The notes below the pieces were generated by a model. That model did not search any database. It saw only the letters and a program-made list of their open reading frames with translations, and was not told the DNA's origin. A stretch of DNA of 63,992 bases, counting the filler, from Stramenopiles sp. TOSAG23-2 (lineage: Eukaryota), in NCBI GenBank assembly GCA_900128395.1. It is 5 parts of 5 records of this genome, joined end to end, with 100 filler letters (N's around TTAATTAATTAA, not from the genome) between each part and the next. Parts side by side here need not be neighbours in the genome. Positions count along the whole stretch, not along the records: positions 12,940 to 25,742 come from LT649833.1; positions 25,843 to 38,637 come from LT649834.1; 3 more parts are not named here. One strand, written 5' to 3'. How positions within the stretch are numbered: the first letter of the stretch is position 1; every line of letters begins with the position of its first letter. Both the position numbers and the translations under genes were made by a program. Positions 1-63,992 of this stretch are shown here, piece by piece.

Positions 1-354
1 ATAGTAGTACGCTTAAAACCAATAGCATAGACACAAGGGGTGTTATTTTCAATTTCGCATTTCGATTTGGAATATTCTCACTGAGAACTATAATTGATTT
101 TATTTTGTAATTTGTAATTTATTTTATTTTGTAATTTTGAAATCTCCGCCGTTCTTTATTATAGCGATAACAAAGCACAACATTGGAAATTTAAATTCAC
201 TTTTATCCAGTGCGACGTTTTTATTAAAAAAAAATTAATAAATTTGTAATTTAATAATAATTTCATCCTCTCAGTGAGAATATTCCAAATCGAAATGCGA
301 AATTGAAAATAACACCCCTTGTGTCTATGCTATTGGTTTTAAGCGTACTACTAT
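1..354. repeat. Perfect 86-bp inverted repeat (1-86 / 269-354) with 182-bp spacer
   Basis: 1-86 is the exact reverse complement of 269-354; the left arm runs to the window edge. Confidence 0.95.
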
Positions 355-1534
355 GCTAGCATATATCTACCATCGACACAGCATGGCCTACGATCCAATT
401 TTGCCAGTGAGGAATCGTGATTAATGACCAACAAGAGGAGCCAGTTAGCACGAGAAGTGTATAAATTATTATTATAACACTTAGATTTTAACCACGTCAT
501 GTTAATCTTTATATTTTTTTAAAAAAATAATTAATAAAATATTTGCGGCGCGCTATATTATTTTTACACAGAGCACACCCTTATCATTTTATAATTATAA
601 AATACCGCGTACATTTACTTTAAATATATTTTAATGCGATATTCGTAATATGTATATAATATTACATTATTGTGTGTGTGTGTGTTTTTTTTTTTTTTAT
701 TGAACCGATTAGCCCCACTCCACATAAGTCAATGATTTGTTTATTTTTGAAACAGTTGTTGAATCTTTTAAATCTTCATTTTTTGATAACCATAACATTG
801 TCTCAACAAAAGTCTCATAATCAATATTATTTGTTGAATTCGATAAACGGATCACTAGTTTTCTTTTTTTCCAATGCTAAAGTTGGTGTATTGATTCCAT
901 CATATAATATTTTATAATTGCTCATGTTTTGTTTGCATTCTCTATATTTTTCTTTGGTATATAACATATAAATTATGCAATGTGTATATGTTGTATACAG
1001 TAATTGTATTTACTATAGATTAAGATGTGTTCATATATCCTATGCACCACGGTGAAGAATAATATAAAAAAAATTATATATATTTCATGTGGTGAAATTA
1101 AAACGGATTTTATGTGTGGGGGGCAGGCCAGCAGGGGGAAGGGCGGTAATTTTTAAGGAACTTTGTCAGAAGTATTGGAACCTTAAATAAGAAATTTCAG
1201 GATGTTATATTCCTCGTATACCTGGTATTAGTATAGATGTAAAAGATGCGGTCGACGTCAATAATCAATAATGTGGTGGTGGAGCGTGAGCAAAAAAGAG
1301 ACCAGGTGTATGTGTGTATAAAATTATAAGATTTTTTGGTTGTTAAATTTGTTGTTCGTACACTTCGAATCCATACCATTAAATATATTTCAGGATATAC
1401 TACATCATTTCAAAACAAAGAGCCGTCAAGATACAAATACATTTATCATCATTCTATTACCTTCTTGCCACATCTTTACAGAATCAAGTAAGGAAGGGAG
1501 AAAAACAAAAACAAATTAAACAAAATAATAAATA

Positions 1535-4072
1535 ATGGAAGCACCTTTACCGACTATTAAAGATCTTGTTTTAATTGGAGGCGGGCATTCACATGTTTTT
1601 GTATTAAAGAAATTCGGTATGAAACCAGAACCGGGGGTTAAATTGACATTAATTACACGCGACATTATGACCCCATATTCAGGGATGCTTCCTGGTCATG
1701 TAGCTGGACATTACACATATGAAGAATGTCACGTTGATTTAAGGCCATTATCCAAATTTGCAGATGCTCGTTTTATACATGCGGAGGCAAATGGTATTGA
1801 CACGGTGGAGAAAAAAATTTACATAAAAACAAGTGATGGGATTCCTCGTCCACCTATTTCATATGATGTATTAAGTATTGATATTGGAATATCACCAACA
1901 AAAATATCTTCTCGAATGGATATGGAACAAGAATCAAATAATACAAAATATACTTACTCCTCATCCATTACGCCGGTAAAACCTATCAACACCTTTTCAA
2001 GCCGGTGGAACAATATCACCAAACGTGTCACTACTAGTAATGTTGCAGCAAATATTGTTGTTGTTGGAGGTGGTGCAGGTGGAATTGAATTAACGTTAGC
2101 TATGCAATATAAACTTTTACAACTTTGTAAAGGTCGAAAGAAAGAGACATTGCCAAAATTTACAATTTTAACACGGGGGGACAATATTTTATCATCTCAT
2201 AATAGAAGAGTCAGGGCAACATTTAGGCGTATTTTAAAAGATAGGAAGATACGAGTGTTGCCTAATAGTGAAGTTTTGAAATCAATTTATGAATACAATG
2301 ATGATAATGATGATGGTGAAAATAACAATAGTATCAGAAGATCATCGAGATTTAAAAAATCAAGTAACAACAAAAATCAGCAAAAACGTGCGTTCCTTTT
2401 ATGTAAAAATGGTGAAAAATATATTTACGATGAATGTATATGGTGCACAAGTGCAGCTGCGCAAAAATGGTTGAAAGACAATACCCAATTAGCATTAGAT
2501 GATTATGGATTTATTGCCGTAAAAGATACATTGGAATCTACAAATTCAAATGATGTTTTTGCTGCTGGAGATATTGCTGCTGTTTTGAAATATCCAAGAC
2601 CAAAGGCTGGGGTATTTGCTGTTAGACAAGGGCCACCATTAGCGGATAATTTAAGATATCGATTACGTGGTGAGGCCACGATACCATTTGTACCGCAAAA
2701 AGAATTTTTAGGTTTAATAAGTACTGGTGATAAATATGCTATTGCATCTAGAGGTTGCTGGTCATTTTCTGGCGCATATTTATGGTATATCAAAGATTGG
2801 ATTGATCGTACATGGATGGATAAGTATACGAAATTACCCGATATGGCATTAGCAGCTGAGAAGGCACAAGCGGCAAAAGGTCATCCGGCTGTTGCGATTG
2901 CAGCTGGCTCGAATGCGATTAACGTTTTATCACATGTAGCAATGCGATGCGGTGGATGTGGTTCTAAAATTGGTGCGCCTATATTGTCACGTGTAATGAA
3001 AAGGTTGCGAAGTGAAATTGTTATTCATCCTGATGTTATTATAGGTTTAGATGCACCAGATGATGCTGCTGTAGTCAGAGGTATTGGTAAAAATAAGACT
3101 GCTGTACATACGGTTGATTTTTTCCGCTCTTTTATTGATGATCCATTTACATTTGGCCGTATAGCGGCCAATCATGCATTGAGTGATTGCCATGCAATGT
3201 GTGCAGAGCCATGCACAGCATTAGCTATTGCTACTGTCCCATTTGCAGTAGAAGATAAAGTGGAAGAGACACTTTACCAAATGATGTCAGGTGCTTGTTT
3301 GGCATTAAAAGAATCTGGTTGTGCATTAGTTGGTGGGCATAGTGCTGAAGGACCTGAATTATCTTTAGGCTTTGCTGTAAATGGAGTTGCAGATGCAAAG
3401 GATGTATTACGTAAAGAAGGTTTAAAGATTGGTCATAAAATTATCATTACTAAAGCTGTTGGTACTGGAGTCATATTTGCTGCAGAGATGCGTGGTAAAG
3501 TTAATGGCCTTGCAGTGGATGATGCCATTAAAATGATGTGCAAGTCAAATAGAAATGCAGCCTTATGTTTACGTGATCATGGTTGTAAATCATGCACAGA
3601 TGTAACTGGTTTTGGTGTTTTAGGACATTTAGTCGAAATGGTAAATGCTTCTGAAGCTGTTTCTGTTAGACTTGACTTACATAAAGTTCCATTTTTGAAC
3701 GGTGCCATAGAATGTGTTGAGAAGAAAATATTTTCTTCGCTGCAACCACAAAATATCAGATTGCGCCGTGCAATTGATACAGATAGTCAAAGAAATGCAT
3801 CAAAGTTTCCTGAATATTCATTATTGTTTGATCCACAAACTGCTGGGGGATTGCTATGTGGTGTACCTGCAAATAAAGTCTCTGCCTGTTTAAAAAAGCT
3901 TCATGAGCTTGGATATGAATCTTCAACTGTGATTGGGGAAGTCATTTCCTCTGTTGGTGTACAAGCTGGTGGTGCAATTATAATTGATACAGACGGTATG
4001 GCAAATAAAACGTTATATGGAGTTTTAGATGATGGGATTAATGAATCATCATCTTTATTGGGTAGATTATAA
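1535..4072 (+). CDS. selD: Selenide, water dikinase (selenophosphate synthetase) fused to an N-terminal FAD-dependent pyridine nucleotide-disulphide oxidoreductase domain
   Basis: N-terminal LVLIGGGHSH, VVGGGAGGIE and VFAAGD FAD/NAD motifs; C-terminal MRCGGCGSK, DDAAV, TVDFF, ANHALSD, GGHS, TDVTGFGVLGHL and DPQTAGGLL SelD motifs. Confidence 0.95.
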   Translation: MEAPLPTIKDLVLIGGGHSHVFVLKKFGMKPEPGVKLTLITRDIMTPYSGMLPGHVAGHYTYEECHVDLRPLSKFADARFIHAEANGIDTVEKKIYIKTSDGIPRPPISYDVLSIDIGISPTKISSRMDMEQESNNTKYTYSSSITPVKPINTFSSRWNNITKRVTTSNVAANIVVVGGGAGGIELTLAMQYKLLQLCKGRKKETLPKFTILTRGDNILSSHNRRVRATFRRILKDRKIRVLPNSEVLKSIYEYNDDNDDGENNNSIRRSSRFKKSSNNKNQQKRAFLLCKNGEKYIYDECIWCTSAAAQKWLKDNTQLALDDYGFIAVKDTLESTNSNDVFAAGDIAAVLKYPRPKAGVFAVRQGPPLADNLRYRLRGEATIPFVPQKEFLGLISTGDKYAIASRGCWSFSGAYLWYIKDWIDRTWMDKYTKLPDMALAAEKAQAAKGHPAVAIAAGSNAINVLSHVAMRCGGCGSKIGAPILSRVMKRLRSEIVIHPDVIIGLDAPDDAAVVRGIGKNKTAVHTVDFFRSFIDDPFTFGRIAANHALSDCHAMCAEPCTALAIATVPFAVEDKVEETLYQMMSGACLALKESGCALVGGHSAEGPELSLGFAVNGVADAKDVLRKEGLKIGHKIIITKAVGTGVIFAAEMRGKVNGLAVDDAIKMMCKSNRNAALCLRDHGCKSCTDVTGFGVLGHLVEMVNASEAVSVRLDLHKVPFLNGAIECVEKKIFSSLQPQNIRLRRAIDTDSQRNASKFPEYSLLFDPQTAGGLLCGVPANKVSACLKKLHELGYESSTVIGEVISSVGVQAGGAIIIDTDGMANKTLYGVLDDGINESSSLLGRL

Positions 4073-4689
4073 AAAATGTTTGATACACACACACACACAC
4101 ATACGCACGCACGCACGTACACAGTAAATGTGTTTTTTTACCCCACAAAATCGTATTATTTTAAATTAAAATATCAATCATATGCACATATATAATAATT
4201 TAAGTATAAAAATAAGAAATTGGTTTTTAATGCATTATGCATTATAAAAATGTTTGATATATCATAATATCAATCCAGCAATATCATATGATACAGGTAC
4301 ATGTAAAATATACTGTAATGATGGTTATTAATAAATAATTATACTGTAGTAGTACTGTATACGATGCGATGGCATGGGTGTAAATTTGTTATTATAATTT
4401 TAAGTATTATATTTAATTTATTTACTTGTATTAATTTAGTATATTTTCTTATATTGTTATTTAATTATTTTATCTATTTGAATTTTACTTCATCACATCT
4501 ATACTCGTACATCTATGTACTAGTATATAAATTGTTCATATTGTTGTAGTAAAAAAAAATAATAATAATAATATGACTAGATATATATATTGAATATATT
4601 TTTAACTACAAAATAATTAATAAACTTCAACAAAAAAGAAACCACAGAAGGTATTTATGATTTCCAACAAAAAAAAAATTTAAAGTAAG

Positions 4690-6156
4690 ATGACGAGATA
4701 TGATTTTAAACATAAAATATTTTGGCTAATATTTATTATATTTAGTATAACAATTAATAAATGTAAATCTTCTTCAAACTTAAAAGATGATAAATATAGA
4801 AAAGAATATACAATAGAAAAATTGCGTAAACAAGCCTTGCAACTAGGAAAAATTGGACAACTAAAAGAAGCAGTAGAAGTTTTTAAGTCAATATTAGATA
4901 AAAAATTGGAGAACGAAGAGATTAAAAGTGATGTTAAGCTATTGAATAATGCTGGCGTTGCACAAATGAAATATGGGCTACAACTATTGGCCGAGTCAGA
5001 AAAGCACTTCCAAAAAGGGTTAAAAGTAGATCCATCTTATACTAAAGCTGCTAAAAATTTAAAACGTGTACAACAAATCTTACAGTCTAAAATAATAGAA
5101 CCAAAATCAGGGGGAAAAGGGAACATGTATTCTTCTACATCAAACATGGCATCAAAACGTATAGAAAAGAACTTTTCTATAAAGACGTTGAAGAAGTATT
5201 TTCAAAATTGGCTTTTTGAAAATGATATGAAGCAAAAAGTTACAATAGCAATGGGATCAAGAAAGCCAATACAGATACGAAATGCCTTAAAAAAAGATTT
5301 TGCAGATAAAATACATAAAGAATTATTTGATTCTCAATCATATTATGTTCGTGAAGGATATCGTTCCCTGTATCAATTCCATTTCTCTGCATTTTATAAT
5401 AATGATATTGATGAATTTGTAAAGCATCCGAATTTGTCTTTGTTACATGATATGTTAGCTAGTGATTACGTCTTTGATTGGATCAGTGATGTAAGTGCTA
5501 GTGATGTTGATCATTTAGTAACAAGTGCAAGTTTATACCGTCCTGGAGATTATGTAATGCCACATACTGATATCAATTACGATGCTGATACTCGTACAAA
5601 ACGGCGTGTAGCATATATATTACATATGGCATCTCAATGGAAATCAACGTTTGGTGGTGAGTTGATCATGATGAATCCAATAACACCCATAGCCCCGATG
5701 TACAATGCCATCACATTATTTCCAGTATCCTCATCTAGCTATCATTTTGTTGCTCCTGTTGCACGAAATGTTCCATATCCAAAATACAAAAGGCTTGCCG
5801 TTTCTGGTTGGTTCCAAACGACTAATTTGGAACAAGCTGAATATATGGAAACATTAGGTGACAATGATTTGACAAGATATCAACAATTTTCAATTGATGG
5901 GAAAACAGGTGCAAATTTATTGCCAACGCCAGAAATGAATGATAACGATTTAGAAACTAGCCTGAAACAAGGACCTATTTATGTTGATCAGGAATATGAA
6001 GATGATGAGGATGAATGGAATAAATGTGTTGGTGATAATGTAAATAATAATTGTCACAACGGTAAAGTAATTGATCAAGCTAGTGATGCTTTTGAAATTT
6101 TTGATGGTCAAAATGACTATGGGCAATTTTTAAATGGGAAGGATGAGCAAATTTAG
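4690..6156 (+). CDS. Signal-peptide, TPR-containing 2OG-Fe(II) oxygenase (Tpa1/OGFOD1-like hydroxylase domain)
   Basis: Hydrophobic N-terminus, TPR-like helices (LNNAGVA...KGLKVDPSY), YRPGDY-x-x-PHTD, RRVAYILH, GGEL, YHFVAPV, KRLAVSGWF. Confidence 0.8.
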   Translation: MTRYDFKHKIFWLIFIIFSITINKCKSSSNLKDDKYRKEYTIEKLRKQALQLGKIGQLKEAVEVFKSILDKKLENEEIKSDVKLLNNAGVAQMKYGLQLLAESEKHFQKGLKVDPSYTKAAKNLKRVQQILQSKIIEPKSGGKGNMYSSTSNMASKRIEKNFSIKTLKKYFQNWLFENDMKQKVTIAMGSRKPIQIRNALKKDFADKIHKELFDSQSYYVREGYRSLYQFHFSAFYNNDIDEFVKHPNLSLLHDMLASDYVFDWISDVSASDVDHLVTSASLYRPGDYVMPHTDINYDADTRTKRRVAYILHMASQWKSTFGGELIMMNPITPIAPMYNAITLFPVSSSSYHFVAPVARNVPYPKYKRLAVSGWFQTTNLEQAEYMETLGDNDLTRYQQFSIDGKTGANLLPTPEMNDNDLETSLKQGPIYVDQEYEDDEDEWNKCVGDNVNNNCHNGKVIDQASDAFEIFDGQNDYGQFLNGKDEQI

Positions 6157-6629
6157 ACTCTTTTTTTGTAAAATACGAGTGTGTATATAATACGAGTACA
6201 TATATATATAAATACATGTACTCATACGAAGTTCGTATTTTAAAAATTTAATACTCGTATACACAGCAGTATTTTTTTTTACGAGTTATTTTAATTTATT
6301 TTTTTAAATTTTACTCAGAAATTGTTTATTCTTATTCTTATGATATCATACTCTAATACAATAAGTGAGGCAATAAATTAAAATATCTATCTCACACTAT
6401 AGTGTGTTAATATTTTCATCAGAAGAGAATACCAAATGAAGGTAAAATGATGGCATCAACTTCCAGTTGATATAAATCTTCTTAAACTTTATCATAAAAA
6501 CAAAAGTAATTTCATATCTTGGTATATTCTCAAAAAAAACGATACATACACTGCAAATAATCGTGCGCATCAAATATTTGATATTATACTGCTGGTATAA
6601 TATATATATACTAATACCTGATGTGGTTT

Positions 6630-8127
6630 TTACAAACGTGATTGCATACCTGGCACACCCATTGCACGGGATGGTGCACGGCGTTTTGGTTGTTTTCCAC
6701 CCCATTCAGCTGGTTTTCTATACGCAGTAACAACAACATTACCCCCTAAACCAAGATTGTGTTGAAGAGCAACTTTTGCACCTTTCACTTGGCGTGGGCC
6801 ACATTCTCCCCGCAATTGCCAATTTAACTCAGCACATTGTGCAACACCAGTAGCACCTAATGGATGGCCTTTAGAGATAAGTCCGCCAGATGGATTCACG
6901 ACAAATTTACCACCAAAAGTATTGTTACCAGAATCAACAAGTTTATGTCCTTCACCTTCTTTTGCTAATCCAATAGCTTCGTATGTCAACAATTCGTTGC
7001 AACTAAAGCAATCATGAAGTTCAACTACTTGCACATCGTTAGCGGTAATGCCGGCTTGTGCATATACATCTTGAGCAGCTGATTTGGCCATGTCGAAACC
7101 AACAGATTTAATGCAAGAATCTGGTGCATTTTTTTCCCATGCAGTTGCCATGTCAGTTTTCATTGCTTGGCCAATGATCTCAACGGCATTTCCTTCCAAG
7201 CCATGTTTTTTCACGAAATCTTCGGAGCAGAGGATCGCAGCTGCTGCACCATCACTTGTTGGTGAGCATTGTAATTTTGTCAATGGAGCATAGATCATAC
7301 GACTTGCCTTGATCTCATCATGTGTATATTGATCACGGAATTGAGAGTATGGATTATTAATGGAATGACGATGATTCTTTTCACCAATAGCTGCAAAATG
7401 GTCTGGATTCGAGCCGTACATTTCATTGTGTTCACGTCCTGCATTGCCAAACATTTGTGGATTGATTGGAGCAGCAGCAATTGGGAATTTTGAAACCATA
7501 GCAGCCAATTGACCATCCATGGAATTGGCTTTCCTTGGTCCTTTTGGTCCTTTTGTTGCATCTGCTGCACCAAGTGGTCCTGGTTTCATGATATCAACAC
7601 CAACTGCAAGACAACATTCGTTCATACCACCAGCAACGAAACTTCTCATCATGAATAAAGCATTTGAACCAGTTGCGCATGCACTTTTCAATATTCATCA
7701 AAATTTAAATGACATGAAGAAGACGAAGGGGCTTGTTAGTTACTTGTCGCACAATATAGAACGAGCATATATATTATGAGAAGAAAACGATACTATAATA
7801 TAATATGTACAGTATGTAAAGATTATCTACTTACTTTGCAACATTGAAAATAGGAATACCATCCATACCCATTTCATACAATGCACGTTGTCCCATACCA
7901 GTTGAGAATACTGAACCAACCGAAGCAGCTTCAATATCTTTGAAGGACAAATCGCAATCATCCAATGCACGGTTTACAGCGGTTGATACATATTCTGGAT
8001 AATCTGGATCATCTGCAGTAAATTTCTTTAAAGGTTTACGGAAACGTGTCATACCAACGCCGACAACAAATACACGTCTACCTTTTTTAGTAGCTTGGCT
8101 TGCTTGTGAAGAATTAACTTGCGACAT
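6630..8127 (-). CDS. SCPx-type (SCP2-thiolase) peroxisomal thiolase, 2 exons (8127-7835, 7683-6630), 448 aa, PTS1 SRL
   Basis: VFVVGVGMT; splicing restores NVANACATGS; ELHDCFS, NPSGGLISKGHPLGATG, LQHNLGLGG. GT-AG intron at 7834-7684 keeps frame. Confidence 0.93.
7684..7834 (-). other. Spliceosomal intron, 151 nt, not similar to the repeated intron family
   Basis: GTAAGT donor, AACTAAC branch-like motif, AAAG acceptor; removal restores the catalytic Cys motif. Confidence 0.9.
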
Positions 8128-9527
8128 AATTTATGACTTTTTTTGTTTTATAGTTTTATCGTTTTTTTTTAATTGATTTTGTTTCTGTTTCTTTCTTTTG
8201 TTTTGTTTTAGATATATATTTCTCTTTCTGTAGACTATATATAAATATCTTTTATCTATATACTATATATATTTTGTAATGGTCTTACGCACTTAGTAAT
8301 ATATTATCTTTTTTTTGTAATAAAATTCTTCCTTTTGTGGCTTTAGATGATAAGACGGAGATAATTGCATAGGAATAGCATAATAATAGAGTTGTAGAGT
8401 AAGGTTCAAGCGGAACGAAATTTTCTGAGCGTCGTGTGTTCCGACTATCAAAATATGCCGATTATTGATATTTTAAACATAAAAATATCCGATTTAATTT
8501 TGTAAAGTGGAATTTCATAGTTGTTTATTTTTTTTAAAAAAATGAAATCACAAATTCCTTAGTATATATAGTACGTGCGTACATCAGTTCTTCAACGCAC
8601 CAACCAGACGGTTTCATCAGCACACCACACCGCACCATGCAGACCAAAAAATATATAACAATTCTATGTAATGTGTACACAATGTATAATACACACTTTT
8701 AAGTGCAAAAAAGGCACAAAGATATAAAGATATATACATTGTAATACTATTTTTATACATATCGTCATATATATATATATATATATAATTTATTAAAAAT
8801 AATATGAACTCCGCCTGGTGAAAGATCGCAGCTCGTTTAGTCCAGTTTGAAATATAATATATATATATATATGAAGTGTATATGTGTGTGGTGTATGTGA
8901 GTGTAAATATATATATCGGAATGTTACGATTCATTGTCCATCTTTCAGTTTAGTGAGATGGATATTAAAAATTCTCTTATTTACATTATTAATAAATTTT
9001 AAAATTTATGTGTGTAGAGCTATACTCGCTAAAAAAAAAAACTGTCGAGATGGATATTATTGCCTCCAGTTATTGTATTCTGGTATTCTTAATATGGGCC
9101 AAAGAGAAGAAGGTGTGTGTATTTTGTACTTACATTACTAACACTACTATTTTTGACTCCTATCATCATTACATCCATGCCACTATGCCACTATGCCACT
9201 ATAATAGGATAGAGCTAGTCGACTACGAGGATCCTCGTATGTAATACAGTACAGTACAGTATGTAAAGAACTAATGATGGTCCACTATAATACTGACTGG
9301 TCCACGATTTTTCAAGTGATGATAACTGGATAGACGCCCTCGTCTTCTACGTTCTACGTCTTGCTTCCACCACAAAAAACTATACAATGTAGTAGCATTA
9401 TATAATAGCAACAATGTGCCAATAGACATTCCTCCCTAAATTCACTAAAATATCATGAAACAACCATACAAATCAGAACCCACGCAAGAAACAAGAACCA
9501 AATTACAAATCAAAGCAATCAGACTAA

Positions 9528-11321
<1,794 letters not shown>

Positions 11322-11929
11322 AAAAGGAAAAGAAATAAACAAATGCGCAGATGCAATTACAAAACGAACTATATTTTCGTCGTTGTTTTTCGATTTTACT
11401 TCAAGGGAATTTTTTTTAGTAGAAAACAGAAGTGTCTTGGAAAAATATCTTTTAACTCATTTGTCTTGCTGGAGTAATAGAAATGATATATGTAATATAT
11501 ATATTATATATATTTAATATATAATATGCATAGTGGTATTTGATATGATATTTGATTATCATATTAGATTTTTTTATTTTTCATCTTTTCACATGGGTTC
11601 ATATATTCTTTTATTAAAATCATTTAATAAAATATAATATGGCTATGAGATATCCAAAAAAATATTTTTTTTATATATAATATATTATGATGTCCAGATA
11701 TCTATATTAGAAAGAGAGGAAAGTTTAATAAAAATGTATTTCACTTTAAAGACAAAAAAAAGTGTGAAATATTATCGACGGGAGATATATGTTTTTGTAT
11801 ATTTGTATGATAGATTGTGTGTGTTGAAAAATGTAAAAAATACTTGGAAAAAATTTTTTTGTAAAAAATTTTTTTTACGTAATATTTTTGCATTTTATAC
11901 ATACGCACACACGCCCATACAATTATATT

Positions 11930-12754
11930 TTAATATATATCTCTCAGATAATATTTTAACTTTTCATATAATTCAAAACCAACTGCCATACCAATCGCTA
12001 CTCTTGTAGTTCCCCATCCCACACGCAATCGTCCTTGTAAAGAAGAAAGTGGACGCGATTCATTCATTACATCTGTTTTTAAATCTGAAAAAATTTTTAA
12101 AATACTAGGACTTGGTAAACCGGATGCTCCAGCAGCATATTTCATATTTCTTGCATAATTAAATGGTGAAGAAAATATTGTTCCTGCCCCTCCAGCTATA
12201 ACTGAAGCATACATTCTTTCAATCCTTGTTGAATTCTCATTAGTCATATTATACCTGATGCCAGCAAACAAACTACCAAAAACGGCATCTCTACACATTG
12301 TAGTGCCTGTTCCATTTAGAAAAGTTTTTAAACCATTTTTTCTTATAAGCATTTTTGCGGTTTCTACTGTGGAAATTTCAGATCCCCAGTTACCGTATTT
12401 AATTACACATAGACTATTCAATAAAATACCACTAGTTATACCGGCGAAATTACCAGAAACTATTGGAACCAGGTTATCACTTAAAGGCAAAAATTTGGAG
12501 ACGGGTCGCAAATAAAAATCATATAGCGGAAAATATAATCCAGAACTTAACGTGCGTTGTAGCATTCCGTTTAAAAATCCCTGATAAGGATTTCTCCAAC
12601 ATGTTTTATCAAAAAATGGAATACGATCTCTCACTGATATATACAATGCCCTATCCCAAGGTGAAAAGAAACCAGCAATAACACTGCCAGCAACAATCCC
12701 TGCTACAAAATTCGTCACTTCATTTTTTGGTATGTCTTCGTCCATCGAAGTCAT
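11930..12754 (-). CDS. Mitochondrial carrier (SLC25) family protein, divergent
   Basis: 274 aa, three-repeat layout with SPWDRA and SPFNYAR signature variants and G-rich helices. Confidence 0.75.
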   Translation of the reverse strand: MTSMDEDIPKNEVTNFVAGIVAGSVIAGFFSPWDRALYISVRDRIPFFDKTCWRNPYQGFLNGMLQRTLSSGLYFPLYDFYLRPVSKFLPLSDNLVPIVSGNFAGITSGILLNSLCVIKYGNWGSEISTVETAKMLIRKNGLKTFLNGTGTTMCRDAVFGSLFAGIRYNMTNENSTRIERMYASVIAGGAGTIFSSPFNYARNMKYAAGASGLPSPSILKIFSDLKTDVMNESRPLSSLQGRLRVGWGTTRVAIGMAVGFELYEKLKYYLRDIY

Positions 12755-12839
12755 AACCTATCTATCTATAGTCTATCTATAATTATACACAAGTATCGAT
12801 ATATACAACGTTCTATGAATAATAATAGCGTATATATAT

Positions 12840-12939
12840 NNNNNNNNNNNNNNNNNNNNNNNNNNNNNNNNNNNNNNNNNNNNTTAATTAATTAANNNNN
12901 NNNNNNNNNNNNNNNNNNNNNNNNNNNNNNNNNNNNNNN
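12840..12939. other. Artificial contig spacer (44 N + TTAATTAATTAA + 44 N)
   Basis: Six-frame stop linker embedded in Ns; four identical copies in the window. Confidence 0.97.
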
Positions 12940-13209
12940 TTTCAATTTTCCATCCTTACGGGAGGGCACCTCAATAACTGTCCCTCTACTTCCTTGTTTA
13001 AATGTTGCATTACCTGTTGTATAGATATAAATGTGATACGAAAAATTTATGTGTGCGTTTGATTTTTTATATACGACGTATGTATTACGAGTATATATAT
13101 GTGTATACGTCGTATTATCATATTATTTTTTAAAAAATTAAAAATTCTAATAATATGATGAAGTGTTAAAATCTAAAAGTTATCATATATTTATATTTAC
13201 TATTATATT

Positions 13210-13317
13210 ATAATTTTACTTCCCGTGGTAAATAATATGCTAAATACTCAATCTCAGGAATAATATTTCAATAGTGAAGCTCTAATGCACGTCTGCAAAC
13301 TAATACTCCACAAGCAC
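13210..13317. repeat. Dispersed non-coding repeat, copy 1 (related to 58169-58460)
   Basis: Identical 19-mer ATAATTTTACTTCCCGTGG plus shared CTCAATCT and AAGCTCT.ATGC...GCAA.CTAATACTC...AAGCAC blocks. Confidence 0.75.
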
Positions 13318-13398
13318 GCGAGTAAATTTTAATTTTTTTGTTGTCGTCTGACCCCTCCTCTTTCGAATTCATTTATACTAAAAAAAAACCTCCTTCTT

Positions 13399-15484
13399 TT
13401 ACAACTTTGATCCAACTGCTACTTTTTTATTCGTTGTTTTTGCTTCAACTTGATTATTAAATGCAGCAACTGGTGTCTGCATGTATTTATATTTGATATC
13501 TCTTGAGATCATAGCATTATAACGAAGGTCCATCCTACCTTCCAAATTCATTGTCATGCCATCACGTTCTACGGTATTATCTAGAATACAATAAAATCTA
13601 CCATTTTGTGCATGGTTAAATACTTCCGATGCTGCATAATCAGCAGTCATTCCATTATTCCAAATTGCTTGAAACCCTCTTACGGTATTCACGCTTGATT
13701 GGTCATTTGTGCGCCCTACTTCTGCTTTTACTTCCCCACCAGTTGCTTGTTCGCCAGATTGTAATAAATCTGTAACTACAATTGCTGGGCATAAAACAAC
13801 AACTCTTGTCCCGTTAGCTAACGGGTTTGTTGGATATGCTTCCAATTCTCTGTACACTTCTTCCGCTAAACCAAGTGCTGCAAGTTTTGAAGTCCCATAT
13901 GGACCAGATCCACCAAACATAATGCCAGCACTACTTGCCGTTATTTCAATGATACATGGTTTATCTACTGACGTTGCATTTGCCATATGTGGAACAAATG
14001 TACGTAACGTATTTGCCGCGCCAATAACATTCACGTTATATGTAGTTTGCCATTCTTTTTCTGTGCCTGTAGAGCGTAGCGTATAAAAATGAGTGATGTG
14101 TTAGAGAGGATATCTTTTATCATGTTTAGGAGAATAGAATTTACTTGCCACTTAAGATGGTACTACCTGTAAAAATCACACCAGCATTTGCTCCTATAAA
14201 TTGAATTGATTTCCCTGGAAATGCAGTTGTAGTTGATTTCAATAAAGCTTGTAACGATTCTTCCGATGTGACATCACAGATGAAACCTTCAACTCGTCCA
14301 TTTCCTTTTTCCATTCGCAATGTGCGTATAGCTTTGGATAATGGTTCTTGCCTAACATCACTTAAAACTACATTCATGCCTAATTCTTTTGCTTTTTTCC
14401 CCATCGCATAACCCATTCCAGTTGCACTTCCAGTTATAATCGCAACACCATCTTTCAATTTCTTTATATCCATTGGCATTGCAGCTAATTGTTGGGTTTC
14501 TGTGTTTAAATACGGTGCAATTTGTCTTGATTTCATTGCTGAATATCGTTGTGCAATTCTCGCATCCATATTATCAGAATAAGTTGAATTTACTCCTTCA
14601 ATATTCGATAAAATACAATAAAATTTCTCCTCTTCAACATGTTTTAAAACTTGTTGCGCAACCCAATCTGGTGTCATACTTTTTGCCCATCGTGCTTTAA
14701 ACATCTTTACAGTAAGATCGGATACTTTATCATTATTACGTGCCATTTCAGCTTTCACTTGACCATTTGTAGCTGCTTCACCAGATTGTAATAAATTTGT
14801 ATTAGTAATTGTAGGACATAATGCTACAACTTGAATTTTACCTATTGCACCTGCTGTCATTAATTCCGTATGCAACGCTTCTGCTATACCTAATGCAGAT
14901 AATTTTGACAAGTTATATGGTCCATTGCCACCAAAAGCAACACCGGCAGCAGATGCTGTTATTTCAACGACAGACTCTGTATCTTGTGCTATCAAAACTG
15001 GTACAAATGTATTTAATGTTAAATAGACACCTTGTACATTAACATCAAATGTTTTTTGCCATTCTGCAGCTGAACCTGAAAATAACGTTGAGCCTGTGAA
15101 TCTGTGAAACGTAACGTATGAAAAAATAATGTGTTAGAGAGAGTGTCTTTTATATAGGTTTCGGGGAATTGAATTAACTTACATAACACCAGCATTTGCG
15201 CCAACAAAACCAATTGGATTGCTTGGAAATGCATTTTGTACTGAAGCTAATAAATTTCGTACTGAATTGCCACTTGTTACATCACATACAAATCCAACTA
15301 CCTTCGTATTGCTATTTAACGCTTGCACTTGTTTGACTGCATCATTTAAGACATCTTCTCTAATATCTGTCAATACGATATGCATATTTAATTTTTGACA
15401 TTCTATTGCTAAGTTTAATCCTAATCCACTTGCCGAACCAGTAATCACAGCTACTTTGTTTTTTAATTTTTTCAAATCAAACAT
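13399..15484 (-). CDS. Tandem double short-chain dehydrogenase/reductase (SDR-SDR), 3 exons (15484-15183, 15101-14149, 14066-13399), 640 aa, PTS1 SKL
   Basis: Two copies each of TGSAxGxG, CDVT, NAGV and YxxxK (YNLSK, YGTSK). Both splices keep frame and give matching GSTLFSGSAAEWQ / GSTILSGTEKEWQ. Confidence 0.9.
14067..14148 (-). mobile_element. Introner-like spliceosomal intron B (82 nt, GC-AG)
   Basis: GCAAGT donor, CTCTAAC, TACAG acceptor; full-length similarity to the introns at 15102-15182 and 29731-29814. Confidence 0.75.
15102..15182 (-). mobile_element. Introner-like spliceosomal intron A (81 nt, GT-AG)
   Basis: GTAAGT...CTCTCTAACACAT...CATACGTTACGTTTCACAG; similar to introns B and C. 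Confidence 0.75.
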
Positions 15485-15648
15485 GGTGGGGATGATAATA
15501 ATAATACTATAACGATGATGTAATAATAATATTCACACAATACTTGATAGCACTGATAATTCTTATTAATGTTCACACGGAATATGTTATACTTTGTTTT
15601 GTTGTCTAGTATAATTAAATATATGGTATAACTCGACGAGTATAAAAA

Positions 15649-16275
15649 TTAATAAATATAAACTCGACGAGTCAGTAAAATGATAAATGTATATATATAG
15701 TGTAGTATATATACAGTATATAATAAAAAAATAATATCTTTTTGGCCATAGCAACAACTATCTTCTAATACCTGTATTACTTGTTGTTGAAATACAGCGC
15801 CTGTACATTCTACTGCTGTGTGGGCCTGGTGGGCAACAATACCAAGTATAACAAAAGGAAAAATGATGGGTTTGTGACGCTTATACCTTAATTGAATTAA
15901 TCTTAGTCTTACCTCTCTACCTCTCGTGCAAACTGGCAAACTTCGCAAAAACTCAAACTTTTTGTCTGATTTATACTTGTTTGAATATATAATTATGATC
16001 CATTTGATAGGGTATATCTTTTTTTGGATTACGCTTTTGATTTCATTGATGGTTGAAGAAGAAGTGTTTTGCACATCACAAGCGGGCACACACCACCGGC
16101 ACATCAGTATTATAGTATCAAAAAATATGTATCTTCCATACCTCCAACAACAGAAATAGAATATTAACATTAGAAGAATTATCATACAGATAGAAAATGT
16201 TATTATGTAACATAAACATTCTTGTATTGTTGTAATATTTTTAAATATAAAGTTTCCTTGACTAAAGTATTCCAA
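15649..16275 (-). CDS. Possible small membrane protein (doubtful ORF)
   Basis: 208-codon ATG ORF with a hydrophobic Cys-rich segment; long for AT-rich DNA, but no recognisable domain and the 3' half looks intergenic. Confidence 0.25.
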   Translation of the reverse strand: MEYFSQGNFIFKNITTIQECLCYIITFSICMIILLMLIFYFCCWRYGRYIFFDTIILMCRWCVPACDVQNTSSSTINEIKSVIQKKIYPIKWIIIIYSNKYKSDKKFEFLRSLPVCTRGREVRLRLIQLRYKRHKPIIFPFVILGIVAHQAHTAVECTGAVFQQQVIQVLEDSCCYGQKDIIFLLYTVYILHYIYTFIILLTRRVYIY

Positions 16276-16325
16276 TAGGGTAGATATTGTTATATATATA
16301 TATATATGTTTATTTAAAAGAACAG

Positions 16326-17609
16326 ATGGATTTATTACAAGATGTAAAAGTAGTAGAGTTATCTACATTTGTTGCTGGACCAGCTGCTGGTGGCATATTA
16401 GCAGATTTTGGTGCGGAAGTCATACGCGTTGAACAAGCATCTGGAGATATCTTCAGAGATGCTTATACGTCGTTAGTCGGTGTAACTTTTAAAGATCCAT
16501 ATTCAAGATCGCCATCGTTCTATGTTGATAATCGTGGTAAAAAATCTATCGTATTAGATTTAAAAAGACAAGATTGCTTAGAAGCTTTTTATAAATTATG
16601 TGAATCTGCTGATGTTTTCGTTTCGAACCAACGTGCATCTGTGTTGGATAAACTAGGCTTGAATCCCCGTGACATGCATAAACGTTTTCCACATTTAATC
16701 ATATGCCCTATCACGGCATACGGTTTGGAAGGGGCTGATGCATCGCGACCTGGTTACGACGTAGGTGCATTTTGGGCAAGGTCTTCTGCTGCATGGACAC
16801 ATACACGTGAAGATGATCAAAATATCACTAGTGGTGCATCTGCTTTTGGTGATCATGCAACTGGCATGGCAAGTGTAACGGGTATATTAGCAGCATTGCA
16901 TAAACAACGTATTACTGGCAAAGGTGATATTGTTAAAACGAGTTTATTGCGAACTGGTGTTTATTTTAATTCATGGGGAATTGCAAATAATTTGCAACCA
17001 AGGATAAATAAGGATTTAGGTGGAAGTGGTCGAGTACCAACCACACCAGGTGGTGCTGGTATCCGTGATAAAGCAGCAAACCCATTGATTAATGTTTACA
17101 AAGGCAAAGATCAAAAAAGCTTTTGGTTATTAGGTTATGAAGCCGATAGGCATTGGCCAGGTGTGAAAACGATGATGAATTCAGTTGGTGCTACATACGT
17201 AAATGATGAAAAATTTAATTCATTAAGAGGCAGAATGAAAAATAATTTGGAATTGATTAAGTATATGGATACTACATTTCAAACCAAAAATCGTGATGAA
17301 TGGTTAAAGATATTTGATGAGTTTCAAATATGGTTTCAACCAGTACAAGATACAGCTGAGGTTATACATGATCAACAAATCATAGCAAATAAAATGTTGG
17401 CTAAGATTAAACCATCAAAAGATGATATCAAAGGATACGAAACGTTGCCATCTGTTGGTCCACCTGTTGGATTTGAAAGTTCCGGGGATGATTTAGTGTT
17501 CAACCATGTCCCAACCGTTGGTGAAAATACATATGAAGTCTTGAAAAGTCTTGGGTATACCGATGAACAAATTGCTAAATTAGGCAATCCAAAAGGTGGC
17601 AAGCTGTAA
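16326..17609 (+). CDS. Family III CoA-transferase (CaiB/BaiF/AMACR-like)
   Basis: VVELSTFVAGP, LADFGAEVIRVE, NRGKKSIVLDLK, ADVFVSN, PGYD, GDHATG, PTVGENTYEVL; first ATG at 16326; ends GKL. Confidence 0.93.
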   Translation: MDLLQDVKVVELSTFVAGPAAGGILADFGAEVIRVEQASGDIFRDAYTSLVGVTFKDPYSRSPSFYVDNRGKKSIVLDLKRQDCLEAFYKLCESADVFVSNQRASVLDKLGLNPRDMHKRFPHLIICPITAYGLEGADASRPGYDVGAFWARSSAAWTHTREDDQNITSGASAFGDHATGMASVTGILAALHKQRITGKGDIVKTSLLRTGVYFNSWGIANNLQPRINKDLGGSGRVPTTPGGAGIRDKAANPLINVYKGKDQKSFWLLGYEADRHWPGVKTMMNSVGATYVNDEKFNSLRGRMKNNLELIKYMDTTFQTKNRDEWLKIFDEFQIWFQPVQDTAEVIHDQQIIANKMLAKIKPSKDDIKGYETLPSVGPPVGFESSGDDLVFNHVPTVGENTYEVLKSLGYTDEQIAKLGNPKGGKL

Positions 17610-18039
17610 TAAATAATACGACAACAGTTTTAAGAGAGAGTTCACGGAGTTTATAGAGAATATCAGAGAGAAGAGAATATAATAAAAAATGTTTATGGAA
17701 AAAAATGTTTTGATTGATAGTATATATAAAACAGTAGTAGATTTTTATTTTAAGGTGCAATTGATAAACCAGTTTATTAAGGACAAAAAAAGACCTCTAT
17801 TAAATTTATTATTACTTTATACATGTAGGACATATATGTATTATATATAAAAATCAAAATAGACGATCCCTCCAGTAGTATAAATAAAATAGTCTATATA
17901 TAATTAGAATAATATATATGTAATATCAAAATTAAATAATCAGAGTACATATTAGTACCTACTACAAAATAGATCCCTCGGCAATACATATATATATTAT
18001 ATATAGTAGAAAAAATATACTCTTCGTAAAATTCAAAAG

Positions 18040-19014
18040 ATGACTTCCGGTGATGGCACAATTAATTCAGGCCAGGATATCTATTCGTATTCACAAATTA
18101 TTCAAGGGATTTTAATATTGCTTTCTTCAATAGTTGCTGTAGGAGGCTATGTAGTTCAATCACGAGCGGCAAAGAAACAACATATACTAGAAAGTAGACT
18201 TGAGCATCTACGAAATTTATTGGAAAAATATGTTGGTCCTGCACAGTCACTTGGGTCTACTGCAAATACACTTAGAATGGGTTTGCTGAAGTATGTGTAT
18301 CATGTTCATAAAGGAAAAAAAGATATGGGATATAGGGAAATGATGGATGATATATACGGGGAAGGTGCACTTTCAGAAGTTATAGCTGGGAATATTTGTG
18401 AATATGATAGATTGCTTTCAAAAGAAGTGGAAAATGAAATTGTTGCAAATCCAAATTCAACCTTGGCAAAAATGTATCGACGTACAATGCGATTGATGAT
18501 ATATGAATATATGCAACCATTAGCAAAATTGCTATCTATTAATATGGGTATTTTCCCTTTGCCTTCTCGGGAAGAGTTTAAAAGACGTTTTCCTGGACAT
18601 CGCGGTGCAACATTAAGAAAAACTTTTTTATTATGGCAATGTTGCTGGACACAAGAAATGACTAAAATAATTGAAGATGAATGGGACAAAGGTATTTATA
18701 CCAGTGTTTTTACTACAATGACACCATACCCAACACATTGTAATTCATTGCTAGCAGGGATGTTATCCGATTTGAAGAAAGAGATAGAAACCCTTACTGA
18801 AGGATTTATAAAGGCAACAGATAATCTTTCAATGCAAGAGCAAACAAAGCTTTCCCAAAAATTGCATCAATTAAAAAAAAAGGGAGAAAGTGGTGATAAA
18901 GAAAATAATAATAAAAAAAAGAACAAAGAAGTTGTTGTTAATATGAATAAAACAACATTAACCAATAATAATGGTAGTAAGAATGCCAGCGCTAGCAAAT
19001 ATGTGGCAAAGTGA
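18040..19014 (+). CDS. Hypothetical protein with one N-terminal transmembrane helix
   Basis: 324-aa ORF with coding-like composition; IIQGILILLSSIVAVGGYVV helix; basic/N-rich tail. Confidence 0.7.
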   Translation: MTSGDGTINSGQDIYSYSQIIQGILILLSSIVAVGGYVVQSRAAKKQHILESRLEHLRNLLEKYVGPAQSLGSTANTLRMGLLKYVYHVHKGKKDMGYREMMDDIYGEGALSEVIAGNICEYDRLLSKEVENEIVANPNSTLAKMYRRTMRLMIYEYMQPLAKLLSINMGIFPLPSREEFKRRFPGHRGATLRKTFLLWQCCWTQEMTKIIEDEWDKGIYTSVFTTMTPYPTHCNSLLAGMLSDLKKEIETLTEGFIKATDNLSMQEQTKLSQKLHQLKKKGESGDKENNNKKKNKEVVVNMNKTTLTNNNGSKNASASKYVAK

Positions 19015-19393
19015 TATATATTCATATCATATATATATATATTTTTTTTTACTGAAGACGAACTTTGTATGAGATATCACACACACATGTTTTAGGAGTA
19101 TGGTTTCGTACAAAACAAGTATACGTAGAAAATGCTTTATCTTTTTTTTTGTATTATATACATAACAGTTCCATTTTATAAAAATAAAATTTCGTATGAT
19201 ACGATATATATATATATGTCTTTTTTTTAAATTTACGCGTTACAAAAATTCTCTCCTTGTTTCTTTGTCTTTTAGTATGAAATGCATAGTCCAGTAGTCT
19301 TCACACACACATAATAGATTACGAACGTATATTTTATTAAAATAAATATCAAAAATAAAATATCTCTCTCTCTCTCATCTCCATTTTAACTTT

Positions 19394-21382
19394 TCATTTT
19401 TTCAAACCACTGAAATCATGTTCCAGTTGCATGACAATTTCACAATGGTTTGATTGTGGAAACATATCGACTGATGTTGCACGAATTGGTTTGTATGGAA
19501 ATCCTCTTACATTTCTTTTCTTTGGTAAACATAATTTATAAATATCCTCAATAAATGAACCTTTTGGATTACATGATACATACACTAAACAATCAATAGC
19601 TCTACACGTACGTAAGGCATGAATGACACTTGGATGCAAACCAGCACGTGGAGGATCAACTATTGCAACAACTTTTGTATCATTTTTTACATTATTTCTA
19701 ATGCTACTGCTACCACTGCTACTATTATCATTACCATCATCTTTCTTCGATGTTGATGTTATTTTCAACAACATTTTCCCCAACACATCTTCTGCTTTAG
19801 ATGCAATAAATTCAGCATTCGATATGTTATTATGCTTCGCGTTTTCAATCGCATCTTCTACTGCAGATTCACACATTTCTACACCAATTAATTTATTGAC
19901 TTTATCCCCCAATTTTGACGTTACACAAATACCAATTGTTCCGGTACCACAACATACATCAACTATGGTGACTTTACTATCCTGGTTATTATTATTATCA
20001 TCTTTTGCATTTTTATCAAAACTGCTAGTGCAAAAATCGGATACGATTGAATATAATTTATTTGCTCCTTCTGTGTTAATTTGAAAGAAAGAATTTGGTG
20101 ACATTTTGAAATCTAAATTTAAAATAGTATCTGCTATTGTTTTGGTTCCATACAAATGTTCTACTGGATCATTGCTACTAGGTTGTGACGGGCCGGTGTA
20201 ATATTGTATAAAAAAAGATTTCCAAACGTTTTCATCACCACCATTTTTAAACCATAATTTCAATTTTTCTACTTCTTCCAACCAATGCATTGGAGGATTT
20301 GACATATCAATATTAATTTGCAATATGATCATCATGTGCTTCGAGGTAGAACTAAATTTCACCGTCATTTGCCTCCATGTACCTTGGTGCGTCATGTAAT
20401 CATATGGTGGAAACTTCGATTCGACTAAAAAATTATTAAATAATTCGCATGCTTTTAACACATGTGGTGGGCAAACAGAGCATTCATTTGGTTTTGCAAC
20501 TACTAATGTATCTCCAAATGAACCCAAACGAAAGCCAACAGTAACTTTTCCATCTTTATCTTTTCCTACTGTAAATTCACATTTATTGCGATAACCATGT
20601 TCAACTGGTGATGGGCAAATATCTTTATATTCACAACATCTTCCTTCAAAATCTCTAGATTGCACCCACGTTGGTAATCTATCAAAGGCCTTCATACCAG
20701 AGTTTTTTTCATCTTTTTTATAAATTTTTAACAAATCTTTTCTTGTTTTTCGTTTTATTTTTTTCAAAACCGTCATCATTTCTTGATTTTTTTGTTTTAA
20801 TTGATCGTCATATGACATATTCCAAAGTGGCATAACTTGATTGCGGATATCTTTTGGTTTTCCATCATCTACACGCTGCTTTTTATCAGCGTGTTGTTCC
20901 CCATTGTCGTTGCCATCTCGTTGTTGATTCAAATATGCTTCTCGTTTCCTAGATCCTTTTGCACTTTTACTATTACTTAAATTTGTCACCTTATCGCTTA
21001 CGATTAAATTTTTTCCTTTGTGCACAATTTCTGGAATCTTTAATAGTGCTTGTTGTTTTGACTCTTCATCATCAAAGGTAACAAATCCATATTTTATATG
21101 TCGTACTGGTCTCTTTTGACAATTTTTAAATGTTATCTTGTGTTTCTGTAGTAATCTCTTAAAATCTTTACGATTATCAAAATCTCTTAAATTTGTAACA
21201 AAAATCTTTAGCGAAGTTTGTCCATAATTATTATTATTATTGCTAGAAGAGGTGGATGAAGAGGAATAAGAAGAGGCATTATTATTATTATTATTATTAT
21301 TACTATTATCAGCAGCATCCTTAGTAATAACAGTAGTTGTTGTCGCGGTTATATCAATTGCTACATCTTGTTCTGTCTCCAT
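19394..21382 (-). CDS. TRM2: tRNA (uracil-5-)-methyltransferase TRM2/TRMT2A
   Basis: N-terminal RRM (YGFVTF), YRNKCEF, SPNSFFQIN, DVCCGTGTIG, IVDPPRAGLH, YVSCNP, VDMFPQSNHCE; first ATG at 21382. Confidence 0.93.
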   Translation of the reverse strand: METEQDVAIDITATTTTVITKDAADNSNNNNNNNNASSYSSSSTSSSNNNNNYGQTSLKIFVTNLRDFDNRKDFKRLLQKHKITFKNCQKRPVRHIKYGFVTFDDEESKQQALLKIPEIVHKGKNLIVSDKVTNLSNSKSAKGSRKREAYLNQQRDGNDNGEQHADKKQRVDDGKPKDIRNQVMPLWNMSYDDQLKQKNQEMMTVLKKIKRKTRKDLLKIYKKDEKNSGMKAFDRLPTWVQSRDFEGRCCEYKDICPSPVEHGYRNKCEFTVGKDKDGKVTVGFRLGSFGDTLVVAKPNECSVCPPHVLKACELFNNFLVESKFPPYDYMTHQGTWRQMTVKFSSTSKHMMIILQINIDMSNPPMHWLEEVEKLKLWFKNGGDENVWKSFFIQYYTGPSQPSSNDPVEHLYGTKTIADTILNLDFKMSPNSFFQINTEGANKLYSIVSDFCTSSFDKNAKDDNNNNQDSKVTIVDVCCGTGTIGICVTSKLGDKVNKLIGVEMCESAVEDAIENAKHNNISNAEFIASKAEDVLGKMLLKITSTSKKDDGNDNSSSGSSSIRNNVKNDTKVVAIVDPPRAGLHPSVIHALRTCRAIDCLVYVSCNPKGSFIEDIYKLCLPKKRNVRGFPYKPIRATSVDMFPQSNHCEIVMQLEHDFSGLKK

Positions 21383-21770
21383 GATAGTATGTTGATAATT
21401 CTTCACGTGACTGGCTAGATATAATCTTATCTATACGATCTTAATAGTTTATATATGTGTATGTACATATATATGTATGTGCCTGGTGTATGGAAATATA
21501 TAAATGTATATACAGTATATACCAGGTATATTAATATATTATAAAAATAATTCTAAAAAAAAAAAAAAAACTCTTCAACAATAAAAAATAATTTTATGGT
21601 GGTGGTGTTGGTAGTGTTGCTGTGATACTACGAGGAGGTTAAATACTAGTGAGTCATTTAAGGTATTAATAGGCAGAAAAAAAAGTGCCGTATAGTAGTA
21701 GCGTTTTAGTTTCCATAACCCTTGTAGACTTCAAAGAAGATAGATCTCCGCGTTGCAATATTATTATTTT

Positions 21771-22673
21771 TTAAACCTCTTCTTGTTGTTTGTATGTCGT
21801 ACTTTTTTTTCGTTTTTTGTTCTTTCCAATCATTCTAGAAAAATAACTTTTAATAGACCGTTGTTTTACAGAATTATTATCACAACCACTACCTGATAGA
21901 ATAATTCCACTTTGTTTGTCACCATCGTAGATTAAATTAAAATTTGTTAATGGAAATCTCTTCCCTAACTTTAATTTTTCTTTTGCATTATTAATAACTT
22001 TTACAACATGTTTCCCTTTATAGCGACATAGACATCTATATGCAGGTAGATTTACTTTATTTGCTTCTTCGCAAATATGACTGCCATAATTATGAATACC
22101 TGGTGCACCAAACATATATACAAATGAGGTTGCCAAAAAATTGAAAGATACATCACTATCTTTCGTTTTATAAAAAATTTCACCTGCATTTCTTATCGTC
22201 TTTAATGCATCCGCTTTATCTTCTTTCTCTAACTTTAAAAATTGTGACAAGGATTTACAATACCTTCTTGCATGATTGTTGGCAAAGCTTTTTATTAACA
22301 AATCACGTTGCTGTCGCTCTACAATATATTCTTTCTCTAACTCCATAATTTTATCTTTTTTTTCGTCAGATCTTTTCTTTAACCACACATCAAAAATAAA
22401 TATAGCTTCTTTCATTGCAGGTGTTTGATGTGGGTGATGTACCGCACGTTCTTTCATTGCTCTTATGGTCCAGTAACTTTTGTATTTACATCCTGGTTGA
22501 GTAGCCAATTCGATCGTTTTTGTTGCTACGATAGCATTTTTAAAGCCATTGCCTTTTATAGTTGTTGCCGGGTCGTTATCCGTAAAGAGATTCTTAGGTA
22601 TTATCGTAGCATTATTATTATTATCTTTTTCTATTATTCCATGGCATCTATCCCATTCTTTTGCTTCCTCCAT
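21771..22673 (-). CDS. Uncharacterised protein with C-terminal PIP-box-like motif and basic NLS-like tail
   Basis: 300-aa ORF; globular-looking LFTDNDPATTIKGNGFK...RAVHHPHQT segment; C-terminal QRSIKSYF then KNKKRKK. Confidence 0.75.
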   Translation of the reverse strand: MEEAKEWDRCHGIIEKDNNNNATIIPKNLFTDNDPATTIKGNGFKNAIVATKTIELATQPGCKYKSYWTIRAMKERAVHHPHQTPAMKEAIFIFDVWLKKRSDEKKDKIMELEKEYIVERQQRDLLIKSFANNHARRYCKSLSQFLKLEKEDKADALKTIRNAGEIFYKTKDSDVSFNFLATSFVYMFGAPGIHNYGSHICEEANKVNLPAYRCLCRYKGKHVVKVINNAKEKLKLGKRFPLTNFNLIYDGDKQSGIILSGSGCDNNSVKQRSIKSYFSRMIGKNKKRKKSTTYKQQEEV

Positions 22674-22933
22674 ATATTAATAATAGTCTATATATATATA
22701 TATATAGTATGCCGTTGATTTACTCTATTCGTCCTTTCTACAGCTTGCAACAAATATAATCCGTCAACACGCACATCTATTTATTATATGTTGATAACTG
22801 AAATTTCTATTTTCGTTTTTTCTGTTGTTGTTGTTGAAGTTAGATTAAAAGATTTTAAAGTTCGTTCTTCGAATATCAAAGCTTTGCTGGTTTGAGTAGC
22901 TCTTATCTCTCCAGAGAGTTCTCTCTGATCTCT

Positions 22934-23332
22934 CCTATAGGGGTGCAAAAACCTGGGTCACAGTATTCACCTGCTATAGTGGTATATACACTACATAGCA
23001 TTATAATGGTATTACTATATTATATTTATTTAATAGGTACATACCATTGGCTACTGTCATTAATTTTATCAGTCCATTTTCGCAATTTGATGCTTATATA
23101 CATAAATTATTAGATATTGATATATGGTTTTTGGCTACAAAACGAAAGTTGCGAAAATCTCCTGCATTCCAATTCTTGGTTCTTGCCGTGAATCACTTCG
23201 TACTTATGGCTATACTAAATACCTGTAATATATCTATCAAATATTTACAATGGTATGTCTATCTTGTATGCTATATCCACTGTATATATAGCAGGTGAAT
23301 ACTGCGACCCAGGGTTTTTGCACCCCTATAGG
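22934..23332. mobile_element. MITE-like non-autonomous element (~400 bp) with ~45-bp terminal inverted repeats
   Basis: CCTATAGGGGTGCAAAAACCTGGGTCACAGTATTCACCTGCTATA at 22934 matches the reverse complement of 23287-23332 with one mismatch and one indel; no internal gene. Confidence 0.8.
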
Positions 23333-23735
23333 TATATTATTTTAATGCATGCCTGGCATGTAGCACTGTAGTATTAAGATAATATAGCTGATCGGATATT
23401 AATTTTTAAGGTAAACATTTCAGAGAACATGGTACTGCGATAATATTATAAATCAGAAAAGAATTTTTCTTTCTGGATAAATTTTAATTTTATTTTTTAG
23501 ATTTTTTTGTGTGGTGGTGTTAGCTACCTGGTAAATATGATCCAATTTATACTTTTATCATACCAATATAAATATAATATATGCTGGTATGCATATGTGC
23601 ATATATATAATATTATGGAAAAATAATAATAAAAAAACAGAATGAATAGGAGATAAATTTGAATAACTAAAGAAGAAACAACAAAAACGAAACGAGGTAT
23701 ATAAGAACGTCATCAATTTCTTTGATGTCAATAAT

Positions 23736-25190
23736 ATGGCATATCGTATAACTCATCCTTCGTTGTTTATAAGACGTGGAAGAAGTCGTATCGTTTCATT
23801 GCAACCACGACAATCAAAGGCATGTTATTATACAACATTTAATAATAAGATTAATATTTATAATAATAATGTAAATAAATATACAAATTTAATATGGAAA
23901 AACAAAGTAAATTATCCTATGCAACCAATACAAAAGCGTAATAAGATACACATATTGCCAGAAGCAAAAGAAGCAGAGATTCATGATAGAAAATTATTGA
24001 AATTGGAGCAAGAATGGACGACAGGAAAATTGTATAAATTTAAAGGCAAAATACATATTGTTAAATGTTTAAAAGATGAAAAATGTGCAATGGATGCTTT
24101 TCTTGCAGATATTGAAAACTCTTCTATTGTTACGACAGGGGGAACAAAAATGAGTGTCATAGGATTTGATACGGAAACCAAACCTGCTACCGACGAATTA
24201 CAACCACCTGCTACGGTGCAAATAAGTACAAAAAACCATGCTATTATCTATCATTTAACGCATAGAAATTTTTTGTTTGATGGAAAGTTTCCACCACTAT
24301 TAAAAGCGGTCTTGGCAAATGATAAAATATTAAAAATTGGAGTTCAAATTGCAACTGATACGGAAGAATTACTATATGCATATGGTGTTACGACATGTGG
24401 AGTTTTTGATATAAATATGTTGTTCCCCAAGAAGCAAGATACAAAAGGCCTTCGAAAATTAGCATCAGAATACCTTGATTTAGATCTAGAAAAAAGCAGA
24501 TCTATTACGTGTTCTAATTGGGGTAGAGCAGAGTTAACAGATCTTCAAAAATTGTATGCTGCGTATGATGCAAGTGTGGTACTAGAAGTTTTCGAAAAAA
24601 TGAAAGAAGTAGATAGTGAAACGTTTCAAGTAGATGAAGATAGAATATTTCATTATTTATTTCGGCCAGATGAATTTATTGGTTTTGAAACAATTACCAG
24701 TACAAAACAAACAGAAGACGATGAAGAACAACTAATGAGCGTGCCAATTAATCCACATGTATATGAAAAACGTTTTAAAAAAATTGAAGAGCCTGTGAAT
24801 GGAAAATATATTATGCCAGGAGGAAGGTATAATACGTATAAACAGAAGACAGTTGCAAAAAGTTTTATTGATTTATATACATCGTATTTATATAGATTTA
24901 TATTAGAAAAAAAGAACGGTACGCATGACGAATTAGGGGAAGAGGAAGAAAAGGAGCCAGTGTTATTGATACCAATGTTTTTTCCTCCTTCATTACGTTT
25001 AATATTCCATAACATTGCAACAAAAAATGATTTGTATTCGATTAGTCGAGGACACCGTGGCGATAATAAAAGGATGTTAGCTATTTGGAAAAGTGAACAA
25101 GCATATAGAACAGTTCGTGATACAAAATGCATTTATCCTAGCCCACAAGAATTAGCCGAGAGGAACAAACTTAATGGGAAAGTTAGTTAA
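23736..25190 (+). CDS. DEDDy 3'-5' exonuclease (WRN-exo/EXD2-like) with presequence-like N-terminus and R3H-like C-terminus
   Basis: GFDTET (ExoI), ILKIGV..D (ExoII), SNWG...QKLYAAYDA (ExoIII); Arg-rich acid-free N-terminus; LRLIFHNIA...LYSISRG. Confidence 0.85.
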   Translation: MAYRITHPSLFIRRGRSRIVSLQPRQSKACYYTTFNNKINIYNNNVNKYTNLIWKNKVNYPMQPIQKRNKIHILPEAKEAEIHDRKLLKLEQEWTTGKLYKFKGKIHIVKCLKDEKCAMDAFLADIENSSIVTTGGTKMSVIGFDTETKPATDELQPPATVQISTKNHAIIYHLTHRNFLFDGKFPPLLKAVLANDKILKIGVQIATDTEELLYAYGVTTCGVFDINMLFPKKQDTKGLRKLASEYLDLDLEKSRSITCSNWGRAELTDLQKLYAAYDASVVLEVFEKMKEVDSETFQVDEDRIFHYLFRPDEFIGFETITSTKQTEDDEEQLMSVPINPHVYEKRFKKIEEPVNGKYIMPGGRYNTYKQKTVAKSFIDLYTSYLYRFILEKKNGTHDELGEEEEKEPVLLIPMFFPPSLRLIFHNIATKNDLYSISRGHRGDNKRMLAIWKSEQAYRTVRDTKCIYPSPQELAERNKLNGKVS

Positions 25191-25429
25191 AGAAATGAAA
25201 CAATTTAACTATGAAAAGAGAGAAGAAGAGAGAGATACGTTTCAAGTAGATGAAGATAGAATATTTCATTATTTATTTCGGCCAGATGAATTTATTGGTT
25301 TTGAAACAATTACCAGTACAAAACAAACAGAAGACGATGAAGAACAACTAATGAGCGTGCCAATTAATCCACATGTATATGAAAAATGAAGTGTGTGCGC
25401 GAATTAGCTAAAATATATATGTGAATAAT

Positions 25430-25618
25430 TTAATACTTTCTTCTGTTGCTAAAAGTACTTATTATCAGGTATATCTTATAGCAAAAGTCTACCAGGTATA
25501 CAGCACCTACCAAGCCCTGGGCAAGCAGCTGGTGTTCTGGTGAAATCTGGAAATGTGAGATGACGTATGCGGGTGTTAAATCTACCGTATCGACGAGATG
25601 ATTCGCACATTCGAACAA
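25430..25618 (-). CDS. Possible terminal exon of a gene truncated by the gap
   Basis: GC-richer coding-like stretch after a CTTTCTTTAG acceptor-like site; no recognisable domain. Confidence 0.3.
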   Translation of the reverse strand: MFECANHLVDTVDLTPAYVISHFQISPEHQLLAQGLVGAVYLVDFCYKIYLIISTFSNRRKY

Positions 25619-25742
25619 CTAAAGAAAGAGAATAAGAAAGCAAAGAAACATATATTAGATATATAGATCTGTGTGGATGAAGACGACGAGATGAGCAAGA
25701 ATAATAAGAAGACAAGTATTCCAAGTTATCAACAATAATCAT

Positions 25743-25842
25743 NNNNNNNNNNNNNNNNNNNNNNNNNNNNNNNNNNNNNNNNNNNNTTAATTAATTAANN
25801 NNNNNNNNNNNNNNNNNNNNNNNNNNNNNNNNNNNNNNNNNN
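25743..25842. other. Artificial contig spacer
   Basis: 44 N + TTAATTAATTAA + 44 N. Confidence 0.97.
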
Positions 25843-28068
25843 ACATTTGGGAAATGGCGTTCTAAATCCATTACGTCACCTTTATGTAGTACATACAATG
25901 TCACATTGGTTAACGCCAATACACTAGCTGTTCGTTCTTTGGAGACTACCATAGCAATCTCCCCGAAATTACTTCCTTTATTTAATACTGCTATTCTTTT
26001 ATTTCTTAATGATACCAAACAACTGCCAGATGATATAAAATACATTGTATCTCCAAATTCTCCTTCACGTGCGATATAATCACCACGTAAACATATCATA
26101 TGTTTCAATCGTGGAACTAGTGCTCTTAAATAATCAGGAGGGGCATCTTTGAACAGTTCACTTTTTATGATTAACGAACGCTTTAAAAACAAATCAACTT
26201 CATCGCTTAAACTTGGTGATAATTCTTTCATAAATGGAATTGGTTCTCCATCAGTAGTGCGATGGGTTGTCCACATAAACCTATAATAATCTAACACACG
26301 ATTTTTTAATTCATTCGGCATATCTAAATTTGTCATACATTCAGCGACATCTTCTAACTTTAGTTCATATAATGTTTTAGCATGATTGACCTTTGCAATC
26401 TGGGTACTAATTTCCCCGATAATATAAGCCATAAATACAATACCAAGTAACATGATAAGCGAACAAAAGTAGTATTGAGTTGAAGTTACAGGATTTATCC
26501 CATCCCCGATCAACATCAAAAGAGTTGTACTAATTTCCCCGATAATATAAGCCATAAATACAATACCAAGTAACATGATAAGCGAACAAAAGTAGTATTG
26601 AGTTGAAGTTACAGGATTTATCCCATCCCCGATCAACATCAAAAGAGTTGTATACAATGATTGAGCATAAAAATATCCTAATGGAATTTGATGAAAGCTC
26701 ATTTTGCTAAGATTTTCATTTTCTTGGTGATGTACCATGAACCAATTGTCAACATCGTCTTCAAGCGAATTTAGATAAAACCATGAATTGACAATGAAAT
26801 GCCCGCAATAAAACAAAATTAAAACAATTTGAAAAAGCTTAAACACACGTTGAATGGGAATATGGTATCGCCCGTTGCCATCCATTTTTTCAAAATGTTC
26901 CTTACATTTAAATACGTTATCAAGAAAAAAAAGTACTTTAAATGCTTGAGGAATCGAACACCAATATCTTCCAGCTGCACCACATGTACCACTTGTAGAC
27001 AATACAATATTAAATGGTATTGCTGCAAGAAAATGAATAATTAAGTATCGCTTCATATTTTCAAGCAAATCTAGATCTTCTACTGTATAATTCGATGCCG
27101 GTTGATGCCGACTGTGGTAAACAACTATAGATAAATGTATCGCATCAAGTATATATATAACTTCCGCCCAATACAATATAAAAGATTCAGACACGTTAAG
27201 TGTCTCAGGAACAAATGCAAATAAATACGTTGATGTATAAAACGATAGAATCATTGTAAAAAATACTAAAACATCAAAGAAAAAACGTACTTTTCCAGAT
27301 GGTCGGTACATTTCGCTCACGTGTGACTTTAAATCTCCAAAATCATAGCCCATAGTTACCGTTTTTGCTAATAATTTGTCACCTTTTTGTAATCGAGTTT
27401 TAAAAAACTTAACAATATCATTATGTATAGCATCTCGATCTTCTTTTAATTTTTTTTTACTTTCTTGATGGACTTGTTTCATTGCTTGTCGAATTTTTAT
27501 TGCAGCTTTCATTTTCCCCCAATGCTTGTTTGCTCTTTTACCAGCTTTTTGTAGCATCGAATCTCTTCGTTTAATTTTAGTCTTAGTCAGATCAGATGGA
27601 CCATTGATTCCAACGTTTTCCTCTATTTTTGATATTCCTAAAATTGATGCACGGTTCTCGCGATTTTCTTGTCGTTCCATTACGTCCTCATCGCCTAATA
27701 TGGAACGTCTTTGCTCGCGTTCAGAAACTCTTCGCATCGCAGGTTGCTGGCGAATAATCTTATCAGGTGTGATTTTTGTTTTATTACCACTTTATTTATT
27801 ATTTCCATTGTTTACATTTTCATTAATAGTATATTCTTCATCATTTGATAACGCTTCATCGTCTGACTCATAATCCGTTACGTTGCTGGCGAATAATCTT
27901 ATCAGGTGTGATTTTTGTTTTATTACCATCACTTTTATTATTTCCATTGTTTACATTTTCATTAATAGTATATTCTTCATCATTTGATAACGCTTCATCG
28001 TCTGACTCATAATCCGTTACGTTGCTCACTATAGATTCTCTAGCTCTTCGAGCAAGTCTTCTTTCCAT
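25843..28068 (-). CDS. Cyclic-nucleotide-binding-domain cation channel (CNG/KCNH/HCN superfamily), 3'-truncated by the gap
   Basis: Six TM segments, C-linker (MPNELKNRVLDYYRF), CNBD (GDYIAREGEFGDTMYFI, FGEIA, RTASV). Removing a ~139-bp duplication at 27743-28026 joins the 28068 start in frame (...IIRQQPAMRR...). Confidence 0.88.
26404..26652. repeat. Exact 123-bp tandem duplication of the pore/S6 segment (probable assembly artefact)
   Basis: 41-aa block TTLLMLIGDG...IIGEIS occurs twice with identical DNA. Confidence 0.9.
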
Positions 28069-28782
28069 TGGACTGGTTCTATTTTATTTTTTTATTTTTG
28101 ATTTCATCTTGTTTTGCAATCTGTTGCTCGATGGATACAATACGTTCCACTTCATCCATATTTATTTTTTTTTGTCTCCAAATATTTTGCTTGTAATATC
28201 TATCTATATATATTATATTATATTAATAATGAAATAATTAAATTATTGAAACGTCTTGGATATATTCTTGTTGATATAACTCTCTTGCTCTTTTCACTTT
28301 GTATTTCAATTATCCAATTGTATCAATAATAGACTTATCAAGTTTTTTTTATAACGTTTGTTTGTTGTTAATTATTAAGTTGTTTTCAAAGAACCAAACT
28401 GGCAAACCACAATGCTATTTCTATATTAATACCAGCCAGGTATCTTTTGTGCGTGATGGATTGATTTTCGCCACCCAGCAGTAAAACTACAGTAAGACAC
28501 AGCACACAACACACAGCAACGTTAATTTATATGTTTTAAGTTTTAAGGGTTTAATAGCTCAGAATTCCTAATAATTCTGGGCTGTATGCTGTATGTACCT
28601 GTAGTAGCAGGTATAATAATAATGCTAATTATATAACAACACCACAACCAAAAAAACAAAAATAAGAAAACGTTATTTTAAAATATGTTGTTCATCTTGA
28701 TGGGTGGTTTTCATTTATACAATTGTACAAAGAAAACGTACATATACATCATTTTTATTTAACGGTAACACTTGTGTATAAC

Positions 28783-30108
28783 ATGAATTTCACAAATGAA
28801 ATCTCTTCCATAGAAGTCGGTGATAAAGTGGAAGTAAAACGCCATGGTAAAGTTGAAATTGCTACAGTGGCATATAGTGGAAAAGTACATTTTACAACTT
28901 CAAACAATGATTTTTTGGGGTTAATTTTAAAAAATCCATCTGGTAAAAATAACGGCAAAGTTCAAGGTAGGGAATATTTCAAATGTAAAAATAATTATGG
29001 TGTGTTTGTACGATCTTCAACGGTAAAAAAGAAAATAGTAGTAGGAGCAGAAGATAATTCTGAAAAAAAAAATGATGACTCGATGGTAGAAAACGTAGAT
29101 ACATTCCCAGTTGCTTCAGAGGGTGAAATGTTATTAAACTTCAAAGAAAATTTAAGAGTCTCAAAATATGGCGCTGATAGTAGTACAACTGCATATACAT
29201 CGAGGACGTCAGCTTCAAAAATATCAACTTGGACAAAAGAAGAACGTGTAGTCGGCAGAAGAAAAAATAAAATTAAAGGCAAAAAAGGGTTTTTAATTTA
29301 TAATAAAGTTGTTGGGGAAGCAGATGGAGGGAAGGAATTGACTGTAGATGAATTTGAAAAATTAAAAGATCTATATTCAGAATCATGGAAAAATAGATTA
29401 TATGTTTATTGGTTAAGAATAAAACCATCTAGAAGAGATTGTAGAAGAATACGTCCACAAAATAAATGTCATTGCGGTCATACTTTCAAATCACATGAAT
29501 GGTGGGATGAAAAAAATCGCAAAGGAAAATGTCGTGTGCCAGGTTGTGAATGTGAATGTTATGAATATTTACATTATCAAGGATCGATGGGGTTTAATTG
29601 TAAATGTAAACATGGAGCAACTTCTCATCGTAAAAATGGGAAACCATCCGAATGTACAGAAAAGGGTTGTCCATGCACTGGATTTAAAACTACATTTAGT
29701 TGCAGTTGTGGTTATCCACATTCAGCACACGTATGTACATTCTATTGAACCTAAACCTAAAATATTGTTATCCTCTCTAACACATCCCCCATTTTCATAC
29801 GTTACGCTCCACAGTCTATGCATTGGGAAACCGTTGAAGAAAGAAGAGCAGCTGGGTTATTGTCTGATGAAGATAAAGTGAAACAACGAATTAAAAATTT
29901 GAAAAAAAATGTCCATGGTTGTGGAAGATGTGCAGGTTGTAAATGTGGTATGGGGTGCAAACGAGGGTCAAATAATCCTTGGCAGAGTAATGGGGCTGGA
30001 TTTGTAATGAAAAATGGTAAAAGCGTTTTCCAAACAACTGCTGTTAAACGAAGTAAAAAAAAACTAAAACATACGTTGTTAGGAGGTGGTGGTAAACGAT
30101 TTACATGA
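28783..30108 (+). CDS. CAP-Gly + FAM221-like Cys/His-rich protein, 2 exons (28783-29730, 29815-30108), 413 aa
   Basis: GKNNGKVQGREYFKC CAP-Gly motif; RLYVYW...CHCGH...CKCKH...FSCSCG...H and ETVEER FAM221-like pattern continuous after splicing. Confidence 0.85.
29731..29814 (+). mobile_element. Introner-like spliceosomal intron C (84 nt, GT-AG)
   Basis: GTATGT...TATCCTCTCTAACACATC...CATACGTTACGCTCCACAG; contains an in-frame stop; last 46 nt are 41/46 identical to intron B. Confidence 0.8.
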
Positions 30109-30351
30109 GATAAATAAAAATCTGTGTGTGGTGTGTACGTACACGTGCTGCGTTTTTACGAATATATACGATATATAGCAGTTATAAATTATCTCACCAC
30201 ACACAGTGTACATTATATTAAATATTTAAAAAAAATACTCTCGTACTTTTTACTCGTAAAAAATACGAAAGTATCTGTAATCTCTGTATTATGCTTTTAT
30301 TTTTATAAAATACTCAACACCCAACGGCTGTGATCGGTTTCTCGGGAGTTT

Positions 30352-32847
30352 TTATTTCAAAACATCGTTTACAAAATTGAAAGCATTTGAAGTCTCTTTT
30401 TTCTTTGCTGCATTATTTTGTTGTTCTCCAAGAAGATTTATAGATTTCACACTCCCGGCAGCATATACACCTGTGTTCATTCCTGTATTCATAGCAGGCA
30501 TTCCCATATTCATTCCAGTCATCTGTTGTGGAACACCACCACCTTGTTGCATTCTTTTCATCATTTGCATTTGTTGCATTCGCTGCATTTTTTGGAATTG
30601 TTGCATTTGTTGCATTCTTGCCATTTCTTGTGCTTGTTTAATACGATCCAAACCAGAACCAGATTGCATATTCATGTTATTAGTCGTCGTATTCCCACTG
30701 GTACTATTTGCCATGAAATTGAAGGAACTAATAGTACCACCACTTAAGCCAGTCGTCGTTGTTGTTTTTGGCGCAGTGTTATTATTGCTACTACTACTGG
30801 TATCCCCTAATAAATCAGCAAATGGATCCGAATTGCTATTTGTTGACGTATTCCCCATTGCATTTCCAGCATTGGAGGAGGATGATGATACTGTTGTTGT
30901 TGGATCTAATGCCGTCGTTGACATTGGTGCTAATAATCCTCCTAATAGATCGTCAGATGTATTGCTATTATTTTGTTGTTGCGTATTTGCAGTTGTTGTT
31001 GCTGTTGTTGTTGTAGCGGAACTTGCTAAGAAATCAAATCCTGTCGCTGTTGCTGATGGTGCAGGTGGGGCATTGCTTCCTCCACTATTGCCATTGCTAT
31101 TGTTGTTGTTATTATTATTATTATTATTATCTATTGTAAGTTCACCTAATAAATCCATTGTATCATCATTGTTGCTGTTCTGATTTGTCTCGCTACTAGT
31201 ATTACCATTCAAAAATTCAGATGCAAGATCTTGTGTTTGCTCTACATTTACATCTAAAAGAGATTCTTCCACTTTTGGTTTCGGTTGCAATTTTGGCACC
31301 CCTGTAATTACAACACGTTTACGAGTAGTCTCTTCCACCGCTATATCTTCATAACCTTCAACTCCTAATGCTTTTAAAACTCTTCGACATCTAGTACGAA
31401 CAGTTTTTTGATCTGTATCCTCTAAAAGATCTTCCACAGCCTCTTTGTTATCATAAAAATAATCAGCATATGCTGCACATGCAGCATCTTTAGCCATCGC
31501 TTCCATAACAACCAATGCTTTAATATTGATTTTCCAATCCTCCTCATCGATTTTTGCAACAAGCAATGGGCCAACAACATCTGCATTCAACGATTTACAA
31601 CGATTTTTAAAATCCGTTACTAAATTGGTTGCTGGGACAGCACGTAGGCCACCAGCGTTGCACATGTTGTTAACTAAATTTCGTTCATATTCACCATCTT
31701 TGGATGCTAAACCAGCTTTTCCACCACCGACAGTACTTCCACTATCCCGACGATCAAATGTTGATGTACTACTACCATTGTTGCCACCGAAAGATGATCT
31801 ATTGTGGTTGTTCTTGTTGTTATTATTGTTGACACTTGAAAGTCCCCCAGCACCTGGTGCCATACCAGGATTACCCCATACACCACCGACAGTGCCTTTT
31901 TTTCGTTCAAAGCTATTGCCACGTGAACGTCCAGGTGCATTTTGTTGCGAGCTACCAACACGAACAACTGGTCTGCCATTTGGCCCACTGTATGATGAGT
32001 TAGTGTTGACAGAATTATTACCAGCACCACGGTTATTTGCATATCCATATGTAGCTGCACCTGTATGGTTGTTCATAAATTGTGGTGGCTTTCGCTCCTC
32101 TTTACCAGCATATTTTTTCATTTTCTTCTTAGCTGCTTCTGCCATCTTTTCCATCATTGTCAATTTCTTAGGGCCATTATTAAAATTGGGATTGCCAAAA
32201 CCTTGCATTTTACGGCCATTAATGCCGCCATATGCAATTTTTGCATCAGCGGTTCCTACGCTGCCCATACTTTGAGTGCCAACTTTACCACCATTGTTAT
32301 TACCACCTCCTCTGTAACTCCCACGTTGATCCATCTTTCCAAAAGCTGCATTTGCATTTGCGGAAACAGAAAAGTTATTGCGACTTCCACCACCACCACC
32401 ACCACCACTAATACCTTGGATGCGCGATTGAAGCGAATTATTATTACGTTTTGGTTGTGTTTCTCTGAAAATAGAGTCTAATGCCTCCTTCGCCTCGTCC
32501 CTTACACGCTTATACAACGAATCTCCGTATGTCGGGTGCGGGGGGCCGCGGAATTGCAAACATTCCTTAACTTGTTTCACGTGTGCTTGCATACAACGCT
32601 TAAATTGCATATTTGCTTTTGGTGTTACATGCTTAATAATTAACAAACATTTCCATTTGATATTTGCATTATTTTTTTTAAGTCTTTGAAAAATAAACTT
32701 TTCAAATATATCACACGTGTTTGGATTTGCATGTGTTGTATTGACAATTTCTTGAAATATATAACCTGGTGGTGGTTGCATACTATCATTTGTAGCACTA
32801 CTAATCGTACTTGATATAGATTTACCAGATAACATAGACCTAGACAT
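30352..32847 (-). CDS. Tepsin/MTV1-like AP-4 accessory protein (ENTH + VHS-like domains)
   Basis: ATND...PPGYIFQEI, KWKCLLIIKH, GPPHPTYGD...VRDEAKE ENTH; second helical domain (GGLRAVP...WKINIKALVVME); disordered tail with DLL/DPF motifs. Confidence 0.85.
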   Translation of the reverse strand: MSRSMLSGKSISSTISSATNDSMQPPPGYIFQEIVNTTHANPNTCDIFEKFIFQRLKKNNANIKWKCLLIIKHVTPKANMQFKRCMQAHVKQVKECLQFRGPPHPTYGDSLYKRVRDEAKEALDSIFRETQPKRNNNSLQSRIQGISGGGGGGGSRNNFSVSANANAAFGKMDQRGSYRGGGNNNGGKVGTQSMGSVGTADAKIAYGGINGRKMQGFGNPNFNNGPKKLTMMEKMAEAAKKKMKKYAGKEERKPPQFMNNHTGAATYGYANNRGAGNNSVNTNSSYSGPNGRPVVRVGSSQQNAPGRSRGNSFERKKGTVGGVWGNPGMAPGAGGLSSVNNNNNKNNHNRSSFGGNNGSSTSTFDRRDSGSTVGGGKAGLASKDGEYERNLVNNMCNAGGLRAVPATNLVTDFKNRCKSLNADVVGPLLVAKIDEEDWKINIKALVVMEAMAKDAACAAYADYFYDNKEAVEDLLEDTDQKTVRTRCRRVLKALGVEGYEDIAVEETTRKRVVITGVPKLQPKPKVEESLLDVNVEQTQDLASEFLNGNTSSETNQNSNNDDTMDLLGELTIDNNNNNNNNNNSNGNSGGSNAPPAPSATATGFDFLASSATTTTATTTANTQQQNNSNTSDDLLGGLLAPMSTTALDPTTTVSSSSSNAGNAMGNTSTNSNSDPFADLLGDTSSSSNNNTAPKTTTTTGLSGGTISSFNFMANSTSGNTTTNNMNMQSGSGLDRIKQAQEMARMQQMQQFQKMQRMQQMQMMKRMQQGGGVPQQMTGMNMGMPAMNTGMNTGVYAAGSVKSINLLGEQQNNAAKKKETSNAFNFVNDVLK

Positions 32848-33929
32848 ATTCTTTAATATCTTTATTTAATTATATAACTGAACTATAATGTGTATTTTTA
32901 TTTTCTCACCGTTTCAAAATGAATATATATATATATATATATACCGTTTTTCTTCCTGTTTATTATCTACAAATACGTAGGAGAAAAGAATTGAAATACT
33001 ATACTTCTTGTGCGTTCAAATTTTTAATCTTTTTTTTTGAAGTTTTGTTTAGTTGCAACCATTTTATTGTTTTTATCAATAAATAAGTTTATTCCATTTT
33101 TTTGTTTAGTTGCAACCATTTTATTGTTTTTATCAATAAATAAGTTTATTCCATTTTTTATTAATTCATTTTTTTGCACTTTTATGTATAAAATAGTAAT
33201 TATTTTTGACGAACAACTTCTTATTATTTCTATTATTTAGTATAGTACCAGTAGTGTAGTAGCTTCTAGCAGTGTTTTAAGGAATGTTAGCAATGGTATG
33301 TACCTAGTATTTATATAACAATGCTATGTAGTAAACCTCTAGCAGGTAAATACAATCCACGAGAGAGGTTGGTTCAATATTTTTGGATGAAACAAAGTTA
33401 ATAATTCCGAAAGAAGCCGTGATTTACATATGCACAAATAACAAATATAGATGATATAGCATTATCATTATGAGTTTGCATAATTCTAGAATAATTGGTA
33501 AAAATGGTATAATTTGGTACGAAGGAGCTCTCAAAGTTCACTCAACGAGACGAGGAGAGGAGAGCTGTGTGTGGGAGAGGGAGGGCACTTTCCATTTACC
33601 ATTTGTGCCATGTTCATGGTTAGTTTTAATTAATGATAAATAGTTTTAATTTTTTGAAAATAAAATTCTATAATTGCAACAAAGAGGAAAACACTCCCTC
33701 AGCCTCGTAGTTCTTCCCTGCTATACCGGTGGTAGCCCAACTTTTCTTTTGTTGTTGCCTTTGTTGTTGTTGCACAAATTAATAAAAAATATCCAAAAAA
33801 CAACTAAAAATGAATGGATAGATCCATTTGTTGAAATAGAGAATATACTTAAACAAGAAAGTATATATATATATAAATAATCTATATATATATATATATA
33901 TATTTACGTGTGTATGTAAAAATACAAAT

Positions 33930-35519
33930 ATGCCGAGGAAAAAGAAGAAAACCGTTGGTAAATATGAGTTAGGAAAATTGTTGGGGGAAGGTACATTTGG
34001 AAAAGTACAATTAGGCACAGATATTGAAACAGGTGATAAAGTTGCTGTTAAAATATTATCAAAAGCTAAATTGCAACAACAAAATATGGGTTCTCAAATT
34101 AAAAAAGAAATATCGATTATGAAGTTAGTCAATCATCCAAATGTATGCAATTTAGTGGAAGTTTTAGCTAGCAGTTCTAAAATCTTTATTGTATTGGAAC
34201 TAGTTACTGGGGGCGAACTTTTTGATAAAATTGTTGATGCTGGCAAGTTTTCGGAAGACGAAGCACGGAAATATTTCTTCCAACTAGTCAGTGGTGTATT
34301 GTATTGCCACAACCAAGGTGTCGCCCATCGTGACCTAAAGCCTGAAAATTTGCTATTAGACGATAGTGATAACTTGAAGATTTCTGATTTTGGCTTATCA
34401 GCGATGAATTTAGCAGGGGCAGAGGAAATGGAAGGTGGAATGAAAGAACTTTTACATACAACGTGTGGCACACCAAATTATGTTGCACCGGAAGTATTAG
34501 CAGATAAAGGATATGATGGTTACAAAGCAGATACATGGTCATGTGGCGTTATTTTATATGTATTTTTAGTGGGTTATTTACCATTTGATCAACCGACGAT
34601 GGCATTGTTGTTCAAAACGATAGCAAGGGCAGATTTTGAATATCCACAATGGGTAGTTGGCGATGCTAAAGATTTGATAGGTAGGCTTTTAACTGCAGAT
34701 CCAAGCAAAAGGATTGAATTGAAAGATGTGCTTGATCATCCATGGTTGAAAAGTGCTGGGGGATCCAATGGACCGTTGCCAAAAACAGCAAGTTCCTTGA
34801 AAGTTACCCCAAGTGAATATGACTTAAAGCGAGCTGTGAAAGCTTTGAATATGAAAGGGGAGGATTATGATGATGCGAACGAGGAGGATGTTATGGCATC
34901 AGATAGTGATAACAATACTTTTATGAAAGTTACCCCAAGTGAATATGACTTAAAGCGAGCTGTGAAAGCTTTGAATATGAAAGGGGAGGATTATGATGAT
35001 GCGAACGAGGAGGATGTTATGGCATCAGATAGTGATAACAATACTTTTATCACAGTTTTTGACATTGTGGCCAATTTGACGTCATTAGGTTTAAATCGTA
35101 TATTTATGTCGGAAGAATACAAGAAACGTATTAAGCGCAGCATTACATATGTATCTGAAAAACCACTAAATGAAATCTACAATCTTGTAGATACCAAATG
35201 CAAAGCAATTGCAAAAGAAAAGAGTCTTGAATTCACATGCAAAAATCTTGCTGGTAAAAATAAAGTGGAATTGACATTTCAAGGGGGTCAAGGTATCGTA
35301 AAAATAGTAGCAAAAATACAACAAATAAGTGAAAAACCGCTAATGTATTGGGTAACATTTGCAAAAGTTAGAGGTCCATTGCTAACATATGTAGATGTAG
35401 TTCGTGCGTTGCAAAGTACAGGGAGGAAACCAGAGGAAGGTGATACGCCATTGGCGGCATTAGATATTTTACTTGGTGCAGAAGGTAGCACAAGTGATAA
35501 AAAAAAACAAGAGTTATAA
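33930..35519 (+). CDS. CIPK/SnRK3-like Ser/Thr protein kinase
   Basis: GKYELGKLLGEGTFGKV, QIKKEISIMKLV, HRDLKPENLLLD, LLHTTCGTPNYVAPEVL, GYDG..AD.WSCGVIL; NAF-like ITVFDIV; contains an exact 126-bp duplication (34798/34924). Confidence 0.9.
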   Translation: MPRKKKKTVGKYELGKLLGEGTFGKVQLGTDIETGDKVAVKILSKAKLQQQNMGSQIKKEISIMKLVNHPNVCNLVEVLASSSKIFIVLELVTGGELFDKIVDAGKFSEDEARKYFFQLVSGVLYCHNQGVAHRDLKPENLLLDDSDNLKISDFGLSAMNLAGAEEMEGGMKELLHTTCGTPNYVAPEVLADKGYDGYKADTWSCGVILYVFLVGYLPFDQPTMALLFKTIARADFEYPQWVVGDAKDLIGRLLTADPSKRIELKDVLDHPWLKSAGGSNGPLPKTASSLKVTPSEYDLKRAVKALNMKGEDYDDANEEDVMASDSDNNTFMKVTPSEYDLKRAVKALNMKGEDYDDANEEDVMASDSDNNTFITVFDIVANLTSLGLNRIFMSEEYKKRIKRSITYVSEKPLNEIYNLVDTKCKAIAKEKSLEFTCKNLAGKNKVELTFQGGQGIVKIVAKIQQISEKPLMYWVTFAKVRGPLLTYVDVVRALQSTGRKPEEGDTPLAALDILLGAEGSTSDKKKQEL

Positions 35520-36089
35520 AAAAAAATATATATGTACACACCACATTTTCTATTATAAAATTAGTTTATTTTACTTGGTGCAGAAGGTAGCACAAGTGAT
35601 AAAAAAAAACAAGAGTTATAAAAAAAAATATATATGTACACACCACATTTTCTATTATAAAATTAGTTTTATTTTTAAATATTAAAGTGTATTATCTTCT
35701 TTTTGTGCGTCTTTTTCATTTAAAAATGATATTCGTTATATATAATATACATTTTATATGAAATTCGGATAATATGGAATTACTTGTTATTTTGTAAAGT
35801 GTACTTTTTTTTCATTTTTAATAAAACACCTTCTCTCTCTCTCTCTCTCTCTCTCTCAATATTATAATATCTACACAACAAAATATAATTCATTTTGTAT
35901 TTTTAACTTTTAATATGTATCATATAATATATGATTACTTATCATATCAATCACCAGTTTTCTCAAAATGAAAATTTAATTGATCCCTCATCATATTTTT
36001 TTGCTGATGCTTCACGAATTAAATTCATAGACATTGCTAATGATTACTTATCATATCAATCACCAGTTTTCTCAAAATGAAAATTTAAT

Positions 36090-36512
36090 TTATTCCTCAT
36101 CATATTTTTTTGCTGATGCTTCACGAATTAAATTCATAGACATTGCTAAACTCCATAAGAATAGAATGCTTCTGAATGCACTTGTTGCGCCGCTTTGAAC
36201 GAAGTACATGACGGAATATGCAGTACGCAAAGCGACAAATAACGTACCGTATTTAGATAAACGTGTTTCGTCGACATCAGCAGCAATTCCACAACCCATA
36301 GCAGCTAAAAAGAAAGGAGTAATCTCTAGACCATTTAAATGCATATTATGCAACCTTGCAAAAGCACCATCGGGGTTTGCGGCTAGGATCCTTGCAATTT
36401 GATCCCTTGGAGTGACATTATTGACTCCGGAAGATCCACCTCCACTCTGTAAGAACAATCGTAAAAACATTGGAGTATATAATACCGTAATGGAATGTAC
36501 CATGCTCATCAT
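36090..36512 (-). CDS. MAPEG family membrane protein (5' end uncertain)
   Basis: NNVTPR, ARLHNMHLNGLE, FVALRTAYSVMY, FRSILF MAPEG pattern. Confidence 0.8.
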   Translation of the reverse strand: MMSMVHSITVLYTPMFLRLFLQSGGGSSGVNNVTPRDQIARILAANPDGAFARLHNMHLNGLEITPFFLAAMGCGIAADVDETRLSKYGTLFVALRTAYSVMYFVQSGATSAFRSILFLWSLAMSMNLIREASAKKYDEE

Positions 36513-37421
36513 TGGTGTGAACGATGCCGGAATATATAAGTAATTTTACCTAAGAACACCATACTAGGTAAAACTTCAAGGTAACGTTGCTAATATCGAC
36601 ATGGTGTTTATAATAAGCTTCTACTGTTTTTTGATAATGACAGTGCTAAATAATATTTTTCTATCAATACGCCTCAAAGATCGATTTAATCTGTTCAGGT
36701 TATATCTATATATATATATACATATCTTCTTCTCTCCTTGCCAATCTCCAAACTCGTATTAGTAATTAAGATTTCAGTCTAACAATGCCTGTGGAAAAAA
36801 ATGGATATATATTATGCCTCTATTGATATTTTGCGTTGATGGTAATATGTACCTGGTAATCCGTATGGTAATTAATTTATAGATTAGGGTTCAGGTTTTT
36901 CTCCTACAATACTCGTACTCTAAATACCCTTTTTATTACACTTCCCATTCCGTCTTCTTCGGAAAAACAAATGCACAAATTAAAATCGAAAAATTAAACA
37001 ACATCTCAATCACAAACAACAACGCAACAACGCAACACACAAATAATCTAAATTCTATTATTTTTTTCCCATTGTTATACGTTTTAAAATAGCCGCCTTT
37101 TTTGGGCATCCATCCCATCAACTTAAACCCTTTCTCCCACCTTTATTTCTCTCTTGGCTGGCCCAGGGCTGGCACTGATTCGTTAGCAATGGTATTTCTA
37201 TCTTAAAATATATTATACCATGCAAAGATCCAATATTATTATCCAATAATAAAAAAATTATTATTATATAAAGCTATAAAGAAGAAAGTACGGTGTATAT
37301 ATATATTGTACATAACAACAATACATATACAACAAGATAGTACAATAGTAGTAGTAGTAATAGTAATAGTAATAATAATATATATATATATAATTTTTTT
37401 TTAGTTTAAAAGAAAGAAAAA

Positions 37422-37721
37422 ATGGGTAACGCATGTTGGGGTGGTAAAGATGAAGAAAGTGCAAACAAAGATCCAGAGGATAAGGACGCTGCAGAAATTA
37501 AAACAAAAACGGAGGGTGCTGAAGGGACGAAAGCTGAGGATGTAGAAGTTAAGGCAGAAGACAACAAAGAAGGTGACGGTGATAAAGCTGAAACAGAGGC
37601 TGAAACAACAGAAGATAAAACCGAGGCAGAGGCTGAAACAACAGAAGATAAAACCGAGGCAGAGGTTGAAAAAACAGATGAAGCTGAAAAAACTGAAGCA
37701 GAAGCTGAGAAAACGGAATAA
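37422..37721 (+). CDS. Small acidic repeat protein with N-terminal dual-acylation motif (MGNAC)
   Basis: MGNACWGG start; E/K/A/T/D-rich; 33-nt tandem repeat encoding EAETTEDKTEA. Confidence 0.75.
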   Translation: MGNACWGGKDEESANKDPEDKDAAEIKTKTEGAEGTKAEDVEVKAEDNKEGDGDKAETEAETTEDKTEAEAETTEDKTEAEVEKTDEAEKTEAEAEKTE

Positions 37722-38044
37722 ATTAACAATGGCGTCGTCACAACCTAACTTTGTATGAACGCTTCGTGTACATTTTTGATAAAGAAAGAAAAGAACTTTG
37801 ATTGACTTTGAATTTTAACTATATGTGTGTGAATGTATATGTATTTTGCAATTTGAGACTTTGGTAATAAAACACATTTAAATTCTCTGTATTTAATATT
37901 TTATAAAATATGATATCATACGAACATATTTTACAGGTATGATATGATACCATATCATATCAATATGATATGTTATGCATGATATGCATATGATATCATA
38001 TCATACGCCTCGTACACACATCTTTATATCATATATTACACACT

Positions 38045-38637
38045 CTATTTTTCCTGGAATCGAATAATTTCATCTAATTCGACATCATTGTCATGTTCCC
38101 CATCATCAAATGTAACTTCAAATTTACCATCACTTAGTATTGAATTAACAATTCCTTGATATGCAGTATTTTCTTCCCAACCGTCTCTTTCAGGGTTCAT
38201 AATCCATATTCGATACCTTTCTTTTATGATGGCATCTTTTGCTAATACCATTTCATCCTCAACCATGTCTTCTATCTCTTCGTCATTTTCATCATGAAGT
38301 GTTACATTCATATCCCCATTTTTCTTTTTAGAATTAAATGTACATTTAAATACTTGGTTTTTTTCATATCCATCCTCTGCGTCCCACCTCCCATAAACAT
38401 CTTTTAACCATATTGTATCTCCTGGGTTTAATTGTTTAGCCTTTTCTTCTTCTTCCGCTTTTTTTTTCGCAGCTGCCTCTTCTTCCTCCTCTTTTCGCTT
38501 TGCTTCCGCTTCTTCCTCCTCCTTTCGCTTTGCTTCTGCTTCTTCCTCTTCCTTTCGCTTTGCTTCTGCTTCTTCCTCCTCTTTTCGCTTTGCTTCTGCT
38601 TCTTCCTCCTCTTTTCGCTTTGCTTCTGCTTCTTCCT
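38045..38637 (-). CDS. 5'-truncated protein: EEEEAEAKRK helical repeats followed by Tudor/SH3-like beta domains
   Basis: Frame is open from the gap to the stop at 38045; 30-nt tandem repeat; YQGIV...GKFEVTFDDGE resembles Tudor. Confidence 0.65.
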
Positions 38638-38737
38638 NNNNNNNNNNNNNNNNNNNNNNNNNNNNNNNNNNNNNNNNNNNNTTAATTAATTAANNNNNNN
38701 NNNNNNNNNNNNNNNNNNNNNNNNNNNNNNNNNNNNN
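38638..38737. other. Artificial contig spacer
   Basis: 44 N + TTAATTAATTAA + 44 N. Confidence 0.97.
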
Positions 38738-39120
38738 CTTTCAACATTTTACTTGTAAAAATGGTGTTTTTCTGCCATGTTTTCTGTATTTCATTTCCTA
38801 TTATATTTATACTTAATATAGTCCTTTTCATATACTCAATAGATTTGTAGTGTTAAAAATATTTGATAGGCTATATTAGGTATTTTTTGTACTTCCAAAA
38901 AATAAAAATCCAAAAAAATATCATCATTCTTCTGGCGGTATTTTATCATCCAACCAATGTGCCAATAATAATAATAAAAATTATTACAGTATTGATAAAG
39001 GCATACAAGTAAAGTGTTAAACACAAAATCGTTCCAACAAATAGACAAAAGAAAATATACAAAAAGAAAACAAAATCATACTAATCTCTTTTTAATATAT
39101 TTAATATTCAACGAAACAAC

Positions 39121-42100
39121 ATGAGATCAAGTAAAATATCATCATCGTCTGCATCGAAACGGACAGGATCCAGAAGGGTTGGGAGTACACGTACTTCAAG
39201 GTCACCAAGCCCACGAAGCAAATTAGGAAGAACAAAAGATAAAAATAATAATAAAAATAGTAATAATAGAAATATAGATGAGCCACCTTTGTTATCGATA
39301 CAATCATTAAAATCCGAAAAGAAAAAGCCATGGGAATCACTTGTATCTAAAGATTTTATCGAAGAATTGTGGATGGAAAAAGAAGAATCGTCCGCAATAA
39401 CAACATCAAGGAATATGAATACATTCACTGCACTTAGAATCCGGTCATTGCGGAAAAATAATAATAATAATACAAACGATAAATACAAACCATTAACAAT
39501 TATAGAAGGTAGTGATGGTAAAACAATAAGTATCAAGAATCCATTGACAAAGAAGACTACCGACTTTTACACCATTGATTACCTTCAAAATGAAGAAAAG
39601 AGGACCAAAGACAGCAGCAGTGATGCAAACAAGTCACTGGATAGCTCTACTATTAGCACCACTACCACTAATAATAATAATAATAGTAATAATAACCAAC
39701 AAAAAATATTTCAACGAATTGCACCAGATTTGTTTTTAGATATTTGGAAAGGCTATTACAGCAAGGTAATAACTATCGGCGATCGTTTATCTGGAAAATC
39801 GCATACATTGTTTGGAGAAAGTGTCGAAAAACCCTCAAGTGCCGGAATGATTCCTCAGTTTTCCGCTGCATTGTTTGGATTTATTGAAAAAGATCAAAAC
39901 GTCAATAAAGCGACAAGCTGGGTGGTTGAAGTTAGTGGCTATACCGTACGAAATAATAAAATAAAAGATCTATTATTGCCATCTCAAAATTACCTGATAG
40001 ACGATATGGAAAATAAAGAGCTAGTCAAACTCATCGATAGTACAGATGGCGGAATTAAATACATCTACAACAATGATGCAACGGCGACACATTTGATACA
40101 TTTGAAAAGAAAATTTGTCAATAGTTATTCTGATATGTTAAATGTTTTAGAGGAACTTTATGTAGGTCGTTTGTTAGATTTAACTTTAAATCGTGGCAAT
40201 CCTACTACAGTTGTTAATATACGCCTGTGTAGAAAGGGTTCCCAAACCAATATTGGCATGAGTTCCATGAATTTACATACAAATGAAAGCAGTAAAGATA
40301 TGCATGTATCAAGCATTGATGCCATGGATGAAGATGTACATTCAATGATTACATTTGTCGATGTTGCTGCACCTGCAAAAAATAACAAGAAAAAAGTAAC
40401 ATCATTGATGAAAATTGCTCAAAAACATATTTCTTCAAATAGTCAAAATGACGATGGAGAGCTTATTTTAAGAAATTGGAACAATAGAAATCGCAGCAAC
40501 AGTAGCAGTAATGGTAACAATAGAGTAGAAGGAAAAGGACAAGATGAAAAAAATAAAAGTTACGAAGAAGATAATATAAATGTCGATATTCCAACCCCCG
40601 TTAATCTTGCAACAGACGATGATAACAATAGCTATAAGAACAATAATAATGAAACAGCTGTTAATAATAATGACCTATTTACTGCAAAGTTTTTACAAGA
40701 TTCACTTTCTGGTGATTCACGTATATACATGATTGGATGTATTCACCCTTCTAAATCTGAATTCCCTACTTCCATGAAGCGTATTAAAATGGTATCAAAA
40801 TATCAAGGTTTAAAATCGAACCCGATAAAATTAAATACAAAACGGATTCATATCCTACAAGTTTTACGAAATATAATTGATCGTCACGAATCAAATCATG
40901 ATAATGCCAATAACGATGGAACAAATTTGAATCTTCATAATGTGAAAAATTGGTTCAATTATGAAGCTTTTCATTGGGATTCTCATAATCTATCAGAGAT
41001 AGAAAAAGTTTCATGTAATAATACCGAGGATGAAAAAGATAAAAAACCAAGCGATGGTAGTATTCTTATAGATGAAACAGATAAATCAAGTACGAAAAAT
41101 GATGGTAAAAAGAAAATACCTTTGGTTAATTCGATGGCGCAATCAAAAATGCGACCATTAATATCGTTAAAGGAACGTCGTAGGAACAAAAATTTACTTG
41201 TAAAAGACACTGCGAAAGACTTGGATAAGGTTGCACGAGATCGTTATACAAGGTATTTTGTGTTTCAATGCAAAGATCCGTTACTGTCATCAAACATACA
41301 ATTGGAAGTGTCTCCTGGTCGATTGCGTTTCACAGGAAAACATCAAAAATATTATGATGATACCGGCCGTCAAGTAGTACTAGAAGGGTTGCCAAAGAAA
41401 GGATTAGGCTGCGAAGTTTTAAATCTAGATGGTTTGATGACAATTGTTAAAAGGCATTCACATGTTAATGTGTTAGTTAATGGTAAATCAATAGATTTAA
41501 ACATAGATAAGGAAGTAAAAGTTGGGGATAGAGTTATTATTGCAGATAGATATTTCTTCTTGCTTGAAGACGGAGGCAATAGCAAAAAAACGGAAGGCGG
41601 CGATGAAAAAAAGAAAACAAAGTCATCACCTTCAAAAAGAACAGCTGCATCATCATCTACTCGTCGTGGTCGAAGTCCATCACCAACAAAACGAACTTCT
41701 CCCTCAAAAAAATTGGCTTCTGCAACAGCTAAAAGTAGTAGTAAAAAAGTTGTTGCTGGAAGTAACAACGATGAATTATACGCAGATATGTTGAAAGAAT
41801 CTTTAAAAACAAGAGCGGATCAGCATTTTAAGAATATGGAAGCAAACGTGAAGTACTTTTCAGTACATACATTCAATAATGGCGATAGTAGTGATGATGA
41901 AGATTATTTGGAACTACCTAAAGATGAAATTGCGAAAGTAACGTTAAAATCAACCACTGCGGCAAAGAAGAAAAGTCCAGAAAAAACCAAAGGTTCAACG
42001 TTGCAAAAAAAATCCTCTTCGTCCAGTCTTAGAAAAAGAGCATCATCGCCAAAAAAAGATACTGCAAAAACAAAAAAAAAGTGCATCTAGCAAAATTGCT

Positions 42101-44506
42101 AGTGCTGACCAAGGAGCCTCAACTATAAATACAACTAGTAAGTTGGATAAATTGAACGACGTTATTACTTTAATTCACGAGGCAAATAATTTAGCTAAAT
42201 CGTACGGTGTGCACGTTATATTTCAACCGCACTACTTTTTGCCTATCAATGCAAATCCACGATTATGGTTAGAAGGGTCTTTTTCAAAAGAAGAAATGAG
42301 TCATTTAGATATTTTGATACTAGGTTTAAAAATTCCTGGCGATTCCGAAGTAATGTCGGACTTGACATCTTCCATCTTCTGCGCAACAACCCCAATTCAT
42401 TTCGCTGAGGTAGTAGCAACGTTAAATGGACATCAAAAAAGTAGCAATCAAAATGAAGAAGGCGATGAACAGGATAATGATAAGCTATTTTTTGAAGCAT
42501 TTTTAACCTCGATGGGATACGATGCTGCCTGTGCTCATCATCCAGGACAAATGAAAATATATACAGAACATAAACAATTAAGGGGTCAAACGGTCCAGCT
42601 ACTATCGAAAAATACCTCGTTGATTAAAGATTATGAGAAAATGTCGAAGAATTTAACAGTGGAAAATAAAGATTTGAAAGATAGATTAGCCAAGTCGATT
42701 TCAGAATTAACATTAGATGGTATTATTGCAAAAGTCGAAATGATTGAAGAGCATAAAATGAATCGACGCTTATTAAAAAATAAATATGAAAGCACGATGC
42801 AAAAATTTTACGATGTAGCGCAAAATGCTACGTTGAGGGTTGAAGCACAACAAGAGGAGATGAAGCAGCAGGATTTAATGCAAAAAGCAGAAGTGGATAA
42901 TTTAAAAGGACACATAAAAGATTTAGAACGTATCTTGCAAAAAACGAAAGATTCTTTGATGAAGGCAAATAGTATGAGAATCGATAGATTTTTATCGAAA
43001 CGGGAATTAATACAAGAGTACGAAAATTTGCTGGGCCGCTCACGATCTAAAAGTCCGTCCAGAAGGTCAGGATCACCCCGTCGTCGTAACATGCAAAATA
43101 AAAACAATATGCACGAAAGAGAAGTGTCCTTTGAAGGGGGCGAAGATCTGGAGAAACTATCTTTAATAGCAACGCTAAATGAAAAAGACATAACAATAAT
43201 AGAGTTGCAAAAAGAAGTTGCACATTTAAGATCTACACTGGAAAGTTCAAATTTAATATCTAATGCAACTCGTGCATTGACCCCATCACCGACACAAGAA
43301 GATATTGACAATATTTATATGCACACGGAAAATGCACCGTTGACATTCGATAAAATATCAGATTCATCCATTAACAGCGCTGTTCTTGCTAACAATATTA
43401 TTGAAACGCAACCAAATAACAATGGTAATGAGGAAAAGAGTACAGATAAACTAAACGAGGCGGTGAATGTGTTGGGTAATCCGCCAAGTACAGATAAGAA
43501 GAAAAAAATGACTACGGTTATTAGCAGAACAACTAATATCCAACCAATAAAATTAGGTATGCCACCAAATAATGTAAAAATTTTTTCCAAGAATAGGACA
43601 CCACAAAAAAATTATAATGTTATTAGTAACAATAATAAACAGTTTAATGATAATGATTACAAGAATTATCAACAAGCATTGCAAGTGGTACAAAGTCATA
43701 AAAAGAAAATTTTGCAGTTAGAGGAAACTATAGTAAATCAAAGAGATAAAATAGAAGCTCTTGAATTTGAAAACGATGAGCTTTTAAATGCAAATAATAT
43801 TTTGAAAGAACAAGTTGCGTCTCATCTAACGAAGATTCAGCGTATATCACGTACCACTGTAAAATCAAAAGAATTAAAAGAAATGTTAACATATGTTAGT
43901 CACATGGAATCAATGCTAGAAAATACAGTAAAAGAGCATCAATTATTGCAAAAACAACAGAGCAAAATGAGAATAGCAAAAATGAGCGAAGATGCAGAAT
44001 ATGGTTATGATGTGAAAATCAGTAGAATGTCTATCAGTAATAATGACAATAACAATACTACTACTACTACTACTACTACTAATAATAATAATAGTAATGT
44101 AAATGCAAAAATAAAAAGAGCAAAAAGTAACAGGAAAAAAATATTAGAAAATACATCAAAGCGAATGAAAAAGAAAAATGCAATAAAACGCAAGAACAAC
44201 AATAATCGTGTCAAGCGTTCATCTATTGATTTGTCAGAGTCGTACTCAAGTCGATCAGCAATGTTTGAAGATGACAATGAGTCTACTAACAGCAGTAGCA
44301 CAAACAGGACATCTGAAAAGAAAAGAAGATCAAAAGAAGATGAACAAGAAGAAGAGCAAAGGCAAAAATTGTGGACAAAGCTGTGGGCTTGGAAAGAGCA
44401 ACGTGATCAAGAAATGCAAACTGCATCTTACAATAATGAGTCACAACAGCAACAATTAAATAGCAGAGAGGGACGCAGTAATGATGGCAGTGTTGAAATT
44501 GATTAA
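39121..44506 (+). CDS. Divergent kinesin-3-like protein (degenerate motor + FHA-like + coiled coil), split by a 1-nt frameshift in A9 at 42072-42080
   Basis: QQKIF...GYYSKVITIGDRLSGKSHTLFG, IKDLL, FVDVA, LQDSLSGDSRIYMIGCIHP, DPLLS, VLVNG...GDRVII. Dropping one A links the two ORFs via KSASSKIASADQ...KLDKLNDV. Confidence 0.75.
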
Positions 44507-44570
44507 AAACATACACTATGATACGTATAATAATATATATGCGTATGTCATACACATAGCATATGATACT

Positions 44571-44610
<40 letters not shown>

Positions 44611-44886
44611 GTTATGCGAAATAAAATATAATTATATACCGAGTTAATTGCATTAATTATAATATATATTACTCATAATTATAATATTAATATAATATTA
44701 ATATACGTATATATACCTTTGAGAGTATGACGTACTTTTTAACCCTTTCATCAAACCAGATTGTCCATAATTTATACTGGGGACCCATTCACCCAGGTTT
44801 GCCTTTCAGCACACACTTCTTTTTGGTTGATAAAAGGGCTGTAAGTATTTTTGAGTTAATTAATTTTATGTTTTGGTGTTTTTTGT

Positions 44887-45872
44887 TTAGTGAAAGAGAT
44901 GGAAGAAAAGTAATATATATAGGTTATTTGTATCGCCGCCTGGATCAAATATGAAAACGTTTCCATCATGATGCCAATACTTACCTTGTGACATGAAAAT
45001 GGTACTATAATATCCATAGTACTTGGTACCAGCTAAATCTCCACAAACTTCCAATATTTTATTATCATTCATACATTTGTCCATATAACCATCATATTTG
45101 ATTATATCATTCTGGGGTAAAGCGGGTCCACATGAATAAATTAAATTTGTTCCAGTAGCAGAATTTATTTCAAATGCTAAAGCATTCATATCTACTTTAT
45201 TAGTAGAAGCATCATTTCCATTGGTAATTTTTCTAATAGTAGCTGATGTGTAAACATTTATATTAGATGTATCATAAGAAGCATCTGTTACTGAATCTAC
45301 TTCGGTTGTTACGGTAGAATTTACTTCAAATGCTAAAGCATTCATATTTACTTTAGTAGAAGCATCATTTCCATGGTAATATTTCTAATAGTAGCTGATG
45401 TTCCTACATTTATATTAGATGTATCATAAGAAGCATCTGTTACTGAATCTACTTCGGTTGTTACGGTAGAATTTACTTCAAATGCTAAAGCATTCATATT
45501 TACTTTAGTAGAAGTGTCATTTTCCATGGTAATATTTCTAGTAGTAGCTGATGTTCCTACATTGCTTGCAACCATAGTGCCTTCATGTTGTTTTAAACAC
45601 AATATTTGTTCATTAGTATCTGCTACTGGTGTTATAGTATGTCTGTATACATATTTATAAGCAATGACATTGTTAGTGAATATATATAATAGAGAAAGAA
45701 AGAAAAGAAAGGAAAGTAATATTTTGTTGTTATTGTTGTTGATGTTTTTTTTGTATGTAGGTTGTTGACTTTGTAGCTTCTCCTGCTCTACCCATTTTTT
45801 TGATGTTAAATTATTAACAATATTTTGTCGCCAAATGGTGTGTAAAGTATTTTTAGCGTGTATAGCTGCCAT
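44887..45872 (-). CDS. Hypothetical membrane-anchored protein with Thr/Ser/Asn-rich repeats; frame broken within a duplicated block
   Basis: TM ILLSFLFFLSLLYIF; MNALAFE(V/I)NS repeated three times; two abutting ORFs. Confidence 0.5.
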
Positions 45873-46124
45873 ATTCTTTATTTAATTTTTATTTTGTAAC
45901 TGTTTTTGTATTTTGTTATGTTTTTTGATTTTGTTTTCGATGTTTTTTACTTTCGTGGTATGTATATTTCTACGGTTCTCTTCTTGTAGTTGTTTTTATT
46001 TGTATTATTATGTTTTTTTGGCACTGCAACCACTATGTAAAAGTTTTTTGACATTAACATGTTGTGTCGACGTCACTTTGCAAAACTTCATCACTTTGCA
46101 AAACTTCATCACAGTGATGTGTCC

Positions 46125-46343
46125 CTGCTAAAAGTTTTAAGGCAAGATGATTTAGGATTTCTTCACTTTACAAGGAACTTTCTTCATTTACAAGGAAAGT
46201 TCTTTGTAAAGTGTGGGAAATTTCATATTTTAAAATAAACAAAATCTGAAATTCATCAATTACCATTCGCCTTAAACATTATATATTGGTTGGTAAACAA
46301 ACAAATCTAGACATCGTTGTTTGCCTTAAAACATTTTAGGCAG
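46125..46343. repeat. Nested foldback (imperfect outer inverted repeat + internal 19-bp hairpin), MITE-like
   Basis: CTGCTAAAAGTTTTAAGGCAA vs TTGCCTTAAAACATTTTAGGCAG; inner CACTTTACAAGGAACTTTC / GAAAGTTCTTTGTAAAGTG (46164-46213). Confidence 0.6.
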
Positions 46344-46687
46344 CTTACAAAATTTCTGCTATTTCTATATTATTAATATATAAGACTACAAAACAATATA
46401 CTTAATTTTCAAAAAGATAGGCGAAAAATATTTCACAAATAAATATACTGTATATTACCAATAATATATATATAATATCCAAGTAACAATTATACATCTA
46501 CATACACACATACATATATGATATCAATTAAGAAACAAAAATATTATTAATAATAAATCGATAACCAAAAATAAATAATACAATAAATATATCAATAAAA
46601 GACGCGTTATGATTTAAAAGCAACACGATCGTTTGGAACAAATGGTACGTACATGTATAAAAGTGTTTTATTTCTTTAAATCCAAAT

Positions 46688-47800
46688 TTATACATATTCC
46701 AACTCAGATCTAATAGCAACACTATGCCAGATCTTTCTAAATGTTTGTTCGCAAACTAATGTACGTTCTGTAGGTATTTTATGAAATTGATAAGATGTAT
46801 CATTTGTATTTTTTATATGAAAATACTTATTCGAGGAAAATTCACTATACATATGTTCAAATATTTGTTCCACATCACTTGAAAAATATACCAAGGTTTT
46901 TGGTTTTAATTCTTTTGCCAACGTATCTATGAATTTATTTTGCACTATTAATCGTTTTTGAAATTTCTTTCTTCTCCAAGGATCTGGAAACTGTATTGAG
47001 ATCGACTTAATTTCCAAATGATACTTTTTTAATGAATCATGTAAATCAACAATTAAATTTGAAAAATTTCCTGGTATGAAATGTAAATTTGACATCTTCC
47101 TCTTCACTTTTTTCTCATTTGCTGCAATTACTAAATCTTTCCGTATTTCGCAGCCAATAAAATAATAATTATTGAATTTATCTTCCTCTGCCAACCTAAA
47201 TACAAATTCACCACGTGCACATCCAACATCAATATGTATTTGTCGTATTCCAATTGGAAAGATATGATCCCAATTTGTAGTTGAGTCAAATGGCACATTA
47301 TAAAAAGCAGACAATGGATTAACCATTCGATTTGGTGCACTAACACGTTTACTTCTATTATTATTTTTTGTATGATTATTATTATTATTATTGTTAAATT
47401 GTTTCTTATATTGATAATAAGTTTCAAGTAGCAGTTGTTTATCATTTGTTACACTATTATTGTTATTGTTTACATTACTATTATGTTTTAACACCATTCG
47501 TACTAATTCTTTTAAATATTCTTCACATGTTTTATCTACCAGTTTATTATATACTTTTCTAGTTTCTTCACCTTTCTTTCTTTCCCTAGCTAAGCCTTCA
47601 GGTGTATGTAAACTACAAAATTGTGTATTAAAATCATTAACTCGTCGAGTGCAAGTTTTTTTCTTTCGTTTCATATAATATGTACATTGTTTAAACGATG
47701 CTTTAATATCCTCGCAATACTCTAAATATTTTTTATTTATTGGATTACTTGTCGTTGTTGTTATTGATGATGCCATTCTCTTTGTTATTTTGGTTTTCAT
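46688..47800 (-). CDS. trmB: tRNA (guanine-N7)-methyltransferase, TrmB-type, with N-terminal CCCH zinc finger
   Basis: HIDVGCARGEF, IGCEIR, IQFPDPWRRKKFQKR, SSDV, PTER; N-terminal QCTYYMKRKKKTC...FCSLH. Confidence 0.88.
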   Translation of the reverse strand: MKTKITKRMASSITTTTSNPINKKYLEYCEDIKASFKQCTYYMKRKKKTCTRRVNDFNTQFCSLHTPEGLARERKKGEETRKVYNKLVDKTCEEYLKELVRMVLKHNSNVNNNNNSVTNDKQLLLETYYQYKKQFNNNNNNNHTKNNNRSKRVSAPNRMVNPLSAFYNVPFDSTTNWDHIFPIGIRQIHIDVGCARGEFVFRLAEEDKFNNYYFIGCEIRKDLVIAANEKKVKRKMSNLHFIPGNFSNLIVDLHDSLKKYHLEIKSISIQFPDPWRRKKFQKRLIVQNKFIDTLAKELKPKTLVYFSSDVEQIFEHMYSEFSSNKYFHIKNTNDTSYQFHKIPTERTLVCEQTFRKIWHSVAIRSELEYV

Positions 47801-48159
47801 ACGTATAATATATACACGTATTTTGTCCGATCTTCTATTTGTATTTTTTTAATTCTATTCATATACTTGTATTTTTATTTATTATCTATTCAAGAAGCAA
47901 CAACAACAAAAAAACAAAAAAAAAAGCGAAAGCGGACGACGAGGACGAGTACCTATATATATGTACTTATTAGTATACAAAAGATAAAAGATATTCGGGA
48001 AATTTTTTCTCTCTTGATCAAAGCTGGAAAGCACCAAACACTTGATCATCATGAGAGTTAATTCTAGATCCTAGAGTATAGTATATTTATATTTACTATT
48101 AATACTAATACTACTTTTTTTTTTATTTAGTTTTATATTTTATATTGCAACTACGTATA

Positions 48160-49131
48160 TTACAAGTTACTTTTTTTTATAAATTCTCTTAAACGATCAT
48201 CTGCACTATCACTATGTGCAATACCACCTCCAAATTGTTTATTCCGATTTTTAATTAAATTGGCTAATCCACCAGCTTTAGCAGCAGCTTCATTCATTCC
48301 TGTAAACCAAGTTCCGGATTGATGCCCTCGTGCATCTAATGTTGCATTTAATCGTTGAGCGGTCCTAGCACCAATAAGCTCCAATCCTAAATTAACAGAG
48401 CGTTTATTTGCGGCAAGTAATCCCGTTGGAATCAATGCCATACGATCTGCAATTGCATGGCATTCTTGTTCTGCCTCTGCTCTTGTAGGTAATGCTTTTA
48501 ATGCTAATCCTAATTTTTGAGCATCTGAACCTAGAATTGAATCTCCTGTTAATAAAATTCTTTTCGTCCATTGGGGACCTAGATGATAAAGCATCATATT
48601 TACCGGCAGAACACCGAAATCCCTTGCAGGGGGAAACCCAAATTTACAATCTTCCGTGCATACAATTATGTCACATAAAGTTGCTAAACCAACACCACCA
48701 GCTAAACATTGTCCATGTACACATGCAATGACAGGTTTATGCATATCAAATATTTGCATAACAAATCTTTGTGTCCTTTCCAAATTGTATAAATCATCTT
48801 CAAAGTTAGAAAATCCACGTAATTTTTTATTCCATTCTTCACTACCAACTCTGGTGTTTGATAATCCATGCCTTTCTCGTAAATTTTTGTATTCATCTGA
48901 TTTCATCATAGTTCTGTCTTGTAAATCGTATCCAGCACAAAAATCTTTTCCAGCTCCCTTGATGATTACACAATGTACTTCCGCATCATTATCCGCGTCA
49001 ATTAATGCATGTTGCAATTCATTTTGTAATTCAAATGATAGAGCATTTCTTACTTTTGGACGGTTTAAAGTTATTACTAATCTTCCATCAAGTTTTTCTA
49101 ATAATATCGCATTTTGTTTTAATTGTGCCAT
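48160..49131 (-). CDS. Enoyl-CoA hydratase/isomerase (crotonase) family protein, C-terminal SNL
   Basis: ITLNRPKVRNALS, GKDFCAGYDL, KPVIACVHGQCLAGG, FGFPP, LLTGD. Confidence 0.93.
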   Translation of the reverse strand: MAQLKQNAILLEKLDGRLVITLNRPKVRNALSFELQNELQHALIDADNDAEVHCVIIKGAGKDFCAGYDLQDRTMMKSDEYKNLRERHGLSNTRVGSEEWNKKLRGFSNFEDDLYNLERTQRFVMQIFDMHKPVIACVHGQCLAGGVGLATLCDIIVCTEDCKFGFPPARDFGVLPVNMMLYHLGPQWTKRILLTGDSILGSDAQKLGLALKALPTRAEAEQECHAIADRMALIPTGLLAANKRSVNLGLELIGARTAQRLNATLDARGHQSGTWFTGMNEAAAKAGGLANLIKNRNKQFGGGIAHSDSADDRLREFIKKSNL

Positions 49132-49390
49132 GTTGAGATTAATGTTATTATATATTTATACATATATTGAGATTAATTTTTATTATATATGTATATATTT
49201 ATCATATTGTTTTCTTTTCTTGTATATATATTTTCGATAGGCTAAGGCCCAGCCTACCATAACCAGGTAATAATATAAAAAATAATAGCAGCTGGAGATA
49301 TAACTCTCAGGATGGACGGAGAAAATATATATTAATTTATACACACACATAGAAAACATACAAATTAAAAAACAAAAGACTTAAATAAAG

Positions 49391-50633
49391 ATGTCAGCAT
49401 CATACGACCCCTTAGCATCACCAATTGATGGTGTAACCTTGAAATTTATTGAGTTAACCAATGGTATAAGGCTTAGAGTTGCATTTGCAGGAGAAGAAAA
49501 AGGTACACCTTTATTGTTCATGCATGGTTGGCCTGAAAGTTGGTTTTCATGGAGACACCAATTGCAATATTTTGGTAAGAATGGTTATCGTGTCATGGCA
49601 CCTGATATGAGAGGCTATGGCTATTCGTCTTGCCCACCAAATGTTGATGATTATGATGTGCACTGTATTGCTAGCGACATGATGTGTTTATTACAATCAC
49701 AAGGATTATCGAAATCATATTTAATTGGACATGATTGGGGTGCTTCTTTATGTTGGAGTTTAGGACATTTACACCCAGAAGTTTTCCCAGTGTTAGCAGC
49801 ACTCTCTGTTCCAACTGGTATGCGCTATCCAAGTGCGACAAATCCATTTGAAGGAATGAAAAAACTGTTTAAAGTTGGGACAGATGAAGAAATGTTTTTT
49901 TATATTTGTTATCACAATGAGCGGTTCCCTGGAACACAAAATGGTCCAGCAGAAGCATCTTATGACGCAAATCCAAAAGAATCAATTCGTACATTTTGGT
50001 CGGATGAGACTATTGAAAGAGATACTAATGGAATCATTACTAGTCCATTCAGAAAAGATGGTGGAATGCTAGCAAGGACCGGAAGACCTAAACGGCTTCC
50101 AAAATGGCTCAGTGAAGCAGACTTGGAATATGTTACTAAGCAATTCAAGCACAGTGGCTTTCGTGGTGGTGTTAATTACTATAGAAATATAGGAAGAAAT
50201 TTTATGTTAACGCCACATTTGACAGGTAAAACTATTGACCAGCCCTCATTCTTTTTAACGTAAGTAAAAAAATAAATATTTTACTATTACCAGGTATTCC
50301 TCTAAGCCTCTAACAAAACTTGTTTCTAACATACTTACTACTCTCCACAGTGGACAATTTGATGTGGTCAGAAATTTTGGTCAAATATTAAGAAACGGTG
50401 ACGCTCCAAATGATAATGATTATACAAATGATCCACAATACAAGCAATTACAAACAGTTTGTACGGATCTAAAACAATTTCATGTTGTAAAACCACAAAA
50501 AGGTGAATCGGCGTCACATTGGATACAACAAGATCAACCAAATAGTGTAAATGAAAAATTGCATAGTTTTTTTAAAGAAACAAGCAACGTATTTGAGAGT
50601 GCTAAAGGTGGTTTAGCAAGTAGTAAAATTTAA
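49391..50633 (+). CDS. Soluble epoxide hydrolase-like alpha/beta hydrolase, 2 exons (49391-50259, 50351-50633), 383 aa, C-terminal SKI
   Basis: HGWPESWFSWRHQ, APDMRGYG, GHDWGA, GGVNYYRN, spliced FLTGQFDVV, SHWIQQD. Confidence 0.92.
50260..50350 (+). other. Spliceosomal intron D (91 nt), possible diverged family member
   Basis: GTAAGT...CTCTAACA...CATACTTACTACTCTCCACAG; restores frame. Confidence 0.85.
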
Positions 50634-50775
50634 AGTAGAAGACATATTACTTCATAAAAAATACATTTTTTATACAAAAAAAAGAGAATATTGTTATTTT
50701 TAATATACAGAAGTGTAGTTTCGTTATCCAGCAGTTCTCGTACGGCTTCGTAATTTTTTTATGAATAGGAGGATC

Positions 50776-51442
50776 TCACCAATCATCCATATCAACAGAA
50801 CTATTGTTGAATTTATCCATTTGTTTTTCTACCCATTCCTCACGTTTATCACCAGTAAGAACCACTCGAGGAACTAGACCAGTAGTATCTCCAGTTGTCT
50901 GCAACAAAATATCTTGTTTTATATCATCATGTTTTTCATTTTTATTACTAATAGTATCAATATTTTTGTCACCACTATGGTCGATAAAATCATCAGTAGT
51001 AGTTTTCATATGTATATTGTGGTCTGCATTATCATTTCCATTATCATCATTATTTACTTTTTTATATTCTTGATTGCTTTTTCTACTGATGGTATTATTA
51101 TCATTTACATTATTATTATTGATTTCAGCATTTGCTTCTACTTCTTCTGTATCGGTTTTCTTTTTCTTTTTTTTCTTCTTATTTTTATTTAAATTTTTAC
51201 TATTAACAGCATCATGCAAACTTTTTATTCCACCAATCTTTTTTCCACTATTATTATTAATTTCCTTATCATATGCATCCATTTCTTCTTCATCACCACC
51301 AAATGATAATAATCCAAGATTTTTTACACGTTTTCTTTTCTTCTTATTTTTCTTTCCTTTATTGTGATCAAGCTTTTTCAAATTATCTTTGCGTATTTTA
51401 ATATCATTGAATGGGTTTGTAATAATTTTTGTTGATATTATT
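50776..51442 (-). CDS. C-terminal part of a CWC27-like spliceosomal cyclophilin (5' end lost, chimeric)
   Basis: KIISTKIITNPFNDI, KNLGLLSFGGDEEE, IKSLHD resemble the post-PPIase region of CWC27. Confidence 0.65.
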
Positions 51443-51497
51443 TTTGGAGCGTCACCGTTTCTTAATATTTGACCAAAATTTCTGACCACATCAAATT

Positions 51498-51597
51498 NNN
51501 NNNNNNNNNNNNNNNNNNNNNNNNNNNNNNNNNNNNNNNNNTTAATTAATTAANNNNNNNNNNNNNNNNNNNNNNNNNNNNNNNNNNNNNNNNNNNN
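51498..51597. other. Artificial contig spacer
   Basis: 44 N + TTAATTAATTAA + 44 N. Confidence 0.97.
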
Positions 51598-51601
51598 CAT
51601 A

Positions 51602-54600
51602 ATGGTTACCTGTGAAGTATTTGATCAAAACAGTAGCAACAAAATTGACAAACGTGAAATTCTAGTAGAAAAAGAAATTAACGAATATGATAATTATAGT
51701 TTGTTTCGATCGGATGATACTGTACCTAAAAAAAAAGGTTCGAATAAGAAGTTACGAGTGAAGCAAGTAAAGATTGGTTCTTGTAACATGTATTACCAAG
51801 ACTATAGTCTCTTAGATTTTAATTTGTCGTTACCAATACTACTTACAAAGCTTACATGTCAATACAGAATCTCGACTAGATATTTATCAGATGATGGTCA
51901 ATATACAATATATTCATCAAATATTAACAATGTTATGCTAGATAAAATAGTTATAACACGCATGGATTTCGATTCGGTATTAGATATGTGCAATGATAAG
52001 ACAAAACCTACATTCAATGAAATATTACAAGAAATCAACAAAGAAAACCTAGAAGGAAAAGATGACGAAGAAACGAAGGTCCGCAGTATTGATTGTGTGC
52101 AACGTGAAAAGCTTTTAAAAATATTAAAAAAAATGGAATCATCGATTGAAAAGGCCATGGAGCTAGAACCAAAAAGACGACACTGCAACAGTTGCGTCTT
52201 TGTTGAAGGTTGCTATATATTTGCATTATGTAGAAAGATCGACTTTGATGTTCAAAAGAATGATTTACTGCAAAATTGGTTATTATATCCTCTCCCTGAT
52301 ATTATGAAAGTCCGCAAGAACATACAACAATATTGCACACAATTATTAATGCACAAGGAAAAAGATTTGACAAAACATTATAAAAACATAGAAAAACCTA
52401 AAGAAAATTCGAACCATATCTTTGCATTTACAAAAGAAGCAACTGAAACACCTGTTGAGGACCTGGCGGACCGAGTTACCCTAGTAAAATGGTTTTGGCA
52501 ACTACATGATGAAAAATCAGAAGGTAAAAACATAGAAGACTTGAGACAGTTTGCTCAAAAACATAATTTTTATTTTCTTCATCTTTTGAACATATATGGT
52601 ATGCTTCGCAAAGTAAACAAATTTGCAAAAAACGCATCGTTTCAATTTTTTTTCGATAATTTTATACGTCATCAAAAATTAGAAAATTTTATAAATGCGT
52701 GCAGCGAATCCGTACGCACGTTGGAGCAGATCTTAGGAGATGAAATGCCAGATCACATAGGGGAAAATTATACAATATTCAGCAATCTTGTAAGGAAAGG
52801 GGAAGATAAGTGTGGAAATCTATGGATCATGGGTATGTATGATAATATACTTTTACAACATACCAACTTTGAGACATTGTTGTGTAAAAAACATTTAGAT
52901 GATTTAAATAATGAAGCCGATATCAGCAATTTTGCTAATGCCATTGTAGATAAAATTCTGGAGGCATTTAAAGCCTTATGTGATAATATTGAGAAAGAAA
53001 ACTCAGAAGGAAAAGATGATGGAGAAGCGAAAGATAGCCATAACGATAACATACTTAAAAATAAATTACAGAAAATGCAGGACATGTTACTGAAGAAAAG
53101 TAAGAAGGAGATAAAGTCAAGTCAATTTAAGAATGCCTCGAATGAAGTGAATACTACAATTGAATATTTTGTAAAATTTTGTCAATCAGTCTTGCGGTCG
53201 TTTTCAATGTTACCTAAGCAAGAGCCACATAAGCCATATATTTCAGCGTATCATTTTAATGGAAAAAAAAAAGTTGAAATGTGTTTGGACACACATAATC
53301 ACATTAGATACCATTGGCGTAAAAATAGTTCACTCAAACATAACCAAAGTAGATGTCAAAAACTGATAAAAATATTAAAGAAAGTGGATGATACCGCTCT
53401 CAGCATGGCTACAGAAAAAATAAAGATCAAGAGTTTTTTCCTTCCTGAAAATGCAAACCAATTCCACAAACAATTCCAGCAGAACACTACGAAGTATGAA
53501 AAATTAGATGATCATAGAATAATTAGACGGACAGGAGCAGGCATATGGATGAAAAGCAACAACAGAGACATTAAATACAAAATTATGAAAAGTAAAAATA
53601 CTGGGAAAAGCAAATACGAGAAAAAGCTTTCAAAGTTAAAAATTTACAATGAAAAATCTGCTGCTTTTTTCATTCGACACATAGTGAAACCGTTAATTGA
53701 TGCGGGACATGCAAATAGTGTGTGCTCATGTGTCGAATTAAGATGTGTTGACACAGATAATTGGGCACGAAGATCTTATTTCAACATCTGCGAAATATTA
53801 CGATGGGGCCCAAATTTAAAAAACGTTTCAAAAGTTGATAATTCAATTCTCTCCGGCATATACTCAACACTTCTAATTTCTGCAGCTGGATACAAAGATC
53901 ATTCTAAATCATTCCCGTTGGTAAAGTTATTGATCTCCAAAGGTGTAGACATCAATGTTGTTGACCCATCTACGAAATTCTCGTCATTTGAAAAGGGTGC
54001 ACAACAAGGCGCGTTCCGTCTTTGCAATTACTTAGTACGCCATGGTGCAGCAGTCTCCGTTCCTGCAATCGAAACGATTATTGATTATGTTATTACGATG
54101 GGATTTTTCAAAAGTGGAAAGAAGGGAAAAATATCTGAAGAGGATGAGGACCTTCTGGAATTTGTCAAACGAAAGAGGGAAACACTTCATGACAAAGTTG
54201 AAACAAGAATGTCAAGCGTAGCTCGGATAGACTTAGCATTTGCTGCTGAGAACACAAAATTTAATTCTAAAATGGATTTTGCACGTTCGACAATGGACTA
54301 TGATTTTTTGCTAAAATTTGCAATTGAAGTCTTGTTTTTCGGAGCATATTATGGCACGCTAACGACCCACCTTATAGTCTTTCTTAAGAGAGGCTTAGAA
54401 AAAGCATTAGAAGACCAACGCAAAATAGTAAACGCTTACGAGGATGAAGTTAAAAAAAGTCATGCAAAAGAGCTGTTGCCGATTAGTGTCGTATTTATAG
54501 ATGCAGCAGATAAGCACGAGGCTCGAGCTATTCATTACGCGTGCATGAAGGGCCATCTTAATGCTGTAAAAGCCCTTCACTCTTGTCATGCTTCCTTGAA

Positions 54601-57600
54601 TGTAAAGACAAGTTCTAAATCACACCAATTCAGATCTTTAGTTAGCAAGCACAAACGTTTTAGTGGTTACACCCCTCTTGGTCTTGCAGTACAAAATAAA
54701 CATATTGAAGTAGTTGAATACCTGCAAAACAATGGTGCTGATCCATTTGGGCGAGAGGATTTACCAGAGGCCGTTATGTCTCTTTTGGATACAGATGATC
54801 CAAGCATGCACGATCCCGCTTGTCCCTACTTTTTAAGTTTAGGTATGTAATATCTTCTTTTTGTTACATATACTCTATATGGCACTCTCTAACAATACTA
54901 AACATTAATAATGAAATAATTATAGGACTTGAACTCAATCGTACAAATCCAGAATCTAGTGCAAAGCTTGAAAGTGAAATTGAAATAAAGCAACGAGAAG
55001 CAAGAACGTGTCTATGGAGAAGTAAGAAGCAAGGTGTCACGGGAACTGCTGCAAATGGCGAAAAAATTGATATTGCACCGGGAACATATGTAATCAAAAG
55101 GATAACAAATGAAAGAGAATATGGAATATTGAGAAAAAAAGAGGAACAGAAAGTCAAAAAAATGGAATTGATGTATGTAAAGGAAAATACTTTTCCAAAC
55201 AATAGATTAATTGGGGACATTGTATGTTACAATTATAGGCCACGTGACTGTATAATTGATGAGAGTGACGAAGACGACAGAAACAATTGGAGATGGATTG
55301 GAAAGATAGAAAGTATTATCGACAAGTCAAAATATAGCATTGCCCCAATACACCACCCAGAAGGTTTGAAGAAATATCATCGGGAACCTGACAAATACCA
55401 AAAAATTGAAATAATCCCTCTAAAAGTACAAAATTTTAATCAGGATAATACTGTAGTATATTTTGCCGACAGCAGCCTGGAGCAAAATGACATAAGCAAA
55501 GAAATCTGGCTAGGTAAATTTATTGAGACGAGGGGAGATAGAACAATAGAACCTATTACTCCATTGGTAGTGCTTCATCGGGGGATAACAGAAGAAGATA
55601 TAATTCCATATAGAGGACAATGGACAACAAATTATACCGACTTTAAGTACATAAATGTTTTAAATGAACAGTTGAACTTCGAACCAAAAGTAGATTCATC
55701 TATAGATCGTCTGAAAAAGGATACTAAAATCAACTCATACGATTTTCAAACGTACTGCAAACAGAAAATTAGAGTTTCATCGTTTACTTCGAACCAAAAA
55801 AAGACACATACAGAAAAGGTCATCTCTCAATTTTTTAGTTCATATAAAAGAAGACAACAGCTAACAATAGAAAAAGAGAATATGTCTGAAGATGCCAGGC
55901 ATCATGATAAAATCAAAATAGTTGAAGAAAAATACTACCAATTTCAAGTACTAAAAGCAGCAACTGATGCAAATACAAGTCTGCATAGGAAAAAAACAAA
56001 AATACGCAAACTGCTCCGCTCCCACTTTTTAGTTAAAAAAGCTAGAGAAAGCTTTGCGATAGAGATGTGCAGGTATAGATTAATTATTTTATTTTTGATT
56101 TTTGCAATAGCATGTTTATCAATATATAGTTTTTTGGGAATGAATATACCTTCTATAAATAACATGAAGGAGCACATAGAAGAGCAAATAAAAGATTCTG
56201 GTATATCCGATGTCGGAAAAAATATAAGTTATTATGACTGGCTTACCACAAATTTTGCGAACAAGACAATGTTTCAATTATCAGAAGAATATATACCATA
56301 TGGCTGTATCAGATTGGAACAATTTCGTGCTGCACGAAAATCACTGGATGAAACATATGTACCTGCAAATATTAAGGACACGAAGAAATATGCCGATTTA
56401 GCTCCAGAAAGACGATTAGCATGGAAAAATATAGAGCATTTTGATTACTTTAAATACGAAACAGCAGGAACCTGTTGGAAAAATGGGAACAAAGAAGCAG
56501 AAAAAGAGAAAACTAAAATCGAACCACCGAAATCGGATTGTAATGAACGCCACAAAACACCCGAACCGCTGGAATGGAACGAAAACTTACAAGGTTTTGT
56601 TGTGGATCTGAACATACCTGGTTGGTCAAAGAAATGTAAACCGGGGACCGATATTTCTTTCCCGAGACAAATGGCACTGCTAAAAAATATGTCGTATTTT
56701 GATGAATTTACGCACGTTGTTAATACAAAGTTTGTAGTATATTCTTTGAATTTGGATACATATTGTACTGTGACTGTGAGTATTCGACAGGATGCCGGAG
56801 GAGATACACACACCGAACTATTATTTGGTATGTTTACATCACCTTCAAACATGATATATGATAGTCAACAAAATAGTACTACTATTTATGGTGTTTTATA
56901 TACGATAGGTTTAATTGTACTCTTTGTGTACGTAGTGTGTGATTTTCTGGAATCGGCAGATTATTACTATTTCCAATTCAAGACCTTAAAGACATTCTTC
57001 CATACTTTTGAATACAGCAGGGAAAGCAGAAGATATAGAAATTGGAAAGTGATTCGTCAAAGACACAAAAAAGCACGTAAGATTGCAACAAAGTGTTGCT
57101 CTTTTCATTCGTTGGCTGAATGTTTGGAGCGACTTAATTTTATCACGGTTCACCTATTTTGTGGGAAATCATATGAATTTATAAGTGCCATCTTTCGATT
57201 TCGGGTTTTATACTCTGCATGTCACGTTGCATTTATATCATTCTATTTTTTACTTCTGCAAAGTAAATCTAATTTAGCAGAGGGAGAAAAGGATATTCTT
57301 ACGAATTTGGATAATATGCAAAACTGCGTATCAGCATTTAAACTACTTTATGTTATATGGATGTTTCTAACGACATTACTTATAGTTCAACAAATTATAT
57401 TGTTTCCACAAACTGGAAACTTTTTTTTGGCTGTAAAAGCAACTGTTTTTTCAGATGAAGTAAGCTACTTTTTCAGTTCGTTTTTTTTCTTTGTAGGCAT
57501 AACAACATTTGCTTTTCTCATACTTTACGGAGACATAAATAGTCAGTTTAGTAGTGTGTGGCAAACTTTTTTGAACTTAGGCACTTTGGCTATGGCTGGG

Positions 57601-58155
57601 GAAATACAATTTAAATTAGATGATATTATATCGCATTTTGAAACGAATGCAGCAATAGCAAAAGTTTTACTGTTTCTTTTTATTACCGTTGCTACGTTAA
57701 TTTTATGTAATTTACTGATTAGTGTTTTGAGCGATGTATGGAAATCAAAATTACAACAAGATTTGTGGGACAATCATGTCGATGGAATATTAAGAGAGGT
57801 TCTGAAAAGGCGATTCGCGGCAGACGAGAGAGCGAAAGATTTTTTTACCAGAAAGTGGGAAATATTTCAAAAAATCTACCAGTCACAAAATTTTCGTTGC
57901 GGTCAAAAAGGTAAATATGTGGGCTATCTATATGATGAGAATCCATTGAAATGGATATGTTGTTGCTGTGTTTACCGGCCAACAAATGACGGAAACAATA
58001 ATGATTTATGGACCTGGCAGACTATTAGAGAGGCAAATAAATCTACGAAAAAAAAAAAAAGAAATACTGAGCTACTTAATAAGTCAAGAAAAATGCTACG
58101 ATTCGATACGTCAGTACAGTATGAATTAAAAAGCACCTTTAAAAATGATGGTTAA
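51602..58155 (+). CDS. Large ankyrin-repeat + polycystin-2/TRPP-like cation channel, 2 exons (51602-54842, 54926-58155), at least 2156 aa
   Basis: Ankyrin motifs (AIHYACMKGHLNAVKAL, TPLGLAVQNKHIEVVEYL); PKD TOP-like GCIRLEQFR and YFDEFTHVV..FVVYSLN; pore YGD...FSSVWQTF; S6 LCNLLISVLSD. Confidence 0.82.
54843..54925 (+). other. Spliceosomal intron E (83 nt)
   Basis: AG|GTATGT donor, CACTCTCTAACA, TATAG acceptor; fuses the 1082-aa and 1111-aa ORFs in frame. Confidence 0.85.
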
Positions 58156-58168
58156 AATCTAAGTTATA

Positions 58169-58460
58169 ATAATTTTACTTCCCGTGGAATATATTTATAT
58201 ATCATATGTTTATCCTCTCAATCTGAAAAATGATTTACTCCTACTATCATATCATATATATATATTAATAAACTTCATTGGTATTTTCGATTATGAGAAT
58301 ATCAACACACTTGTGTGAGATAGATTATTTCAGTTATTTTATTCTTTTGAAGAGTAGGAATTATCATGAGTGTAAATTAAAAATAAATTATGCGTAAATT
58401 AAATCATATATATTAATAAAGCTCTCATGCGCCGCCGCAAGCTAATACTCTATTAAGCAC
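58169..58460. repeat. Dispersed non-coding repeat, copy 2, with an internal insertion
   Basis: Same blocks as 13210-13317, separated by extra sequence bounded by ATCATAT(AT)nTAATAAA direct repeats. Confidence 0.7.
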
Positions 58461-58596
58461 AAGTAGGTCTGAATCCACCCCATATATCATCATATATATA
58501 AAATGTTCTCTTACTCATATATATATATATATATAAATTTCTCTTATTTAATGATATATATATATATATATATTACATATATAAAAATTTTTAATC

Positions 58597-60000
58597 TCAC
58601 CTACTCGTACCTGGAGTACTATTTCTACTTGCTAAATATCTAGATAAATATGAATCTGATGAAGAAGCAGATTCTGTTCTAATATCTTTTTCCATTCTTC
58701 CTTCTCTTGTATAGTTGATGTTTTTAGGATGATTCCGCTTTTTCCTATTTTCTACCCTTGTATAATTTGAATCAGGAATTATATCAATTGCTTTGCCGCC
58801 TCGAGTCCATTTTTTTAAACGCCTATGTTGATGTACGACTGGCGAAGACTTATTTTTGTGAAAATGACGCATTGGGGATATATTGACCGGTGGTTGTGCA
58901 GGAGAGAGATGGTGATTGTTTGCCGTGGTATGTTCATGGTTATGATAACGATGGCGATGGACTTTTTGCCTAGATGTTTCAAGTATAGTGAATTTTTGAT
59001 CAAACGAATCTATATCGCTATCACTACTATCTATACTATCTATACGATTTCTATAATAAGGCGTTGAAGGCTGCATCTGTTTTGATTTACTTTGATGATG
59101 GTGTAAAGGTGGCAAATCAAAAGACATTTGTAAATGATCGTGATTATTATTACCGCTACGACTTTCATTACCGCTAATACTTTCTGGACTTCTAGTAGCT
59201 GCAAATTTGTTTTTGTGATATGGACTGTTACTGTTATTGTTTTGACTGCTAGTATTGTTCTGATCGTGGCCAAATTGATACCCCATAATGGGTTCTGGAT
59301 CATTTTTATGCTGAAAGAAATTCGTTTGATGATAATTATGTTTTATTTTGTTGCTTCCATTTCCATTGGATAATTTGTTGTTTCCATCATAATTATTTAA
59401 GCTAAACATATTCTGTGCAGGTATATGTTTTCTTCCAAAATTCTTTCTTACGCTATTATTAGTGTCCACGCCAATACCAATGGCCTTTAATTCTCTCTGA
59501 ACAGCTATATCTCCTTGCCATATAGGATGATCTTCAAATAGGCTTGAACCGGTATTTAACTCATACCCATGGCTTTGTAAAACTTTTAACCTGGTCAAAT
59601 ACCCCCTAATTAAACTCTGGATGGTAATAGAGGCTTCAACGCCTTTCAAATATAAAAAAAACCTAGTAACATTACGTTTTTCATTCACCGACTTCATATC
59701 CTTCTCATATATATTTTTCTTACATTTTAAAGTAGTACCATCCAACAGCCTAACATCTTCATTTGTAGGCCTTTCCCACAGAGCCTCCTTGGTAATTACG
59801 TTATGGAAAAAAGTATTACGACCATCCTCACTTTCTACTTCTACCCAATCTGGTTTTGACTCTTTTCCAGCGCTATTATAATCGTTATTAACATAATTCT
59901 TAGTGCCAAGTTGTTGTTTTTTTGCTGACCAAAACCGTTTGAAAGCATTCGAAATTTGACCTTCATACATTGCAGAATGTGTATATCCTATATTTGACAT
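58597..60000 (-). CDS. WW-domain + IQ-motif protein with disordered C-terminus
   Basis: WVEVESEDGRNTFFHNVITKEALWERP (WW); IQSLIRGYLTR (IQ). Confidence 0.8.
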   Translation of the reverse strand: MSNIGYTHSAMYEGQISNAFKRFWSAKKQQLGTKNYVNNDYNSAGKESKPDWVEVESEDGRNTFFHNVITKEALWERPTNEDVRLLDGTTLKCKKNIYEKDMKSVNEKRNVTRFFLYLKGVEASITIQSLIRGYLTRLKVLQSHGYELNTGSSLFEDHPIWQGDIAVQRELKAIGIGVDTNNSVRKNFGRKHIPAQNMFSLNNYDGNNKLSNGNGSNKIKHNYHQTNFFQHKNDPEPIMGYQFGHDQNNTSSQNNNSNSPYHKNKFAATRSPESISGNESRSGNNNHDHLQMSFDLPPLHHHQSKSKQMQPSTPYYRNRIDSIDSSDSDIDSFDQKFTILETSRQKVHRHRYHNHEHTTANNHHLSPAQPPVNISPMRHFHKNKSSPVVHQHRRLKKWTRGGKAIDIIPDSNYTRVENRKKRNHPKNINYTREGRMEKDIRTESASSSDSYLSRYLASRNSTPGTSR

Positions 60001-60473
60001 GATTAAATTCTGTTTCTAGTCGATGATAATGATTCTTGTTCAAAATTTTCTCTATCATCAACGTTTCGTTTACTTTTTCAATATACCTATAGTACTATAT
60101 ATATACCAGTAGTAGTAAATATAGTATTTTATTTAGTAATTCTTCCTCCATATATATAATACCTCCTGTACGTAAAAAAGGCTGCTGTGCTGCTGGTGTG
60201 TTCATGTTATTTTTTGGAGCGTGAAAGTAAAACTGAAGCAAAAAACAACAATAATAAAAAAAAAAAAAAATGCGAAACGTCGTGCAAACCAGCAAACTGG
60301 CAAACCAGCAAAGCACCAAACAGATAAAAAAAAATAATAAAATAAACTCCCTATCAAAATTTAATAAGAATACAAAAACGTATATAAAAAATTAAATAAA
60401 AATGATGTGCCCAACACTAATAAAAGGCCACAGGAATACAAACTGGTGCCAAACTGCGAAGTTAAACATAAAA

Positions 60474-61169
60474 TTATGAAATTGAACAGCCACCATTATT
60501 AGTGCCAGTTTTCACTTTAGCTTGACGATATTCCGTCTTATCGTGTCTTTGATAATCAACAATAGCTGCTTTTACTGGTTTCACTGTTACATCAACTTCA
60601 CCCTTTGCAAGTACAATCCCTGCTAAATCAGCTGCAATCCTAAATAAACTACTACTAACCATATCACCAGTCTTTGCTGACATAAAATAGGAATACATAT
60701 CATTTTCCTCAACAAAACCATTATGTTTATCCCTGCTAACAGCACGTGCATGGCTCATATCTGTTTTGTTCCCTACTAATGCAACGTATGGCAATTTTGA
60801 TTTTTCAAATGTTTTTCTTACAAGACGATACCAATCTTCCAAATTTTGAAAACTTTCCCTGGACGTAATATCATAACACAATAAAACAGCATGTGCACCA
60901 TAAATATAATTTTTAATCATTTTACCACCGATAGATTGACCTCCTATATCCCACACTTGCATTGCCACATCGACTTCACCAGGCAAAACGATCCGCTTCA
61001 TGAAAAAATCCAATCCTATTGTTTGCTTATATTGTTGGGCAAAATGATCATTACAAAAACGCATTGCGATAGATGTTTTACCTACAGCACCATCACCTAA
61101 TAATATAACTTTGAATTGATGTTGGTCACTATTATCTTCCTCGTCTGAGGATGAATCATTATTAGACAT
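60474..61169 (-). CDS. RAB28: Rab28 small GTPase
   Basis: GDGAVGKTS, YKQTIGLDFF, WDIGGQSIGGKMI (Rab28-diagnostic), NKTD, SAKTG, CaaX CSIS. Confidence 0.93.
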   Translation of the reverse strand: MSNNDSSSDEEDNSDQHQFKVILLGDGAVGKTSIAMRFCNDHFAQQYKQTIGLDFFMKRIVLPGEVDVAMQVWDIGGQSIGGKMIKNYIYGAHAVLLCYDITSRESFQNLEDWYRLVRKTFEKSKLPYVALVGNKTDMSHARAVSRDKHNGFVEENDMYSYFMSAKTGDMVSSSLFRIAADLAGIVLAKGEVDVTVKPVKAAIVDYQRHDKTEYRQAKVKTGTNNGGCSIS

Positions 61170-61936
61170 GGTATATTATTTGTATCGTTATTATTTTATC
61201 TTTCAAAATTAATGCCAAAAATCAATGATAGTTATATTTATGTATATATAAGTAATATATTTCCACAAGCTAATATGATAAAAATCAATGTTCCTATGTG
61301 TATATTAATGAATATATTGGTATTTTAATTACATATACAATAGCTGTTATTATGCCAGCAATATGAGCAGAGGAGGAGAGAGAGAGGAGAAGAAAAAAAA
61401 AACGATCGATCGACGATAGACGCGATGATGTTTTTTCGAGCTATTAGCAGGCCCAGCAGGCCTTAGCATGGGGAGCTAAAAGCTTACCTGAAGTAATGCT
61501 ATCCAGCTGTTAATATTTTAACCTACAGTATATATATAATATCGGAAACACGGCATATTATAAAAAAAACTTATGATGATACATTTAAATGAAATATTTT
61601 AATATTTATAATGTGTACGTTTTCGTATGTGGATTATTTTACCGAGAGAAGTTTGTGTACGTATACATATTTTAAATATTTTTATATATATATTATTTTT
61701 TCATATATATGTATGATGTGTGTATATATTATATTTCCTAAAAAATCGTACTCCTTCCTTGCACTTTTATATTTTCTGCTTTGTGGGCTTTTTTTTTTTT
61801 TTATCTTTCTTCATTAAATTGTTCACTTGTAAAAAAAAAAAGTTTTTTTTATTTTTTAATTTTTCCTGTCTCTCTTTTGTACGAGTGTATATCGTCCCTA
61901 TAGTTCTTATTACTATATAATGTAGTTTCGATCTTA

Positions 61937-63535
61937 TTACATATTTTTTGGCGTATTGCTATCTATATGTCTTGGGCTTGTCTCTTTCTCTGGTAAATTC
62001 CATGATGTTTTCTTCGTTTCTACATTATAATAATAACGGCGTCTATTGTTACTACTACTACTGTCATTTTTGTTACTACCACTTTTAATTTCTTTTAAAA
62101 ATGGAACCCAATGATCTGTCCAAGTGGTTTCATTTGTCCTACTATTCCAATAACAAACAGGATCACCTTTCACACGTTGTGTCAATACCCATTCGTTACA
62201 TTCTTTACTTGATGGCGGAGATGGTGGTGGTTGCCTATCCCTTTCATCTTCTTTTTGCTTATTACCAGCACCACTAGTATCAATCAATCTTGAATCTAAT
62301 GTGGAAGGACGACGACGATGACGTTTTAATGATGATGAAAACGAACTGGAACTGCTAGAATTTAATGATTTGCTACTGCTACTACTGCTACTTCTACTTT
62401 TTACTGAAAGTGATTTTGATGATGAATTCAATTTCGATAACGTACGTTTGTCTAATGTTGCCATTAATGATTGTGCATCCTCTGGTGAATGCAATTCAAA
62501 TGCTTCATATGCCCGTTTAGCTATTTCCCTCGCAGACGGACTAGGATCATTCAAACCAATTGTAATACCATTATTAATATTTTTTGTATTATGCAACCAA
62601 TTCGTTGGACTCCAAGCTTCTAAACATATACATAAACACGTCAACGCTTTTTCCCGCACTACTTTTGATCTCGACTTGCATAAAGATACGAACAAATTGA
62701 TTGATTTTTTACTTTGTGTATGTTTCACAATTTCAATCGCACATTCACTACAATAACCAGCAATAACTTTATTTCCACCTCCAGTTATCATTAATAATAC
62801 TTTAGTAACGGCCGGGGCAATGGTTGAAAATTTATCTTGCAAATTTTTCGCACACAATGTCAACAAATTGCATGTTTCGCGCACAATTGCGGATCGTAAG
62901 TCTCTACATTGTGCAATAAGTGGATTCAATAACATGACTAACGAAGCCGAGATGGCATCATGTTTATTCACATCTTTAACTTCATTTTGTAAAAATTCGA
63001 TGGCACCTAACCGTAATTTCCATGAATATGATTTTGAATCAGTTAAACGCGTTGCAGCCTCTTTGATGGTATCAGGATATGATTTATTCTTCTTGCTATT
63101 GTTCGTATTGCTGCCGACACTTCCAGCTTTTCTAGGAACAGCACCAACAGCACCTTTATCGAATAGTGTCCTCTTTTTGTATTGTTGTTTTCCAGCCGTT
63201 GCTCCCGAAGTTGTTGTTCTGTTATTATTTTCATCCACAACATCATAATTATACTTTTCCCCATATGATTTTGGTCTTCTACTATCTAAATTCATGCGCT
63301 CAACACGCTTATCTAACGAATCTATTTCTTCTTTTTCACCGCTTATGTCTCTTCCTTCTTTATTTTTCATTATCTTTCTGCTATTGTTCTTGTCATTATT
63401 GTTGTTGCTGCTGTTATTGGTGGTGGTAGCATAACTACTACTAAAACTGCTGCTACTGTTATTATTTTCAAATGATGGTGCTCTTAACTCTGGTGGGATG
63501 TATCGCGAGGATCTACCGATTGGTCGATCATCCAT
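61937..63535 (-). CDS. CLASP-N (TOG/HEAT) domain protein with C-terminal WW domains
   Basis: WKLRLGAI, DLRSAIVRETC, GGNKVIA, GLNDPSPSAREIAK; WW-like YWNSRTNETTW and YYYNVETKKTSWNLP. Confidence 0.82.
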   Translation of the reverse strand: MDDRPIGRSSRYIPPELRAPSFENNNSSSSFSSSYATTTNNSSNNNNDKNNSRKIMKNKEGRDISGEKEEIDSLDKRVERMNLDSRRPKSYGEKYNYDVVDENNNRTTTSGATAGKQQYKKRTLFDKGAVGAVPRKAGSVGSNTNNSKKNKSYPDTIKEAATRLTDSKSYSWKLRLGAIEFLQNEVKDVNKHDAISASLVMLLNPLIAQCRDLRSAIVRETCNLLTLCAKNLQDKFSTIAPAVTKVLLMITGGGNKVIAGYCSECAIEIVKHTQSKKSINLFVSLCKSRSKVVREKALTCLCICLEAWSPTNWLHNTKNINNGITIGLNDPSPSAREIAKRAYEAFELHSPEDAQSLMATLDKRTLSKLNSSSKSLSVKSRSSSSSSSKSLNSSSSSSFSSSLKRHRRRPSTLDSRLIDTSGAGNKQKEDERDRQPPPSPPSSKECNEWVLTQRVKGDPVCYWNSRTNETTWTDHWVPFLKEIKSGSNKNDSSSSNNRRRYYYNVETKKTSWNLPEKETSPRHIDSNTPKNM

Positions 63536-63992
63536 GATGAATTATCTTGTTCGTTTCAATGGTATAACTAACGTTGTAATACAAAACTCAATTGTAAATT
63601 TGTTTTTCTTTTCAATTCTGGTGTATAATCAGTTTAATACAATAATCGTCGGTATACATAATATGAAAATCGAATTCATATTAAAAGCTATAATCAACAA
63701 TAATCAAACAACAACAACTGTTATTTTTAATAATAGAAAATAAAAGATGATGAAATATAATAAATAATGATATTTCCATGTTAAGCCGATATTGAAAATC
63801 AAAAGCTTTTCGTATTAGATTGGTACTACCTTAATATAACCTCGGATTGTTATATTGCATTTCAAAATGACGAGAGTAATTTAAGTACTTATTTAGTATA
63901 CTACAGTAATTTATGCATATTTTAATTTGACAGAGGTATTGATTTAAAGCCCGTTCATAACCATAGTCCTGTGTGTTAAATGTGTGTTAAAT

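Follow-up and report, generated by a model that had tools for sequence, protein, structure and literature searches.

Three introns in the window, by which we mean the whole analysed stretch of 63,992 nucleotides, very probably belong to an introner-like family of an uncultured marine stramenopile, and we hold with similar assurance that their likeness is that of a copied family rather than of a constrained sequence pattern. The family belongs to an already known kind of intron-making element, and it supplies roughly half of the introns in the window. The origin of new spliceosomal introns is a long-standing question. To our knowledge, introners are the only process that produces spliceosomal introns in bulk; most characterised introner families resemble DNA transposons, and we know of no direct demonstration of the reverse-splicing route. 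The family described here is a clean natural candidate for that route: its splice signals are complete and built in, it sits strictly in sense within genes, and it shows neither duplication nor inverted ends nor structure. The three introns, their branch-site blocks (located by a motif search of the window) and their host genes are as follows:

15102 to 15182, minus strand: intron A, family copy, 81 nt, GT..AG, phase 2, in short-chain dehydrogenase (SDR) domain 1
14067 to 14148, minus strand: intron B, family copy, 82 nt, GC..AG, phase 1, in SDR domain 2
29731 to 29814, plus strand: intron C, family copy, 84 nt, GT..AG, phase 0, in the CAP-Gly + FAM221 gene
15129 to 15141, minus strand: branch-site block CTCTCTAACACAT of intron A
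14096 to 14108, minus strand: branch-site block of intron B
29773 to 29785, plus strand: branch-site block of intron C
13402 to 15484, minus strand: gene interrupted by A and B, 640 codons when spliced, with two short-chain dehydrogenase domains in tandem (PF00106 in both exon translations)
28783 to 30108, plus strand: host gene of C, a CAP-Gly + FAM221 protein (PF01302, PF14753)

An earlier note on this DNA had proposed the family from these three copies, and its description of them holds. The sequences, coordinates and strands are correct when read directly in the window, the count of 41 matches in 46 ungapped positions at the 3' ends of B and C was reproduced, and the overall likeness of that pair, claimed as about 66/84, came to 67 of 85 columns in our global alignment. 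Five pieces separated by N spacers make up the window; A and B belong to piece 2 and C to piece 3, so that the copies do lie on different contigs. Aligned together, A, B and C are homologous from end to end, with 53 of 84 columns invariant and pairwise identities of 0.76 (A/B), 0.70 (A/C) and 0.79 (B/C); shuffled versions of B, compared with C, reach a mean identity of 0.52 and a maximum of 0.61 in 500 shuffles. The motifs CTCTCTAACACAT and CATACGYTACG..CAG each occur at only three sites in the window, namely A, B and C, where shuffling leads one to expect 0.06 and 0.05 occurrences, and the nhmmer family model scores A at 54.0 bits (E 4.7e-15, full model length), B at 61.3 bits and C at 54.4 bits. 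Neither Rfam at gathering thresholds nor a tRNA scan returned anything in the window.

When A and B are taken out, their host gene reads as a single frame of 640 codons with two SDR domains, and the reconstruction adds no codons relative to the paralogous domain, as had been claimed. Intron A is inserted in phase 2 within the Ile codon of GANAGVI, and the site of B, in phase 1, falls nine codons further along across the aligned domains, which agrees with the spacing given earlier. The genes are unrelated and the phases differ (2 and 1 in the SDR gene, 0 in the CAP-Gly + FAM221 gene, whose PF14753 match has reached position 147 of the 196-position profile where the exon ends). The same SDR gene with both introns is present in two metagenome contigs (L002 and L009), and orthologous copies of intron C were found in three others (L046, L051 and L054). 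Piece 3 of the window also contains several exact two-copy tandem duplications that resemble assembly artefacts.

The prediction that these junctions are spliced in transcripts is borne out for intron B. RNA contigs of three poly-A metatranscriptome runs (X15, X16 and X17) lack exactly 82 nt at this site, with the joint running from 14063 to 14146 and a positional ambiguity of 4 nt. The comparison with RNA contigs covered piece 2. Among the RNA contigs listed, none covers A, and the introns A and C are recognised from restoration of the reading frame. A contig from run X6, whose library type is not on record and which may be listed as DNA, runs unbroken from 14089 to 15570, containing all of A and 60 nt of B, and then ends. 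The host organism is common in both ocean metagenomes and poly-A metatranscriptomes.

Evidence for a family also comes from beyond the window, where the search named beforehand, for many copies of about 82 nt at unrelated positions, proved positive. The census drew on public metagenome contigs, which may mix related species, through a single scan with an exact 20-base motif. The scan gave 67 loci, of which 54 hold a full-length family copy with GT/GC..AG ends and the remaining 13 are chance matches in dissimilar, mostly GC-richer DNA. A profile search from the seed copies then yielded 69 matches at E<=0.01; with redundancy removed they stand for 49 sites, the three in the window included. One refuting outcome named beforehand, namely that only the original copies exist, was thus not seen. 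The window has 3 copies in 64 kb, and the loci hold 7 extra copies in 213 kb. The contigs are of like composition (GC 0.28-0.40), and some come from assemblies that also hold orthologues of the window. A published operational cut-off for introners is at least four similar introns at non-homologous positions; here similar introns occupy 49 sites in unrelated genes. Stricter motif scans of prokaryote genome contigs and of viral contigs gave 0 matches, and a search of the literature for the motif text returned only unrelated primers.

Each of the 42 copies with clean boundaries breaks an open reading frame (ORF) in the sense direction. As expected of bona fide spliceosomal introns, its ends are GT/GC..AG and one phase is clearly the best for joining the long ORF (phases 0, 1 and 2 in 15, 8 and 19 copies). 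Six of the other seven copies also lie in an ORF in sense and one (L067) is ambiguous, so that at least 48 of the 49 copies are placed in this way. When host ORFs were scanned against Pfam, nine of ten matched different families, including DAO, lipase 3, cytochrome b5-desaturase, cNMP-binding, sulfatase and family-3 GPCR, and one had no match. Two copies (L030 and L034) are identical at 80 of 80 positions in host genes that have no protein similarity. In the all-versus-all comparison 24 of 861 pairs are at least 90% identical, a similarity that is inflated by the exact 20-base motif through which the copies were ascertained; nearest-neighbour pairs have diagnostic variants in common, which indicates subfamilies. 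At the other extreme, the second copies in three loci (L033, L060 and L032) are decayed and score only 17-28 bits. Second copies in the loci cluster within 1.1 kb (7 of 7, joint p 0.0017). The clustering is real, but it does not establish local hopping within a gene, since copies in the same gene are mutual nearest relatives in only 1 of 8 pairs (L019). A scan of the loci for introns outside the family returned mostly false positives, and no ratio of family to non-family introns was taken from it.

The repeated unit, about 79 nt long, is a complete spliceosomal intron. It begins with a GTAAGT 5' splice site, ends with a CACAG 3' splice site and carries the branch site CTCTAACA about 36 nt upstream of the latter, in a G-poor and unstructured body. 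The CTAACA of the branch site is invariant in 42 of 42 copies. Copy lengths range from 71 to 101 nt and are mostly 79-90, compared with 83-91 nt for the two clear non-family introns described below. We found no target-site duplication (TSD) in the 42 bounded copies, as junction ambiguity averages 1.07 nt against 1.04 nt in 2000 flank shuffles, and flanking direct repeats are not enriched among them. The absence of terminal inverted repeats (TIRs) reported previously was likewise upheld: there are no inverted ends or hairpin, the alignment fold predicts no base pairs, and single copies fold no better than their shuffles (MFE 0 to -3.4 kcal/mol, z -0.2 to +1.7). Taken with the 49 sites, the 42 of 42 insertions in sense ORFs and the identical pair, this supports the claim of a TIR-less intron-generating family.

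The window offers its own comparison in the form of introns outside the family:

50260 to 50350, plus strand: comparator intron D, not of the family, 91 nt, nhmmer E 6.9 (not significant)
54843 to 54925, plus strand: comparator intron E, not of the family, 83 nt, nhmmer E 16
7684 to 7834: intron F, probable, outside the family

With D and E clear and F probable, the window has about six introns of which A, B and C make up half, as first estimated. Intron D has only a CTCTAACA-type branch motif in common with the family, 41 nt from its 3' end, and intron E only CTCTCTAACA, 37 nt from its 3' end. D, E and F join reading frames although they lack both the ATTCTATTCCCC block at the 5' side and the TACGCTACGCTCC block at the 3' side. 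The earlier note would have taken the full-length pattern in ancient, position-conserved introns as a refutation; these other introns do not have it. The idea that D and E are decayed family members was dropped, the likeness being by eye only and the profile scores not significant. Intron D is absent from a 63% identical homologue in contig L020; we do not treat that contig as a sister-species orthologue, since it is not syntenic with the window and the homologue may instead be paralogous.

Comparison of strains gives a second view of constraint. Family introns differ at 29 of 1743 sites (1.66%) versus 72 of 12274 (0.59%) in the flanking exons, so that they change about 2.8 times faster, and the changes include the TACGYTACG block. 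The orthologous contigs, 94-99.7% identical, all keep their introns, with no empty site among them. An apparent difference in presence of A and B in L002 and L009, each with one motif match, was discarded when the alignment showed both introns in both contigs; the exact motif had been missed at one copy in each owing to single point changes. In protein records of relatives, with 76%, 70% and 45% identity, the sequence continues uninterrupted across site A; these records may derive from DNA or from RNA.

The absence of the pattern from D, E and F beyond the branch motif, together with the faster divergence of the family introns, indicates that the similarity among copies is due to common descent rather than to splicing constraint. 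An immobile explanation, in which unrelated introns converged on one sequence because splicing throughout the species demands it (as an extended branch site with a 3' element) or because the introns carry a small RNA, has some observations on its side: a YCTCTAACA-like branch motif lies 36-41 nt from the 3' end of every intron seen here, introns A to E fall in the narrow range of 81-91 nt, and the branch site and TACG are the most invariant family columns. We nevertheless regard it as very unlikely, for D, E and F splice without the ATTCTATTCCCC and TACGCTACGCTCC blocks (E 6.9 or worse), the family introns tolerate changes inside the 3' block while outpacing the exons, and the subfamily variants are linked, with no fold and no Rfam match in the window. 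It is even harder to credit that duplicated genes or domains carried the intron along, or that gene conversion between paralogues spread it. Although A and B sit in two paralogous domains of one gene, they lie at different codons and in different phases and are 76% alike, against about 59-60% at the DNA level for the domains around them, and the host of C and at least 10 further host genes are unrelated, which refutes the explanation for the family as a whole. The tandem duplications of piece 3 might suggest that assembly or amplification created the pattern, or that an adapter-like sequence was mistaken for an intron; this is barely conceivable given that the same introns recur in independent metagenome assemblies, that the X6 contig carries A and part of B, and that RNA contigs remove B exactly.

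How copies arise within the family is a more balanced matter. A copy landing in sense orientation in an exon would be spliced out exactly and the reading frame restored, which would let the unit spread into unrelated genes. By an RNA route, the excised intron would reverse-splice into another transcript, which would then be reverse-transcribed and recombined into the gene. Given the family, we favour this route, at about an even chance, because the unit equals the intron to the base, lacks a TSD and inverted ends, and occurs only on the sense strand of genes; the copying step itself is inferred. Copying at the DNA level, by a non-autonomous element that a transposase or another DNA enzyme moves in trans without duplication and that is seen only where spliced sense insertions in genes survive, is a serious possibility, if short of probable. 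A 2022 survey concludes that most introner families fit DNA transposition; it also reports families that lack TSD or TIR, some with 100% identical copies (PMC9860276). The genome is 76-82% long ORF, in which antisense insertions would be lethal and hence unseen, and sense-only genic copies could also stem from selection after DNA insertion. What speaks against the DNA route is the lack of a TSD of any length, with zero ambiguity at 17 of 42 junctions, and the lack of inverted ends or a hairpin. Long ORFs leave 18-24% of the sequence uncovered, yet not one of the 49 copies is located there (L067 being ambiguous); the exact motif would, however, miss intergenic copies that have decayed. Helitron-type elements insert at A|T, and this is a poor fit to the flanks here, where A stands at -1 in 8 of 42 and T at +1 in 14 of 42 copies.

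The fullest reading that joins these observations, which we put forward tentatively, is of an RNA-propagated introner outside fungi: an unstructured 79-nt intron of an abundant stramenopile that may still be active, as the identical copies in unrelated genes suggest, tending to re-land in genes that already have a copy, supplying about half of the organism's introns or more, and leaving older copies to decay into 'ordinary' introns.

The closest known parallels are the introner-like elements (ILEs) of dothideomycete and other pezizomycotine fungi, described in two papers as multi-copy, near-identical introns in unrelated genes with no TSD or TIR and a genic bias, interpreted as propagated through RNA by reverse splicing (PMC9860276), which decay into ordinary introns and are longer than regular introns with a stable predicted secondary structure (PMC3609843). 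Our family likewise lacks TSDs and TIRs, is confined to genes and includes decayed copies; unlike the fungal elements as those texts portray them, it has the same length as other introns and no stable fold, and its host is a marine stramenopile. The MITE-like introners of Micromonas pusilla and Aureococcus are repeated introns that create new introns by insertion into exons of marine picoeukaryotes, with the element supplying splice signals, but they have TSDs of 3 or 8 nt and TIRs. Their TSD is co-opted to provide a splice site, and those of Aureococcus lengthen the mRNA by 12 nt (PMC11282704, PMC9860276). The family here shares the repeated introns, the element's own splice signals and a marine host, and differs in having no TSD or TIR, both splice sites inside the unit and no codon added. 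The survey, which covered 3,325 genomes and 520 marine genome bins, reports TSD-less and TIR-less families, some of them 100% identical end to end, mostly in aquatic protists; our family matches these as the survey describes them (PMC9860276).

A different kind of resemblance concerns the splice signals. Intron-poor protists of the Trichomonas/Giardia type have rigid, extended splice motifs, and in all introns here, likewise, a conserved branch motif keeps a set spacing to the 3' splice site. This accounts for only about 9 of the 79 positions, and the rest of the family sequence is missing from D, E and F.

Existing ocean data, in which the host is common, could therefore be searched for the presence or absence of single copies across populations and for RNA intermediates. 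Gene callers that ignore the 80-nt unit will truncate genes of this organism, an example being the database protein P0241, which terminates within intron B.

The earlier note's sequences of introns A, B and C match the window exactly at the positions stated there, which are as follows.

15182-15102, minus strand: intron A, phase 2, within the Ile codon of GANAGVI in SDR domain 1
14148-14067, minus strand: intron B, phase 1, within a Gly codon in domain 2, with a GC 5' splice site
29731-29814, plus strand: intron C, phase 0, in a CAP-Gly + FAM221 gene

With A and B removed, their host gene is a single 640-codon frame encoding two tandem short-chain dehydrogenase domains. B lies nine codons further on in the aligned domain 2 than A does in domain 1, and neither intron adds codons relative to the other domain, both as had been claimed. 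The alignment of A, B and C has 53 invariant columns out of 84, with pairwise identity of 0.70-0.79 compared to 0.52 (maximum 0.61) for shuffled sequence, and two long motifs occur within the window at these three introns only (chance expectation, 0.05-0.06 matches).

Public runs containing the dehydrogenase gene comprise marine metagenomes and poly-A metatranscriptomes. Contigs from three RNA runs and from X6, a run listed as "DNA?" with no library type on record, were aligned on piece 2 of the window. In each of the three RNA runs a contig skips exactly 82 nt at B, with a joint from 14063 to 14146 whose 4 nt ambiguity includes the GC..AG placement, and an X6 contig is unbroken over 14089-15570, spanning the whole of A together with 60 nt of B. 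A and C are putative introns, for which the support is restoration of the reading frame. B is spliced in RNA despite its GC 5' splice site (14147-14148), and the same variant is found at metagenome locus L060. The public protein record P0241 (window ORF 14141-14995) ends in 'GK', residues encoded by the start of intron B; family introns thus truncate database gene calls for this organism.

Public metagenome contigs were scanned for the pattern CTCTAACACAT followed by 5-20 free bases and TACGYTACG. The scan returned 67 loci, 13 of which are chance matches in unlike, mostly GC-richer DNA, while 54 contain a full-length relative with GT/GC..AG ends. Among the latter, L002 and L009 correspond to the dehydrogenase locus (94-98% identity) and contain A as well as B, and L046, L051 and L054 represent the locus of intron C. 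Searching the loci and the window with a profile built from 52 seeds yielded 69 hits at E<=0.01, some of them second copies in which the exact motif is absent, and collapsing orthologous contigs left 49 non-redundant family sites. It is a motif-ascertained census of metagenomes, to which the window itself contributes three copies. Neither viral contigs nor contigs of prokaryote genomes contained a match to a stricter motif.

At each of the 42 sites with clean boundaries, the copy splits a long ORF in the sense direction and one phase is clearly the best (209 and 191 open codons versus 4 and 10 in the next phase, for example); phases 0, 1 and 2 are represented 15, 8 and 19 times. Six of the other seven copies likewise lie in sense in an ORF, L067 being ambiguous, and no intergenic or antisense copy is present among the 49 sites; 18-24% of the DNA lies outside long ORFs. 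The hosts are diverse, nine of ten host ORFs matching nine different Pfam families. Mean pairwise identity is 0.79 (861 pairs), a value inflated by the 20-base ascertainment, and the copies in L030 (DAO-type oxidoreductase) and L034 (lipase 3/FYVE protein) are identical at 80 of 80 positions, the proteins having no similarity. Subfamilies are indicated by linked variants common to nearest-neighbour pairs, such as AGAC..CCCT ahead of the branch site. At seven loci, in addition to the A/B pair, a second copy lies at most 1.1 kb away, which for the seven close pairs has a joint probability of 0.0017 under uniform placement; only the L019 pair (98.5%) are mutual closest relatives among same-locus pairs. 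In some copies the first 10-15 bases are duplicated internally, creating a second GTAA.. start, and in others a CA microsatellite has expanded immediately upstream of the 3' AG:

L035:528-619
L040:1370-1464
L005:1999-2099
L047, both copies

The likeness among family introns could reflect descent or a constraint of splicing, and the two apply to different parts of the pattern. The other window introns, D, E and F, also have a branch motif of the YCTCTAACA type; in A-E, which are 81-91 nt long, it is placed 36-41 nt before the 3' end, and this component characterizes the organism's splicing. The remaining family sequence is missing from D, E and F, none of which scores against the profile (best E 6.9). 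Comparison of orthologous contigs shows 29 differences over 1743 aligned sites (1.66%) in family introns and 72 over 12274 (0.59%) in 300-nt flanking exon stretches; these figures cover 21 of 24 pairs, not all of them independent, the three L001/L011/L057 pairs having been dropped as their flanks misalign. In L002 and L009 point changes fall inside the TACGYTACG block. The intron body thus evolves at about a neutral pace, and the family-wide likeness is inherited rather than imposed. Non-family introns in the window and in L005, L028, L033, L036, L037, L039 and L041 have a TCTAACA-like motif ~35-45 nt ahead of the 3' end; CA-repeat runs precede the AG in several of them, and on visual inspection a few, such as L033:5457-5554 and L039:1067-1172, resemble decayed copies of the family.

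None of the metagenome contigs examined has an empty site. Relatives with 76%, 70% and 45% identity have protein records that continue through site A and may derive from DNA or RNA. Intron D (50260-50350) is absent from a 63% identical homologue whose single ORF is uninterrupted at the corresponding position (L020:4857-6005), which shares no synteny with the window neighbours and may be an orthologue or a paralogue.

Apart from a weak preference for G or T at -1, the flanks of family sites have no consensus; there is no enrichment of flanking direct repeats and no TSD, junction ambiguity being 1.07 nt versus 1.04 in shuffled flanks. No base pairs are predicted from the family alignment, and G accounts for 6 of the 79 consensus bases; folding energies of single copies range from 0 to -3.4 kcal/mol, three of four folded copies doing worse than most shuffles. 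The family fits the general definition of introners and lacks both the TSD and the TIR of MITE-type introners; in contrast to fungal ILEs, it has neither structure nor excess length.

These results demonstrate that the unit is a complete intron, occurring at many unrelated exonic sites, that it leaves no insertion scar and that its removal, for B at least, is exact. Given a family, we see about an even chance that copies arise via RNA: an excised intron would reverse-splice into a transcript, which would be copied to cDNA and recombine into the gene. We favor this route because the unit corresponds to the intron to the base, TSD and TIR are absent, placement is strictly in sense within genes, and copies recur within single genes. 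On the same premise, a DNA route that makes no duplication, with selection then removing every insertion that is not spliced, is a possibility we consider somewhat doubtful; a DNA route is the favored view for most introner families according to PMC9860276, which also describes many families without TSDs and TIRs. That 2022 survey also screened 520 marine genome bins and lists its families in supplements; further introner sources are a 2024 review (PMC11282704) and a fungal ILE commentary (PMC3609843). Among the literature matches listed, none concerns a family of this kind in heterotrophic marine stramenopiles, which does not show the family to be unpublished, and the family motifs as text matched unrelated primers only.

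The window consists of five ~12.8 kb pieces with N spacers between, and adjacency across the four joints is not real. Each joint consists of two N runs flanking a 12-base word:

12840-12939
25743-25842
38638-38737
51498-51597

GC content is ~0.33, and ~76% of the window lies in ORFs of at least 100 codons. Piece 3 has six two-copy tandem duplications (57-139 bp, 97-100% identity):

26404-26652
27743-28026
33043-33159
34798-35057
35465-35675
35931-36149

Two of the six fall within ORFs, repeating 41-42 residues in a channel-like protein and a kinase, and the duplications are more suggestive of artefacts of assembly or amplification than of biology. The top named matches of a tRNA uracil-5 methyltransferase are oomycetes (~41% identity), with environmental proteins ranking higher (71% and 52%), and we read the source organism as an apparent uncultured marine stramenopile, claiming nothing finer. 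The AT-rich intergenic stretches 12940-13366 and 22761-23614 have very high summed X6 contig depths (5378 and 640) with many false joints, probably from cross-mapping of low-complexity DNA. By eye, the translation of the 845-residue ORF at 1535-4072 combines an N-terminal pyridine-nucleotide oxidoreductase-like part with a selenophosphate-synthetase-like part.
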